Shown: positions 1-64,000 of the stretch, in pieces | Numbering within the stretch: the first letter of the stretch is position 1 | Layout of the letters: each line of letters starts with the position of its first letter | Assembly (NCBI GenBank): GCA_002269645.1 | Contig: NIVC01000696.1 | Coordinates: forward strand, 372,001 to 436,000 | Length of the DNA: 64,000 nt | Reading direction: 5' to 3' | Origin: Macrostomum lignano | Lineage: Eukaryota | Position numbers and translations under genes: made by a program | The notes under the pieces: model-generated | What the model saw: the letters and a program-made list of their open reading frames with translations, nothing else | Databases searched by the model: none | Told to the model about the DNA's origin: nothing

Positions 1-149
1 AGCTCGATTCTTGTTTTTTTATTGAATAAACGTGTTTACTTGCTCTATTATATTGCTGATTTATGCTTTGCGGCTTTTCTCTGCTGTTTCAAATGCTTGC
101 TTTAGTTTGCTCCTGCGCTGGATGACCCTGTCTCTGTGTCGGAGCTCCT

Positions 150-455
150 GATTCCCCAAGCCTGATGCGCATGGGGCACTGTATTGAGCTGGGATTACCT
201 GTTCCCCGATTCCCCAAGCCTGATGCATGGGGCACTGTATTGAGCTGGGATTACCTGTTCCCCGATTCCCCAAGCCTGATGCGCATGGGGCACTGTATTG
301 AGCTGGGATTACCTGTTCCCCGATTCCCCAAGCCTGATGCATGGGGCACTGTATTGAGCTGGGATTACCTGTTCCCCGATTCCCCAAGCCTGATGCGCAT
401 GGCGCACTGTTTTGAGCTGGGATTACCTGTTCCCCGATTCCCCAAGCCTGATGCA
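150..455. repeat. Minisatellite with alternating 58-bp and 56-bp units (114-bp higher-order period), ~5.3 units
   Basis: Unit gattccccaagcctgatgc(gc)atggggcactgtattgagctgggattacctgttcccc starts at 150, 208, 264, 322, 378 and 436. It explains the repetitive ORFs 61..456 and 165..473. Confidence 0.95.
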
Positions 456-2149
456 TCAGGAATCCACGAATAGGGTTGGCATTAGTTGACCCAGATGCAA
501 TATTGAGATTTTTGGCTATGAAATTACATAAATGTAAATTGATGAAATAGCATAGTGGAGACAGTTGCTAGCCTTTGGACATCCAGTTAAGTTAATTTTA
601 TCTGATGCTGTGTACACGCGACTGGCGCATTGACAGCTAGTGTCTCCCCACTAGCTACCTTTGTTTGTGCGCTTCAACTCTCTACAGTAGCAAATCTGTT
701 TCTCTGTCTGTGTGATTTTTCTATTTCTTTTGTTACTCTTAATTAACACTGCCGATTGGCTTGGATTGAGCTGCAGGATCGGAATGTCCGGGCGCAACGT
801 GTTTGTGTCAATCGGATTCGTGTTAATCTGTTAGCTATGAGGAACTCCTTCCTGTGCGCGCAGGCCTTTCCGATTCTGCTCCACTTCCTCCTTCTATCTG
901 CAGTTTCTCCTCATTCTGCCCTACTCTGCGAAATTTGTAATTTAACTCCCTAAAGATTGAAAGTAGCTGTACGAAACAGATATTAAACAAATATTGGCAC
1001 TCTTGTGAATTTTTTTAGTTACTGTTTTCATGCCTGCTATTCATTATACAAGTCCGGAGTGCATGCCCCGCGTGTGCATGAGCGCACAGCTATATCTTGA
1101 TCCTTATATTTTCACATGTGCTTTGTTTGCTTCAATTTTTATGCGTGTGTAACTTAGTACGAGTTTTTATTGGAAATAGTAATTATATTAATATGTTAAG
1201 CGCACGCACTGCAAACCAAAACTTGCACTCTTGTTGTCCAATATCCGAGATGCCGGGACCTGAACTCCCCGGCTCTTTTGTTGTTTGCAAATTTTGCCAC
1301 GCGTCGATCAATTTATCAGTTTAGCTCGCGCTAATCCGATAAGCAAATAAATGTATTCAAGTTTTTAATACGCGTAGCAATACTGCACTAAAATTTCTAC
1401 TGTGGCAGCGTGGCGGCTTGCTTTTTCATTTTTTTAAAAAACAGATTCGTGTTGTGTTCTGCTGCTTCTTGCTGATTGCGGTCTTGGGGGAGCGCTGATG
1501 CGAGGGAATTCAGCAAGTTTTTGGCTGCCATGTTTGCATTGCATAGCCCGACCGATGGAAGACCTTATAAATTACTTATTACTAATATATTTGGATTCAA
1601 GTAAAGCTCTGTTTTACTGGCATTGTGCTATCTTAAAAGTCTTTAATCTTGTCTTTAAATGTTTTTCTCGAACAAATTTGGTTTGGTTTACTCACTATAT
1701 AAGATCAGGTTATACAGTACTATATAGTAAGGAAGCTAGGTTTGATTTTTGGCTATTCTCAGAGCGTTGGACTGAAACAGGTCAACTTGTTAATAACTTA
1801 ACCTAACAACATTATATATACTCTTCAAAATTATTTAGAGCATGCCGCGGGTAACTCATTTCATTCAAGCACTACTAAAAGTAGCCATGTCAGTTCTGTG
1901 GGGATTAATACTTTTTAGCCTTAATTTAATATTCGTGTAATAGTATGAATTTTAGCTCAAATCCCAAAACTGTAGCTCATAAATTATCATTTGTGATTGC
2001 CTTGGCGATGAAACTGCTATTATTAAGATTTAGCATACCCTAATAAAAAGTGCTCCAAAATTTAGTGCTTATTTCACACCAGAAATCAAAACCTGCGAGA
2101 CTTCAATTCAGCAGCTGGCGTCTTTGCAAGTTATTTGATTAACTAAGCT

Positions 2150-2900
2150 CGGTGTAACTACCCCCCCCCCACCAAGCCTTGCAGAGAATTCGATTACTCC
2201 CAAAGCCAACACGGAAGCTTTTGATTTGAATGGGGCAAATCTGTTTATGGAGTTGTCCAAGACACAGGATATTGTGTGTGTGCCCTGGTGTCCGAGGCTG
2301 CAGTTTGAGATCAGGCTGAGGGGCTCCTGTGCAAACAGGCATCTCAGCTCGCACACAGGTTGGCAAACAGTGCGCTCTATAGAGAGCCCTGATGTAGGCA
2401 GCTGGAACGATCTGAGACGCAGAAATTGAGCTTGAGAGAGCTCTCATGACCATTAGCTCAGCTCATAAGAGACGCTCTTTGGCTCAATAGCAATATTATT
2501 GAGCTTCTTGGCACCGTGCCTCGGCAATCTATCTCTCTTCGTAAATCAAAATGACATCCCGCATGTCAGACTGTCCTGCACACACAGCTTACTGTGCGAT
2601 GGAGCTCCACTTCCAACAGCTTTGCAGAATCCACGTGCCTCCTTGTCGCCACTAAGGATGCTTGCGAAAGCGGCCTGAAGTGGATGCTGCCGAGTCTTTG
2701 TTTGCCGGCAGTGTTGCGGAATTTTTATGAGAGCCCCCTGGAAGTTGGCGAAAAGTTAGTCGGGTCCGATGTTTGGCATGTGCGAGACGCTGAGAGCACT
2801 GGAAATAAGAATGGGAGATTCGGCAGAGTTCTCGGCTTGACCGCGTCCACACGAGAGGGGCAGCGTGATTTGATTGAATGGGGACACCTGTCCCGTAGTG
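2150..2900 (-). mobile_element. Possible heavily decayed non-LTR retrotransposon RT fragment
   Basis: Minus-strand pieces weakly resemble RT motifs: CGRGQAENSAESPILIS ~ GVRQGxxLSPxLF, FCKAVG, and LYRAHCLPT ~ YKAxVLPxL. Many stops and frameshifts. Confidence 0.25.
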
Positions 2901-3152
2901 ATTTCTCTTTGACAGTCAAATGGGCGCCCCTTGGATATGTCAAATAAATGGACCTGATTAATACAAATACTGCTCGTACCCCATTTGCTGTTTACTGGGG
3001 GCCAAATTTGCTGCCATCTATTGCAGTGAAGGTGAAGAATATCTATCTTGTCTAGGCGCCTTCTGACACAGGTGCGCCTTACTGGGTGGGCGCGCCTTAC
3101 TTACGCGGGTGCGTCTTCCAACAAGGACACCTTGTTGGGCGGGATGTCGAGT

Positions 3153-3279
3153 ATCAGGGTACAGGGGTGCTTAACATCAGAGTCAGGGTTGTCTAACATC
3201 AGACTCAGTTGTCTAACATCAGGGTACAGGGGTGCTTAACATCAGAGTCAGAGTTGTCTAACATCAGGGTACAGGGGTG
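3153..3279. repeat. Short degenerate minisatellite of ~20-23-bp units anchored on taacatcag
   Basis: Recurrent taacatcag followed by ggtacaggggtgct or agtcag(g/a)gttgtc. Confidence 0.8.
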
Positions 3280-4074
3280 TTCCGCAAATTCTAAACAAAA
3301 CTCCGACCACGTAAGTCTCTAAACGCCACTCAGCCTCTGAAGTCCATGCACCGCCAGGTCGCGTCTGGTAACTGGTTCTCAGTTTTCAGTCTGCCAATGG
3401 CCAGAGTGCCTACCGGAGAGTGCCACTTAATTTACTGTAGCAGAAAAAAGTCCTGACAAGCAATGATTTTCTTTTTCTGTCTCCGTAAAAACAAGGCGCG
3501 ACAGTTCTTTTGCGAATTTTGCTTTTTGCAGCCCCTTGCTCCGCGCAACCTTCTCTCTGATCTGCATTTAACGCTGCTGCTCGTCCGGCAGATCTCTGCG
3601 CAGCTCAGCGGGTGGCTTCTTGTTTGCAGCCGCCATGACACAAGAGAATAAATTCTGCTCCTCGGTGCGGGCCCTTCTTCTTCACGGCTCCTTCTCACTC
3701 TGCGCGCTCAGAACTGCGCAAATTTGTGGGGTGATAAACCAAATCTAACATGATACAGGAAGCGCGGGTGGCACCAGCTTCAATGGAATATACAATTATA
3801 ATTATTTATCTGCAAGTCAAGGCTCAGTGGCATGCCCCTCTATTTCAGCTCGTGCTTACTGCGTCGCTTGAATTTCCCTAATAATTCAGGAGTGTTAAAA
3901 AAAACAATTTGCTTAAAAGAAACCGAAGCAGTTTTTTTAATTGAAACGTGGTTGAGTTGTTTCTGAATCGTTAACTAATCGCAGGTGCTATAATTAACTG
4001 GTTATCGCAACCCCTTCGGCGAAATCGTCCCACACCACAATCCGCCCAATTCTGCCCATTCCGCTGGCTCCTGA

Positions 4075-4205
4075 GCACACACAAGCGCGCCAATACTGTA
4101 CGCAGGCACGCACTCATGCACGCTCACAGAGGGTGTACAGCGGCCCTGGCCTTCTAATCGTCAGGCTTGTACACTCAGGCTTGTACCTGTGCCTTGGCGG
4201 TTGGC
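4075..4205 (+). repeat. Dispersed repeat, copy A (copy B at ~33090-33210)
   Basis: Both sites share gcgccaatac...cacgctcaca(g/c)agggtgtacagcggccctg...taatcgtcaggc...ctgtgccttgg in the same orientation. Confidence 0.8.
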
Positions 4206-4286
4206 CAATTTTCAAGCAAAAGCTTCACATTGTGACATCAATGTGGGGTCAAAGCCAGAGTGAATTCTAGCAGATCACAAACACGA

Positions 4287-4629
4287 GGGGTCCATGAGAA
4301 TTGCCCGCAGCAGACGAATTGCCCGCCAAGATTTGCCCGCGAGCGAATTGCCCGCCGAGGTAGCAATGCTTTTTTCCTGCAACGCGGCAGATTTTGTCTG
4401 CATTGAATCCCCAATGCTTAGTAAGTCTTAATAAAGAGATTTACCCGATCAAACGCTTTGATAGTAACTGCATATCAATTGCATATTTTTTTCTGGGGGG
4501 CATTGCAGACAGAAATCAGCTGCCAAATGCGCTGTAGGAAAAAAGGCATTGCAGGCAAACCTCGGCGGGAAATACTCGGCGGGCAAATCGCTCGCAGGCA
4601 ATTCGTCTGCGGGCATTTCTCGTGCTCCC
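4287..4629. mobile_element. MITE (~343 bp) with imperfect TIRs and a near-perfect 8-bp TSD
   Basis: Left arm carries repeated (a/t)ttgcccgc motifs (4295-4365), mirrored as gcgggcaa(a/t) at 4560-4622. Flanks are aaacacga (4279-4286) and aaatacga (4630-4637). Confidence 0.7.
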
Positions 4630-5427
4630 AAATACGAGTCTACAGGTTGTCACTACACTGTAAATCTCACTGTAAACTAGTCAGCAGGCCTCTGAAGCTC
4701 TGGTGATGCAAATTTGGTTCAAAGTGGATTCGAGACAAGACCGCAGTGCTGGCAGCCAATAATATTGTTCCTCTCTCCGCTGGATGTTTTCCTATTGGCT
4801 GATGGCGTGGCAGTTTCGGTGCCCCGGCGCTTTACATTAACCGTAGGCTCCCTCGAGTCCACTTCGCGTCTCAACTGTTGCTTTTTAACAGCGAGGCGCG
4901 GTAAGAATAAGCACTTGTTCCTCACTATCTATAACACTGATCTTCATCTGCCATGGAGCCGCTTTGCCCACAAGCTGGGCCAGAAATCTGTGGAAACCAG
5001 GCGGAGGTCAGGGGTGAGTAACTGGGGTCACTTCGGATGGCGGGTAACAGGGGGCCAGTTGAAAGACAAGCAGGTGCGAAATCCATGGAAATATAATTGC
5101 GATGCCCTAAAAAATTACTGCCTTCAATTCCAAATGAGTTCTCAGCTGACTTCACGGCCATTAGACGGACAGCGTTTGGGGATTTCTGCATGTAGATGAA
5201 GGAATGCGATCGTTTATCTGAAAAATCTATGGCCAAGAGGCCTTCGAGTTCCTGGCCATATACTTTATTCGGACGAGCGATCGCTTTTATTCCTTCATCT
5301 ATGGTATTACTTTTAGGTCAGGTTAAGTCAAAACTAATCCAATGGCCGGCCATATACTACTTGGCTGGGTCATTCCAACACGCATCGACGCGCACCGCCT
5401 TTTCGTCGTGCATGGTTTTCAGTTGAA

Positions 5428-6974
5428 ATGGAAGCGGCCACCCGAGCTGCAGCCAGCCAGCAGCAGCTCCAGCAGCACCAGCAGTGGATCCTGCAGCAGT
5501 ACTGGCAGCTGCATCTCATTCAAACGCGCCACAGCCCGGGACTCGAGCATCTATCCCTGCCGCTCACCCAGTGGCTGAGCTTGCTCAAGTCGCCAAGGCA
5601 ATGTCTCGCAGTCGCACCAGCCGCATTGAGAGGCCCCCGTTTCGACTTCAGCCGCCTGGCCCAGTCCTGCCTGGAGCCCGACGCTGGCCCCTCTCGGCTC
5701 GGCCCATCGGCCTCGGCTCAGGTGCGGCCACCGCAGCCGCAGCGGCCGCAGCGGGACGCCACCCGACTGCACCGGGTCACGAGGGGCCGCGGTCCTGGCA
5801 GGTTAGTTGGTATAATACACCCAACTGAGAGCATAGCTGGTACACTGCATGTGCTCTTGAGCAGTCAGATTTTTTTCCAATGACTTGGCAAAACAATTTC
5901 TTAAATTTTAAGAAAAAATTCTCAGTTCTAAGAAAATCGAGAGTAGCGTCAGCTTCAACTTCAGTAGTCTATGGTACAACCCCCACCGTCTCAACACTGT
6001 ACAGGCTGTACACAACCCTAAGGACCCCCCTCACAATTACAGCCACACCTGGCCACCTGCAAGCAACGGGTCCAGCATATTTTTGAAGCATGCATCTTTT
6101 GCGGTATTACATGTATATCCCACAATGTACCTCATTCAAATGTAGTCATAGATAGTAAAAGCGTAGATGGGCCACTCCGTTTGCTTGAAATGCAAAAAAA
6201 TCTGCACAATTTGCAGCTCTACTGTTAGTAGCGATTTAAGAGCATTGCGAGCGTAATTTTAGATGCTCTTAGAATTGTAAATATTAGCAGGAGAGCTGTT
6301 GGGCACCCTGGCGCAACGCTTTCGTCGAAATTTTCCCCCAACCAGCGAAAATTTGCATAAAAACAAAGAGTTTTGTTGTGCAACTCCATTTGCTCACCGC
6401 GCCTTTCACCCGCAGAGCCCGCAAGGAGTACGTGTGCAAGTACTGCAGGCGCCACTTCACCAAGTCCTACAACCTGCTGATTCACGAGCGAACCCACACA
6501 GATGAGCGGCCGTTTCCCTGCGAGATCTGCGGCAAAGCCTTCAGGCGGCAGGACCACCTGCGGGACCACCGGTACATTCACTGCAAGGACAAGCCGTTCA
6601 AGTGCGACGTCTGCGGCAAGGGCTTCTGCCAGGCCAGGACTCTGCAGGTGCACAGGACGCTGCACCGCAGCACAATGGTACGTGAGCTCAATCGCAGCCG
6701 GGACTCGTGGATGAGTTCAGATGCTTGGCGAATCATTCTCTGCAATCTGCAACGGAAAATATGCCTGTTATTTTTAATAAGTTACAATTTTACAATTTTG
6801 CAATTAGGGATTCCTTTACTTTCTACTCATAGTAGCAATGCTGGTGCGCCCAGTGTCAGGATTCCGAGCTCGAATCAGTTGATCACTTGTTGCAAACAAC
6901 CCGTCATCTTGCAGTTGCAGGTGCCAGCCGTCCGGGTTTCCCAGTCTGACCGCACGCCTGACAAGCAGTGCTAG
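5428..6974 (+). CDS. osr: Odd-skipped-family C2H2 zinc-finger transcription factor; join(5428..5801,6416..6677,6921..6974)
   Basis: Three fingers [31 protein letters not shown]...[13 protein letters not shown]...[14 protein letters not shown] match the Odd/OSR signature. Exon 1 has the Odd-family PRFDFSRLA motif. GT-AG junctions are phase-compatible (2, then 0). Confidence 0.92.
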
Positions 6975-7203
6975 CGCGACACCTTCCAGATAAGCACAAG
7001 CGCTGCAACCTGACTGTCCTATAAAACTTTGAAGTTGCTTCTGATGCAGTGAATTGCTTCTAAGTCTATTCTAAAATATAAATCAGCATTCTCCCCTGAA
7101 GATAAGGAGTGCGCTAAACTCGCAGCCCGTTATTTCAATTGCATGCTTTTGCAGTTAACTTTCAAAACTAAATCGCCTTTTACATCTATCTGTCTATTTA
7201 CAA

Positions 7204-7667
<464 letters not shown>

Positions 7668-8258
7668 ATCTATCGATCGATTAGGCTTAGAGCAAATACT
7701 TGTGTACTCATCCTATTACTTTATTTCTTAGAACCTTTAAGAAGACGAGCAGATAGAGTGGACGCGGAGTACAGTGGCTCAGAAGCCAGTTTTTTACCAT
7801 ATTTTCGAATTTCAGCAGGAATAAACGATGAGTTTAAAAGTAGATGAAGGTCAAACTCAGTGCTGGTGCAGGGGTGCTCACTGGCTGCTCAAGTACGAGC
7901 TAGAAGCAGACAGAGTGACGAGTGCGCAACGCAGTTAACTACGTAATCGTAGTTTGTTGACATTTTTGATGGTTTTGCTGTTTTCCTGTCTGCGGCTCCG
8001 AAATTCATACTCAGCTCTAGCATGGTTGAGTTGTGCATGCAAAACCGTGAATAAATAGAATAGTGTTATTTTTTGGTGAGATCGTGGCTGGGCAGGCGCT
8101 TCTCTCAGCAGAGTGGAGCAGTGGTTTCAGTTCATAGACGACTCTGAGGTGTTTCCAATATCAGGTATAATTGAATAAGCGTGAGTAAAATTCCAAACTC
8201 TAAAAATATTTATACTCGTCCAATTATCTCGTCAAACGCACTACTGGAAATTACTGGC

Positions 8259-9528
8259 GCTGTAGCTGGGCCCTCGCTTACAGAGCCCTCAGGCTCGTCA
8301 CAGGGTGACTGACCGGAGCTGTATCTGGGCCCTCGCTTACAGAGCCCTCGGGCTCGTCACAGGGTGACTGACCGGAGCTGTAGCTGGGCCCTCGCTTGCA
8401 GAGCCCTCGGGCTCGTCACAGGGTGACTGACCGGAGCTGTAGCTGGGCCCTCGCTTACAGAGCCCTCGGGCTCGTCACAGGGTGACTGACCGGAGCTGTA
8501 GCTGGGCCCTCGCTTACAGAGCCCTCGGGCTCGTCACAGGGTGACTGACCGGAGCTGTAGCTGGGCCCTCGCTTACAGAGCCCTCGGGCTCGTCACAGGG
8601 TGACTGACCGGAGCTGTAGCTGGGCCCTCGCTTACAGAGCCCTCGGGCTCGTCACAGGGTGACTGACCGGAGCTGTAGCTGGGCCCTCGCTTACAGAGCC
8701 CTCGGGCTCGTCACAGGGTGACTGACCGGAGCTGTAGCTGGGCCCTCGCTTGCAGAGCCCTCGGGCTCGTCACAGGGTGACTTACCGGAGCTGTAGCTGG
8801 GCCCTCGCTTACAGAGCCCTCGGGCTCGTCACAGGGTGACTGACCGGAGCTGTAGCTGGGCCCTCGCTTACAGAGCCCTCGGGCTCGTCACAGGGTGACT
8901 GACCGGAGCTGTAGCTGGGCCCTCGCTTACAGAGCCCTCGGGCTCGTCACAGGGTGACTGACCGGAGCTGTAGCTGGGCCCTCGCTTACAGAGCCCTCGG
9001 GCTCGTCACAGGGTGACTGACCGGAGCTGTAGCTGGGCCCTCGCTTACAGAGCCCTCGGGCTCGTCACAGGGTGACTGACCGGAGCTGTAGCTGGGCCCT
9101 CGCTTACAGAGCCCTCGGGCTCGTCACAGGGTGACTGACCGGAGCTGTAGCTGGGCCCTCGCTTGCAGAGCCCTCGGGCTCGTCACAGGGTGACTGACCG
9201 GAGCTGTAGCTGGGCCCTCGCTTACAGAGCCCTCGGGCTCGTCACAGGGTGACTGACCGGAGCTGTAGCTGGGCCCTCGCTTACAGAGCCCTCGGGCTCG
9301 TCACAGGGTGACTGACCGGAGCTGTAGCTGGGCCCTCGCTTACAGAGCCCTCGGGCTCGTCACAGGGTGACTGACCGGAGCTGTAGCTGGGCCCTCGCTT
9401 ACAGAGCCCTCGGGCTCGTCACAGGGTGACTTACCGGAGCTGTAGCTGGGCCCTCGCTTGCAGAGCCCTCGGGCTCGTCACAGGGTGACTTACCGGAGCT
9501 GTAGCTGGGCCCTCGCTTGCAGAGGCCT
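8259..9528. repeat. 59-bp tandem repeat, ~21.5 highly homogeneous copies
   Basis: Unit gctgtagctgggccctcgcttacagagccctcgggctcgtcacagggtgactgaccgga starts at 8259, 8318 and so on. Confidence 0.98.
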
Positions 9529-9873
9529 CAGTCCTGGTGCAGGAAGACTTTCGGTAGCTGCAGCTGCATGGACAGAGCCCTCAGTCCCCGGAACTCCCAA
9601 GCGTGAAAGACTGCACAAAGCAGCTCTGAGATGGGACCGCATTAATAAATGGTTCGCATTCGCACGCAACCTGAGTGCCTCTCTAGGAATTTTTGCTTGC
9701 GAAAATCAAATCATGATTTATTGATGCAACAGCATGAGAACAGTTTTATTTCTCACCCGCTACTTTGGCAGTCGCAGCTGGAAATGATTGCCGCTTCTCG
9801 CGTGCAGGCGGAAATGATTTATTAATGTATAATATAATTTGCCCCCCCCCCCCTGATAACAAGTAAAGCAGGT

Positions 9874-10140
9874 CAGGGGCGTAGCGAGGGGGGTATCGGT
9901 ATATCGGCCGATACCCCCAAATTTCCAAAGCAACATTTTTTTTCCTTTTTTCAGTTGCAATTGTGACCGTTAAGGAAGAGAAAGGTATCCAAATCGAAAG
10001 AATAACAATTAACAAACAAATAGAGTAATTATATGTATTATGCACTAGAAATACATTAAGGGGATATGTGGATCTCAAGCCCTTGCTTTCTGATAACAGC
10101 TAACCGATACCCCCCAAAAAAAATCCTGGCTACGCCCCTG
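9874..10140. mobile_element. hAT-type MITE (267 bp)
   Basis: TIR caggggcgtagc / gctacgcccctg; exact 8-bp TSD aagcaggt at 9866-9873 and 10141-10148; subterminal ccgatacccc motifs. Confidence 0.9.
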
Positions 10141-10815
10141 AAGCAGGTAGTTGTTATCACAATATTCAGAAACTCTTCGAGCTCAGAGTGTAAGCATGTA
10201 CACTTGTAGCGATATTTAGAAAATTATCTATCTATAAATAGATAGATAGATAATTTTCAAAGCTTTGATATTGCCACGGGAACTCTATTGTTTATTTAAC
10301 GATTTTAACTCGGTAACTCGCAGCATTGTAACGGATATACCTCATCAAGTATCGATATTTTGTTAGCTTAACACTATTTCGCTTTCCTGTAAAACTTATT
10401 GAGAAATTGCGAGAGAGAAATTAGTCACTGAAACAAAATAACATCGAGTAATAAAATCGAGTATTGTATTGTGTCTAAAATACGAGTATTTCGCAGAATA
10501 GTCAGCGAGTCGGCAAAGATATATCGGCAAAGAGGTGGCAGTGAAACAGCAGGTACGCAGTAACGCTTTACACGTAAAACGGTAGGCGACGGGTGGGAGC
10601 CAATTTTGAGGCTAAAAAACTTTTTCGACTTGATGGCAAATGTGGGGTGCAAGCAAAACTTGTGGCTGGCAGTGCTCTACTGCAGTTAGAGATCGCAAAG
10701 CAGGTGTGCGCACGCATCAACTTGATCGATTTTCTTGCTTGGCTAAACTGTTTTGCTCATGGTGCGTGCGATGAAGCCTTTGTGGACTTTTTTGCGAGTT
10801 TTCGGGGGATGCAAA

Positions 10816-11029
10816 GATGTGGCTTCTGGCTGTAAACCTACACCTGAGTCTGAGAGTCATGTAACCGGATGTGGCTTCTGGCTGTAAACCTACGCCTGAG
10901 TCTGAGAGTCATGTAACCGGATGTGGCTTCTGACTGTAAACCCATGTCTGAGTCTGAGAGTCATGTAACCGGATGTGGCTTCTGACTGTAAACCCATGTC
11001 TGAGTCTGAGAGTCATGTAACCGGATGTG
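10816..11029. repeat. 52-bp tandem repeat, ~4 copies
   Basis: gatgtggcttctg(g/a)ctgtaaacc...gagtctgagagtcatgtaaccg at 10816, 10868, 10920 and 10972. Confidence 0.95.
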
Positions 11030-12137
11030 CCGCATTACACGAAGCCAGATGGAGAAGAATCAATCGGATAAGGGCCCAGGACTAAGGCTAAAGCCTGTGG
11101 AATTTCTAATCAGTCTGATTCCAGGAGCGGCTCGGCTGACAAAGGCTTTTTAAGCTTTGGATTACTTTGCTGAGCCTTTCCGCCTAATTCCCTGCATAGA
11201 GACTATCGGGTCCCCTGCGCTGCTACAGATGTAGAAAGCTCTAGTAAGACTCCATGTGACAGGCATCATCTAACCCTTATCCTGTTTCATTTCCGCTGTC
11301 TTTCACGGCAGTAAAAACAGTTTGCTAAGTTCAAGAGTGCCGATAGTCTCATGCAGCTGATTCTCGGGCTGCTCTGCAAGTCTGCTGATGAGGAGGGAGG
11401 GGATTTCAGGGGTACAAAAGTGCTTTGCTGCAGCCACCATGGAGCCAAAGTTGACTGGCTGCAGACTGGACGAATCTCTGTGATCAAGTCGGGTTCCTGC
11501 TCGACTTTTCTGCCCAATCTGTTTTTTCGCGATAAAAAGCAGAAAAACTTCGCCCGATGCTGGGGGGCGCCACACATGGAAATTGAGAGCGTGGATTGAA
11601 GTGTGCGGACAGCGGAATGAGCTGTCAGATACGTGATTTGCATGTTTGTCCTTTCGGCATTTGCACATTTTAATTTAATACGGGATCGGGAAACCGAGAA
11701 AGGGAGATTGGCAGCTCAACTGAGTTGGGTTATCCCACTTTGATTTTTTCTGCTCGCGACTCTTCTTCATACGAGTGGGACATTTCCCGTCCTTCGCTGA
11801 CCTGTTTGCTTTGTTTGTTTTTATTTGTCACCCAGCCGGAGCCCGATTGAAATTTTTAGTCCCGACAGAAAACTCCAGAATTTGTTATACAATAAAATAA
11901 TTTTTGTAGAAAAACTACCGCTTGTAACTTGCTTTGCTTTATTGTAAGTACAATGCATTCTGATATGTAATCATAAACAGTGTTGAAAACCGAAGGCCAG
12001 TCTGTCTAGCGACTATCGCTAAACTGATACGAGTCCGGAGAGAACACTCCTTAGTACTAAAACGGGCGCGAATTGCTTCTTCTTCATACTTTTAATCATT
12101 TCGATACTAAACAAAGCAATTTCAGCCATTCAGTCAG

Positions 12138-13291
12138 TCAGAGCGCACTGACAGAGCCAGAGTGGCTGTTTCCCTGCCTCCTGGAGAGCCCATTGGAGTT
12201 GACGCCGCCCACTCGCGCTAGCGGCGACCCGGCCTCCGATGAGACTTCGTCGGCAAACGCGGCCACAACTCCGGCCGGGGGGCGGAAGGCGACGCAGGCC
12301 TCCTTCTCCCAGGGGTCGAGCAGGTTCGCCCGCTCCGCTGCTGACGAGGAGACCACAACGGCCGGGGCAGACGCGGAGGCGGCATCGTCAACTACGTCAC
12401 CGTCATCAGCGTCTGCCGCCTCCGCGCCGACACCACCGCGGGTGCTTAGGTAGAAGAACTCCAACACCTCAACCACGAAGGCAGCAGTGAGGCCGATGCA
12501 CAAAGAGCAGAGACCGCCGATCCGACTGAGCAAGATATTGACATCTAACGTCAACTTCTCTTTTTTCATCGTCATGTCCCAATTTCGGCGCCTAATTTTG
12601 ATGTAAGTGTAAGCGTTCTGCTGCGACAGGTACTTGGTGTACTCGCTGGACGCGATGTCGGATATGTTTCTCTTCACTCTATAGAAGAATTCGGCATCGT
12701 TCACCTGTGATTGCCGGTACAGATTTCCCCATTTGTAGTGCTCCGCTAGAGCGGCCAGCTTGCTAGACGATGGCACCCACTTAGCAATTGACAAAGCGGT
12801 CTCATATGTTGAGTAGGTGCACCTCGGCAGACAGCTGATTGAAAGGTTTCGCTTCAGCAGCTCCATATCCTCCAGGTAGTTTCCGGCGCATTGTAAGCGG
12901 CTATTGACTTGTCTCAGATAGTCCAGCCTAGTGTTGCCGTCGCCACCGCCAGTAACGTCGGTGCAGTACGGAACTTTGTTGTCAGGCATCCGCAGCACTG
13001 GCCATAAAGTTGACTGACAGCCGCAATTGTCTATAAAGTGCTTTTGAAGTTTGGCATTCACGCACTGGTGATAGTTTCCGGTGTACTTGCGCTCCAGGTG
13101 GCGCACATGTGGCTGGTTGTCCCGGCAGGCCCGCTTCGGCGTGGCCAATTTGCTCCAGCTGGTGGTGCCGTAGCTGATTTCGTTCATTCGGCCTGGCTCA
13201 ACGTTGAAGCCGCTCTGGGCGAAGTCGGGGATTGTGTTTCTCTCGTGAATCGTCACTTTGACGCCTTCACCGCGTGTTAGCACATCGTATA
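12138..13291 (-). pseudogene. 3' half of an intronless DEG/ENaC (ASIC/FaNaC-like) channel gene interrupted by the LTR element
   Basis: GVKVTIHE...P....GFNVEPG motif, Cys-rich ectodomain (CGCQ, CLPRC), and TM2 LLSRIGGLCSLCIGLTAAFVVEVLEFF. Joins in frame to 23996..24674 when the element and one TSD copy are removed. Confidence 0.9.
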
Positions 13292-13295
13292 GGAA

Positions 13296-14371
13296 TGATG
13301 TGTTCCTTATTACCAGTCCTCAACTGTAATCAAGGAACAATCACTTCTAGCTCTGTAGCTAGGCAACCCAGTAATCAAATGAAGGTATTCAATTACCTTT
13401 GAGTCCTTAAATGAGAGCTCTCGTAATAATCCTCGTCCGTAGTATCGCGATCAGTAACTTTCCTGTCCTTCAGGAAGTTTAGGCACCTGGTAACAGTTGA
13501 TCTGGTCCGTTATCTCCTTTGTCCTCTTGACTTCTTGCCGGCCGGTATCTGTAGTTCGGACCAATCGGAAGCTTCCAAATTAACAATGGGGATCCCTGCG
13601 CCAAACTGCGGTTTAATATAAGCCTACTCCTTCTAGTAGTGCCTCTATGCACTCTAGGTATGGCTCCGGAAACCACTGATAGTCTTCTAAGATCTATCAG
13701 GGGCAGTCCTTCTGGAGACTGCAACCAGTGGAGTCTAAACAGACTCAAGAGTCTCAGCAGACTCAAATAAACTCAAGTCTCAATAGACTTGAGCGAGACG
13801 TCTCAACCAACGGGCGCAAATGAGTAAGGCTTACCGCAAGAACTCGTCCACGACGCGAGTTTCTTCAGGAAGGCTTCACTAGAGCTTCCTCTTCGGAGCT
13901 TCTCTCTCTTGGAGATTTTCTGGCTCCGGGTCCGTTCCGGACCACTTGTATTTATAGGCGTTCAGACCTCTCTCGAGGTCGTACATCACTGTCTTCGCAA
14001 ATGTCAAAGGGTCACGATTCGGTGGCTGTCAAGCATGACAGGGTAGAAAGTTGCGCAACTAGTCTATTGTAAAAGCGCATGATTGGTTACCGTAGCTGGT
14101 AGACTTTGATTGGTTCATCCGGGTGCAACCCGAGTGCAAACAAAATGATGACTTGAAGGTGGGGTTTGAATTGACAGTTGTTGGTCGCACGTGATTGGGT
14201 GATTTCTAAAATTAGCATGCTCAAGGTCTCTCTCTTTCTATTGGTTAGTCAGAATATACTTATAATTCAAAGCATACCTTTATTCATGCTCTTCAACTTA
14301 CTACTGAATAAAATGTGTGAGTAGTACGTTAACACTTTTATGTCTTCTTACGGGAGGTAGAACACTCTACA
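13296..14371 (-). repeat. 3' LTR (1076 bp)
   Basis: Matches 22920-23995 at offset 9624. By eye, one mismatch (A14274 vs G23898). Confidence 0.97.
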
Positions 14372-14385
14372 AAATCTCCCATGTT
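14372..14385 (-). other. Candidate short polypurine tract
   Basis: Minus strand reads catgggagattt directly before the 3' LTR start TGTAGAG; short and imperfect. Confidence 0.4.
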
Positions 14386-14589
14386 TACAAAAAAACTCGT
14401 CCGAGTTTTAAAGAGAGGATTGAAACGCATAAAAAGTTCAAGCATGTCTTTATAATAATCATTTGTCATAAGTGTTACAGGTATTTAGTAATGGGTAGTT
14501 AAGAGCGTTGGTTATAAAAGTTATTTAAAGGTAAGTATACGCATGCAAATAAAATGTTTTTGGTTACAGTATTGACATGTGCGCCAAGA

Positions 14590-14802
14590 CTAACAATAGG
14601 CGCACTGCCGCAAACTTCTTCTACCTATCGGGCAATTCTGCCAGAGCTGAATATAATGTGAGTCGCTTGAACATTGTCCGCATATGCGATGTCTGTTTTC
14701 ACAAATAATTGGTGGCTTGACAGCCAAGTCATCAGTTAAACATATTGGGCATTCGTAGAGTTGCTGTAGTTGGGGCGCCTGTTTGGACAGTGCGTTGCCC
14801 AT
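14590..14802 (-). CDS. Element-internal 70-aa ORF: predicted N-myristoylated RING-finger (C3HC4-like) protein
   Basis: MGNALS start (Gly2, Ser6); CPIC-x(11)-CENRHRICGQC-x(12)-CPIGR, with the last ligand Cys replaced by Gly; strong Kozak context acaATGg. Lies between pol and the 3' LTR on the element's sense strand. Confidence 0.7.
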   Translation of the reverse strand: MGNALSKQAPQLQQLYECPICLTDDLAVKPPIICENRHRICGQCSSDSHYIQLWQNCPIGRRSLRQCAYC

Positions 14803-14913
14803 TGTCGTCGTCGCTTGAAGTTTGAAGTCGCTCAGATTAGTCGCCTCTTACGACAAGCTTGCGAAGCTGTAGAGCTATTCTGACCCGGTCTCTACACGGG
14901 TTGTTTTCGCAAC

Positions 14914-17900
14914 TTAACGAGGTCGCAGATTGTAGCCATGTTGCTGGTTCTCGGTTGATGTTTGTGTCTCCTCGTGTTTTGTTGCGATGTGGCGGTTCGC
15001 CGAACGCGTGCGATCAGCGTTGTCTAGTGACGGTAAAAACGTTGTCGTGTCAGTGTTGATCTTCTTTAGTCGATGAATGTGCACGTAGAATTGGTGCTGA
15101 TGAGGATCTTGCACATTGGCCAGGCGTGCCGTTGTCGGTGACGTTAGTTGGACCACTCGATATGGTCCTTTGTACTTCTGTGCGTGTTTGTGCGTCTGTT
15201 GCGGCGGATAGTGCAGGTAGACGATGTCGCCGGCTGTCAGAGTTGTCGATCTCGTGTCGGTGCCGGTGGTTAGAGCCACCTGATTGTCGATGTTGTGCTT
15301 GGCTACTTTCCATGCGAGGTGTAGTTGCGTGACGAACTTTTGAATGGACGTCGGGACTTCCACATATTGCGATGGTAGTAGTTGCTGTGCCAATAGGTTT
15401 GGCGGCTGGAAGTCTCGCCCAAACATTAGAAAGAATGGCGTATTGTCCGTTGATCGATGAATAGCGCTGTTGTAGGCCATTGTTACTGCTTGCAGATAGA
15501 TGATCCAGTCGTCCGGTTGTTGATGCGCGAAATGTGTAATCATCTCGTGTAGGTTGCGGTGAAACCTTTCAACCATGTTCGCCTTCGGATTGTAGGTCGA
15601 TGTGTAGATCTGCGTGATGTTGAGGATCTTCACCACTTGCTGAAAGAGTTGAGACGTAAACTGCGATCCATTGTCCGATGTAGGTTCTTTGGCGTACCGT
15701 ACTTGCAGATGATGTCGTTGAAGAAACCCATTGCCACTGTCTGAGCTGTGATGTCCGGTATTGGTATGGCAATAGCAAACTTTGAGAAAATGTCCAAGGC
15801 TGTTAGGATGTAGGTGTAGGCTATGCCATGGAGACAGCTCGGTGGCAGCGGTCCGGTGATGTCGATGCTGAGACAGTCCATAGTTGTTGACTTTGGTATC
15901 GATTGTAGCTGTGGTTTTTGTCGTCGTCCTGTCTTTGATGCTGCGCATGAGTGGCAGTTGTTGCAATACTGCTTGATGTCGCCATGCATGCTTGGCCAAA
16001 AGTAGTATTGCTCCACTCTTGCAATGGTTTTGGCTGCCGACAGGTGTCCAGCGAGTGGGTTGTCGTGCAGCTCGTTGAGAATTGCCTGCCTAAACGAATA
16101 TGGCATGTAGATTTTAGGTTTGTTGTCACTCATCCAGTAGAGTCGTGACTTGTTGATTGTTAAATGTTGTCGCTGCTTGCGCAGGAATTTTCGTTCCACG
16201 GGGCTGAGCTTGATGTCCTTGTCGTTGTTTTTAACTGCTATGTAGAAGTTGTCGTGTTCCGTCTCATCCACCAATTCCTTGATGTTAGGGATTGGATGAA
16301 TGGCGTTGACTTCGTAGGCTCTTGACAGGGCGTCCGCGGCCTTGTTAGTAATTCCTGGTTTGTAGACGAGCTTGTAGTTGTAGTCCTGGATCTTGAGTGT
16401 CATCCTGATGAGTCGGTTGTTTGTTTGTCCTTTTGTAGTTACGACGTAGGTCAGCGGTGCATGATCTGTGCGTACTATCGTCTGTAATGGAGATCCATAG
16501 ATGTAGTAGTGAAACTGTCGTAGGGCGAACAGAACTCCTAGTAGTTCTCGTTCCGTAGCTGACCATTTTGTCTCATTCGGTTTAAGTGCTCGACTGACGT
16601 AGGCTATAGGTCGTTCCTTTTTGTCTTCAGTTTCCTGTAGTAGGACTGCTCCGAGTCCCGTTCCTGAGGCGTCTGTCTCGATGATGAAGGGTTTGTCGAA
16701 GTCCGGATGCTGTAGCAGTGCGTCTGATGTCAGCTGTCGTTTGATTTCGTCAAAACTTTCTTGTTGCTTTTGTGTCCAATTCTCCTGCTTCCATTTGTCG
16801 AACTTGAGCAGGTCGTACAGCGGCTTTGCTGTCTTCGCGAAGTTGGGTAAGAACTTTCGGAAGTATTGCGCAAGTCCAAGAAATGATTGGACCTTCGTTA
16901 TGCTAGTTGGCGTAGGAAACTTTTTCACTTTATCCACGTTGTCTGGGTCCGGTGAAATTCCTTTGGCTGTCACCTGATGTCCCAGGTAACGCACGTTGTC
17001 TCGGAAGAATTTGCATTTAGTTGGTTGTAGCTTAAGTCCTTGTCGTTGATAAGCGCGAGGGCCTTCTCCGTCGCTTCATAGAGTCGTTCGAAGTCTTCTC
17101 CGTAGGCCAAGATGTCGTCAACATAGTGCAACAGGTTCGTGCATCCTGCAAGCATGTATGCTGTTAGTCGGCTCATCGTTGCTGGGCTGTTGCTGAGTCC
17201 CATCGGCGATCGATTGTACTCGTATACTTGTCCATTGTAGGTTTTGAAAGCCGTGTACTGTCGTGACTCTTTCTCGATTTCAATTTGCCAAAATCCATGA
17301 CGTAGGTCGAACACTGTGAACAATTTTGCCGTGTTGAGCTTTGCTAGTAGTTCGGAGATCTTCGGTAGGCTTTGCTGATCCGTCGGTATGTACTTGTTCA
17401 GTAGTCTGAAGTCACATACGAGTCGTCTTTCGTTAGTCTCCTTCTTTTGTACCAGAGACGGTGAGGAGTAGCTGAAATGGCTTTGCTGATGATGCCGTGT
17501 TTAGCATTTTGTCGATAATTCATCGAAGTGTGTTGCAGATGCTTGGCGATCGGGTACGGTTTGCACTGAATTGGTTCCGTGTGCGGCAGAAGTTTGATTT
17601 CCTGTTTGATGTCCTTGGCTCGTCCGATGTCGTAGTCATGGTGGCAGAAAGCGTCGTTGTACTTCCACAACAGCTGTCGAACTTTCCTCTTTTGCTGTTC
17701 CGTAATCGGGCTGTCATCCAAATTGATCTTCTTTTGAAATTCTTCCTCTGTTAGTCGTGGAGTCGCTTGCTCAATCAGCATAACCGATGCTTGGGTGTTG
17801 AGATGACCGATGCACATTCCTTGTCGTAGATGAACCGTTTCTGTGTTCGGGTTGAATATTTGTACTGGCAGCTGTTTATCTTTTGCAACCAGTACTAGTG

Positions 17901-18636
17901 CCGTAGGCATCATAATTTGGTGTTTAGCCGTGACTCTTCTGTTTGGGTCGAATATCATTGCTTCCTCCGTTGCGTTAGTTGCCTTTGCCTTTATCCAGCA
18001 GGCGCTCTCCGGTTGGATGATGACATCTTGTTGCAATGTTACTTTTGGTAGTACTCGGATCTGGTTGATCAATGGTTGTTCTACCGAGTCGATCTTGAAC
18101 GTTTGCTTATTGAAGTCGAAGGTCAATGGTAGTCGAAGCTGCTTGAACGTGTCGATGCCAACAATAACGTCCTGGTTTGGGAGTCTGTCGATGACGTACG
18201 TTGGAACTGTCAAGTGTTTATTAGCGATTCTTAAATCAATGTCGGCTTTTCCCAGAATGTTTAGCGAATGTCCTCCTGCTCCTGCAACTGCGATTGTTGC
18301 TGGCCGTAGAGCAAGTCGTAGCTTGTTGCACAGTTGTTTTGATATAACTGTGATGGAGCTGCCGGAATCGAGTAGCGCTCGACATGGTAGATTGTTGATT
18401 ACCACTTGAGCCATGGCTTTGCCAATTTCGGCGTGTAGAGTACATACGTAGTTCTCTGGCCATTTTGGGTCTTGCTGTTCTGCTTGATAGTTGGGTGGTT
18501 GTATTCTTGGTGCCGTTGGTGTTGTCGGAATCGATGGATATAGCCGCGTTGCTAGTGTCGGTTGCCCTTGAACCTCACGATGTGCAGTTTCTGTTAGTTC
18601 TAAACTGTTGTCGCCTTCCGTTGTCGTTCTTTGCAT
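14914..18636 (-). CDS. pol: Pol polyprotein (aspartic protease, RT, RNase H, integrase), with frame breaks in this sequence
   Basis: ALLDSGSSITVI (protease); RRLVCDFRLLN, DLRHGFWQI and YVDD (RT); ETDAS, ERELL and RTDH (RNase H); HHCC, IDITGPL, SDNGSQF and VERF (integrase); C-terminal YNLRPR. Spread over ORF-track segments 17398..18945, 16970..17323, 15630..16994 and 14914..15999. Confidence 0.95.
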
Positions 18637-21600
18637 TATGGCATTAACTGTCTTCTTAGCTTTGGACAAGTTTGACTGAAGCACCGTACGATCGACGAAA
18701 TGATGAAGATTGCCGTGACAATCCACACAATGCAAGCACCGTAGAAGATGAATCCTTGATAGAGACTGCCTCTTCCATTGAGCAGCTCCCAGAAGCTGTT
18801 TGTCCAAAATGATTTGATGGCGCTGTCCATTGAAACAAGGACGGGAAATCTTCCTGTCCCGGTTCCTTTGTCCTTTCTTGTGAACAGCTGGTGAATCATC
18901 TTGCGTTGGGTGATGAACGCTTGCAAGAAGTCGTTGATCGTCCATCCTGGTGTTATCTCGTCAAGTTGGATATCGGCGAATGGCGTATACTTCGTTCTGT
19001 TGAATCGGATTTTCAAATCCTCCATGTCGTAGTTTTCGTCGACGATTACTTCCGGTTCTGTGATGTTTGCTGTCGTTCCAGTTGTTTTGATGACGTGTAG
19101 TGCATTGTCCAGTTGATAATAGTTTGCTGCCGTGGTGCAAGGTCTCGGTATTGCGGTGCCAACGATGATGTTGTGTACCGTGTCCAAGAATCCCTGAATT
19201 CGTTTTCCTTCGTAGAACGCTTCAATCCTTGGCTTGTCGTAGCAGGTTGTTGACGTGTTCGACGGCAAGATGTTAAAGTGCTGTATCGGCGTGCACTTGT
19301 ATATCAACAGATGCTCGTATATTGGAACTGCCAAAACGTTCGTCATTCCGGTGATTTTACGAAAAGTCATCGTAGGGTTGACATAGTAGTTTTGTCTGGC
19401 ATAATTTAAGTTGATTGCGTGCATTTTGCAAGTTAGCTGGACCAGTGTTCGATGCAAGTGGTTTAACTGGTTGTGTAGATTGTGATCCAAAGCCGTTATC
19501 TTTGCTGACAGTAGTCGGTTTGACACCAGTTTGGGACGTTCGATGTCTCGTCGTCGTCTGTTCTGTTGTTCCTGCTGTTGATACGTTCCGTTGATGATCG
19601 CCAGAAAGGTTTGTTTGTCGTCTTCTTTTACGTAGACTGGTATCTCTTGTTCCGAGATGAATAGTGTCTTGTCTGTATCCTTGCATTTCAGTTTTTGCTC
19701 GACTGGTTTCTTTTGAAATGTCAGTGCCAAGTCTCCTGACTTTGCCAAAAACGTGTTTGACAGTAGACCTCCTTCAACTGTGTGATACTTTTGAAGCTTG
19801 CAGTCAATTTCCGGCTCAACTTCCCACGCGAAGAAGTATTGTCGTGACTTAGATGGTTCTTCATATCGTGAGTCGCCTCTGCGTATTATTTGCCATCGAT
19901 AGTCTTGATGATATGTTGGACTCAACGGTAAGCTGTATAGTTCCTCATTCCGCAGTATCGGCGTTGGACACCATCCTTTGCTGTATCGGCAGTCACTTAA
20001 TTGCAGTTGTAGCGACTCCATTTTTTCAAAAGGATTGTGGTAGAATGGAATATTCCTGATTAGGTAACTGTTTCGTGTCATGTAGTTAGTCCATGCTTCC
20101 GAAAAGTGTACATATCGTCCGTTTGCTGAGTTCTTCGTTCGGTAAAGTTGTGCCTCCCCCACTTTCTCATCCGGTTCTAGCTGACCATCCTTTGAGAACA
20201 GTGTTTGGTTCCATTGTAGACATTCAGCGTGCGACACATGTAGTTCGTGTTGCCAAAATCGAATTCTGTTCCATTGTCCTCGCCAAACTTTTTCCACTAG
20301 GTGCTTGTCTCTAAAGCACACTATTCCGAGTTGTCGATGCTTCTTGATGTTAGCTTTGTAGAGATCAATTGTGATCTTCTTTGGCTTCGTCTGATTTGTC
20401 TTGAAGTAGCTGCATTTGATGTCGGTTGGTATCTTGTAGATCATCGGTTGGATATGCGCATCCGTTGGACATATCATTGGTTTCTCCATTGCTGTTGCTT
20501 TGGTGACTACTGCCGTCAGTAGTATTATGATGATCCAGAATATCCAGAGTCGCCATTTTCTGAACGTTGCCGTTGTCTTTGCTGGCATTGGCTGCGGCTG
20601 CCATTCGTTATCTTCTACGTCCGCATCGTATTCTTCCTCTTGTTCCATTGGCGTTTCCGAGCGCAAGGCATCCGATTCGTTCCGCTGCTTGTCGTCTTCA
20701 TCGTTTTCTTCCTTGCTTTCTTCCGATGTTGTAGTTGTGTCACTCCATTGTCTGCGGTACCTCACTTCGGCCTTGTAGTCGACCGTTTGGATGTAGGCTT
20801 CACCATTTCGTTTATAGCGGATCTCGTAGCATTGATCGCTGTCGGAGCTTAGATTTCTTTCTTCCATTCCTTTGTGCCTTCCGTCTTCATGTTCTTTGTC
20901 GGCGGCTTGGTTGTCATCAGCGTCATTCTGCATCTCATAATCGTGATCGCTGCTTTCTTCTTGCTGTTCTTCTTCCATCTCCGCATTTCCGTCGTTGCTT
21001 CTTTCGTTGTCATCCTTCGTTGCCGGTTCCTTGTCGTTGCCTTTGTTTGTTTCTTCTTTTCTTTCATTGATGTCGCTTGGCAATGTTTTTTCTGTGCTCA
21101 CTTCTGCCTTTTCTTCTTCGCTGTCAATGTTAGTTTCTTTCATTTCGACCATGCTGATGTTTTTTGTCTTTTCGCTGCTCTCCGCATCGAGCCAGTCGAT
21201 TTCATTGATAGTGAAGTCCATTTCTAAGTCGTCTATCGTGAAGACTTGCTGCTCTTGCTGTTCGCTTTCCGGTGTGTACGTGATGGCGTTTGCATATCGT
21301 TGCATCGCTTGCGTTGGTTGCTTGGGCATGTATCTGGTGTTTCGCGGTCTGTAGCCATTGTTTCCGAAGCGTTTCGTGTTTTGCTGCTGCCAATTTTGAT
21401 GTTGTTGCCATGGTTTTTGCGGCTTCCTTCTGTTGAATGGCTGTCGCTGCATGTCATTTCTTGTTGACCGATGAGGACAATGTATTTGGTAGTGTCCTTC
21501 TCGTCCGCAGTAATAGCATCTGGCTTGGGCTCGTTCATTTCGTCTTTTTTGTTCGGCGATAACGGCTGTTTGATGTTGCATCAATTTGTTTAGTTGCTGT

Positions 21601-22223
21601 GTCAGTTTCTGCACTTCTGTGTTGCCGGTTGTCATTAGTGGAGCGCTTGCTTCCCACTGCATTCCGCACCGTAAAAGGTCTTCCTCGGTTTCAATGTTTT
21701 CGCGTAGAAGTCTATCTCGGAGTGACGGCTGTGCATTGTTTATTACGTGCAGAATCAGATTTTGTTCGCGATCCATCAATCGCTGTCGCTCTCTAGCGGC
21801 TAATTCTGCCGCACCCAGAGGTGGTTGGTCTGCAGCTGGCAGTGTTGGCTGATGCAGTGCCTTAATTATCTGACGGATGTCGTCCACAAAGGTCAGGAAG
21901 GATTCGGTTGGCTGCATCCTTCTGTTATGCAACTTGTGCAGTAGCACTGATCTGTTTGTGCCACAGCGGTTGAAATGTGCGCGCAGTTGAATGATTAATG
22001 CTGGGTAGTTTTGCTGTGTTGCCGCGTCTAGTTTACCATAAATCTCTCGTGCAGTGCCTTGGAGGAGTGGTGGCAACAGTTGCGCTTTTTCTGGATTTTG
22101 TAGGTTGTATTCCCTACATACCAGGTCAAAATGATCAACAAAGGTGTTAAAGTCTTTTTCCATAGAAAAGGTGCCAACTGTCTCTTTGATATCTCTGTGC
22201 ACCGTTGGATTGCGCCGCGCCAT
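18636..22223 (-). CDS. 1195-aa Gag-Env fusion ORF: Gypsy Gag, CCHC, acidic linker, internal signal anchor, class III (gB-like) fusion glycoprotein, TM
   Basis: Gag N-terminus FVDHFDLVC...KAQLLPPLLQGTAREIY; CYYCGREGHYQIHC at 21477-21518; hydrophobic RKWRLWIFWIIIILLTAVVTKA at ~20495-20560; RRRR furin site at 19548-19559; gB-like motifs; six N-glycosylation sequons; C-terminal TM at ~18690-18765. No stop codon across the ORF. Confidence 0.9.
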   Translation of the reverse strand: MARRNPTVHRDIKETVGTFSMEKDFNTFVDHFDLVCREYNLQNPEKAQLLPPLLQGTAREIYGKLDAATQQNYPALIIQLRAHFNRCGTNRSVLLHKLHNRRMQPTESFLTFVDDIRQIIKALHQPTLPAADQPPLGAAELAARERQRLMDREQNLILHVINNAQPSLRDRLLRENIETEEDLLRCGMQWEASAPLMTTGNTEVQKLTQQLNKLMQHQTAVIAEQKRRNERAQARCYYCGREGHYQIHCPHRSTRNDMQRQPFNRRKPQKPWQQHQNWQQQNTKRFGNNGYRPRNTRYMPKQPTQAMQRYANAITYTPESEQQEQQVFTIDDLEMDFTINEIDWLDAESSEKTKNISMVEMKETNIDSEEEKAEVSTEKTLPSDINERKEETNKGNDKEPATKDDNERSNDGNAEMEEEQQEESSDHDYEMQNDADDNQAADKEHEDGRHKGMEERNLSSDSDQCYEIRYKRNGEAYIQTVDYKAEVRYRRQWSDTTTTSEESKEENDEDDKQRNESDALRSETPMEQEEEYDADVEDNEWQPQPMPAKTTATFRKWRLWIFWIIIILLTAVVTKATAMEKPMICPTDAHIQPMIYKIPTDIKCSYFKTNQTKPKKITIDLYKANIKKHRQLGIVCFRDKHLVEKVWRGQWNRIRFWQHELHVSHAECLQWNQTLFSKDGQLEPDEKVGEAQLYRTKNSANGRYVHFSEAWTNYMTRNSYLIRNIPFYHNPFEKMESLQLQLSDCRYSKGWCPTPILRNEELYSLPLSPTYHQDYRWQIIRRGDSRYEEPSKSRQYFFAWEVEPEIDCKLQKYHTVEGGLLSNTFLAKSGDLALTFQKKPVEQKLKCKDTDKTLFISEQEIPVYVKEDDKQTFLAIINGTYQQQEQQNRRRRDIERPKLVSNRLLSAKITALDHNLHNQLNHLHRTLVQLTCKMHAINLNYARQNYYVNPTMTFRKITGMTNVLAVPIYEHLLIYKCTPIQHFNILPSNTSTTCYDKPRIEAFYEGKRIQGFLDTVHNIIVGTAIPRPCTTAANYYQLDNALHVIKTTGTTANITEPEVIVDENYDMEDLKIRFNRTKYTPFADIQLDEITPGWTINDFLQAFITQRKMIHQLFTRKDKGTGTGRFPVLVSMDSAIKSFWTNSFWELLNGRGSLYQGFIFYGACIVWIVTAIFIISSIVRCFSQTCPKLRRQLMP

Positions 22224-22899
22224 GTTGTTGATGGGATAGAACGGTAGCTCTAGGTCTGGGTCGATTTGTAATGGATCTTCCAGTGTGGTGTTTCTTTCGA
22301 AATAAACTTCGGTTGTAACTGATTGTCTCGCGGCGCTTTTGACACCTCAATTTGTTATGTCTGACCTTGAACGGAATTCGGCTTTTGGCTGCTTTTTCTG
22401 ACCTCTTATTCGCTGGCTGATTTTCGCACTTATGCGGCGTCCCGCAAAGTGTATCTTTAAAGTGCTTGAAGTGCAGCTGCTTCTTGCTTTTTTCAAAGGC
22501 CTTTCTTGTCTTCGTGACGTGCCTTGTCACGTTTTATCAAATTTCGGTTTGTTTTAGCTTTCGTCAAGTGTTTTTAATTTCGGTTTTGTTTTAATGTGTA
22601 TTGATTATTTTTCGGTTTGTTTTCAGTGTACCGGACGTTGTTTTCGGTTTTGTTTAAGGTTTACTCTTGCTCGAGCTCGTTAAAAACAAAAATTTAACAC
22701 GCGTGCTCAAACGTTACTCAAAATTGACAGGTACTCAAGCCTGTATATCTAAACTTTTACTCGAGTTTCAAATCGTACAAAAATCGAAAAGTGTCGGAAA
22801 GTGTTACCTTTAACACGTGCGCGCAAAATTAATGAAGTCGCTCTTTCGTCACTTTACAATAGCTTGGCCAGGCTATTGCTCAAAAGTTTGAGTAGTGCC

Positions 22900-22917
22900 G
22901 AGAGGGCGAGATCACCA
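22900..22917 (-). other. Primer-binding site TGGTGATCTCGCCCTCTC, 2 nt inside the 5' LTR
   Basis: Begins TGG (complement of tRNA CCA) after an AT spacer following the LTR end ...CACATCA. Confidence 0.75.
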
Positions 22918-22919
22918 AT

Positions 22920-23995
22920 TGATGTGTTCCTTATTACCAGTCCTCAACTGTAATCAAGGAACAATCACTTCTAGCTCTGTAGCTAGGCAACCCAGTAATC
23001 AAATGAAGGTATTCAATTACCTTTGAGTCCTTAAATGAGAGCTCTCGTAATAATCCTCGTCCGTAGTATCGCGATCAGTAACTTTCCTGTCCTTCAGGAA
23101 GTTTAGGCACCTGGTAACAGTTGATCTGGTCCGTTATCTCCTTTGTCCTCTTGACTTCTTGCCGGCCGGTATCTGTAGTTCGGACCAATCGGAAGCTTCC
23201 AAATTAACAATGGGGATCCCTGCGCCAAACTGCGGTTTAATATAAGCCTACTCCTTCTAGTAGTGCCTCTATGCACTCTAGGTATGGCTCCGGAAACCAC
23301 TGATAGTCTTCTAAGATCTATCAGGGGCAGTCCTTCTGGAGACTGCAACCAGTGGAGTCTAAACAGACTCAAGAGTCTCAGCAGACTCAAATAAACTCAA
23401 GTCTCAATAGACTTGAGCGAGACGTCTCAACCAACGGGCGCAAATGAGTAAGGCTTACCGCAAGAACTCGTCCACGACGCGAGTTTCTTCAGGAAGGCTT
23501 CACTAGAGCTTCCTCTTCGGAGCTTCTCTCTCTTGGAGATTTTCTGGCTCCGGGTCCGTTCCGGACCACTTGTATTTATAGGCGTTCAGACCTCTCTCGA
23601 GGTCGTACATCACTGTCTTCGCAAATGTCAAAGGGTCACGATTCGGTGGCTGTCAAGCATGACAGGGTAGAAAGTTGCGCAACTAGTCTATTGTAAAAGC
23701 GCATGATTGGTTACCGTAGCTGGTAGACTTTGATTGGTTCATCCGGGTGCAACCCGAGTGCAAACAAAATGATGACTTGAAGGTGGGGTTTGAATTGACA
23801 GTTGTTGGTCGCACGTGATTGGGTGATTTCTAAAATTAGCATGCTCAAGGTCTCTCTCTTTCTATTGGTTAGTCAGAATATACTTATAATTCAAAGCGTA
23901 CCTTTATTCATGCTCTTCAACTTACTACTGAATAAAATGTGTGAGTAGTACGTTAACACTTTTATGTCTTCTTACGGGAGGTAGAACACTCTACA
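22920..23995 (-). repeat. 5' LTR (1076 bp)
   Basis: Minus strand TGTAGAG...CACATCA; near-identical to 13296-14371. Confidence 0.97.
23573..23870 (-). promoter_or_regulatory. LTR U3 promoter: TATAAATA box with four upstream CCAAT boxes
   Basis: Plus-strand tatttata at 23573-23580 (13949-13956 in the 3' LTR), and four attgg motifs at ~23705, ~23732, ~23817 and ~23864. Confidence 0.6.
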
Positions 23996-24674
23996 GGAAG
24001 CTGCGACTCATCTGGGGCAGCTTTTCCATCGGCACAAGCGACATGATAACGATAATAGATTCGAACTCCCGACTGAATGTGACATTGTCTGCGTCCACTG
24101 TAAAACAGTTGAAGAACTCACCGTAGGAGAAAAGGCGTACCGAGACCTGGATGCCTGGGATCTCGCAGTTGTCGGCAATGTACTGCTGGCCGCCCATAAC
24201 CACCACACAGAAGAAGAGGCTGCTGCGATTGTGACCGATCATTATTGTCTCGTTAAACGGCAACTGCTGATAGTAGGTTTCGATATTGTCGTATGCGTAC
24301 ATCAGTTTCAAGTTTTCCAGATTATTAGCTAGTGCCAGCCCAGTGACGTCCTTGAGCATCTTTTGGAATCGCAGGGGACTCATGACAGCGCCTGAGTCCC
24401 ACAAGTTCTGTGCCTCGTAGCTGAACGGGCTGTGCGCGCACAGAGTGAACGAAGGAAACTCGGGCTTAACGTCGAACGCAGTGGACGTGTGCCAGGCAGT
24501 GTCGTAGTTGAGAAAATCCTTCACTAGGAAGGCGGACACGATCACCAGCACCAGCGTCATCACAACAACAAACGATAGCCAGAGTATCTTTATAAACGGC
24601 GACCGGGCCTTTAGGATTTTCTGCACGCCCCTAATTGAGGAGCCTTCGCAGAAAAGTCTCCAACGGCTGGCCAT
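23996..24674 (-). pseudogene. 5' half of the interrupted DEG/ENaC gene; now stops at an in-frame TAG just inside the LTR
   Basis: MASRWRLFCEGSSIRG (pre-TM1 F...S.HG-like motif) and TM1 ILWLSFVVVMTLVLVIVSAFLV. Reconstructed junction reads MSRSFL-YDVLTRGEGVKV; the restored ORF is 1833 nt (610 aa). Confidence 0.9.
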
Positions 24675-27600
24675 TGTCCGACAGATTGTTCGGCACTCAG
24701 TGCCAGCAGCAGTCGCAGTCGCCGCCACCGTTGCCGCTTGAGATCGATCACCTGACGGATCGGGTGAAGCCACCAGTGCGACTGCAGGGACACGGCCTGG
24801 GTTTAAATACAGAGTAGGGTGGGCGGGTTTGAATGGCTGACTGATCAAAAAAGAAGTACGTAAGCAGAGTTTTCTGAATTGTAGTCCCAGAGTTTGAGAC
24901 GCATTGGGTCATTGATATTCTCATGATGCATGATTGGTCGGCACACGGTAGCCAGTAGGTGTTGCCAAGAAAGAGGCGGCACTTGATTGAGAAGCAGACT
25001 ACCCTATGGCTATTCGTCCCTTACAACAGTGGTAATGAAGTTTTCTCAACTAACAGTTTTTTATAGTCATATATTCTCTTTTTTATTCACTGCTGCGAAT
25101 TTAACTGCGCCAAAAAAGCCTTCAAGCGGACACTTCGAAAGAGTAGTGGCTGCACCAGAAAAAAACAGGATGAATTTAAACTTAAATTCAATACAGTATC
25201 AACAGTTTATAAATAAACAGTTTTATCAGATACAAATTCAAATGATTTGAAAGCATGCGAAATTCAGAAATTCAACTGTAGGGGCAGATTTCTGTTTGTC
25301 GGCGCCGTCAGAGAAACAGATAATGGAAACGAGATGCTTCAATATTTAATGTTAATAACATTACCTCTGGAATGGAGATAATTTTTTAAAAGCCCTGCAC
25401 CTCCAAGTTAGTAATGCAGTGCCGTCTTTTCCTTGCAGAAAATATCTTATTTGACCATTACGAGCTAAAACAAAAAAATCAGAGCTACACATCCAGCAAT
25501 GCGGAGCTCGGATCTGTGGCGCTGGAATTGAATTCCCATCCAGAGCATGTGGAGTTTGTATGTACGAGAAAATTTCCCATCCTTGCCGACACACCAAAGG
25601 CATTACTAATTGATGGTGCGTCTCCGTCCTTCGTCGCAGTAGGACAGGCAAGTGTAGACAGCCAGCCTACTTGTTAAAGACAGCTTGCTGTTGGCAGTCC
25701 AGGGCAAAACTCATGGGAGCTAAGAAGCTCATCTAGAGCAGGGAATTCTAACTCAAGATTGATTGCGTCCCAGCAGTTTATAAGCTGAGTGGAAATTTAG
25801 TTTGGGTAGATATTTGCACTATATCATTATCAATTCAAAGTTCTTTTAGCAGCGTCTTCCTTTAAAAAACCTCCCCCTCGACAGAACTCCAATTCCGAAT
25901 CAGGCAGCCAAAGTACGAGCGGAGGGCGTCTCTCCTTTTGCTTTTGCTTCTCCCGACTGCCCCCATCCGAGCTTTGCCTTTGGATTCTCAAGAATCCATT
26001 TAGTTGTGAAAGCTCCCAGATTAGTTTATCTTGTCCTACTGGTATCTAATTTCGTTGCTTAGTAGTGAGTACTTTCCTAGAAATTTTCCAATCTAAGACA
26101 AGTCTTCGAGCTCAGCGAGGCCCTGCTGAGCAGGATAGGCTTTCATTGAAGCACTGAATTTTTTATTGCATTGTCTCGATTGTGTGCCACCATCTGACCA
26201 GAAATCCCGAGAAATCAGCCGAATTCGGGAGAAGCAGCTGCTTCAGGTGGACAAATACGAGGCCTCTATATTCTACATCAATTTCCAATCATCTTCTAGA
26301 AAGAAATCCGCTTGCACGTCTCAGCGAAAGGCTTCGGGTAGTAGTATAAATATTGAGCATCCCCTTAATCCCAGACATTTCCCACTCTCCACTCTGCTAC
26401 ACTGAATGCAGTATCGATCTGGTGCACTTTTTGCCATTTTCCAAAGAGAAGCGGCCAACTGCGTTCTCACTCTCATTTCGTCCGCGTTTGCCTAAAAAGG
26501 TGTTTTCTGCCTTCTGCCTCGCTTTTCTCACCCAGCCTTCTAGAAGCAAAAGAAAATTTTAATTGCAAAGCCACCCGCTGACAAGAGCTGAGGCTGCAGG
26601 TCTTTTTATTCTGCCTCGCTTTGCATCTTTCTTTGTTGCTGCAGACGTCTGCGCAGCTTTAAAGCAGGTGTTGAGAGCGGAGGACGCCCCAAATGAAGTT
26701 TTGGAGTTCTCCCTACCAGCTACTGCAGCAGGTTCTGCCGCAACTGCCCCAAGTCCTACGCTATGCGTGTAGCGCAATCTTTGCTGTCAGACTGTTGCAA
26801 ATGAGCATGCAGAGGCCCGGGGTGGAATAAAACCCAGTATTTTAGGGGGAAGCATTATTTCTGTTTGACGTAAGGAGACAATGAGTTCTGTCTCTTTTAA
26901 TGGCGCTTGCAATAAAAAATGTCAAAGGTGTTCAGATCGCAGCCGAAACTAGCGGGCACGGTATCCATGCACTCACGTTCAATTAATTCCATTCCGCTCA
27001 TTCTGTACAGAACTAAAACAATTGTCAATGGTCCTAATTTCACTTCAACTCCTAAGTTGATAGTTGAATTCAACCATAGTTGAGATTTCCCATTTGGCAG
27101 CTGTAGATTTGGTTTTGACCATAGACATAGACGCAAAAAGGGCAAATTCGGCCATAGACATCAGCACAAAGAAGGATGCCGGTAGCATCCTCTATCATAG
27201 AATAGAAATCATGCTTAAAGACCGGCTTCCATTCAGTAAAGAGCAAAATTTAAACAGAGAGCAAATACACAACAGCACTACTTGCTTTTAGAACGCTGAT
27301 GCATCCGCCCCTATCCAAGCTAAAGAGAGAGAGTTGCCATATTCGGAATTAATTTTGTCACCTTCGGGTTGAAAAGGTATTTTGGCCTTTAATCACTTTT
27401 TCATTGTTAATAATTTTTTCCTTATTTTAAATCAGGATAAAATACGACTACAAGGCAGGCCTCGGTAAGCAGGATGTCCCTGGTCAAAAGACGCTTAGTT
27501 TATGACATAGTCTATCAGTTTAGTACTAAACCGAGTACCCCAACTCAAGGAGTTCTATAGTTAGCATCTGGAGTAAAATATAAAAATGCCTTCGTGATTT

Positions 27601-29581
27601 CAGTGATTTTTGTCCTAACTAGCTGAAGAGAAGGACAGCAAGCTAGGTTCTTTCTTTTCGATTAAGTTGCTCGCGCTAAATCAGTAGCATGGTCAACCAA
27701 TGCAACGCTTTCAAATGTCCAAACAAACCCAAAGGAGTCGGAACACCAAAGGACATATCATTTCATTCATTCCCACTGAGCAATCCAAAAAGCCAATTCA
27801 ATATAATATTTTGAGCCAAAAAAGCACTTTTGGATGTGCTCACTGACTCTCGATGACTTCTTGATCAAATCGACTCAAGACAGCAGTGCTAATTCCTAGC
27901 ATTTTTCCAAACGTCCACAACCTGTTCGCTACTAATATCTAAAAAATATGTTCGTTCTGAAAAGCTCGTTTCCACTCCAGATGCTAATTATAGAACTCCT
28001 TGGTTCCGCTAATCATAAGTGCTTGCTAATGCGTTTTATCTCGCTTGAGCTCTCTGCAGCCTATCCTCGTAGTAGCATATTTCACACAGATTTTCTGAAG
28101 TCGAAATCAATTCGTTGCCAGTCTCAATCAGCGTGTAGCGCCAGCCTCGTAAAAAAATTTTAGTTTCCCGTCCCGGTGTTTGAGTAGTCCCTGCATCTAC
28201 CAAAAAGCAAGGAAGACAAAAAGCATTAATTACCATGCGTGACGGAGATACCATTCTGTGATAGTATGTTAGTTCAAAACATCTGTGTATACCGAATAAC
28301 TGCGGTGCAGGTAATTTTTTCTCGTGAGCAAAAAGCAATGAATAGGGACTCAAAAACAGAAAAAAACTCCCCCAGCTCTCACCGTCAGCCTTCACTTCCT
28401 GAGCTTTAGCGCTGTGCTCCAAAGCATGCAGCATGCCCGGTCCTGGGCTGTTGAGGCCACTCGTCGAGAAAAAAATTAAAAAAATAGACAAAAAATATTT
28501 TTCAACGAGGGATGGCAAAGTGAAGCAGCAGACCAGAGGCTGGGTTTGCCAGAATGCGATGCATTGCTGTTCAGCTAGCTGATATACTTTTGCAGCTCTG
28601 GAGGCTGGGGTGATGAGGGTACTGTGAATCTGCCCCGCATCTCGTGCCTTCCACCATACAAATTGTCAGCAGCCAGGTCTGCTCAGCGGCCTGTGGCTGA
28701 GGCACAGCCTATCGGCACTCGCCTCATTCTCTCACGTCTCATGCCCGCTGTAGACTTGTCTTCTTGCGTCTCTGGCCGCTGTCTGTCTCAAATTTAGGGC
28801 TCTATGGTGACCTTTTTAGAGGTGATCCAGCTCGTTATACTCTGATTCAATTTAATAGAGTGAATGTGATAAGTTGAATTGGCGTGAAATCGGCTAAAAT
28901 AGGTAGTGAAATAGATGGGGAGCTCTTGGTCCCGGCTTCTCCCAAATGCTTGAGTGTTTCAACCGTGCTCAGAGTCTCTTTCAGTTCTGCGCCAAAATTC
29001 AGAGAAATGAAACACAGAACAATAGGAGAAGAGTGCACAGGTAATAGGAATCAGAATTTCCCTGCAGTTTTAGCCTATCTGGTCATTTAATATGCAGGTT
29101 TTTGATCTGTCAATTTAATTCAATTTAATTGAATTACTCAATTTGTTTTATTGGATTTGAATGTCGAATTGAGACTCAGTGCAGTAAGAGCTCAAAACTT
29201 GTGCCTTGTTCTCTTGCACCTTTGCTCGATCTGTGTGATATCGGGGTTCCGTCAGTCCCCGAATGAAAGATCCGCCTCAGAACCTGAGGTCAGGGGGAAC
29301 CAGACAGGGGGAGTTCAAGTCAAAGAGTGCAAATCCTGCAGTGCACTATATCTGGACATCTCAGAGCTCATTGAGTTAGTTTCCGTCCAATACTGTATTT
29401 TAATAAATGACGCAATTCGTTGATCAGTGGAACAGTTTGTTTGAACTAAAGCTATTCAGGTAATGAGTATATCAAGCTGATCGCATTAACATAGCGGCAG
29501 TCGCTGGCTGGTTGTGAACGATCTTCACACAATTCGAATTTCACCAGGCTGATCGGACCGCATAATGACTGCATAGTTGAG

Positions 29582-32500
29582 CTACTGCTTCTGCGGTCTC
29601 TGCTTCTCGATTGACGCCGCCTGGTCGGCGCCCGCTCCTGAATTGGTCAATTTGGTGCTGCAAAACTTTTCTACGTCATTGAGATTGCTCAGAAAATAAA
29701 TTAAACTCAAGTGAAGATTAGCTAACTTCGCTTTTTTCAAGTCGCAGGTGAATCTTCTGCCGCTTTCTATGCCTAAATCACAGATAAAGGGAGAAGGGAC
29801 TAAAGAAAGAACTTGATGAAGTGGGTGAAAATTTTCTGATTGAAACCTGACGGACCACTTACCGTCAGCTCCAGCTTCCGCCGTTTGCTGTTGCCTTTTG
29901 TTGCGGCTGGCGTCGTGTCCCCCGCCGCCATTGTCGCAGCTGCCGCCGCGGCCGCTGTCATCGTTGGAGCCGTCTGTGGACCGGAGGCTGGCAAAGTCTG
30001 GCGGAGGCGGGCTTTCCCGCTGCTGCTTGTAGAAGAGGCTGCGGCTCTGCTGGGTTCAGTGTGACAAGACGGGCATTGCGTGGGACCGACTGCATAGGGT
30101 TTATGGTTTCAATGACTGCCGTTAAACAAATAGGCTGGAATATTGGATAAATTTAACTCGCAGGCGCTCTGTTCTACTCATAGTATGCATTCGCAATATC
30201 GAATTAAAAATCAAAAAATTACTCATACTTCTGCAACAACGGCTAGATAAGAATTGCTTTTTGGTCAACTTAAAAAACTTTCCCTAAACTTCGCCATGAC
30301 ACTTTATTTAATCCGCTGCTATTTTGTTCCAGCAAATTTAATATGAAAGACATGACAGTCATGACGTTGGCCTAATGAATAATATACAAGTGAATTCAAG
30401 CAGGTAACTTTTCTCCTGACCTGACGGTGCGCAGCCTGTCTGCCTGTCATCGGGACGCTGGCCTCATCGTCCTCAAATTCTTGGCGGGCTGTCGGGCCTC
30501 GGCTGAACAGAGGACGCCGGGTTTGGCTCCTGCCCGATGCAGCGCCTGCGGCTGAGGGAATGCGAATTGAAGTGCCGGTTTGACATCCCCACTGTTTTTT
30601 GTTGATAAAAATAATATAAATATAATAACTGACTACACCTGCCCTAATGGCCAGATGTGCAACCGACAGCTCAGCCGCCGCTATTGCGTGGCGTCACCTG
30701 AAGGCTGCGTACGGCTGTTCAGTCCAAGGACTGGGGGGGGGGTCGCCACACACACCCTCAATTACCCCAGCTAATGCTGGCACCCATTTTACAGCTGGGT
30801 GAACTGAAGCAATGCAGAGTTAAGTGTCTTGCTCAAGGACACAAATTGTTCCGAGTGGGTCGAGAATCGAACCTCCGACATTTCAGTCGCGAGTTATACG
30901 GGTTTACTTCAGACACTACTAAAAGTAGCATTTAATTATTCATGCACAATACTTTATTTGAGCAATGCAGTCAGAATCAATAGGCGAACAAAGATCTGGA
31001 CAAGCCGGCGTTAGGAAGAATGCTGTATTTTGACATGGCCATTACGCTTTGTGCTGTGGAGTTGTAATTTGGCATGGCCGTTATGCTCTGTGCTGTGGAG
31101 TTGTAATTTGGCATGGCCGTTATGCTCTGTGCTGTGGAGTTGTAATTTGGCATGGCCGTTATGCTCTGTGCTGTGGAGTTGTAATTTGGCATGGCCGTTA
31201 TGCTCTGTGCTGTGGAGTTGTAATTTGGCATGGCCGTTATGCTCTGTGCTGTGGAGTTGTAATTTGGCATGGCCGTTATGCTCTGTGCTGTGGAGTTGTA
31301 ATTTCGCATGGCCGTTATGCTCTGTGCTGTGGAGTTGTAATTTGGCATGGCCGTTATGCTCTGTGCTGTGGAGTTGTAATTTGGCATGGCCGTTATGCTC
31401 TGTGCTGTGGAGTTGTAATTTCGCATGGCCGTTATGCTCTGTGCTGTGGAGTTGTAATTTGGCATGGCCGTTATGCTCTGTGCTGTGGAGTTGTAATTTC
31501 GCATGGCCGTTATGCTCTGTGCTGTGGAGTTGTAATTTCGCATGGCCGTTTTGCTCTGTCCTATAGCTGTACTAAAAGGCTAAAGATAAGAACGATCACT
31601 GCCAATTTTCCAGCTTATTTGCCTACCTATCCGCGTAGAAGCCGAGAATTTAAGCTTCATCTTTTCACTAATTAGAACAGATACGCCAATTTCAGTCCCA
31701 ATGCCCTGCTCCATGCTAATCTCTTCATTAACCTGGAAGGGCATTAGCGTTAGTGAAGCACCCGGATAAGCGCCATGGGTGCATTCCGCTGCTTAATCCC
31801 GCGCCCATGTCTGTTTGCCGCTAATTCTGATTGCTAGCTGCAGGAGACGAGCAGGTCGAAAGCAGCTCTCCCGGTGCCCAGATAATCCAGTCATACGAAA
31901 CAGAGTTTAATCAGTAAGTCGCCCCTAGCACCGGAAGGCATCCTCGATATGAGCGCTTTCATGGAGACTGAATATCATTTTGAAAAAGTCATTCCCAGCC
32001 CTGTAATTCCTGCGATTACTGGCTCTAAAACCTGATGGACGGATTGCTGGGCAAACTGGAGTCTGAAGTACACTATATTTTTCAGATTCCCGCAGAATGT
32101 TTAAAATTTACAGATCTCTGAAGCTATTTAGTTACATTTAAGATGCATATTTAAGATACATATAAATCCACTTTCCTCTTAATTCAAATACAGTTGTGGC
32201 AAATCTGGACAGCTGGAATCTGAACTCACCAATGCAGCGGCGGCGGCACGAGATGACCAGCAAGCCCGTGACGAGAACCAGCAGGAAGGCTGCAGTCGCG
32301 AACACGAGTCCCGCGATCACAATAAAGCCATCGGTGCCCGCTGTTCCTGGGCCACTGACGTCCCCGTCAGAGTGAAGCACTCGCTCGGTTCGAACGAATT
32401 CTACATCGAGCGACTGAACATCTTCGAGCGGAGGCTGACCGAGATCTCGCACCATCAGAGTCAGCCGAATTGGCTGGGCGGCGAGTTCTGGCGCCAACGG

Positions 32501-35500
32501 TCGGACCAGAATGACCTGGCCGGTGTCCGCGTCCACGTGAAAGGCCGAATCTTTCGGAGCCAGCAGGCTGAACCGGAACCGCCCATTGGCGCCGCTGTCT
32601 GCATCCGTGGCCAGCAGCTGCGCCACTCTGCCTGCCACTGGGACTCCGCCGGCTGGCAGGCGGACCGTCCGGTTCCACCGCGACGGGAACAGAAACTGAG
32701 GTCGGTTGTCGTTGACATCGTCGACCTCTACTACCACTGCGGTAGCCGTTGTACAGGGAGACTGCCCGGAGTCGGCCACCTCAACACCAAACTGGAAGCG
32801 TCGATGACGCTCTCTGTCCAGCGGGTTCAAGAGAACCAGCAGACCGTCCTGAGTCACGTTGAAGTGCCATTCGGCAGTTGAATCAGACTGGGCACTCGTT
32901 TGAGTGAGGCGGAAGCTGAGCCGCCCGTTCTCGCCAGTGTCCGCATCGCTGGCATTCAGCTGCCCGATGATGTGGCCTGCAAGGAGACGTGGTTTGCTCT
33001 ACGGGTTGCATTGCGCACGGCCATGGTGCACTCGTAAGAAACTTGTACCTCAATTTTACTGACTCCTGATCCATTCCGCTGTTTCCTGAGCACATAGAAG
33101 AGCGCCAATACGCGGGCACGCAGTCGTACACACGCTCACACAGGGTGTACAGCGGCCCTGACTTTATAATCGTCAGGCATGTTCACTCTCTGTGCCTTGG
33201 TGGCTGGACCTCATGACTGTTGAATCGCACGACAACTCCCTGGTCAATTTTCGCGTCAAAAGCCCCAAGTGAATGTGTTTGCGCACGGGATACTCCACCC
33301 GCTTTGTGCTGCTTCGGAGCTGCTATGGTTGCAGTGATTTCTCCAGTAGGATTTTTATCCCATAGCAGTGCAAACTGTGACGACTTGGGGGGGACTTCTA
33401 TATGAGTGAATCCAAGCAGTCTATCTGCCAGTGCAACAGCAGCTTGTGCACATTTGAATTCCCATGCAGTTTAAATCTCTTTTTCCAATTCTCATTAACG
33501 CTGACTGACTCAACTGCGAAGTAAAAAAAGGATGAATAGGAGGAATTTGAGAGAGGGAAGACATGAGAGAGAGGGGGACTACTAGTATCAGATCCTCGTC
33601 AGAAATCTGTTTCAAAATTAGCCATAGCTCTTTATTGCTGTCACTCTGGATGCTGCGTGCAGCATAATTCTATTTATGCTTGCCATGGTTCCTGACCCGC
33701 GGATCTGATGTTATTCGGCAGATAACCCACCAGTTGTCAATCACTTATTGCCGTTTACTCGTAAAAAGGCAGTATTCCTCCGCCTCCTCGCAATACTCAG
33801 TACCTACCCCTCCGAAAGTATTTATTCTACTTTAAACATTTACCGCTTTACCAGAACAATCGAAATTGACATTGCAAACCGATTACACTAAGGTTTGAAC
33901 TCAAGAGTATCCCCGTATATTGTAAGCATTATGACCGTAAATATTGTTGTACAAAACCTTAAAAAGGCTCTATATAGTCCCTAAATATGTCCTGCGACCT
34001 TAGTGGGGATAGTTGCTATGGAAACGATGAGACAACCAGATAATGCGAATTAATGCGAATTTCATAAAATTTATCTTTGTACACTGCAACCACACCCAAC
34101 ATACTAATAGAATTGTGCCACAGACAGTTCGTACTCAATCTTACTCATTCACTGTCACTTGATTTGGCGTAAAATACTTACCACAGGCAGCGTCTTCAGC
34201 CACGTGAAAGGCAAGACAGGCCGCAACAATGGGGCAATTGTCATTGTCATCCGTGACTTCAACGGTTACGAGGACAGATCCAGTAAGTCCTGGCCTTCCG
34301 GCATCCACAGCCAGTGCCATGAACTGATGACGGGCCTGGGACTCCCGGTCCAGCCTCTTCAGCAACCGCACCGAACCATCAGTGGGTGAAAGCTCAAAAA
34401 ACATTCGCGCGTTTGTGTCCGTGAGGTTGGAGTAGGTCTCAGCGTCCGCCATTTTATATGTGACTCTGCCGCTGTCGCCAGAATCTGGGTCTTCTGCTAC
34501 TAGACGAAAGACAAATGCTGTTTTGGAACTGCTGTTGTCAGGCTGGGTTCTCTCATTCACGCTAAAGAGCAAGTGGCCCTTGCTAACAAAGTGAGGCGCA
34601 TTGTCGTTGACGTCGGAAATCTCAACGCGAAGCGTCCTCTCTGCGGTGTTGGCCGGCTGTCCAAGGTCGCGGCACCGGATAGAGACGCTCACGGCGGCGC
34701 CGTCTGACTCGCGGTCGAACGATCGCGAAGTTAATAACTTATAAAGCTGTGGCGGAGCGCCTTCTGGGTTCAGCGGTTCGAGCGCAAATGCGTCCAGCGG
34801 ATCCTGCAGCCAGCAGGAAACCTTGGGTAAGGAATAGGACTTCTGAATTGATACCAACTTGATTCATGATAGTTCAAAAATAGTAAAAAATGGATAATTA
34901 TCTTTGACCCTATAGTATAGCCTCGGTAGGTACTTGAGTACCCTTTTGTGGGACAAAAGCAGAACCCCATTCGGTAGTATTGAGATATGCCTTTATGAAA
35001 AAAAAATTGAAATTGTACTCAGGCACGAAAAGTCCAAACGAAAAAACCATCGGAGTCCATGTACAAGGGCGTGGAATTTTAGTGCCTCTTGCGGCAGCTG
35101 GTTTGCGTTAAGGACAGAAAAAAGGAAACCCAGTTCTTCTCGGTCTTTCCGATGTTGCAAACGATTGTTCAAAGTATGACAACGAAACAGAAGAAATAAA
35201 AAAGCAAAAAAATCTAAAAATTTGAAACCTGGCCGTTGATGCCCGAGTCGGCGTCAGTGACGGTAACTATGCTGACGGTACGGCGCGGCGGCTCATTCTC
35301 GGTCACGACAGGCCGCTCGGTGTTGACCAGAATGCGCGGCGCTTCGTCATTGACGTCAACGATTTCAACGACTACCAACGTGGTGCCCTGGCGCGGGGCG
35401 CTTGGACTGCGGTCTTGGGCCATCAGCGAAAACTCGTGCTCCTGATTTTGCTCAAAGTCGAGGTTTCCGGTCACCCGAACGATGCCAGTGACCGGGTCCA

Positions 35501-37307
35501 CCCTGAACAGAGACCGGACCCGGGCCGGTGCAAAAGCCGGGATTGAGTACGTCACCTGACCGTTGACGCCAGCGTCCCCATCGATGGCTTTTACTTGCAG
35601 AACCTTAACAAAATTTTTGACAAATTTTTATTAAAGAATTAGCATTCCTACACCGGTAGTATGTTATGTTCTCAAATTCTTTGTAAACTGCAACCGATAG
35701 CTGCGGATCTACTTGTTATGGCTAATTATATAGCTAACAAAGGTGACGAAGGTGACGAAGGGAAAGAAGATGCATTTGGTAAAGTGTGGGGAGATTGAAT
35801 GGAAGGGGGGGGGCAGAAAGCTATTGTGGCTGCGCTGTCTCCATACTAAATTCTCAGCTACTCCTGGAAACAAAGAGAACCGTGCGGTCATTTGTAGCAG
35901 AGTTGTGAAGAGTGAGAAATCCCTAGCGAGGGCAATTCATCTCTCTGCTGCCCAACACTTCATCTCTATTCATCCACTACTTCGACGCCCACTTCTGCTG
36001 GCCCTGCTGGTACAGCTAACTAAAAATATCATCATGAAGCTGCAACTCCTCCAGGTTTTGTATGCTTGCTGCTTTGTCAACGTTTCTATGACAATGCATA
36101 CCAAATTGAAAGGTGCTACAGTATTGAGTTCATTGCTGATGGAGAGAAAAGCGAGAGTGAATACTATGCTCAAGAAATTGATTTTTATAGTAATGTTGCT
36201 CGTATTAGTTCGTCGTATTAGTACAGACGTATTTCATAATTATGTCTGTCTCCCACAAGACACGCCGGATAGGTACAAAAAGATATTATAAAACTTAGTC
36301 TCCTTAACTCTATTTTCATGCTTTTTGGTATGGCGAGGAAAGAAAGTTAAGGTGAAAAGCGTTTTCAGAAAGCTGGTCTCACGGAAGTTCCAGGCGTTGC
36401 ATCTTCTCTAACGCTTGCCGAGTAGCGCTGCTGCTCAAAGAGGGGCTGGTTGTCATTTTCATCAGCCACGCTAACAATCACCGACACTGTGCCGTTTCGA
36501 CCTGGGATGCCGCCGTCGTAAGCAGCCAGGACCAGCTGGTAGGAGTCGCAAGACTCCCTGTCCAACTTTCGCAGCAGCCTGAGCCGCAGCTGTGTGTCAC
36601 CCGCCGCGGAGACATCATGCTGCAGCTCAAACTCTGGGTGAAGAGGTGGCAGCAGGCGGTAGCCGCGAACGCCATTGGCACCCGCGTCGAGATCGTCAGC
36701 AGGTGGCAGGGTGCGAAACTCGCCCGGAGCGCTCGCCTCACTGAACTCGCGTGTCAGTTTAGGGGCGAGCCAGTGGGGCGCGTTGTCGTTGATATCGTTT
36801 ACGGTGACCTCTACGGAGATCACGTAGGTGTACTCCCTGTCCGACTGCACCTAGATTGCGGGTTGTAGCCGCAGCTTAAATGACTTAGATGGCATTTTGT
36901 GTATTCAAAACGTTCGACTTCATCACTCATAACTGCACCGTTCTCACCTGCAGCATCAGCCTGCAAGAGGTGACACTACGATCGCAGCAGGCAGCGGCAT
37001 CGGCGCACATTCGGTCTCTGTCCAGCCGCTGGCTAACCAGCAGCCGACCGCTCCGGCTGGACAGCTGAAAGTACCGCACAGCCCCGGAAGGAGCGGAGTT
37101 GAATATCCGGAACTCCGGCTCCAGTCCCCGCGCCAGCCGGTGGCCACGGGCTCGCAGCGCTGCAAGCAGATCGGCCAGCTCGGTTCCCACGGGCACCTCC
37201 TCATCCACGAACGTAGCCAGCTCGATGGAGGTCGATTCCGCCGCTGTCGGCACGACGAGGGCGGCAGCGAAGATCGCGCACAGAGAGATGGCGGCGGCAG
37301 TCCGCAT
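29582..37307 (-). CDS. Protocadherin with 7 cadherin repeats (delta-like); exons 37307-36948, 36850-36383, 35603-35229, 34821-34182, 32976-32230, then probably 30551-30421, 30049-29863, 29637-29582
   Basis: Signal peptide, LDRD/LDRE motifs, six DxND(N/E)xP linkers followed by a seventh repeat, TM FIVIAGLVFATAAFLLVLVTGLLVI. GT-AG junctions are phase-compatible. The three cytoplasmic exons are less certain. Confidence 0.85.
30600..30905 (-). mobile_element. tRNA-derived CORE/MIR-like SINE
   Basis: Plus strand cccattttacagctgggtgaactga...gttaagtgtcttgctcaaggacac...gaatcgaacc resembles the reverse of the MIR/CORE body; minus-strand B-box GGTTCGATTCTC. Confidence 0.6.
31034..31559. repeat. 39-bp tandem repeat, ~13.5 copies
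   Basis: Unit catggccgttatgctctgtgctgtggagttgtaattt(g/c)g; explains ORFs 30977..31543, 31030..31566 and 31049..31675. Confidence 0.98.
33090..33210 (+). repeat. Dispersed repeat, copy B (copy A at ~4075-4205)
   Basis: Shared cacgctcacacagggtgtacagcggccctg and taatcgtcaggc blocks. Confidence 0.8.
34012..34025. promoter_or_regulatory. RFX X-box-like palindrome GTTGCTATGGAAAC in protocadherin intron 4
   Basis: Fits the X-box consensus GTTGCY-AT-GGNAAC. A single 14-mer match with no functional evidence. Confidence 0.35.
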
Positions 37308-38481
37308 GAGTTTCACTGCAGCGTAGGGGAGCGGGAGCACCTCGATTTTGGCTTCCTCAATCCAGGTATTCCCCTGCTAATTAGGTGTTGAGGCTGAACA
37401 AGGTACCGGATGGAGGGAGAAAAACTGTATTTCTGTTCAATACAGTTAATAGTCAGCCTGAGTTTCATTCATTGCATCGAGTACTCAGACAGTTTGGAGT
37501 AAGTCAATATCAGATTTGCGATTTTAGTGGTAAAGTTAGGTTAAAGAAATAAAGAAAAACAATAAAGAAATAAAGAGCGCATGGAAATACGAGTACAACG
37601 ACACGCAGCGAATTAAGAACAGACTATTCTCAGTTAATTAATTTCATTTTTAAATTCATTAATGGCAGCAACAGCGAACCAAATAAGAATCTAATTTTCA
37701 TCTATTAGTTGGCGCGGGTCTGCAGCCCCAGCAAGAAGTCTATTAGCGCAGCTTCACAGAGAAAGACGGAGAGATGAAGAGCTGCAAGTAGAGGAGAATA
37801 TGAGTGGGGGCGGATGGGTTAGTTGGGGGCAAGCTGGGCTACGGGATGAGGGAAGCCCACTTCCTCAGCCGCAGAGGATCTGAGATGAGGGAGGCTGGCT
37901 GAATCAAACAATGCCGGCCTGAATTGAAAGTCTGCGAGTAGAAGAAAGGAGAGAGAGGAGACTCAGAGGGATTCCTGCAAAGAGAGAAAAGTTGGGCAAA
38001 AAGTACGATCGTCAGCGTCGAAGCCCGTAGAGGGCTGGCTGCAAGTCTGCGGGCTGGGTTCAACAGACCTGGCTGAGCAGCTCGAACCCAGTCCGGATTT
38101 ATGCATCCAGCTCAGCGTCGAATATCTGAAGTGGCTGGATTGTGGGCAGAATTTCTTCCTGCTTCCGTGCTCAGCAGATTCTATTCAAGCGCCAGCATCC
38201 TTGTGGGACCTCCATCGTGGAGAAGTGTTTTCTTTGGTGGGTGCTTGAGAACAAGAGCTCTCTTTGTGGACTCTCCCCGGTCTTCTTCACTAGCAGCATT
38301 TACAACTGCTTTAAAAAAGACTGATAATACATACAAAAATAGGAGAGCTAGGCAAACAGTTTCTGTAAGGTAAATGGGAGTAGCAGAGACTGTGGCTTGC
38401 GCTGATTGGCCAGTCAAGCGTTTGCCAGGTTTCCTGTGGGTAGTCGATTCGTATGGAATAGAAGTCAATTCGTAAGAATAT

Positions 38482-39012
38482 GTCAGTTCAACCCTAATTA
38501 GTTAGGGCCCGGTCAGTTCAACCCTAATTAGTTAGGGCCCGGTCAGTTCAACCCTAATTAGTTAGGGCCCGGTCAGTTCAACCCTAATTAGTTAGGGCCC
38601 GGTCAGTTCAACCCTAATTAGTTAGGGCCCGGTCAGTTCAACCCTAATTAGTTAGGGCCCGGTCAGTTCAACCCTAATTAGTTAGGGCCCGGTCAGTTCA
38701 ACCCTAATTAGTTAGGGCCCGGTCAGTTCAACCCTAATTAGTTAGGGCCCGGTCAGTTCAACCCTAATTAGTTAGGGCCCGGTCAGTTCAACCCTAATTA
38801 GTTAGGGCCCGGTCAGTTCAACCCTAATTAACTAAGGCCCCATTCAGTTCAACCCTAATTAACTAAGGCCCCGTTCAGTTCAACACAAATCCAGGCCCGG
38901 TCAGTTCAACACAAATCCAGGCCCAGTCAGTTCAACACAAATCCAGGCCTGGTCAGTTCAACACAAATCCAGGCCCAGTCAGTTCAACACAAATCAAGGG
39001 CCCGGTCAGTTC
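38482..39012. repeat. 30-bp tandem repeat (11 exact copies) decaying into ~25-bp variants
   Basis: Unit gtcagttcaaccctaattagttagggcccg runs 38482-38811, followed by two variants and then ~5 gtcagttcaacacaaatccaggccc units. Confidence 0.97.
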
Positions 39013-39918
39013 ATCTTGTGGCTTTGCTTACCTGAAAATGACGCAAGCCTAGTAACCCCAGAAACATATCCGCTGCCTCAAGTAATCAGGTAGTTGTCAG
39101 GTAAAGCCTTCTAAATAGCGTTTTTAGCGCTTATGAGAATCTATAGATAATAGCGCATACTACTCATTTAAGAATACAAATACTACCGATTTTCTCATTA
39201 CATGGATACAAACTTGCACTGGACGATAGTAGTTCATCCACTGTCCAGAGTAGCATCTACTACGGCTCTGGACTTTCCCTTTAGCCAATAGAAGTGTTTA
39301 CCGAGCTCTGGCCAATTTTGCATGTGCGAACAGACATGCAGGCTCATGTCTACATCTCCCATTTTAATCTCTCACGCCACATCCTTGCGGTTCGGGCTTT
39401 GGGGTTTTGCATCGCCCCGCAGATCAAACAGGCTGGTGGCGCAGACTGGATAACAGGCTCAGTGCAGGATGATGGAGTGCTCAGAAATTTATTCCACTTT
39501 GCCTTATCTGCAGCTGGAACCGCGGATGCTCACTTCAACCTCTTATAAATCTTTTGAAACTTTATTTTGAGCATTTTTGGCAGAGTAGGTAGGTTCTCTG
39601 AAAGTTTAAGCAACTAAAACCGAATCGTGCTCACCAGTGCTCAGCAGCAGCGTCTGTGTAGATTAAATTAAAAATTCAGAAAATCAGGTATTATTCAATT
39701 TCAAATGCATCATGGACTGTGTTGGGATTTTCAAAGAAAAGCCTGCTACTACCAAACTTTAATAGGTGACAGATTTACACTGAAAATCGACTGTTGTTGG
39801 CGACGTGATGAGCTAGTTAGTTTTATCCCCAGTCTGAAGCCTGAAGCAGCCAATCAGCGAAGGCGATGGGTAAGTGAGGGGGTTGAGGCCGCTGCACTCT
39901 CCAGTTAATAAAAAGCTC

Positions 39919-41409
39919 AGACACTTCATATCTCAGACACTTCATATCTCCGACACTTCATATCTCAGACACTTTATATCACCCCCCGACAATTCATATC
40001 TCAAACACTTCATATCTCAGACACTTAATATCTCAAACACTTCATATCTCCGACACTTCATATCTCTGACACTTCATATCTCCGACACTTCATATCTCAG
40101 ACACTTCATATCTCCGACACTTCATATATCAGACTCTTCATATCTCCGACACTTCATATCTCAGACACTTCATATCTCCGACACTTCATATCTCCGACAC
40201 TTCATATCTCAGACACTTCATATCTCCGACACTTCGTATCTCCCCCGACACTTCATATCTCAGACACTTCATATCTCCGACACTTCATATCTCCAACACT
40301 TCATATCTCCCCGACACTTCATATCTCAGACACTTCATATCTCCGACACTTCATATCTCAAACACTTCATATCTCCGACACTTCATATCTCAGACACTTC
40401 ATATCTCCGACACTTCATATCACCGACACTTCATATCTCAGACACTTCATATCTCCGACACTTTATATCTCGCCCCGAAAATTCATATCTCAAACACTTC
40501 ATATATCCGATACTTCATATCTCCGACACTTCATATCTCCGACACTTCATATCTCAGACACTTCATATCTCAAACACTTCATATCTCAGACACTTCATAT
40601 CTCCGAAACTTCACATCTCAGACACTTCATATCTCAAACACTTCATATCTCCGACACTTCATATCACCGACACTTCATATCTCCGACACTTCATATCTCA
40701 GACACTTCATATCTCCGACACTTCATATCTCCGACACTTCATATCTCAAACACTTCATATCTCCGACACTTCATATCTCAGACACTTCATATCTCCCCCG
40801 ACACTTCATATCTCCGACACTTCATATCTCCGACACTTCATATCTCCGACACTTCATATCTCCGACACTTCATATCTCAGACACTTCATATCTCCCCCGA
40901 CACTTCATATCTCCGACACTTCATATCTCCGACACTTCATATCTCAGACACTTCATATCTCCCCGACACTTCATATCTCCGACACTTCGTATCTCAGACA
41001 CTTCATATCTCCGACACTTCGTATCTCCCCCGACACTTCATATCTCAGACACTTCATATCTCCGACACTTCATATCTCCGACACTTCATATCTCCCCGAC
41101 ACTTCATATCTCCGACACTTCGTATCTCCCCCGACACTTCATATCTCAGACACTTCATATCTCAAACACTTCATATCTCCGACACTTCATATCTCCCCGA
41201 CACTTCATATCTCCGACACTTCATATCTCTCCCGACGCTCCATATCTCAGACACTTCATATCTCCGACGCTCCATATCTCAGACACTTCATATCTCCCCC
41301 GACACTTCATATCTCAGACACTTCATATCTCCGACACTTCATATCTCAGACACTTCATATCTCAAACACTTCATATCTCCGACACCTCATATCTCCGACA
41401 CTTCATATC
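39919..41409. repeat. 16-bp minisatellite acacttcatatctc(c/a)g, ~90 degenerate copies
   Basis: Direct reading; explains the spurious 513-aa ORF 39874..41415. Confidence 0.97.
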
Positions 41410-42251
41410 GGATAAACTGAGATAGCTAGGCCACTTTGTTTATCAGAACGGGTTGCAACCAGCGTATGCTTTCTATGCCTGGATTAGCTTCGACTGTTAT
41501 GGCACAAAAATACCTCTACGATGCATGATAAAAATACAGTTTACCGTTTTGCTGTCTCGCGAAATTGAGAGGCATCAACCTGTTTTCTTTAACCTACCTG
41601 CGACTGCTGCGCAGCAATGGCACAGAAATGAGGCAGTGGCTGCGCTAGAGACCTTGTGTTCTGTGCTCACGCATCTCGAGAAATCCCCCCTGCTGAGAGG
41701 CTAGCGGGCTTGAAGGCCTTGGTTGGAGCTTTTGGGTTTTCCTAATCGCCGAGAGTCTTAGAATTTTTTGCATAAACTGCGCCTGCGTCTGCCCCAAGCA
41801 TTCTTCACCCGGTTCAGTGAGCTTTGAGAGTTCGAAGTGCCTGTCGTGGTGTTATCTAATGAGCATCTCCAATGCTTAACAGACAATGCTAGAGAGCGTT
41901 TGAGATTTGCCCACTCAAAATGAAGCGGGTCTTGCAGCTTCTATGCATTCTTCGCACTAATCTACTGTATTTTAATAGCAGCCGTCTCTTATTTGCAACC
42001 TTTTTATCTGGTTTTCAAAAGAGAAAGGATGCAAGGAACACCAAGCACGGATAGAATATTTCCATCAATTATTGTAACACAAACAGACAAAAAATGTTGA
42101 ACATGTGCTTCAGCGTTACCTTTGCAAAAGTGCCAATGGTTGAATCCTTAAGGAGAGATTCTCTTTTTCTCTATGGAGATTGTGACCCACCAAGAAAGAT
42201 TTGGCAAGAGATAATAAATCACTGTTATTAGGCAGTAGTTCTGGTTCTCTG

Positions 42252-44747
42252 TTAGCTCGTTGGCAAGGCACACTGGTCGATGGCCCGAATCAGATAGTCT
42301 ACAAAGTTGACCTCGCTGCCCGCCAGCCCCCTGGGTCCGAGTTTTTCGCGGCGCATGTCGTTGCGAAACTGCAACGCCGTCTTGGCGGTCAGGCGGGCCA
42401 TTTTGGCCGTCTCGCGCCCCTCTCTCAGTATCAGGCGGCGAAATTCGGACAACGTCATTCGGAACAGCACCGCCTCCGTCTGCGACACCGCCGTAGCCAT
42501 GCGGCTGGGCAGTTGAGCGAGAACTTCAAAGTCGCCCAGCATGCCGTGACGGCTGACGCAGCTCCAGATCACCCGGGGTCCCGAGCCGAAGCCAGCAGAG
42601 GAAGTTTGCGGTCGCCGGCGACGCGGTCCTACGGCTGACTTCCTGTCGAACTTCGGGGCGCCACTGCTCGGCAGGACCGAGTAGACATTCTTCGCCTGCA
42701 GATGAAGCTCGTACTGCCCCGCCAGCCTCCTGGTATCCACGTACAGCAGCACCTCGCCGCTGAAACCCGGGTTTTGCAAAGCTTTGTTCCTTTACTCGTA
42801 GGATTTTCAGTTGAAATGTCAATCTTGAATTGCCATTGAATTGAGAAGCTTTTAAAAGTTATTTTACAAATTCTTCTAACTCGCAAACTCAAGCATCTTC
42901 ATATTACAGGATATGCCGTAAGTCCGGGGCCCGACGTTTTAACGTTTAACGTTTTAACCGCAGGGGCCTCAGAGAGGTGAGAGGCGAGATGAGAGATGCG
43001 ATGAAAGAAGAAGAGAAGAAGAAATGAGAGAGAAGATAGGAGTAGATAAGAGAGGCGAGAGGAGAGAGGAAAGAGCAGAGCAGAGATATTAGGAGAGGAG
43101 AGAAGAGATGAGAGATGAGAGTAGAGAAAGGCGAGAAGAGGGTAGAGAGGAGAGAACTGAGAAGAGATATGAGAAGACACAAACCCTTAGCGGGCGGGAT
43201 TGCTATTGTAAAGTTTTAAAGGACCCGAGGGCCGGATAGAGAGGTTTCGCGGGCCGGAGTTGCCGACCCCCGCCGTAAGTGATTTATTGTCCGGTCAGAA
43301 ACACATAATTTTCTGCCCCCTTTAACTTCGGAAAATTATAGCTTATATTAAAGCTATCCTGGCTTAGGGTGCAGGCTACGAGACAAGAAATGACAGCTTA
43401 ATCGGCTTTACCTGACAATGAAATAGACGTCCTCGATTTTGTCACCCTGACGCACAATAATGTCACTATTGTTGTACTTCTGCTTCATCAGGGCTCGGAT
43501 GAACTGCTGCTTCAGCTTCGGATTGAAATTGCTCACCAAGTGAAAGCTACTGGCAAATGATTCTCGCTCCTGCTCAAGCTTTTCTAACGAGCTCTCCAGG
43601 GTTCGCTGATACAATGACCTGGATATCCGGATCATGGTGCACGAGTCCGAGCTGACAATTACATTTGCAGTTCGCACCACCTTGCGTAGGAGGGCGACTT
43701 CTCCAATGACGGCCCCTTCTGAATGAGATGCAGGAATGCACAAAATAAGTGAATAGAAAGTACGAATTAAAACGGCTTAACGAGTATTTAACCAGCTTTT
43801 ATATATTTCTATCAAGGGAGCAGTCTCTATAGTTAATAATTGATATCGCTGCTTGTCAAACGCACTTACGCCCGACAACGCCGACCAATACGCCTAGTGC
43901 GTCACCGAACTCTTTGGCTCCTCCGTGAATGACGTCACCCTCCTTGCAGGCCGGCCCTTCTGAAGAGGACACGCGGACCTCGCACTCGCCCAACAGGATG
44001 ATGTACATGAAGTCACCGTTCTCACCCTGACGAATGAGCAGTTTACCTCGGGTCTGAGTTTCTAGCACTGAGTACTTGACCAATTCCTTCAGTACGTCTG
44101 TAAATGAGAAATGACGAAAATCCTTATGGACTAGTTCCTTTTTTGTCAGTTGCAAAACTCAGTGGCTCAGAGGATGTCTATTCCGTTCTGTGTCGTACTT
44201 CAGAAATTAAAAAGGCCTCTGAACAAGTCTTCACAGATAAATAAGAAATTTGTTTCAGTGAACGACAGACGAGACTAAAGGAGTTGAAGCAGTTCAGTTG
44301 GAATGACGTCATTTTTTATCTACTCAAGTCCTTCTCCATCTGAAATATTTTTCTACGCTGAGATTGAAGTAAATTTATTGTGATGAGAAGTCTGTCTGTG
44401 AACTTCTAGCTGTGCTTCCGTTTGGTTGAAATATCTCGAACAGAATAGCACTTTACAATACTAGAGAACAAGATTTAAATCCTGTAACCAACAACGGGAT
44501 CAAAGAATCGCCAAATCAGAGCCAGACAGGAAGCACCGCTACCTTCACGCAAGGAAGAAAAAACATCGAATAGCATCTACTCACTATCCTCCAGCTCTCC
44601 CAGCACGCACATTTTTCCCCGCTGCGCCTCTGCTCGGGACAGGTCTTTGAACCAGGCCATGATCATCCGCATGTCGTCCTCGTTCCGCCGCTGCGGCTCT
44701 ACCAGCAGGGCCCGGTTGACTCGCTCAGCTAGTAGCTCCGTGTCCAT
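42252..44747 (-). CDS. Protein with two cyclic-nucleotide-binding domains (CNBD2-like); exons 44747-44585, 44097-43870, 43718-43412, 42759-42252
   Basis: LIRQGENGDFMYIILLGEC, GAVIGEVALL...RTANV, IVRQGDKIEDVYFIVSGEV, MLGDFEV. Splice phases 1, 1 and 2 are compatible. Confidence 0.8.
42968..43170. repeat. GA-rich low-complexity tract in an intron
   Basis: Almost entirely purine gaga/gaag sequence. Confidence 0.85.
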
Positions 44748-45376
44748 AGTAACAGGTCGCCTCCGATAACTTTCCGCTATAGAGCCCTATGAGCCGATGG
44801 GCCTGGCTGATCTGCCTGGATGTGTCTCAGATTTGTACGCACCTTCATTTTATTCTTCTGCGCGCATCTTTTCGGACAGTTTTCTCTCCGTTATTAGCAT
44901 TCATTTTCCATTGGTCTGAGAAGCCGCTTATGCAGCCTCTAATTGCCCCATTCTAGCGTTATGGTGGTTGGACAGCATTGAAATTACAGCAGAGGGCGCT
45001 TTCTGGTATTCCAGCAGCCTGCACTGAACCCTCGAATCCAGTAACCCAGCCTCACAAGCCTTCATCTATGGCAATCCACAAAAGTAATATTAAAAAGTTA
45101 AAACCCCATATTCTCTGCATGGAATACTGATTTCGTGGTGCAGATAAAATGATATTGGTTGGTGTTGCCGGATTGAACGTATGTGATGAAAAAATGCCAC
45201 AGACAACTTTGGAGCCGGGCCGGGGCCGATAAGAGTTGCATTGATAAGTGTGCAGCTTTTGTTAATTCGTTCCTCGCTTAATTTAAAATCTGAAGAGTTA
45301 GGCGTAGATGAGCAACTAAGCCATGTATAGCGCATCTGGGGAACAGAAATTAGAGACCCCAAAGGAAACCGCCGAT

Positions 45377-46981
45377 ATGAAGCGTCGCTGGACCTTTAAG
45401 AGCGTCGTTCTTGGCGACAGCGGCGTCGGCAAGACGTGGCTTGTGGACACCGCGCTGGCGGGTCTGAGCGGCCAGGACGATCGAGAGAAAGACGCTGGCA
45501 CGGATGAGGCGGGTGACCACAGTCAGGAAGCGGGAACTGTCGGTGTGACATTCAACCTGGCTAAGATGGAGTTGGAAGGAGGCAGCACAGTGATGCTGCA
45601 GGTGTGGGATACTTCAGGCAAGGAGAGGTGAGAACTGCTGCTCAATTCTGCTATTTTACTTCGAAGAAAAAGATTCAGATGTCTTCATCTAGCTCAGGTA
45701 GAGTCATCCAGATTCAGACTTATTCATCTAGATCAGGTAGAGTCATCCAGATTCAGATGTCTTCATCTAGCTCAGGTAGAGTCATCCAGATTCAGATGTC
45801 ATCATCTAGATCAGGTAGAGTCATCCAGATTCAGATGTCATCATCTAGATCAGGAAGGGTCATCCTGCAGAAAAATCGGGAAATTGGAAGTACGAGCGTA
45901 TTTTACGTACCTAAAGTTCAAGAAGGCATCATCCAGATTCAGGTGTTTTTATCTAGATCAGATAGAGTCATCCAGATTCAGATGTCTTCATCTAGATCAG
46001 ATAGAGTAATCCAGATTCAGATGTCTTCATCTAGATCAGATAGAGTCATCCAGATTCAGATGTCTTCATCTAGATCAGGTAGAGTCATCCAGATTCAGAA
46101 GTCTTCATCTAGATCAGATAGAGTCATCCAGATTCAGATGTCTTCATCTAGATCAGGTAGAGTCATCCAGATTCAGATGTCATCATCAAGTTCAGGTATA
46201 GAGTCATCCAGATTCAGATGTCTTCATCAAGTTCAGGTATAGAGTCATCCAGATTCAGATGTCTTCATCAAGCTCAGGTATAGAGTCATCCAGATTCAGA
46301 TGTCTTCATCTAGCTCAGGTAGAGTCATCCAGATTCAGATGTCTTCATCTAGCTCAGGTAGAGTCATCCAGATTCAGATGTCTTCATCTAGCTCAGGTAG
46401 AGTCATCCAGATTCAGATGTCTTCATCAAGCTCAGGTAGAGTCATCCAGATTCAGATGTCTTCATCAAGATTCCGAACGCTCGTAGTTTATACTCTGCGA
46501 GAATTTAATCGAAACAAAATGAACCCAACAACTATTCACTATCAGGTACCGAGGCCTCCTGGCCAACTACATGATTGACCTCAGCTGCGCGATCATTGCC
46601 TTCGATCCTTGCCGAGACTCGGCGGAAGCCTGCTGCGCCGCTCTGGCTGGCTGGCATCAGCTGGTGCTCGAGAACTTAAGCTGCGCTGCCACTTCGCCTA
46701 GCATTCTGTTCTGCGTGGTTGCCATTTTCGGCTGCGATGCCGATGGTGGCGGACGGGGCGACAGTCTCGGCGGCAACGGCAGCAGTGGCGGCGGCTGCCG
46801 CGGATGCCGCTGCGACCACCTGCGCTGCCTTTCCGCAGGCCGGGCATTTGCCGAGACGCTCAGGGGCCGCTTCTTCCAATGCCGCCAAGTCCCTGACGCA
46901 TGCGGCCGGCGCACCTGCCAGTGGCTGGATGGGCAGCAGCTCAGCGCCGCCTGGCTCGGCTGCGAGCTTCTGCGCCGCTAA
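45377..46981 (+). CDS. Atypical Rab/Ras-like small GTPase; join(45377..45627,46546..46981)
   Basis: KSVVLGDSGVGKT (G1), TVGVTF (G2) and VWDTSGKER (G3), spliced in phase 2 to YRGLLANYMIDLSCAIIAFD. No NKxD box found; 3' end uncertain. Confidence 0.7.
45672..46470. repeat. 39-bp tandem repeat (~19 copies in two blocks) filling the GTPase intron
   Basis: Unit agagtcatccagattcagatgtcttcatctag(c/a)tcaggt, interrupted at ~45866-45925; explains the RVIQIQMSSS ORFs. Confidence 0.95.
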
Positions 46982-48494
46982 TTCTGTCCGCCATCACGGC
47001 CGCTGGTCAGGCTGGGGACGGCCGGCACTGCGGAGGAGGCACCGCTGAGACGGCGGCAGGCCAGGAGCTGCTGCCAGCTGCTGGCTACTCAGCTGCACTC
47101 GCTGCTGCGGCTGCCCGCCATGGCTTTCCTTCTGCTGCTCAGCCGCCGAGCCCCGGACCAAAAGTGAAGCGGCGGGGTTCCAAAGTGCTTACAATTGATA
47201 GTAGGAGTCACTGGTTCAGCCTGCGGTAATGAGCAACTTATAACAGACTGCGAACGGATTAACCTAAATTCTATTTTTATCACCTAAATCGTTATAGATT
47301 GCTGTGGCGCCTTCTAGAACTAACTGAGTTCTACTCGTGTCATTTGGTTTCGATTTTGTTTAACTTTTATTTACATGTAGTTCTTTACTGCAATCCATTC
47401 TACTAAAGTGCAACCATAATCAATAGGGCGCAAAATTGTATGGAATATTAAAAATTACAATGCACAATGCAAAATGAGCAGAAATTCTCTATTGTAATGA
47501 GCGATTCACCTTTTCGACGCGAATCCAATTTCTTATAATAATTTCTTCTTGAATCATTTTACCAAGTGCAGTGATTTTGATACAAATAAAACAAATAATT
47601 TACACCAGGCAATTTTGAATCGAGATTGTTCAGGAAGCCTGTTTGAAGAGTTTTACTTCGTAACCAGAAGGTAATCGTATAAAACTGTAGTACATTTTCT
47701 GAAGTTGACATCACCGTACTATTTAGGAATGGGAATAAAGGGTGCTTGCTTCTCACCCCCTACCTTTGTGTTTTGCGCCTCACCAAATTCGAGCTGGGAA
47801 ATCTACTTGGAATGGCTAGGAATGGCTTGGCGCTCTGGTTATAAAGAAGTTTGTACTCGGTCATTACGGAGCTGTCGTGAATAACTGGTATCTGGACTAT
47901 CTGGTAAATTTGTGCTGGAACTGTGTGCTACGGGCAGTAAAATTTTCATGCCCAGTGAAAGTGAAAAACGCTGGTGCAGGATTTGAATTAGAGAAGACGC
48001 TGCAGGTGCAAAAAGGAGCTGAGAACGCGGCATGCAGTTCATGTAAAACGTGTGTACAGGTAAAAAACAGGATGCACTTTTAGAGGAAGCACGCAAGCCA
48101 ATTGTTTCTGGTCCAGAGGATCACAGTCAATCATTCAATTCGCATAAATTCGAGAGGAAAAGAACGATATAGCAGGCAAAGTTATTGAGGATAAATAAAG
48201 TTGGATAGCTGTGCAAATTTCGAATCCAAATTTCTATTATCTGTCACTGAACTAATTACGAGCTAGTAATCAACTTTAGTCCATTTGGCTAGTGCCAGAA
48301 CAATACAAATATTCTACTACGAGCTTGCTAGTTGATAAAAGTGGAAGTCCGATTCTACATAGAGAATCTGCAGCTTTGGAAGGCATTCGGTTTTCAAATA
48401 AAAATATTGTAAAAGTTGCAGTTAGTTCGCTGGGAAAACTTTTTACAAAATTGAAGCTGATTCAACACAGCTCAGCATTTACTGCGGCCAGCTG

Positions 48495-51400
48495 CTACTT
48501 GTACTTGTTGATGCGGCGCAGCTGAACGTAGCAGAGGCCCAGAAAGAAGAAAGTAATGAGAAGCATGCCCAGCACATTGCTCCACAGATCCCACCCTGTT
48601 GAGTAGGCGATTTTCTGATCACTCAAGACCATGTAGCCATCTTTGCTGCAATCGAAAATTAGATATTGATGCGTGAACAGCTGGACTTTTCTAATTAAAA
48701 AACATATTAGCTCAATATGACAATTACTATTCTACTTTAATTTATAGATAAAATCTTAAAAGCACTACTTAAACACTTAAGTAGAATAGCGCTGCTCTCT
48801 GCAATCTAATGTAGCTGATCACGGGTTATCAACAGTATTTTTATAACTTTGACACGATAAACTCATTCGCTACTCTAAATGCAAGAAATGAGAAGAAACT
48901 GTCAGCTGTGGGATCAAAATTCAGAAAGTGACTTTCGTCCATTCATTTTTTTCCAACAGAAAAATCTGCTTCCTCCAAATTTTAAACGATTTGAGAGCGC
49001 ACTACCCTGGCTCCAACCAAGGACTACTAAAGTAGAAGGACGCAACACTCAAATCTATATGGAAAATGGTTTGAAGGCCACTTTTCGACGAAAAATACAC
49101 TACGGAGATAGGAAGTTTTTATTTTTCAGCACAAAAATTGTTATTATTTTTTATAGGAAGAACACCCAATGTTCATCTTTTGATATGTTGTGCCCTTCTT
49201 ATAGCTCTATTGATATTCATACAGCTCTTCGTTAAAAAACTAGGCTTCTATGTTAATTTATTATTCTACGTACAATTGCACATTCCTAATGCCTAAAAAG
49301 CATTAAAATGGCACGGCTCAGCGCATTGGTTTTACTAATCTATTTTGTTATTCTTATCTGACTGTGTAACAATATGTGCAACAGAAGAGGGTAAAATAGA
49401 TTCATAAAACCAGAGTCAACCTGTGCCATGCATTTTTATGATTTTTTAGGTACAGGAAATGCTCGTAGAATAAAGAATTAACATAGAATCCTAATTTCCT
49501 AAACAAAAAGCTTTATGAATATCAATAGAGCTACCATGTATAAGAAGGGCACAACATACCAAAAGATGAACATTGGGTCTGCCTCCTATCAAAAGAAATA
49601 ACAATTTTTGTGCTGAAAAAATGAGAACTTCCTATCACCGTAGTGTATTTTACGGCGAAAAGGGCCTTCAAAACTTTTTCATGAAACGTGAGTGTCGCGT
49701 CCTGTAGCTGTACTTGGCTCCAACACACAGTGCAAATGATATGGAACTTGTCCAGCTCACCAGGTTCTGGTCACATTCGCTACGTCGGTTGTTGGGCAGA
49801 ACTCCATGCCAGCGAACTCATTGACGGATAGCGCAGAGAAAGCGTAGTTGAACAAGGAAAGGTACTTGCACCAGGATAACCAGTCGCCCATGGAACCAAT
49901 GTTCATGAGGAAGCCGCCAAAGATCATCATAAACACGTATATGATGGAGATGAAGATGTTGGCGATGCCGAACACGGACACGGAGGCCGATATGAAAAAG
50001 GCGACACCGCAGGCACCGCAAGTCGCGAGTACGAGGTTCAGCTCATAGAAGAAGAATGCCCCGGCAGTCAGCTTGAGCTTGGCCATGAAGTACACAATAG
50101 GCATGAATAGCAGCACAGGAAGGGTCTTGATTGGCAGCATGTCGCAGAATATTTTCGCCAGGAAATACACGGAGATTCGGTAGAAACCGGATGAGCTCTC
50201 GTGAATGAATATAACTCTTTCCTTAATAAACACCTCCACTGCGCCCAGGTTGACGAAGACCATTTGCAGGAGAAGAAAGAAGAAAAGACCCTGGCGGTTC
50301 TGAATGCCGGACTCCAGCGAGGTGTCAAGGCTGAAGAACACGGTGCCGAGGCTGATTCCAAAGAATAGGTAAACCACGAGCTGGATGATGGAGCTTTGAG
50401 GATTGCGGAACAGATTCAGGCCGGTGCGCCACGACACCCAGATGATCTACAAATAGTTGAGATGATTCAGTATCCGGATTGATAAGAACGGCGTTTGTCA
50501 TTCCGAACCACCATGCAGGTCGTTAAGATTCTAAATGGACTTACATACAATAATGCATTAAATTTGGTTTGAGCCCTCATTTTCAACTCTAAGAAATATC
50601 TCATAGAAAACTATTCAGAACCCGAAGTGTTGTGCCGTGGTCACACCTGGTTACAGACGCTGGTCGGATACTCCACTCGAGGGACCTTTTTGACCTTGAC
50701 ATCAGTAGAAACGCACTCTCTGTTCAGTGAGCGCTGGTAAATGTCGTCCACCTGCTGCTCCAGTCTGTCGGAAAGGCCCGATTCGCGCCAGGCTTCAATG
50801 AGGCGATTGCTGATGGCCTCGCTCTGAGACTTCAGCACGTCAGTGTCCAATATGCTGTCGCGGTCGGCCACTGAGATTTTAAACAAATGAGAAAATAAAG
50901 CTTTTTGAATTCAAATACAACGCGATAAGTCTCTATAAGTCCTCCTCCTAATTCAAGTGGATTTCAGTTGGATGAAAGTTCAAGAATTGAAGCGACATAG
51001 ATTTGACATCACTTTGGGCCTCTATGCCGTAAATAGCATAGCATAAACAGAATTCTGATCCACTTTTCATTGCAAATTGCAGTGTATTATATTCTGTAAT
51101 TGAATCCAGTCTAGCAAAACAAGCCTCAATTTTTTAAAATAACAGACAGACTACAGAAGTACAAAGAGAGGCTTACGTATTTCCAGATCACCTCGGCTGT
51201 CTTGTCTTGAGACTATTTCGCCGTGAACCATGTCCATGAAGAAGTCTGGTGGGCTGTTGTGTGCTTCGCAATGAAAGCCTAAATAGTAATGAAACAATAT
51301 GATTTTAAGGTTGAAAACGGTCTATCATTAGGCCTGAGCGCGAGCTCAGTTTTTTTAGTGCTTCAGTAACAAATTTTCAGTCACGACTGCCGCTGTAAGT

Positions 51401-54400
51401 CCTGTGTGTAGAAAAAAATATTGAAAAAAGCAAAGTCAAGCTGCTCACCGATGCGGGCAAAGTAATCCAGTGGATTGTCACCAGCATTGCCGTGGTAGAC
51501 CACGCAGCCCGCAACCACCAGCGTGAGGTTGTCGAATAGCCGGTAGATGGAGTATTTCGGTTGGTGAATGGAGAAAATGATTGTTCGACCGGAGTTGGCC
51601 AGCATCTTCAGCGTGCGAATGACAGAGCCGGCCGTGAAGGCGTCCAATCCTGTGGTCGGCTCGTCCAGGAACAGCACTGGCGGGTCTGTGATCAGCTCCA
51701 TGCCGATGTTGGTGCGCTTGCGTTCTCCGCCAGACACACCGCGAATTAACTCAGTGCCGATTTTGGAGTCCGCAACCTTTCAAGGTCATTTTAAAGGGCC
51801 ACCTTAATCACCATGTCCCACCAATGCCATTAACTACATTGTTAGTAAATGAAAGATATGAAAGTTACTTTCAATGCAACAGCAACAATACGAGTGGATT
51901 ATTTCCTAAATCTCATATTAACCATTGCAATATTCAAATGCAACATATATAATTGCGTAGTGGCTTAATGTTTTTATACAGCTCAGAAGTACACTGAGCC
52001 TTGGGTGAACACAAAAGTAAACCCTTAAGCGGGTGCATATCTGTGGTATGATTAAATAAGTAGGCCAACGAAACAAACCTTGCTCAGTCCCAGCTCCTGG
52101 ATGACATTATCAACCTTTTCCTTGCGCACATGAGCCGAAGTGTTCCCCGGCAGTCGGAGAGCGGCTGAGAAACTGAGGTTCTCGCGCACAGTGAGAGTGC
52201 CCATCACAATGTCATCTTGAACGACGTATCCAGACATGCACTTAAAATTATCCGGCTGCTCTGCCCCGTCAACGAGCACCTCTCCGCGCAGAAACTGCGG
52301 GTCCTTGCGACCTGCCAGCACATCCAGCAGGCTGCTCTTGCCACTGCCAGTAGGGCCCATAATAGCGTTGAGCCCTGGGTGCATTATGCCACTGAAAGTT
52401 TTACAAATCATCAACTAGTCTAATTGTAGTTCATTTTGCTCAACTTGAGAAAATCGATATTTTCATTTCAGGGAGTTTTGAAAAGTACATAGGACTTGGC
52501 TTACCTAATGCCATTTAGTACAACTTTTTTCTCAGCTTTACTCCACGGAAAGCGTTTAACCATGACCTCGTATCTGATGTTTCTGAAAGTAATCACAGAG
52601 CCACTTCTAGTGCTAGAAGTCCTGTGGCGTCCCGTAGACTTGGTGTCCACTTCTGCTGCAAAAGAATTGCCGCCACCATTGGCGCCTCCGCCGTATTGCA
52701 TCGGTCTGTATCGAGAAGAATGCTTTGAGACCACCGGCTGCGGGTTGCTAAGGTCGCCATTGGATGCAGAAATATCGCGACTGTAGCAGGCATCGCTCTG
52801 TTTTTCTTGGCGCAGGTGGGAAGGCGGCGCATCAAGCTCCAGCACCACAGCACCGAAGCCATCGTTTCCTGAATCGGACTTCTTGTATGAGACAGCGGCA
52901 GTTCCCGTGCCACCTCCGCCGTTTGTCGGATGCTGGCTTGTTGTGGGTCGTTGGAGGTTTCTGTTAGAGCTTGCATCAGTGCTGGCAGCAGCTGCTGCAG
53001 CCTCCATGGCTTTGACATCCCTTAGTGAGCCCTGACTGGCGGAAAGTAGCGGCTGATCCTTGACACCCTGTCGTTGCCGCACTGGCATGAGCTGCTCCTT
53101 GAAAAAGTGACTGGCCTAAGAAAAAAGCGATGTCATTACTTGTAAATTAAATCCTTTTTGTATGCAGCCAGCAGCCATGTAAATTTGAATACGTATGAAT
53201 GTGTATGCGAGCTATGTGCCGATTCACAATGTCTTCCATTTCTTTTTTAATATTAAGGATTGAACAGCTGATGGACTGCACTGTTTATGACGCATATGGC
53301 ATAATATCCCTAGTGTTCTGCAAGACAATTGTTTTTTATGAGATGTTTAACATTTTAATCTGCTCCCTGACACACTGCGAAGCCGACTGCAGACAGCCGG
53401 ACACTAAAATAATACAAGCACTCACAACCTGGTCTACACGGCTTACAGCCGCAGCACGAATTGTTCGTGGTGACGGTGGTGACGCAGAACGCCTGGGCCG
53501 TTGTTGCTGCTGCGATTTGTCGTAGTACACGTGTCCCCAATCTGGCGGCGAGGACTGGCGTCGAGGCGATCTCTCCATCGAATTGTACTTGTGTGATGAC
53601 GAAGCCATGGATCCACTGTCTAGCTATGAGGCTCTATTTGTCCTTCTCTCTCCCCTTGTAAGCACCCTAGTCTTTTTCTTCTCAGGGTCGAGTTGATTGA
53701 AGTTTTCGGTGCGGTGTGGATGTTGGGGTAAGGGCACAAACTAAAGTCGGGCCTCAAATTCTCATCTCTCTTTCTGGTCTTCAACAGTTAAAGCGCCATA
53801 TAAAAAGCTGTTATGTGTGCGCACAAGACATCCATGCCTTCCCGTCCTTTCTTACTCTGCTCGTGCAAAAACCGAAATTTGTAGCGAAAAAGCGACTATT
53901 ATGCTTGAATCGAAGAAGGTTTTTGGCCCTTAAAAGATGTTGAGCTTTTTGTCTACGCCGTTCACTATTTTCATCTCGCTTCTGTGCTCTCATGAAGTGG
54001 AGGTTCGAAAATGCACATAACAATGAATAGAGAGCGCTTCGAATAATTGCAAATGTGCGCTGTCAGGTGCTCGAGCCAAGGGTACGCAATTATAGAGCAA
54101 ATAGAAGTTGAGTGACACTGCACAATGAGTTGAATCTGCACCCATTCCCCAGCAAGCTCAGTTTTTATGCAAAGGTAATACTCACTTCTGTAAACTTAGC
54201 CACCACCTCCTGCTGTCCTGTGTTCGCGTTGCCGCTTCGCCGGTGGCTGCTTCCCCTGCTACCGCCGATGCCGCTGCTGCTGGGCTCAGCGACTCCATTC
54301 GTTGCCACTGAGACAGCAGCACCTCCGTTGCTTTCACTTCCGCCAACGCCCCCACTGATGAGTCCGCTGTCCGGTGGTCCGCCTGGCGGTGACATCTCAG

Positions 54401-54452
54401 CACCGCTCATCGCATGGTAGCCCTTCATCGGGCTGCGGCCGCGGGTTATCAT
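48495..54452 (-). CDS. abcg2: ABCG2/White-family half transporter; exons (54452-54186?), 53097-52505, 52391-52079, 51776-51449, 51278-51177, 50870-50647, 50446-49761, 48645-48495
   Basis: Walker A GPTGSGKSSLL, YVVQDD, signature VSGGERKR, Walker B LFLDEPTTGLD, IHQP and a TMD (IQNRQG, FIKERVIFIHE). All internal junctions are phase-compatible. First exon is tentative. Confidence 0.9.
49020..49715. mobile_element. Foldback/MITE-like element with ~200-bp imperfect inverted arms in the last ABCG intron
   Basis: 49065-49222 (tttgaaggcc...aatacactacgg...cccaatgttcatcttttg...gctctattgatattcat) is the reverse complement of 49516-49675; the match extends to aggacgc(a/g)acactca. Confidence 0.75.
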
Positions 54453-54939
54453 TTCCCTATGAGGTGGAGGAGGATGAATAAACAACTTTTACTTTTACTC
54501 TTCATATAATGGAATAGTACCTGATCATAAAAATATTCAATATTTTAATATTTTCCAATGAGTCCTGTAGTGGCATAAAATGTAAACACGAAGATCTTAT
54601 AGCCTCTAAAATTTAAGAGGCTTATCAGTGCGGTTGACGACAGACGGTAGATGATAAATGGGATTTCGATTGATCCTACACACCTTTTGCCGATCCAATT
54701 ATATCAGATCCGACAGAGACACCGCCTAAATTAGCTGTTTCCTAGGGTTTTTTGTTGAATTAAGATGACCTCGCCTTGAATAAATGCTGGAATGCGATCG
54801 GTGACTGCTCTAGTAGTACACGAATGGAATGAACTGCAATTCCATGACCGCTTTATTCTACTTGCAGTAGCTGAAGCAGTCATGCACTCTGTGCACTTTG
54901 TCATGCACTCACTGCTTATAATCACCGAAAGGATATACG

Positions 54940-55822
54940 CAGTGTTGGGCACCAGTCCGTTAATAAGCGTTAATCCGTTAATAAGCGTTAATAAGCGTTA
55001 AGATTTTTCATTAACGTTAACGGACTGTCGTTAAGATTTTTTTGAACTAACGGATTAACGAATTTGCGTTAAAAATTTTGTAAATTAACGATAAATTTAT
55101 CGTTAACGGTAGTGTCTATGTTAATGACCAAAGACGCAAAGAAGGAACGAAAAATAGAAGTCTTACAAGAAGTTTAAACATTACGAACGTATTTGAGCTT
55201 ACCTATATGCCTAAATATAATCTCTTTATTTATGACGATGATCATACAGACGTACATGTAATTAACAACTTCTTACAAATAAACTTTAAAATAATGAATT
55301 AAAATAGTGTGAAACTTTATTTCTTGCGCGTGAGCATCGATCGCTTTGATTCACTTCTGTCCCAATCTTTCGCAACTTTCTGCTGCGCCTGCTAATGGTA
55401 CTGAAACAACCTTCCTATGCGTATTTAATTATGAATTTCTCGTTATTAGCTTTTAAGTTTCAAATAAAATAAGTTACTTTTTTACCATATGCTTTACTTT
55501 TAGTAGTATTATGCATGCAAGTTTTTAAAATGAATTTTTATTACTTTTTTAGCTTTCAAATCGCTTAGATGACCTCTGTGTTTCGCTAAAAAGATGGAAT
55601 AGCAAAGACGTGCATTACGAAGTCTGTTTTTGGAAAAAAACGTGCAAGATTTCCGTATTTTCCGTGTTAACTTTAACGGATTAACGCTTATTAACGATTA
55701 TCAGTTAACTTTCAGTTAACTTAACGAAATTAGGAGTTAAAAAGTTAAGATTTTTTTGTTTTAACGCTAACGCTTTTGCTATTAACGGAAGTTAAGATTT
55801 TCATTAACGGTGCCCAACACTG
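54940..55822. mobile_element. Non-autonomous hAT DNA transposon (883 bp)
   Basis: TIR cagtgttgggcacc / ggtgcccaacactg; exact 8-bp TSD gatatacg (54932-54939 and 55823-55830); dense subterminal cgttaa/ttaacg motifs. Confidence 0.92.
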
Positions 55823-56649
55823 GATATACGAGTATTGGTCACAAAATACTTTGGGATTATAGAACTTCAATAATATTTGCAATAGATTTGATTTCAGATA
55901 AATTCTCGAACAACGTCTTTTCGGCCTGGGTTTGGCTTGGCTTGGCCAAATTTGGCATCCATGACTTTCAAGCTTCTGAACACCGTCGGACCGCCAGATA
56001 AGATGGCGCCGCATCATATTTTCTGTAAAATATGACTCTCACTTTTTCCGATCCGTATTTTGGTTCAGTCTGTATAGATGCACCTCTAAAAGTGCAAATG
56101 CAAATTGGCCCAGCCAATCATTGTTAGTAGTGGCCTGGGAGCCCTGTTTTCCTGGTGTGGGTGCACAGTGCCTGTGCATGGCTTTGTGCCCGTGATTGCA
56201 TCGAGCAGGCGTACTCGCTTCACCCGATGCGCAAGATAAGAATTAGCAATCGCTCAAAGCAATATCTCAGGTACGAGCGTATTAGCATTGATTCTTGGCT
56301 TGGGAATGGATCATGTGGACATTCGTCTCCTAGACTACGTTTAACCTTAATATCACGTGGTTTTGCGCTTTCGTGAGCATTTCCTCATTGCGTGGGTGGG
56401 TCCGCCGTCCAATAATCGTCTACTCGTCCACAACCTTGATTTTAGTGATCAGCTCTACCGTCCTCCAAAGCAACGATGGAGCCCCGAAGCGGCTCCATTT
56501 GAGCATTAAAGCCAGTTGAATGGTGGAAGAGGCCGTGGCGGCTGCTTAACTACAGGGCGCTATATGATATAATTTCTGGCTCGGTCGTGTAGTCCAGTAC
56601 GCCATCAATGCTCCTACGAACAATTAGCTCTACAGACGATACTCTTGTT

Positions 56650-58100
56650 GATAATAATAGGCTTGACAACGTCGATGATCTCGCCCTGCTGTCCTGGATG
56701 TCTGAGGGCGCCTAGTGATAGCTGGACAGGCCCTGCGCCGAGTCGTTCTGCCCGCAGCAGAAATAGCTTATTGTTCTTCTTTGCCAGCTCGCAGGTTAGC
56801 GCTAGCGCAACGGCCCTAACATTCTTGGGGCCATCTTTTCGAGGAGTCAGTCAGTCAATCTTGTCTGAAGAGGGGTGTCGTTGCCCTCAGACAGTGACGG
56901 AGGACACATACAAGACAGTATCCTGAGCATCACAGTTCAGAGGTGCCATGACAGGTGGAGCAGCAGAGAGCCAAAGTAGCGGGTTTTGTTGCGGCTGGCG
57001 GCTCTGGCTGAGACCAGGCTGACGTGCATGCCTTCCTGGCACCTTGGCGGCGTCGGCGTTCGTAGCATCGTCGTCACTTTCAATGCCAGCGTGGCCAAGG
57101 ACGCGAACAAACAGGACGGCGGTGCTGTCTTGAAATCTTGAAATCAGACGCGTCAGAGGTTTTGCGCTGCGGGCCTTGCTTAAGGGCGGTAAGGGCGCTA
57201 AGGCTTTCCGTCCGAGAGGACCACAAGACTGGCGGGTCTGGAAGAAGTGTCGAGCTGTCAGGACTGCAGGGCAGCGCCTGGAAACTCCCACAGAGGAGGC
57301 CGGCGGGATGACGGATGATGTAAGTTTGGCCGTTAAGACTGATGACTAAGGCGCTGCCGCCTTTGCCCGTGCCGTCGTTGGCAGAGCTCTCGGTCCAGGC
57401 GATGGCCTTTCACAGTTTGGTTCAAGGCGATGCCGTTCGCCGCTGCAGTAGTGGCTCTGAGGTCAGACGGAGCATTGTGGGGCGCACTGAAGACGAAATT
57501 GATGTACTATCCGCTGTAGTCCAGCCTCAGAACGGGTCACAGGGTGGTCTCCGGGATCAGGTGGTGAAGATACAGGCCCACTGACATTGCGGCGGGCCGT
57601 GGCGGCCGAGAGGCAGCTAAGCCTATCGATTTGCTCACAGAGGTTAACGGAACACTCGAGTGTGATATTTCCAACAGGTGGCAGGTTAGCCACGCACAGC
57701 GATTGGTAGCTTGGGATTAGTGCTGCAGCAACCCGTGATAAGGTGGCGATGTAGGCCATGAGCAGGACGTGGGAGTCAGCGCCGGTCCTGCAGTGGGCGA
57801 GGGTGGAGAAAGCTCTGCGGCGCTGTGCCATGCCGCGTCTGACCTTGGTGTCGTGCTTGCTCCAGCAGAGTTGGCTGTCAAAGGTAGCGTCGAGGAGCCG
57901 TGGATTGGAGTTGGAACCTAATTGCTGTTTGTCTCGGATAGGCAGGGGATAAACTCATTTATCGTGTTTAACATAGCTGAGGAGAGCTTTCCGTTTAGAG
58001 CATCACACTCGGTGACCGTGTCGATGACCGTCCGGAGGATGTTGGGCGCACTCGGAAAGTCTTCAAAGTCTGTTTTTTGAGGATGGCCTAAAGCAGGGCT
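56650..58100 (-). mobile_element. Decayed LINE (I/Nimb/Ingi-like) RT C-terminus plus RNase H
   Basis: NPRLLDATFDSQLCWSKH ~ NPKLLGVTFDxxLxFxxH; LAHCRTGADSHVLLMAY; SEAGL; WTESSANDG...GGS ~ WTDGS; VLGHAGI ~ IPGHAGI. Multiple stops and frameshifts. Confidence 0.7.
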
Positions 58101-59119
58101 TCTCTACATCATCGACCTGCCCCTCAAATCAGCTCAGCCGTGCCTTTTTTGCCCAGTCCGGTGCTTTTACTACAGATCTGGTTTTGCTGTAGTTTTTGGA
58201 TTTAATAAATAAGAATATACATTGTTGATAAATTTATTGTTAAATGCCACTATAACTCACATTTTTCGTTTGCTTTTAGTCCTTGATGTTTCTTGCTTTA
58301 CACGCTAGTCGCTCCAATAATGGAATGAGTAATCAAAAGGAGGTGCAAAACTGGAGCGTCTTTTGGGCTGGGCTGAGAGCTTAGTAGAGCCAAGCTGCTG
58401 AATCTGTGGATGGGTGAGTTGCTTTGAAAGCACAATCGCACTATTTATAGCCTCCGAGGTTGCTGAGAAGAGAGTCGAGACGCTCAGATCAGCCAATTTT
58501 CTCTCAAACCCTTCTGCTGCAAATTTGGCGAGCAAAATGCGGCTCAGTGCTCATGCAGAGACAAGGTTTGAAATTGAATGGATGGAAGCAAGACCGAGTC
58601 TGAAAAAAAGATCGAGCGATTTAATTACTCAGCTCAACATAGCAACAACAGCTGTATACATGCGCGAGCTTTATCGTTCTGCGTCTCTCTTTCTCCCCCC
58701 TCCCCGAGGTGCTTCATTGCTTGGCTCGAGGCATGCACACAGCTGAATTGTTGAGTAAAGAGAGGCCAACAGAACAGAAAGGTAGGTGATTTAGTTCAGT
58801 TGTAGGCAAAAACAGAGCTAAAGAAATATAGTCTGAGTAGAAAACCAAGATAACAGCATGGTCTAGTTGCACCTGACATTCAAAGTGCATTGACAAACCA
58901 TCTCTCACACTCTTCATTATAACGAGTGGTTCTTCACTGAATAACTAGGTTACATGCTTCGAAATTCGAATATCGTTTCAAACAATATAGAAATCTGTTG
59001 ATAGTATTGCTACGAGCGTTAACACTTAGTGATTTCTTTACACAAAATCTAGCCACTTCAACAAAAAATCTAATAAGCCAACTAGTAGACAACCTGATCG
59101 GGGTGAATTAACGAAAGGG

Positions 59120-59497
59120 ATGTCAACTTAAGGCTCTAGAATGGAGCCCGAAGTTCAGCTCCGGACCAAACCGACTGGAATCGATAACTGGTCGGACCAG
59201 GTGACTAGAATCGCCGAGACATCCCATCCGGGTCCCTTCCTTGGGGTCCCAGGGGATAAGGGGATAAAATGGGGATCTCATGTCAACTTAAGTCTCTAGA
59301 ATGGAGCCCAAAGCACGGCTCCAGACCAAACCGACTGGAATCGATAACTGGTCGGACCAGATGATTAGAATCGCCGAGACATCCTATCCGGGTCCCTTCC
59401 TTGCGGTCCCAGGGGATAAAAGGGATAAAATGGGGATCTCATGTCAAAGGCTCTAGAATGGAGCAAGCAAGGCTTCAGACCAAACCGACTGGAATCA
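59120..59497. repeat. ~160-bp tandem duplication, ~2.4 copies
   Basis: atgtcaa...ctctagaatggagc...gaccaaaccgactggaatc starts at 59120, 59280 and 59441. Confidence 0.9.
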
Positions 59498-60109
59498 GCA
59501 GATTAGACGTTGTTATCGAGAACTCGATTCCAAAGTACAACCGGGTGCGTCCAGGTTTTGAATCATTTAAACAGCTGCCACTGTCATGGACAGGGCTATC
59601 GTTGTTCGAATTCGGTCAGAATTTCATGCGCTGAGTGTTCTTGTCCAACGAACTGGACGAAATTGAACAGCTGCGCTTCAACTGTGATCTGACGCGTGTC
59701 CCCTCTGCTAACACAAGGGCATGGATTGCCGTCAACCCGCTGGATCCAAAAGCTCGGGGTTCCCCCGAATTCACACAGAGAATTCGACAGAGGTTTCGGT
59801 GGGTCCGTATCAACTAAATCAAGCCGATGATTACATTCAAAACATTCGTGTCAGAGGTTCTCGGTAGCTACGAAGGTGACTCCTGGAGAGACTTTGAGTC
59901 GCTCACATCCGAACTTCCGAGCCACCTGAAGTGTTGAAAGTTTCGGCAAGAGACGCAGCCAGAAATCTGAAGCAACAGATTCGGTCGGTGGCATCCGTCT
60001 TGGATTTTTCTAGCTGTCGTTTTCTCGCGCCATAATTCGAAATCCTACCGCGTGATTCTTAGAGTGTGCGACAGCAGCAGACAATCGCTGTGGTTTTAAA
60101 GATCCAGGA

Positions 60110-60760
60110 TTGCAACTTCTTCATGGCTACTATTCGTCTGCAAAAGCTGGAAATACGACTGCAGGCTGCGATTGTCATTTAATGGCAGTGCTCAAACTCC
60201 TGGGCTGCTACTACGCTTACCACCAAGATAGCTATCGAAGGTCTGGTGCTAGCCATCGCTTTGTTGATTCCGCTCTACCACGCAGCCTTGTTGCCAGACT
60301 TTATGCCAGAGAAAATGCTTTACCACAGCAGCGAAAGCCTACTGAGCAACAGCCTAGCGGCCAGCAAGAGGAGTTTCAGTCAGCCAGCAGCAGCTCACGA
60401 TCCAAGCCTCAGTCTTCAAGAGTCTTTGGTCTTCAAAACCATGGTCAGCAGTGCTACGCAACTGTTGTTCCACAACTGTTTCACTGCATCAGCAGCAAAG
60501 TCCAGCTCTTTCAGCCGGTCAGAGGTGAGGCAGTGAACACCGAAATGACCAACCTGATAACGCCTGTGGCGACTGGACCAGCAAGCGTAGATCAACTTGT
60601 TGAAGCTATCCGAAGCCGATATCCGCAGCAGTTTGCGCCAAGACAGCAACACTGCATGAACGAGCTGCTACTGCTACAGCACACAAAACCCAACGCGTGT
60701 TTCAATACAATATGTTGTGACCGTTCAAGCAGTTCAACTTCTTTATGGACATTCAAATAG
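60110..60760 (+). pseudogene. Decayed ubiquitin-specific protease (USP/C19)-like fragment
   Basis: VFGLQNHGQQCY resembles the Cys box GLxNxGNTCY, and QFAPRQQHCMNELL resembles FxxxxQQDAxEFL. No intact His box. Confidence 0.45.
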
Positions 60761-61566
60761 CTAATTTGTGGTTGTTATTGTCCAAAAATTTATCTCAACT
60801 TGCACGAGGGGGCATATATTATAATTACGAGGCGCAGTGTCAGTGCCCATGGTGGCGATAACACCTTGTAGATCTTCGGCGTGTAAGTACATGTAAGCTC
60901 TTTGATAGCGAGGGTTGTGTCAGCCTGTTGTCCATATCCCGATCTCAGCATATTGCCACTTGCTGTGCGCTCGACTCTCTCAGAATGGTGATGCAGTCCT
61001 TTACGGTTTGATAAAAATAAAATGTGATCAAACAGTTTTTGGTACGAGCTAAAAGTGTTCCAATTATGGTTCACAGTCTGTGCCACTACAACTGCGCCAT
61101 GGTTCTAGGCTCTGCCTTTGCCAGATCGATACTTCAGTCTTCAGCCTGTAACATGCAGTTTCTGCAACACTTAATTGTTTTGTGAACAGATGCATGTGTT
61201 GGTCAAGGTTGAGGTATTCAGAATGTGCTGCAGGATGTCTGACAGATTAAAAATGTCATACGCATGTCGGGGGCGCTTTTATGGCAGAGTTGGTCGTTTG
61301 TGATCACGCGCGCCAGTTTGTGACATTGACATGACAGCATTTGATTGTTAATGCATGTTGAGCCGCTTTGATCCGAGTGGGTCTCTGCACTGACAGGAAT
61401 AGATGAGCTGGTTGATGATCGTACCATCCAGCTCTTATGTACCGATGTGTCGAAATGTTCATCCAAGGCTCACAGCTCGCACAGATGGAATTGGAGTCGG
61501 TTGATCGAAGTCGACGCTACGAGCTACATGTATAGTGTATTGCGTGCATTTTTATCAATATTATTA

Positions 61567-62344
61567 TAGGTTTTTTCGCTTTTTGATTTCATAAAATTGT
61601 CATTTGATTTTGTCCATACCTGTAGAAGTTGGCAGCGCGGAAATAGAGTCTATGGCAATAAAGTGCGCTGTTTTCCGATTGAATTCATAACTTTGCCACT
61701 TCATTTCGACTTGGCGCGCGGAGTGGCTTAACACTGCCAGAGGGGGCTGGGATATCAGTGGGTGAATATCTATGGCCAAACCTCTCATAGAAATGAAAAG
61801 CCTATATGAATGTGTCCTCTTCTTGGGCAACAGTCACCTTCCTTGTGTGCCTAAAAATGGCTGCATACGCGTCCATTGGAAACGACAGAAGGCATCTTGT
61901 CATTGAATTAGCAATGAACAGGGGTGAGAAAGTGACGGACATAGCGCGATGGCTCAACATCAACAAACAGACAGTGTACTCCATAGTGAAGGTGTACGAA
62001 GAGACTGAGCGCATCGACAAGCTGCCGAAAGGAGGAAACAATCCTAAGAAGCTGGCCGATCCAATCGTACAAGAACTCGTTTCTGGCATAGAAGACAATC
62101 CAATGTTGACATTAAAGGAGATGAAGGCGAAACTGCACACGACTTTCTGTTTTTAACAGATTCTTTCTGTACTGGACAAACGCATCGACTTTTCTGTTGC
62201 CTTTCTTATGTCGAAATGAAGTGGCAAAGTTATGAATTCAATTGGAAAACAGCGCACTTTATTGCCATAGACTCTATGGCCGCGCTGCCAACTTCTATGG
62301 ACGAAATCAAATGACAATTTTATGAAATCAAACGAAAAATCTTA
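61567..62344 (+). mobile_element. Internally deleted Tc1/mariner (IS630-like) element retaining only the N-terminal paired-like DNA-binding domain
   Basis: ~140-bp inverted repeats (61570-61710 vs 62211-62344). The internal ORF MAAYASIG...IARWLNINKQTVYSIVK...KGGNNPKKL...NPMLTLKEM stops at 62156 with no DDE domain. Confidence 0.8.
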
Positions 62345-64000
62345 TATTATCGTTATGTATAAGATATTCGGCTCGAGGGATTTAAGTGAAATACCGAACC
62401 CAAACCCATAGAATATCTATCTTATTTAAACTACTTTAATTTTGTGGGATGTATTCAGATAAATCCCGGAGCCATACTTGTATGTCTATGGTTGGAGTTC
62501 GGGATGGGGTGTGGGGGCGAAGCCCTTGCTGGGGGTGTGGGGGCGAAGCACATGCGATGAATTTTGTCGGCCTAATTTAGCTAATAAAAATAAAAGCTGC
62601 AACTTATGTTTTATCAAAATTTATTTATATTTATTTATTTATTATTATTATTTATTATTTATTTTATTTATATATTTATACATTTATAGACACAATTCTT
62701 CGCGTCGTATAGCTTTTTCTTTTTATTTTTTAGTGGTGAAATTATATCGAAATTTATTGCAGAGTTTTGAAAAATACTTAGTCAAGTTACGTGGTAATTA
62801 CATGCTTGCTTGTCGTTTGTCTTGTCGTTACCTTTTTTACACCGTTAAAATTAAATTCACAACATTTTCAAATAAATCATTTATTGAAAAAAAATTATGT
62901 TACGCCTCAAGCAAGCTCAGGGCCTTGAAGTTTGTTCAAGCAGGCTAGTTAGTTCGCACGCTCTGCTTGCATTCACAAATACTTCAAGAGCAGCCTAAAT
63001 ATAAACAAGCTGTTTTGCTTGTGCCAACTCCTACTTACTAATGCTATCTGATAAACGCACGAGCTCATGACCATGATTTTTAGAGAAATATATTTGCCCT
63101 AATTTTGTTTCATTTCAGTTTTTAGAACTGTTTATTGTATAGTGCAGTGCAGTCTGTTGTTTGACATAGTCGCTACACTAGGCCTATACTTATACAATAC
63201 TAGTATGAGCGTATGAGGTTGGGCCATAGGCCTTTAGAAGTCATAGGAAGGTGGTGCAGTGTGGGCGTAGCATGTGTGCTTCAACATTTGTCTAGGCCTA
63301 TCTGAATCTGCCTAGCTGGCTTACTAGCTAGCTATGAAAAAAATAAAATCTATAAAATCAAGATCGTTTTTTGTTTGTATGGCTACTTGTTATTTATAAC
63401 TATATGCATTTATAAATTTTAGATGGATATATTTTTATATAGGCATATATGCCATGGCCAATGGATTACATTCATTTATAGAATAGGGGCCTATTTGCTA
63501 AGGACTAAAGTGTAGGCCTATTAATAGAGATGAGAAATATACTCTAGTCTTTTGTGATTGGTTTTTTATTAATAGAATTTTTAGAGTCTTGAAAATATAA
63601 TTAATAATTTGTTAATTTTTTCAAAAATTTATTTTTTAGTAGGCCTATATATTAGGGGCCTAAATCAATAGTGGATTTAGAGGAGAAGTGCACAAGGTAG
63701 GCCCTTTAGTTCTATAGTCCCAAAGATGTTCCATGCATGCCACGAAACTTGTTGACTACATGCTATACACTGAGATTATTCAGAAATCTCATACACATTT
63801 TACACCTAAGGGCCTCATGACCTCATCTGCATTGTGCCACATGCAAGGCATTGACTAGAGGGAGGGGTTGAAAGCAATAATGAACTCAAATTTTTAAGAG
63901 CACTCTGTTTTTTTGCTTATATAGGGCCTAAACATAGCAAAGCTTGTTTAAACAAATTAAATTCATTTCCACTAATTAGATCACTTTTTTGTCTTTTATT

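Follow-up and report, generated by a model that had tools for sequence, protein, structure and literature searches.

A 64,000-nucleotide stretch of the Macrostomum lignano genome (hereafter the window) contains a retroelement at positions 13296-23995, with every module on the minus strand. The question raised by this locus is whether the element represents a new enveloped retroelement system, as the initial annotation had proposed, and which of its unusual features are shared by other copies of its family. Taking the locus as a whole, we consider it probable that it is a young copy, locally damaged, of a Ty3/gypsy element of GAG-ENV-POL order, an 'ancient errantivirus' with a gB-type envelope, which encodes an ER-threaded polyprotein accompanied by accessory RING proteins that work as E3 ubiquitin ligases or adaptors. 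Enveloped elements of this order have been described before, and a tandem cassette of RING genes is apparently what is new.

A recent insertion within a DEG/ENaC channel gene

The two LTRs of 1,076 bp differ by one mismatch and are bordered by the duplication GGAA (Table 1), so that the earlier description of modules on one strand between near-identical LTRs with a target-site duplication was correct. The element carries end features of Ty3/gypsy elements, namely TG...CA LTR ends, a 4-bp target-site duplication and a putative tRNA primer site. No tRNA that could serve as the primer was found in the 64-kb window. Troyka elements were considered and set aside, as the 3-bp duplication and CG ends given for them in the text of PMC12440569 do not fit the 4-bp duplication and TG...CA ends of the window.

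The insertion splits the coding sequence of a seemingly intronless host gene of the DEG/ENaC family, the two halves of which, put together at the empty site, form one reading frame of about 610 codons. The empty-site joint 13290-23995 is present in contigs of three out of four public runs, so the insertion is either polymorphic or placed in one of several DEG/ENaC gene copies. The element is real and its insertion is recent.

Table 1. Features of the element and its insertion site, in window coordinates.
Feature	Position	Strand	Basis
Host DEG/ENaC (ASC) channel gene, 5' part	23996..24674	-	PF00858, E 2e-13; free of stops
Target-site duplication GGAA (4 bp), 5' side	23996..23999	.	sequence
5' LTR, 1,076 bp	22920..23995	-	one mismatch to 3' LTR; TG...CA ends (minus strand)
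Primer-binding site, PBS-like TGG, 12 bases	22906..22917	-	follows 5' LTR
Gag region, presumed capsid and one CCHC knuckle (21518-21477)	21477..22223	-	sequence similarity, motif
Linker, basic then acidic, low complexity	20562..21476	-	33% D/E over aa 330-545
Internal hydrophobic segment, likely signal anchor before env	20484..20561	-	hydropathy; role predicted
Class III (herpes gB-type) fusion glycoprotein, predicted	18639..20489	-	Pfam, AlphaFold2 and Foldseek
pol with PR, RT, RNase H and IN, split into four frame pieces in the window copy	14914..18636	-	ORFs, Pfam
Conserved non-coding block behind the pol stop, holding a candidate splice acceptor and two small stretches able to form hairpins	14840..14901	-	motif comparison
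70-aa Cys-rich ORF starting with MG, remnant of a double-RING protein	14590..14802	-	comparison with other copies
3' LTR, 1,076 bp	13296..14371	-	pairwise comparison with 5' LTR
Target-site duplication GGAA (4 bp), 3' side	13292..13295	.	sequence
Host DEG/ENaC (ASC) channel gene, 3' part	12138..13291	-	PF00858, E 3e-29

env and RING genes occur together throughout a multi-copy family

By searching the genome with the different modules, we found at least 40 matches to env at 93-100% identity (best 40 of 91 candidates), at least 41 to gag, at least 40 to the 3' region of the element and at least 42 to the LTR (from the best 40 of 667 candidates), as well as 108 matches to the RING segment at 36-100% identity. 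These copy numbers are minimum figures, and the comparison of full-length copies relied solely on match coordinates and 4.85-kb loci. A RING ORF lies 3.8-4.8 kb 3' of env, on the same strand, in 37 of the 39 other env copies, and the two copies without it are located less than 2 kb from a contig end. Even a subfamily whose env is just 63-64% identical still has the RING ORF in place. The initial annotation had named a nested insertion or an assembly chimera as the reading to adopt should other copies lack the glycoprotein or the RING segment. With both kept in 37 of 39 copies, env followed by RING, the copies are collinear and these two readings are ruled out.

As in errantiviruses, the family consists of many near-identical copies with continuous ORFs, the window copy itself being broken. 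A pol piece named as M. lignano (P0057) is 96% identical to the pol of the window. On four contigs of the G000 assembly (C2121, C1130, C87 and C272), diverged copies and RING paralogues are clustered together; these clusters could be insertion nests or piRNA-cluster-like regions.

The family encodes a single-frame Gag-Env-Pol polyprotein

In ORF1 (22223-18636, 1,195 aa), a CCHC knuckle is followed by an acidic linker and a hydrophobic segment, and then by a glycoprotein that bears a furin-like site and another membrane segment. ORF1 thereby holds both the presumed capsid and the glycoprotein, in agreement with the idea of a joint polyprotein in an enveloped, virus-like Ty3/gypsy element. The Gag region resembles the N-termini of two other proteins, P0002 (E 3e-89) and P0003 (E 1e-25). 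A Pfam capsid domain was not matched in the window protein, and Retrotrans_gag or Ty3_capsid matches were found in 4 of 17 env relatives; the region presumably includes a capsid. Gag begins with MA and therefore has no N-terminal myristoylation motif. The Pfam domains of pol follow the gypsy-type order Asp_protease_2, RVT_1, RT_RNaseH_2, Integrase_H2C2 and rve, with no Pao peptidase among the matches. Outside the species, pol finds its best match at 39% identity; gypsy integrase-like proteins are among the named matches.

In the window, this coding region is interrupted near 18660 (the env-pol junction), at 17450-17530, at about 17050 (a break read from the ORF list alone) and at about 15680. 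At the junction, the TAA of ORF1 overlaps an ATG (TAATG), and pol had been proposed to be coupled to ORF1 and separately initiated through this overlap. First, pairwise alignment revealed a frame-changing indel near 18660, relative to the window, in 26 of 29 other copies. Second, the env frame reads through into pol in 25 of these 29 copies, while two end as the window does and two pass into the third frame. Third, all 29 copies differ from the window at the 17450-17530 breaks, and all four public runs differ from it near 15680. With such read-through in 25 of 29 copies, the family encodes one single-frame Gag-Env-Pol polyprotein. The TAATG overlap does exist in the window and has a counterpart in the two copies that end alike, but coupling is rejected as a family trait, as is a separately initiated Pol. 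Either assembly errors or real damage may account for the frame breaks of the window.

In 12 of 75 match rows, the frame that spans env stays open for 2,370-2,538 aa. Beyond the nearest copies, an env-like stretch precedes the protease within one protein in 10 of the 17 long env relatives scanned (51 matches overall), among them P0003 from M. lignano, a Gag-Env-Pol of 2,852 aa whose genomic frames stay open for 2,859-2,866 aa.

The envelope protein is predicted to be a class III fusogen

The env region bears a furin-like site at 19559, six N-glycosylation motifs and a C-terminal membrane segment (18764-18672). Its Pfam match, to PF24664 (Monjiviricetes fusion), is weak and below the curated cut-off (E 3e-5), and a sequence search of the PDB with env gave no significant match. 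An AlphaFold2 model built from an alignment of 21 sequences reached a pLDDT of 67.5. The best Foldseek match of this model was HSV-1 gB (E 3e-21, TM 0.47), and all 35 matches listed were herpesvirus gB structures. As modelled, env is a class III fusogen with a herpesvirus gB-like fold. The gB-like ectodomain lies between membrane or signal segments and env between gag and pol, the arrangement of GAG-ENV-POL errantiviruses.

Such elements have been described. In Nematoda, Bryozoa and Platyhelminthes, the text of Chary and Hayashi (eLife 2026, PMC13524379), following Sacco et al. 2022, reports Ty3/gypsy 'ancient errantiviruses' of GAG-ENV-POL order whose env is of the gB type, so that the enveloped system as such is not new. 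One of them, Platyhelminthes_Rhabditophora_Mlig_errantivirus_2, is placed there in RT clade S. According to the features listed for it, which were compared in place of protein sequence, it has the same gene order, env class, Ty3/gypsy pol and multi-copy state as the window element, the same ectodomain between two membrane segments, and the same 12-base PBS, env type and size. The LTR-to-LTR distance is similar (9,727 versus 9,624 for the window) and the LTR is 864 long versus 1,076. The words "polyprotein", "fused", "RING", "zinc" and "accessory" are absent from the main text of PMC13524379; the single frame and the RING cassette are thus not discussed in that main text. Non-canonical endogenous retroviruses of nematodes, in which env precedes pol (Sacco et al. 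2022, as cited in PMC13524379), are likewise metaviruses with a captured RNA-virus-type glycoprotein, but their hosts differ. The single-polyprotein LTR design is shared with Atlas virus of Ancylostoma ceylanicum, in which the text of PMC9094657 describes capsid, enzymes and envelope in one polyprotein of 2,828 residues; Atlas virus differs in belonging to Belpaoviridae, in its Gag-Pol-Env order and in its class II fusogen. In the text covered of another report on M. lignano LTR elements (PMC12801592), neither env nor RING nor ORFs are treated.

Double-RING genes that lie after pol and before the 3' LTR

The 70-aa ORF downstream of pol had been taken for a small lipidated zinc-binding protein. 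It is instead a truncated piece of a larger one: its first finger is degenerate at the last ligand, and an in-frame stop lies within the second finger. Ten of 12 stretches, picked mostly for long open frames, encode a protein of 216-222 aa in which two RING-like fingers in tandem are joined to a C-terminal domain; of the remaining two, one encodes 124 aa and one is decayed. The same in-frame stop in the second finger is common to 21 rows of the window's subfamily. Two of the novelties proposed for this locus, TAATG coupling and a small lipidated RING protein, are artefacts of the window copy or of its subfamily.

Judged from its coding sequence, the RING gene is under purifying selection: pN was lower than pS in 13 of 13 gene pairs, which share ancestry and are not independent, and dN/dS ranged from 0.08 to 0.24 in the nine computable pairs. 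The N-terminus is more variable. Among 21 first-position RING starts, 13 begin with MG, six from more distant subfamilies do not and two are broken, and none of nine downstream or lone paralogues starts with MG. The predicted myristoylation motif is confined to the nearer subfamilies.

When a diverged RING member was used as query, extra matches at 23-30% identity appeared directly downstream. Two or three tandem RING paralogues lie between pol and the LTR side in five of seven stretches, four of the seven having been chosen because of downstream matches. The paralogues are 33-205 bases apart and two of the ORFs are truncated; the window copy is without downstream paralogues.

The full-length proteins show a C3HC4-type ligand pattern twice, and their RING database matches are weak. 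All Pfam RING scores were below the curated cut-off, and the best PDB sequence matches, to the E3 RINGs of TRIM31, RNF4 and TRIM25, were weak as well (best E 7.5e-4). Two protein searches restricted to similar lengths, covering 82 and 13 candidates, gave no homologue at E 0.01. Language-model searches returned RING-type viral proteins at 0.84-0.90, as leads only, and a model of the 222-aa protein made without alignment was unusable (pLDDT 39). Our best guess is that these paralogues serve the element as accessory E3 ubiquitin ligases.

The cassette was also sought in more distant relatives. In the distant M. lignano P0003 family, no RING ORF was found within 1.5 kb after pol in two out of two loci. 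A metagenome scan with P0037 gave one 5.4-kb locus with no RING ORF, but with little sequence after pol. Within 5.5 kb of a lone double-RING paralogue (L068:2985-3617), nothing matches the window's element; this paralogue is a remnant or possibly a case of co-option. In the P0003 family, the two near-identical loci L070 and L071 (2/2) carry, on the opposite strand after pol, an 84-aa ORF that includes a cysteine run as well as a hydrophobic stretch and may be low-complexity noise.

Virus-encoded RING proteins include arenavirus Z, which is myristoylated, herpesvirus ICP0 and poxvirus p28. These have single fingers and belong to non-retro viruses, whereas the proteins described here have double fingers. 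Accessory ORFs of LTR elements include Cer1 CERV (PMC10309623), sORF1/sORF2 of the MDG1 group (PMC11952523) and the bdelloid ORF3 types (PMC5408684); unlike the genes of the window's family, none is described in the text of these sources as a RING gene or as a row of paralogues. Among the paper listings searched, which excluded subscription journals and Repbase, none concerned RING genes carried by LTR retrotransposons. The single ORF or the RING genes may already be annotated in the figures or sequence files of PMC13524379 or in Repbase. On sequence comparison, the row of double-RING genes is real, under purifying selection and apparently undescribed; its function is presumptive.

A conserved block and possible splicing upstream of the RING genes

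The core motif of the non-coding block that follows the pol stop was present before the first RING ORF in 10 of 10 sequences across subfamilies. The block is near-invariant though the env of these subfamilies is just about 64% identical. An Rfam search with 14840-14901 gave no match. At the second position of the cassette, CAG immediately precedes the ATG in five of six RING ORFs, versus 214 of 7,500 ATGs in the loci, the five cases stemming from about two lineages; it is absent from both third-position RING ORFs. No splice joint into the cassette was among the joints listed, which come from contigs only and show neither strand nor splicing. The text of PMC8629364 describes M. lignano operons with gaps near 100 bp that are resolved by spliced-leader trans-splicing, which makes the same route possible for the RING ORFs.

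Proposed mechanism and alternative explanations

Under the explanation that we favor, the polyprotein would pass the ER membrane twice, with the glycoprotein in the lumen. Gag would be cytosolic, tethered by an internal signal anchor that replaces a matrix domain, and Pol, located behind the env membrane segment, would also be cytosolic. Signal peptidase, furin and the element's own protease would cut the parts, and particles would bud into the secretory pathway. In a hydropathy scan of six related polyproteins, one membrane segment was found in four and none in two, leaving the two-pass topology unconfirmed outside the family. The RING genes would be expressed from spliced or leader-trans-spliced subgenomic RNAs, and their products, as accessory E3 ubiquitin ligases or adaptors, would counter host restriction. 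Because the window's subfamily reached about 20 copies with the 70-aa remnant only, the RING genes are presumably dispensable in cis.

These elements can be combined into a more specific proposal, which we offer as tentative. A membrane-threaded polyprotein would be accompanied by an operon-like set of two to three diverged double-RING E3s, expressed through alternative or spliced-leader splicing and destroying host silencing or restriction proteins, like lentiviral accessory proteins. One paralogue would later have gained a myristoyl anchor, and truncated subfamilies, that of the window among them, would use complete proteins in trans.

Two other roles for the RING proteins were weighed. In the first, which we regard as unlikely, they would regulate the export, splicing or translation of the element's own RNA, perhaps by binding the hairpin block directly upstream of them, which is conserved in 10 of 10 sequences. 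Their position after pol and before the 3' LTR matches that of the Cer1 ORF forming CERV, which is described in the text of PMC10309623 as a cysteine-loop protein that exports genomic RNA, and a single-ORF element would have to keep unspliced RNA and yet make subgenomic RNAs. However, we saw no sequence link to CERV, the nearest sequence matches being E3-ligase RINGs, and three diverged paralogues would suit several targets better than one own RNA. In the second, unlikely in our view as well, the double-RING protein would be structural: a membrane-targeted, matrix-like budding factor resembling arenavirus Z that compensates for a matrix-less Gag. This would fit the MGxxxS start at 13 of 21 first-position RING starts and the MA start of Gag, and when the 70-aa remnant was the query of a language-model feature search, arenavirus Z ranked fourth with a score of 0.90, which is no more than a lead. 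Yet MG is missing from the six first-position starts of distant subfamilies and from all nine downstream or lone paralogues, the whole protein has 216-222 aa and two fingers, Z is not among the matches listed for the full-length query, and the RING gene is truncated in about 20 young copies that have spread. The RING proteins lack the conserved N-myristoylation and the single small RING of Z-like proteins. Finally, it is very improbable that TAATG stop-start coupling works in a minority of copies and sets the Gag-Env to Pol ratio. The overlap occurs in the window and in two of 29 other copies, but 25 of 29 read through. Two more pass into a third frame at nearly the same place, as would be expected of an error-prone or mutable site; 1-10 other private frame breaks are found in most copies, and distant relatives have a single polyprotein.

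Returning to accessory E3 ligases or adaptors as the preferred reading, transposon-encoded counter-defence in animals is, to our knowledge, poorly documented, and selected RING paralogues in a tractable flatworm would offer a direct route to the host proteins that restrict such elements. The single-frame polyprotein also raises the question of how the amounts of Gag, Env and Pol are set.

Other features of the window

Tandem-repeat arrays with units of 8, 59, 39, 30, 26 and 16 bases occupy 7092-9673, 30907-31679, 38392-41462 and 45593-46564 of the window. Inverted-repeat pairs at 49064-49679 and 61623-62297 resemble small non-autonomous DNA transposons.

Follow-up and report, generated by a model that had tools for sequence, protein, structure and literature searches.

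A truncated RING gene in a Gag-Env-Pol errantivirus of Macrostomum lignano and the double-RING cassette from which it probably derives

A young errantivirus within a host channel gene

The DNA analyzed here (hereafter the window) is a stretch of 64,000 nucleotides of contig NIVC01000696.1 from the Macrostomum lignano assembly GCA_002269645.1; all features of the element and its host gene lie on the minus strand. The 5′ LTR (22920–23995; 1076 nt, TG...CA, with a TATA near 23580) and the 3′ LTR (13296–14371, with a purine tract directly before it) are identical at 1075 of 1076 positions, and a 12-nt primer-binding site (22906–22917) is the same as that of the published Mlig_errantivirus_2. The first open reading frame (18636–22223) encodes Gag, with its CCHC knuckle, joined to a fusion glycoprotein of the gB/class III type, the Pfam matches for both parts being below the cut-off (zf-CCHC, E=0.12; Monjiviricetes_fusion, E=3e-5). 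The Pol region (14914–18640), in which protease and integrase pieces were identified, is broken by frame shifts in the window copy; one open Gag-Env-Pol frame of about 2440–2500 aa is present in 2 of 20 other copies of the subfamily. A 4-bp target-site duplication (13292–13295, partner at 23996–23999) flanks the element, and on either side lie the two parts of a host DEG/ENaC (ASC) channel gene (5′ part 23996–24674, 3′ part 12138–13295), with Pfam ASC matches on both sides: the young insertion has split a coding exon whose reading frame continues over the duplicated site.

With its LTRs, primer-binding site, target-site duplication, protease preceding integrase in pol, and an env of the class III/gB type (on the sub-threshold match given above) between gag and pol, the window element is by its sequence a Gag-Env-Pol errantivirus of the Ty3/gypsy group, and its backbone family has already been published. 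A sister subfamily corresponds to a published row listed as ENV_HSV. A preliminary description of this DNA had placed a small extra ORF where env usually sits; env is in fact present, fused behind Gag.

The genome holds at least 22 copies of the window type at ≥95% identity (40 candidates out of 321 having been scored). In the 19 of 20 subfamily copies that could be measured, the two LTRs, compared over part of their length, are nearly identical, so that the subfamily is young and was recently amplified. It is also a mosaic: its integrase is 98% identical to that of one lineage with which it shares only 73% identity in RING-A, the gene discussed below, whereas another lineage is 90% identical in the integrase yet 82% in RING-A.

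Elsewhere in the window there are several arrays of tandem repeats, whose units measure 8–59 nt (7092–7700, 8135–9673, 30907–31679, 38392–39002, 39852–41462 and 45593–46564), and two inverted-repeat pairs about 600–700 nt across that resemble miniature DNA transposons (49064–49679 and 61623–62297).

The 70-codon ORF downstream of pol

The small ORF occupies positions 14802–14590 (−); it starts 111 nt past the stop codon of the integrase, and about 220 nt separate its end from the 3′ LTR. As first described, it begins MGNALSK in a strong Kozak context and has RING spacing of the SIAH kind, though the Pfam match to Sina_RING is weak (E=0.085, below the cut-off). The 70 codons cover an N-terminal extension, a first RING (RING1) without its eighth zinc ligand, and the first CxxC of a second RING (RING2).

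The product had been read as a complete small protein. This does not hold, as homology to relatives of 222 aa passes through the stop codon to residue 90 (14533–14589, −) and then breaks off at a deletion that took the remainder of this gene, RING-A, and all of the gene that follows it elsewhere, RING-B. No RING-B matches lie beside window-type copies among the matches listed, and a truncated sister copy examined was likewise without RING-B. The glycine in place of the last ligand, formerly put down to a copy-specific mutation or a sequencing error, is found in 21 of 21 scorable copies (one frameshifted copy of the 22 was left out); it is therefore a trait of the subfamily, and sequencing error is ruled out. 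Ligand 6 is tyrosine in 15 of these 21 copies and ligand 7 in two. The start is identical in 22/22 copies, and the stop falls at codon 70 in 20/22. The truncation and the ligand loss are thus features of the whole subfamily, and the 70-aa product does not have the eight ligands of a RING-HC E3 ligase.

Among the 150 matches listed there are, by our own count, about 32 full-length, stop-free RING-A genes, about 24 from a subfamily truncated at 124–144 aa, and the 22 of the window type; the M. lignano assembly is described as redundant (PMC12801592, consulted in part), so that all copy counts given here are inflated.

Taken as a whole, and including the parts of the account that are inferred, the best explanation is that the ORF is very probably a degenerate remnant of RING-A, the gene that opens a cassette of two or three. 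An improbable alternative is that the stub is a re-purposed mini-protein, acting either as a membrane-tethered single RING that uses the terminal CxxC or as a dominant-negative form of full-length RING-A. The stop directly after the CxxC would suit such a role, as would a frame that 20 of the 22 copies keep open, with only nine codons varying in amino acid. Against it, the tyrosine at ligand 6 removes a further ligand from most copies, the substitute CxxC pair has neither the proline nor the linchpin arginine, and a second subfamily is truncated at another place, which suggests repeated loss. The subfamily lost its cassette yet was recently amplified, and RING-A is therefore dispensable in cis.

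An accessory cassette of double-RING genes

Invertebrate errantiviruses are usually drawn with gag, pol and env only. In at least four M. lignano lineages, with about 50–98% identity in Gag-Env, a cassette of two or three paralogous genes of 198–222 aa each lies between the integrase and the 3′ LTR. RING-A in its natural form has 216–222 aa and RING-B, the second gene, 198–219 aa; a third gene, RING-C, is found in one lineage. Each full-length protein has two C3HC4 RINGs back to back and a helical domain that bears a WP motif, and the 16 ligand positions show little or no variation.

The full-length genes are, as judged from substitution ratios, under purifying selection. For RING-A, dN/dS is 0.13–0.30 (10 of 45 pairs, those with dS<1.5); for RING-B it is 0.17–0.31 in nine pairs and 0.71 in one close, low-dS pair, and two comparisons of RING-B with RING-C gave 0.55 and 0.59. 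Three close pairs of integrases gave 0.04–0.11; a stop was present in one of the integrase slices, which makes the pairs using it unreliable. Although the stub compared with full-length relatives has a dN/dS of 0.17–0.24, this mostly reflects its history before truncation, since dS to its closest full-length relative is already 0.6. Within the subfamily, nine codons vary in amino acid and four silently, numbers too few to prove neutrality.

Could the RING genes be host or Polinton genes, recently acquired as passengers? One cassette adjoins Polinton-like genes (contigs C1063/C1064, where capsid-, ATPase- and polymerase-like ORFs, recognized by eye, lie next to an LTR-element 3′ fragment with three RING genes), and a lone double-RING fragment of RING-A (C356 and C1588) lies outside any element, with no recognizable element copy around it. 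The copy on C1063 is, however, itself a 3′ fragment of an LTR element, with the end of the integrase and LTR-side DNA, which puts a Polinton origin out of consideration. Element DNA stands beside the RING genes in 19 of 20 further stretches and an intron-containing host copy in none, and purifying selection extends across old lineages; recent acquisition is accordingly very improbable.

We also noted an internally deleted, non-autonomous form (contig C301 and about ten similar copies), in which the Gag-Env frame is fused to the tail of the integrase and RING-A and RING-B are intact. On contigs C2121, C1130, C87 and C272, copies of the family are densely nested or in tandem, with reshuffled and mixed RING cassettes; these regions are possibly piRNA-cluster-like.

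Proteins encoded by the cassette

RING1 ends in CPxCR in 14/14 proteins, including outside relatives at 22–34% identity; RING2 is without the arginine. In RING E3 ligases an arginine at that position is the linchpin for the E2-ubiquitin conjugate, and its presence in RING1 and absence from RING2 make RING1 the likely catalytic RING. Full-length RING-A, RING-B and RING-C proteins have the eight ligands and the CPxCR with linchpin-type arginine in RING1 (14/14). An AlphaFold model of a full-length protein (pLDDT 85) contains a RING-like fold, with an rmsd of about 2 Å over 46–48 residues and a middling Z of 5.2, and a profile search of the PDB returned 22 hits, all RING proteins, led by SIAH1, TRIM5 and RING2.

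Other searches returned little: fold searches with the full-length protein gave no match at E≤0.001, the helical domain had no convincing match in Pfam, the PDB or fold libraries (best Z 5.6), and the ESM Atlas gave generic RING clusters only, below 0.9. Among 1.84 billion representative sequences four matched below 1e-30, namely a gene model from M. lignano and three unnamed proteins; one of these outside relatives clusters with RING-A (support 99/97) on a long branch. A word-index search for homologues of the RING alignment found none among 1795 candidates, and a single-protein query recovered only itself. In these searches the combination of a double RING and a helical domain could be assigned to no family with a name.

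From the motif and fold evidence, the full-length cassette proteins are probably element-encoded E3 ubiquitin ligases. The earlier suggestion of an E3 ligase directed at host defence can be kept for these genes, with their CPxCR in all 14 proteins and their purifying selection, and not for the stub, in which ligands are missing. That the full-length proteins are instead non-catalytic zinc-finger adaptors or decoys, binding an E2, RNA or chromatin, seems rather unlikely: the absence of the linchpin arginine from RING2, a helical domain with no clear fold match and Pfam RING scores that are mostly below the cut-off would agree with it, but the retention of CPxCR in RING1 even in distant relatives speaks for catalysis. 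If the proteins are ligases, RING1 would bind the E2, with RING2 and the helical domain serving as scaffold or substrate adaptor, and the enzymes may remove or retune host defence factors. The proteins would act in trans, in which case subfamilies could lose the cassette and still spread, as two large ones have done independently.

The N-terminal glycine and the comparison with arenavirus Z

The preliminary description proposed that the ORF encodes a myristoylated RING protein that could have a role in matrix formation or budding, as arenavirus Z has. The observation on Gag that accompanied it is correct, as Gag starts MARR and has no glycine at position 2. The myristoylation signal itself is part of an 11-residue extension that only one RING-A clade possesses. 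Gly2 and Ser6 are kept across the lineages of that clade at dS of about 1.5, and myristoylation is therefore plausible there, where the added signal would put RING-A at membranes. The idea does not carry over to other lineages: an N-terminal glycine is absent from RING-A lineages starting MANT, MAKK or MDCP, from the RING-B and RING-C genes examined, and from the outside relatives.

Arenavirus Z has a Gly2 obligatory for N-myristoylation, a RING domain and C-terminal PTAP/PPxY late domains. A reading of the stub as a small Z-like matrix protein could draw on MGNALSK, present in every one of the 22 subfamily copies and in closely related sister lineages, and on an element that has an envelope protein and a Gag without Gly2. 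It is nevertheless scarcely credible, as lineages with the same Gag-Env do without Gly2, the zinc ligands were lost while the subfamily amplified, and the natural product is a double RING of 222 aa. PTAP/PPxY late domains were found in none of ten proteins checked, the stub having none (one RING-C carries a YPxxxL-like string), and arenavirus Z was not among the Pfam matches or the 22 PDB profile hits.

Expression of RING-B and RING-A

A CAG lies 0–2 nt before the ATG of RING-B in 16/16 spacers, which are related to one another and come from about five lineages, and in none of three RING-C spacers. In a UniRef gene model, possibly a pure prediction, two starts of RING-B are connected at the exact nucleotide with two GTAAG donors in LTRs. 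The second of these is a further LTR donor; the first is used in a GT..AG intron that the LTR of the window element contains (23173–23458, −), whose donor, about 120 nt after the TATA, is conserved in three lineages. The joint of this intron is found in contigs of two sequencing runs (X1 and X12) and is absent from two others (X2 and X18); the RNA status of the runs is a guess, and X1 is partly DNA-like. These observations suggest that RING-B is quite probably made from a spliced subgenomic mRNA, with LTR exons joined to an acceptor at its ATG.

For RING-A the preliminary description invoked the same kind of splicing, with a CTAAT branch motif and an AG acceptor near 14812. The AG is not conserved, and one lineage has no AG between the upstream RNA structure described below and the ATG; the CTAAT is the 3′ end of that structure. 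Contig joints at 14812 or 14866 were not seen among the joints listed (4 of 24 runs, with 42 joints not shown). Contig ends at 14881 in two runs lie exactly 30 nt before a difference between sister types, and were set aside as breaks in the assembly graph and not RNA ends. Readthrough of the pol stop codon into RING-A is also rejected, since the spacer varies in length and frame from lineage to lineage and in-frame stops are present. We put the chances at about even that RING-A is reached through the structured RNA, by internal ribosome entry, self-cleavage or an exonuclease block, and not through an acceptor near 14812.

A conserved pseudoknotted RNA upstream of RING-A

The structured RNA of about 70 nt (14826–14900, −) consists of a hairpin whose loop forms a pseudoknot, an A-rich AGAAUA linker, a variable helix and a near-invariant hairpin. 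Its 62-nt core (14900–14839) is identical at 49–62 of 62 positions in six lineages, as against 97–175 of 213 for the RING-A stretch, so that the core is more conserved than its surroundings. An 18-nt part of it had 103 matches in the genome and a control had one; the places compared by eye adjoin RING-A on its upstream side. Two base pairs of the pseudoknot helix have changed on both sides among 11 variants, which are related sequences and the same ones from which the structure was derived.

Outside M. lignano, the motif was found in 27 metagenome stretches, three stretches from genome collections and two of 12 viral hits. The other ten viral hits, and one of three hits of another pattern search, were without the structure and are taken as chance; a stricter pattern gave no match in metagenomes. 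Five of the 30 outside stretches have the motif directly 5′ of the endonuclease ORF of a non-LTR element (four with Pfam support), elements which we take to be RTE. Others place it within a 74-nt tandem repeat, in the 3′ UTR of a dsRNA virus with RdRP_4, and between genes of a 212-kb contig of a DNA virus. Over 23 distinct variants, the pseudoknot stem scored 6.13, where permuted partners gave 5.30, and the second helix scored 4.70, where they gave 3.82 (0/2000 permutations each), these scores being best-register searches on pattern-selected sequences, several of which pair poorly. The variable helix is weak in two flatworm lineages, and the z-scores of single-strand folding are not significant, as expected for a pseudoknot.

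Scans with Rfam at E thresholds from 1 to 10 gave no relevant match and no ribozyme model, though truncated variants can evade such models, and the HDV and twister cores could not be mapped onto the RNA by eye. HDV-like ribozymes located 5′ in non-LTR elements are reported to process the 5′ terminus of the element and perhaps also to help in its translation (PMC8256844), and a truncated twister at RTE 5′ ends is mentioned as unpublished in the part of PMC7761336 consulted. The RNA may be a truncated twister variant, an RNA of some unrecognized class, an IRES or an exonuclease block. A bolder proposal, which we hold only tentatively and consider doubtful, is that it represents an undescribed class of self-cleaving ribozyme or translation element, common to non-LTR elements, a dsRNA virus, a large DNA virus and tandem repeats, that was co-opted here for the release or translation of a subgenomic mRNA of double-RING, anti-defence E3 ligases; if true, an invertebrate errantivirus would resemble complex retroviruses both in having accessory genes and in its way of expressing them.

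Significance and comparison with known systems

A cassette of candidate E3 ligases that is selected and duplicated suggests active counter-defence against the host, and the existence of two young, numerous subfamilies without it makes a helper-versus-cheater model testable in a tractable flatworm. The RNA element is of interest in its own right, with covarying stems in very different mobile elements and no Rfam model. Our literature search found neither the cassette nor the sequence of the RNA motif described; most subscription journals were outside its scope, and absence from print is unproven. Bdelloid LTR elements were considered as a precedent for RING ORFs and discarded, the word RING having no occurrence in PMC5408684.

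Errantiviruses with a gB-type env in the order Gag-Env-Pol have been published for flatworms (PMC13524379, in its main text and the supplements searched), and the row Platyhelminthes_Rhabditophora_Mlig_errantivirus_2 shares with the window element its gene order, its gB-type env and the 12-nt primer-binding site. The LTR of that row, about 864 nt, corresponds to the sister subfamily with a RING-A truncated at 124 aa, while the LTRs of the window subfamily are 1076 nt. RING, a cassette, splicing or the RNA element were not found in that main text or in the supplements searched. The planarian Burro, a giant gypsy element, encodes RING and ubiquitin- or apoptosis-related domains proposed to meddle with host systems; in the part of its description consulted (PMC6431247) these domains sit in a polyprotein of about 5000 aa, whereas M. 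lignano has separate double-RING genes of some 200 aa after pol.

Among proteins, RING-HC E3 ligases (SIAH, TRIM, RNF4) and the RING proteins of large DNA viruses share with the cassette the C3HC4 spacing and the CPxCR end, and provide its best, though weak, sequence and fold hits. Unlike SIAH, the cassette proteins are without SIAH zinc fingers or a substrate domain and have two RINGs head to tail. The likeness to arenavirus Z comes down to Gly2 plus a RING in one RING-A clade; full-length RING-A differs in having two RINGs and a helical domain, in lacking PTAP/PPxY and in having been repeatedly lost, and the matrix analogy should be dropped. With the self-cleaving ribozymes of non-LTR elements the upstream RNA shares the kinds of location and a pseudoknotted fold, but in M. 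lignano its place is within an LTR element, after pol and before the accessory genes.

Follow-up and report, generated by a model that had tools for sequence, protein, structure and literature searches.

A herpesvirus gB-type envelope protein within the single Gag-Env-Pol frame of a Ty3/gypsy LTR retrotransposon family in Macrostomum lignano

Introduction

A stretch of 64,000 nucleotides of the Macrostomum lignano contig NIVC01000696.1 (hereafter the window) carries a long open reading frame in which a Gag protein is joined to a glycoprotein resembling herpesvirus gB, and we asked what kind of element encodes it, whether the protein ends where this frame ends and whether the arrangement is new. 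Coordinates are positions in the window, and all features given below lie on the minus strand. We hold it highly probable that the locus is a young copy of a multi-copy flatworm Ty3/gypsy LTR retrotransposon belonging with the HSV/gB-type errantiviruses of GAG-ENV-POL order, a reading that includes the polyprotein mechanism proposed below.

The 1195-aa frame and its Gag region

The preliminary description had reported an uninterrupted frame of 1195 aa with Gag and glycoprotein motifs and had placed the protein end at 18636; the frame and the motifs stood, while the end did not. The frame opens with an ATG at 22223, closes with a stop codon at 18636-18638 and has none in between; shuffling the element interior 200 times gave stop-free frames of up to 228 codons. 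The single CCHC zinc knuckle (nucleocapsid) was located at aa 236-249 (21477..21518; Pfam zf-CCHC E 0.12, under the cut-off), EKVWRG at aa 644-649, the furin-type RRRR at aa 889-892 (19548..19559), LTC at aa 930-932, NPTMTF at aa 949-954 and CYDKPRI at aa 994-1000. Ten N-x-S/T sequons were found in the frame, six of them within the ectodomain, and the C-terminal TM corresponds to a hydrophobic segment at aa 1157-1175, within a putative env anchor or stop-transfer assigned by hydropathy to 18687..18755. A further hydrophobic segment, overlooked previously, lies between Gag and the glycoprotein at aa ~559-579 (20490..20549); it is basic on the Gag side and ends in a signal-peptidase-type A-x-A, where cleavage is predicted.

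The Gag capsid-like region (aa 1-230, 21534..22223) was called from its position before the knuckle and from relatives, being 46% identical to protein P0003 and matching the N-terminus of P0059 with E 2e-10; a Pfam search gave no capsid family for it. Its dN/dS is 0.01-0.02 and it carries no N-terminal myristoylation motif. The linker that follows (20559..21461) is first basic and then acidic, with 33% D+E in aa 321-545; it differs among subfamilies (57% identity, dN/dS about 0.35) yet stays in frame.

Fold of the glycoprotein

The gB-like class III fold proposed from motifs was borne out by a PDB profile search, an AlphaFold model and Foldseek. All 23 matches of the profile search were herpesvirus gB, the best being EBV gp110 (E 1.9e-14) with an alignment spanning the central helix and domain IV of EBV gB. 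The model (pLDDT 73.9, pTM 0.48) matched HSV-1 gB in Foldseek with E 2.4e-21 and TM 0.46, and structural comparison with HSV gB gave Z 12.7 and an rmsd of 7.1 A over 421 aligned residues. Nyami-, chu- and rhabdo-like G proteins were matched with E values of 1e-25 to 1e-13, the top viral fold matches being nyami- and rhabdo-like G, and Pfam Monjiviricetes_fusion was matched at E 3.2e-5, under the family cut-off.

The modelled ectodomain (aa 579-1156, 18756..20489) has the class III layout of domain I hairpins, a long central helix of 47 residues (aa 902-948) and a domain IV beta crown. VWRGQW, a candidate fusion-loop motif, sits in the model at the tip (aa 644-651) of a long hairpin formed by strands 57-72 and 75-85, and the furin-type site falls in a low-confidence loop directly before the central helix. 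The domain layout and fold are those of herpesvirus gB and of Monjiviricetes/nyamivirus G, but identity to these proteins is 10-16% and the rmsd about 7 A. A word-based protein search with env returned two matches among 3750 candidates while a HMMER search returned 51. The env is under purifying selection, dN/dS being 0.04-0.09 in three of four comparisons and saturated in the fourth.

Continuation of the frame into pol

Env had been described as inserted between gag and pol, fused to gag and with pol apart. The position between gag and pol was upheld in the family, as was the continuity from gag to env: the CCHC knuckle and the env start share a frame in 18 of the 30 best genomic loci, and gap-free overlapping contigs span the region. 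The separation from pol did not hold. The family encodes a single frame of about 2,440-2,500 aa consisting of Gag, linker, hydrophobic segment 1, gB-type ectodomain, hydrophobic segment 2 and protease (PR), reverse transcriptase (RT), RNase H (RH) and integrase (IN), and since env is joined to pol as well, the coding unit is this Gag-Env-Pol frame. Open frames of at least 2,370 aa contain 12 of 75 genomic env matches, the env anchor and protease share a frame in 22 of the 30 best loci, and the frame is unbroken from CCHC through protease in 15 of these 30 and broken somewhere between in the other 15. All ten regions examined have the motifs of the CCHC knuckle, the furin site, PR, RT and RNase H in one frame, a count biased by their choice for long frames. 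In the UniRef protein P0002 the C-terminal third of env is likewise continuous with pol.

In the window, pol (PR-RT-RNase H-integrase with a GPY motif, 14914..18660) is split over four frames, the breaks lying near 17,450-17,530 and 15,680. The end of the 1195-aa ORF follows a frame break near 18,661 (18636..18665) that is absent from 28 of 29 other copies and is not shown by the contigs of any of four sequencing runs, bearing in mind that contigs lose rare variants. Six further gaps in 80 bp of RT are private to the window and missing from all 29 copies; as the two LTRs differ at one of 1076 sites, this suggests an error in the consensus. The apparent Gag-Env-only fusion is probably a product of one-base errors in the contig. 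A genuine Gag-Env protein ending at 18636, with pol made apart by programmed frameshift or another route, is what the window itself reads, and copy L002 alone among the 29 has the same break; five of the 29 share a different one-base gap near 18,615 and stop soon past the anchor, and the anchor and protease are out of frame with each other in eight of the 30 loci. Given L002 and these five copies, some Gag-Env-only copies may be real. As the product of the family such a protein is nevertheless very improbable, being at odds with the 28 unbroken copies, the four runs and the private RT gaps, and no in-frame slippery heptamer for a programmed -1 frameshift was common to the three copies scanned.

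LTRs, insertion site and classification

The Gag-Env-Pol coding region is bordered by a 5' LTR (22920..23995) and a 3' LTR (13296..14371), each of 1076 bp, identical at 1075 of 1076 sites and with TG...CA ends; a short purine-rich tract lies just before the 3' LTR. A tRNA primer-binding site (PBS), TGGTGATCTCGC, was found 2 nt past the LTR (22906..22917); no tRNA gene that would name the primer occurs in the 64-kb window. The 4-bp target-site duplication (13292..13295, second copy at 23996-23999) marks the insertion into an exon of a host ENaC/DEG gene, whose coding sequence continues downstream (12138..13295; Pfam ASC E 2.8e-29) and upstream (23996..24908; Pfam ASC E 2.1e-13). The empty site was seen in a sister gene copy and in three of the four sequencing runs. 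The genome holds at least 75 env matches and at least 42 LTR matches. Heat-shock elements as in PMC12801592 were not found in the LTR of the window element.

The preliminary description had drawn on BEL elements as background; the element is Ty3/gypsy instead. The two LTRs, the duplication and the PBS are accompanied by the Ty3-type Pfam domains Asp_protease_2, RVT_1, RT_RNaseH_2, Integrase_H2C2 and rve in the order PR-RT-RNase H-integrase with a GPY motif, and its named RT neighbours are gypsy-type. Membership of BEL/Pao (Belpaoviridae) was rejected: Peptidase_A17 and DUF5641 gave no Pfam match and there is one CCHC knuckle, not three. Protein P0049, by contrast, carries Peptidase_A17, DUF5641 and three CCHC knuckles.

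Relatives and published elements

The GAG-ENV-POL order recurs in a sister family (64% identical), in P0005, which represents a second M. lignano family at 29% identity, and in the distant relatives P0039, P0047, P0051, P0057, P0058 and P0059. That the window element recently took up its glycoprotein from a chuvirus or nyamivirus would agree with the sub-threshold Monjiviricetes_fusion match and with nyami- and rhabdo-like G as best viral fold matches; it is extremely unlikely, since identity to viral proteins is low (9-14%) and the order is shared by the sister and P0005 families and by the closest RT relatives, whose env is very divergent. If the env capture proposed in the preliminary description was meant as recent, it is unlikely on the same grounds. 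Our RT tree was a quick one of 64 of 126 rows, built without named reference elements, with P0005 on a long branch and with pol-only rows of no env status. It splits the GAG-ENV-POL HSV/gB-type elements and shows neither one nor several origins of the order; such elements form no single clade in PMC13524379 either.

That source also removes the arrangement from the category of a departure from the norm, as GAG-ENV-POL elements with an HSV/gB-type env are published there for Nematoda, Bryozoa and Platyhelminthes. The window element is like them in gene order, gB-type env between two hydrophobic segments, Ty3/gypsy pol, LTRs and multiple copies, and the window family shows the env position, the flanked gB-type ectodomain and the many near-identical copies of this kind. 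By eye, on the other hand, the Schmidtea env domain I-II rows of PMC13524379 are unlike the window env. The portions seen speak of "three ORFs" and state neither a single polyprotein nor accessory ORFs.

The supplement of PMC13524379 lists an M. lignano element, Platyhelminthes_Rhabditophora_Mlig_errantivirus_2, which we compared by its listed features. It has an ENV_HSV type, ENV-POL order and the same PBS 12-mer as the window element, and its species is the source of P0002, which is 95-99% identical to the window protein. Its LTR-to-LTR spacing is 9,727; the window has 9,624, and the tandem copies L004 and L005 are spaced at 9,729. Its 16 near-identical copies compare with a block of 12 equal-scoring ones in the window family; its LTR is listed at about 864 bp against 1076. 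The PBS is common to L032, L035 and L036, and as it thus also occurs in the 64%-identical sister family, the listed element could be that family or another subfamily. The kind of element is already known and the window family itself is probably catalogued, so that we claim no discovery.

Nematode endogenous retroviruses (NERVs) reportedly have a continuous gag-env-pro-pol ORF, a nyamivirus-like env and small extra ORFs. Env precedes pol in a metavirus described by Sacco et al. 2022 (doi 10.1099/jgv.0.001739), as in the window element. They belong to another host phylum; P0015, a Panagrolaimus protein of GAG-ENV-POL build, is among the window env matches and its group lies apart from the window family in the quick RT tree. 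BEL/Pao elements with env, namely mosquito elements with chuvirus-like G and the nematode Atlas virus (10.64898/2026.03.22.711591), are likewise retroelements with a captured fusogen, but have env after pol, a Pao-type protease and three CCHC knuckles where the window element has one knuckle and Ty3-type domains; Atlas virus has one Gag-Pol-Env polyprotein and a class II env.

Proposed membrane topology and protein ratios

From hydropathy and charge we propose that translation of the genomic RNA at the ER would give a single polyprotein. Gag would remain cytosolic, segment 1 would act as an internal signal and signal peptidase would free the N-terminus of the ectodomain, which would be glycosylated in the lumen and then cut by furin. 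Segment 2 would halt transfer and send the chain back into the cytosol, so that Pol would at first hang on the Env tail, to be released by the protease of the element, which would also trim the linker from Gag. Capsid, fusogen and enzymes would thereby be produced at the same membrane, and enveloped particles budding from it could take the element from one cell to another, for instance from soma to germline. Alphavirus and flavivirus polyproteins follow the same capsid-signal-glycoprotein logic. Among relatives the charge rule held for segment 1 in 14 of 20 and for segment 2 in 9 of 19, several automatic picks being misplaced. In the window's family, V/A-N-A-I motifs resembling protease sites lie on both sides of env and again where RH meets IN; they were not relied on, since they are not kept after the anchor in sister family L035.

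With a 1:1:1 polyprotein, Env and Pol would be far more abundant relative to Gag than is usual for retroelements, and no mechanism correcting the Gag:Env:Pol ratio was found in the element. Regulated RNA processing, by env splicing or early polyadenylation, would settle this problem by giving separate Gag-Pol, Gag and Env from a single DNA ORF, the full polyprotein being minor. Single-ORF copia elements provide the precedent for such a route (PMC3735527, PMC5580714). We consider it unlikely here: no env-skipping joint was present among 15 of the 31 joints, an absence that weighs little because the four runs are contigs of presumed RNA status.

The proposed polyprotein could also serve an element that moves only within cells, with env retained as an intracellular membrane tether or assembly scaffold. 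The discussion of PMC13524379 gives no infectivity data for any gB-type errantivirus, and position in the polyprotein alone obliges the env frame to stay open. This is nonetheless unlikely, as an open frame by itself needs no dN/dS of 0.04-0.09, the adjoining linker standing at about 0.35, and the furin site, the cysteines and the aromatic hairpin tip are all retained.

A RING-type accessory ORF after pol

A stub of an accessory ORF, ORF-A, lies after pol (14590..14802); it encodes 70 aa with an MG-x3-S start and a RING-like Cys/His pattern, and has 222 aa in other subfamilies. Its dN/dS is 0.09 and the MG-x3-S start is kept at 73% identity. Pfam matches to Sina_RING/zf-RING_2 were sub-threshold, no homologues were found at E<=0.01 among 38 candidates, and atlas leads stayed below 0.9. 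What it has in common with an arenavirus Z-like matrix protein, judged on sequence alone, is a generic MG-x3-S start and a RING. Arenavirus Z supplies the analogy for a matrix or budding role of a myristoylated RING protein. A doubtful extension of the proposed topology would be an RNA-virus-like strategy that has not been worked out in retroelements. The chain would cross the ER membrane twice and yield Gag, gB-type fusogen and Pol in equal amounts without frameshift or splice control, and a separate N-myristoylated double-RING ORF-A would give the matrix or budding role missing from the unmyristoylated Gag. A thin literature search found no description of conserved RING-type accessory ORFs in gypsy LTR retrotransposons, and neither RING nor ubiquitin is mentioned in PMC5408684.

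Implications

The value of the locus is that of a specimen from a laboratory flatworm, a very young insertion with dozens of copies and an env under strong purifying selection; the conserved accessory ORFs of RING type are the feature for which we found no description. Unlike herpesvirus gB, which requires partner glycoproteins (PMC13524379), the window env is embedded in a polyprotein without such partners. Two questions become testable with it: whether invertebrate retrotransposons have gB-type envelopes that can fuse membranes unaided by partner glycoproteins, a point the same paper calls unknown, and by what means protein ratios are set when Gag, Env and Pol share one frame. If the RNA-virus-like strategy were true, M. 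lignano, a flatworm open to transgenesis, would offer an enveloped retroelement that is infectious, and a gB-type protein that fuses without gH/gL-like partners.

The element and its insertion site

Two LTRs of 1076 bp, which differ at a single position and have TG...CA ends, bound the LTR element (13296-23995); a 4-bp target duplication and a primer-binding site are also present. Pfam matched its downstream frames to aspartyl protease, RT, RNase H and integrase in the Ty3/gypsy order, and found no Pao-type domains in them. A UniRef protein of M. lignano showed 95% identity to the C-terminal third of env and 99% to the RT-RNase H of a sister copy.

A host gene that Pfam identifies as ENaC/DEG carries the element inside a coding exon, with gene sequence on both sides (12138-13295 and 23996-24908, minus strand). 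This gene region has three close copies in the genome, at least one with an empty site; in the sister gene copy L041 the empty site was matched at 26 of 26 bases and the frame was open. Both flanks were joined directly in contigs of three of the four sequencing runs, and the insertion looks polymorphic among runs. Since the sister copy has an empty site and three runs join the flanks, the insertion into the exon is very recent.

Elsewhere in the window, tandem arrays were found at 7092-7700, 8135-9673, 30907-31679, 38392-38900, 39852-41462 and 45593-46564 (periods 8, 59, 39, 30, 16 and 39 bp, respectively), and inverted-repeat pairs at 61623-62297, 49064-49679 and 4310-4610, which are 52-88 bp long and enclose 200-500 bp, may be miniature DNA transposons.

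A gB-type glycoprotein fused to Gag

The frame scan of the minus strand gave 1195 aa without a stop from 22223 to 18636, while the longest stop-free stretch in 200 shuffles of the element interior was 228 codons at most. The uninterrupted Gag-glycoprotein frame of the preliminary description is therefore confirmed, and inspection of the sequence located the CCHC knuckle, the RRRR site, the gB-like motifs and the C-terminal hydrophobic segment just as described there. A hydrophobic stretch between Gag and glycoprotein (aa 561-579) is preceded by basic residues and ends in A-x-A.

Against Pfam the ectodomain matched Monjiviricetes_fusion at E 3.2e-5, below the family cut-off. HMMER identified 51 relatives, 35 of which were aligned with the ectodomain and three genomic copies (39 rows). 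In a PDB profile search with this alignment, all 23 sequences matched were herpesvirus gB, 17 at E < 1e-5, and the best match, EBV gp110 (E 1.9e-14), spanned the central helix, the NPT motif and domain IV. The AlphaFold model of the ectodomain (pLDDT 73.9, pTM 0.48) placed the tryptophan motif singled out earlier at the tip of a long hairpin and contained a helix of 47 residues. Foldseek ranked HSV-1 gB first (E 2.4e-21, TM 0.46, rmsd 17.8), and a second structure aligner gave Z 12.7 and rmsd 7.1 A over 421 residues against gB; among predicted viral structures the matches were nyami-, chu- and rhabdo-like G and gB. Because three lines agree, the glycoprotein is assigned to class III with a gB-type fold, as had been proposed from its motifs, and the domain arrangement of the model is uncertain because TM-scores are below 0.5 and pTM is 0.48.

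The family encodes one Gag-Env-Pol frame

At least 75 env matches occur in the genome (71 of 260 candidates scored), of which 12 lie in open frames of at least 2,370 aa. In ten regions chosen for long frames, the CCHC, furin site, protease, RT and RNase H motifs were in one frame in all ten, with lengths of 2,439-2,498 aa counted from the first Met (one region is clipped at the fetch edge and one stops early in integrase). Of the 30 best loci, 18 had CCHC in frame with env start, 22 had the env anchor in frame with protease, and 15 had both; gag-env breaks were not reliably placed in the longer-linker subfamily. The family architecture is thus a Gag-Env-Pol frame. Env does lie between gag and pol and is fused to gag, but pol is not separate: the Gag-Env unit of 1195 aa upstream of pol was a real observation with a wrong boundary at 18636, a truncated view owing to a frame break near 18,661.

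That break was shared with one of 29 other loci (L002), and six gaps at 17,454-17,531 with none of the 29. At 18,661 and 15,681, contigs of all four runs carried only the other form, although contigs drop rare variants. The LTR identity of 99.9% makes genuine decay of this copy less likely than consensus error, although L002 has the first break too and contigs lose rare variants. A one-base gap near window-equivalent 18,615, just after the env anchor, was seen in five of 29 copies (L004, L005, L006, L016 and L028), and reflects either systematic error or a defective, Gag-Env-only sublineage.

The GAG-ENV-POL order is already published: the parts of PMC13524379 (eLife 2026) considered here describe errantiviruses of Nematoda, Bryozoa and Platyhelminthes that have this order and no env other than the HSV/gB type, are not monophyletic, and whose ectodomain may sit between two transmembrane segments. 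Of the nine flatworm elements in its table, one comes from M. lignano and has 16 copies; its row gives a PBS 12-mer identical to that of the window and similar LTR spacing, and its sequence was not found in the supplements searched. Our element is of the published kind, and its family is probably among those listed. The terms 'polyprotein' and 'single ORF' are absent from the same parts of that paper and its preprint, and in the portion covered of PMC12801592, a survey of M. lignano LTR families, the main text mentions neither envelope nor glycoprotein. Atlas virus, as far as its preprint was consulted, differs in having a Gag-Pol-Env polyprotein and a class II env.

Selection and age

Three comparisons gave env a dN/dS of 0.04-0.09, the fourth being saturated; the values are similar for Gag (0.01-0.02) and for Pol (0.03-0.06), and about 0.35 for the linker. 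The same gene order was found in a sister family (env 64% identical), in a second M. lignano family (P0005, 29% identity), in nematode protein P0015 and in proteins without names. A continuous gag-env-pro-pol ORF in nematodes was reportedly described by Sacco et al. in 2022. The best three single-RT neighbours (P0057-P0059, 40-42% identity) all carried the glycoprotein before the protease. The env-in-middle arrangement is old. On a quick tree built from 64 of 126 RT rows, the 13 rows with this arrangement need 4 changes, against an average of 12 in shuffles, none of 500 being as low; a single origin is neither shown nor excluded by this tree.

P0005 (cluster members P0173 and P0174) carries a host-gene annotation; its 2,852 aa combine Gag-Env-Pol in a single chain. 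Among related polyproteins (P0027, P0039, P0051, P0057, P0058 and P0008) there are variously two or three protease domains, Ig after integrase, a ubiquitin-like stretch or NADAR before env. The subfamilies are mosaic (window 20559-21461 and LTRs; copies L031-L040): env and pol share 91-99% identity, whereas the linker (57%), the 5' leader, the 3' region and the LTR (74-99%) vary independently of one another, a pattern suggestive of recombination among copies. On contigs G000:C2447, C669, C1130, C2121 and C87, copies were seen in tandem or in clusters, spaced about 9.7-15 kb, together with additional accessory ORF copies; these may be tandem arrays or piRNA-cluster-like regions.

Predicted topology

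The single frame, the two hydrophobic segments flanking the ectodomain, the gB-type fold and selection are established for the element. Gag would be cytosolic, segment 1 would act as an internal signal cleaved by signal peptidase, the ectodomain with its six sequons and furin site would lie in the lumen, segment 2 would be a stop-transfer, and Pol would be cytosolic and freed by the element's own protease. In both families here segment 1 is basic on the Gag side (+4 vs -1 or -2) and segment 2 on the Pol side (+3 or +4 vs +1); in relatives the charge rule was followed by segment 1 in 14 of 20 and by segment 2 in only 9 of 19, with some picks misplaced. A scan of three copies found no conserved slippery site, and no env-skipping joint was among those listed from run contigs. 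The element may hypothetically be infectious.

Accessory ORFs after pol

An accessory-ORF stub of 70 aa lies in the window (14590-14802, minus strand); it starts MG-x3-S and has a RING-like pattern. Other subfamilies carry ORF-A (222 aa), whose start is an N-myristoylation-type motif, and ORF-B (210-212 aa), each with two RING-like Cys/His clusters; on the minus strand they lie at 1331-1996 and 628-1257 in copy L033 and at 1241-1906 and 548-1183 in copy L038. The genome contains 104 accessory ORF matches. Comparison of L033 with L038 gave dN/dS of 0.09 and 0.19, and the ORFs are under purifying selection. Pfam RING matches were under cut-off, and sequence search found no homologues; in the parts of PMC5408684 considered, rotifer elements commonly have accessory ORFs, none of them RING. 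The window's subfamily has the ORF only as a stub and is evidently mobile with it alone, which is evidence against the ORF being essential in cis, though it could be supplied by other copies. The leads worth keeping are the polyprotein topology and the RING-type ORFs.
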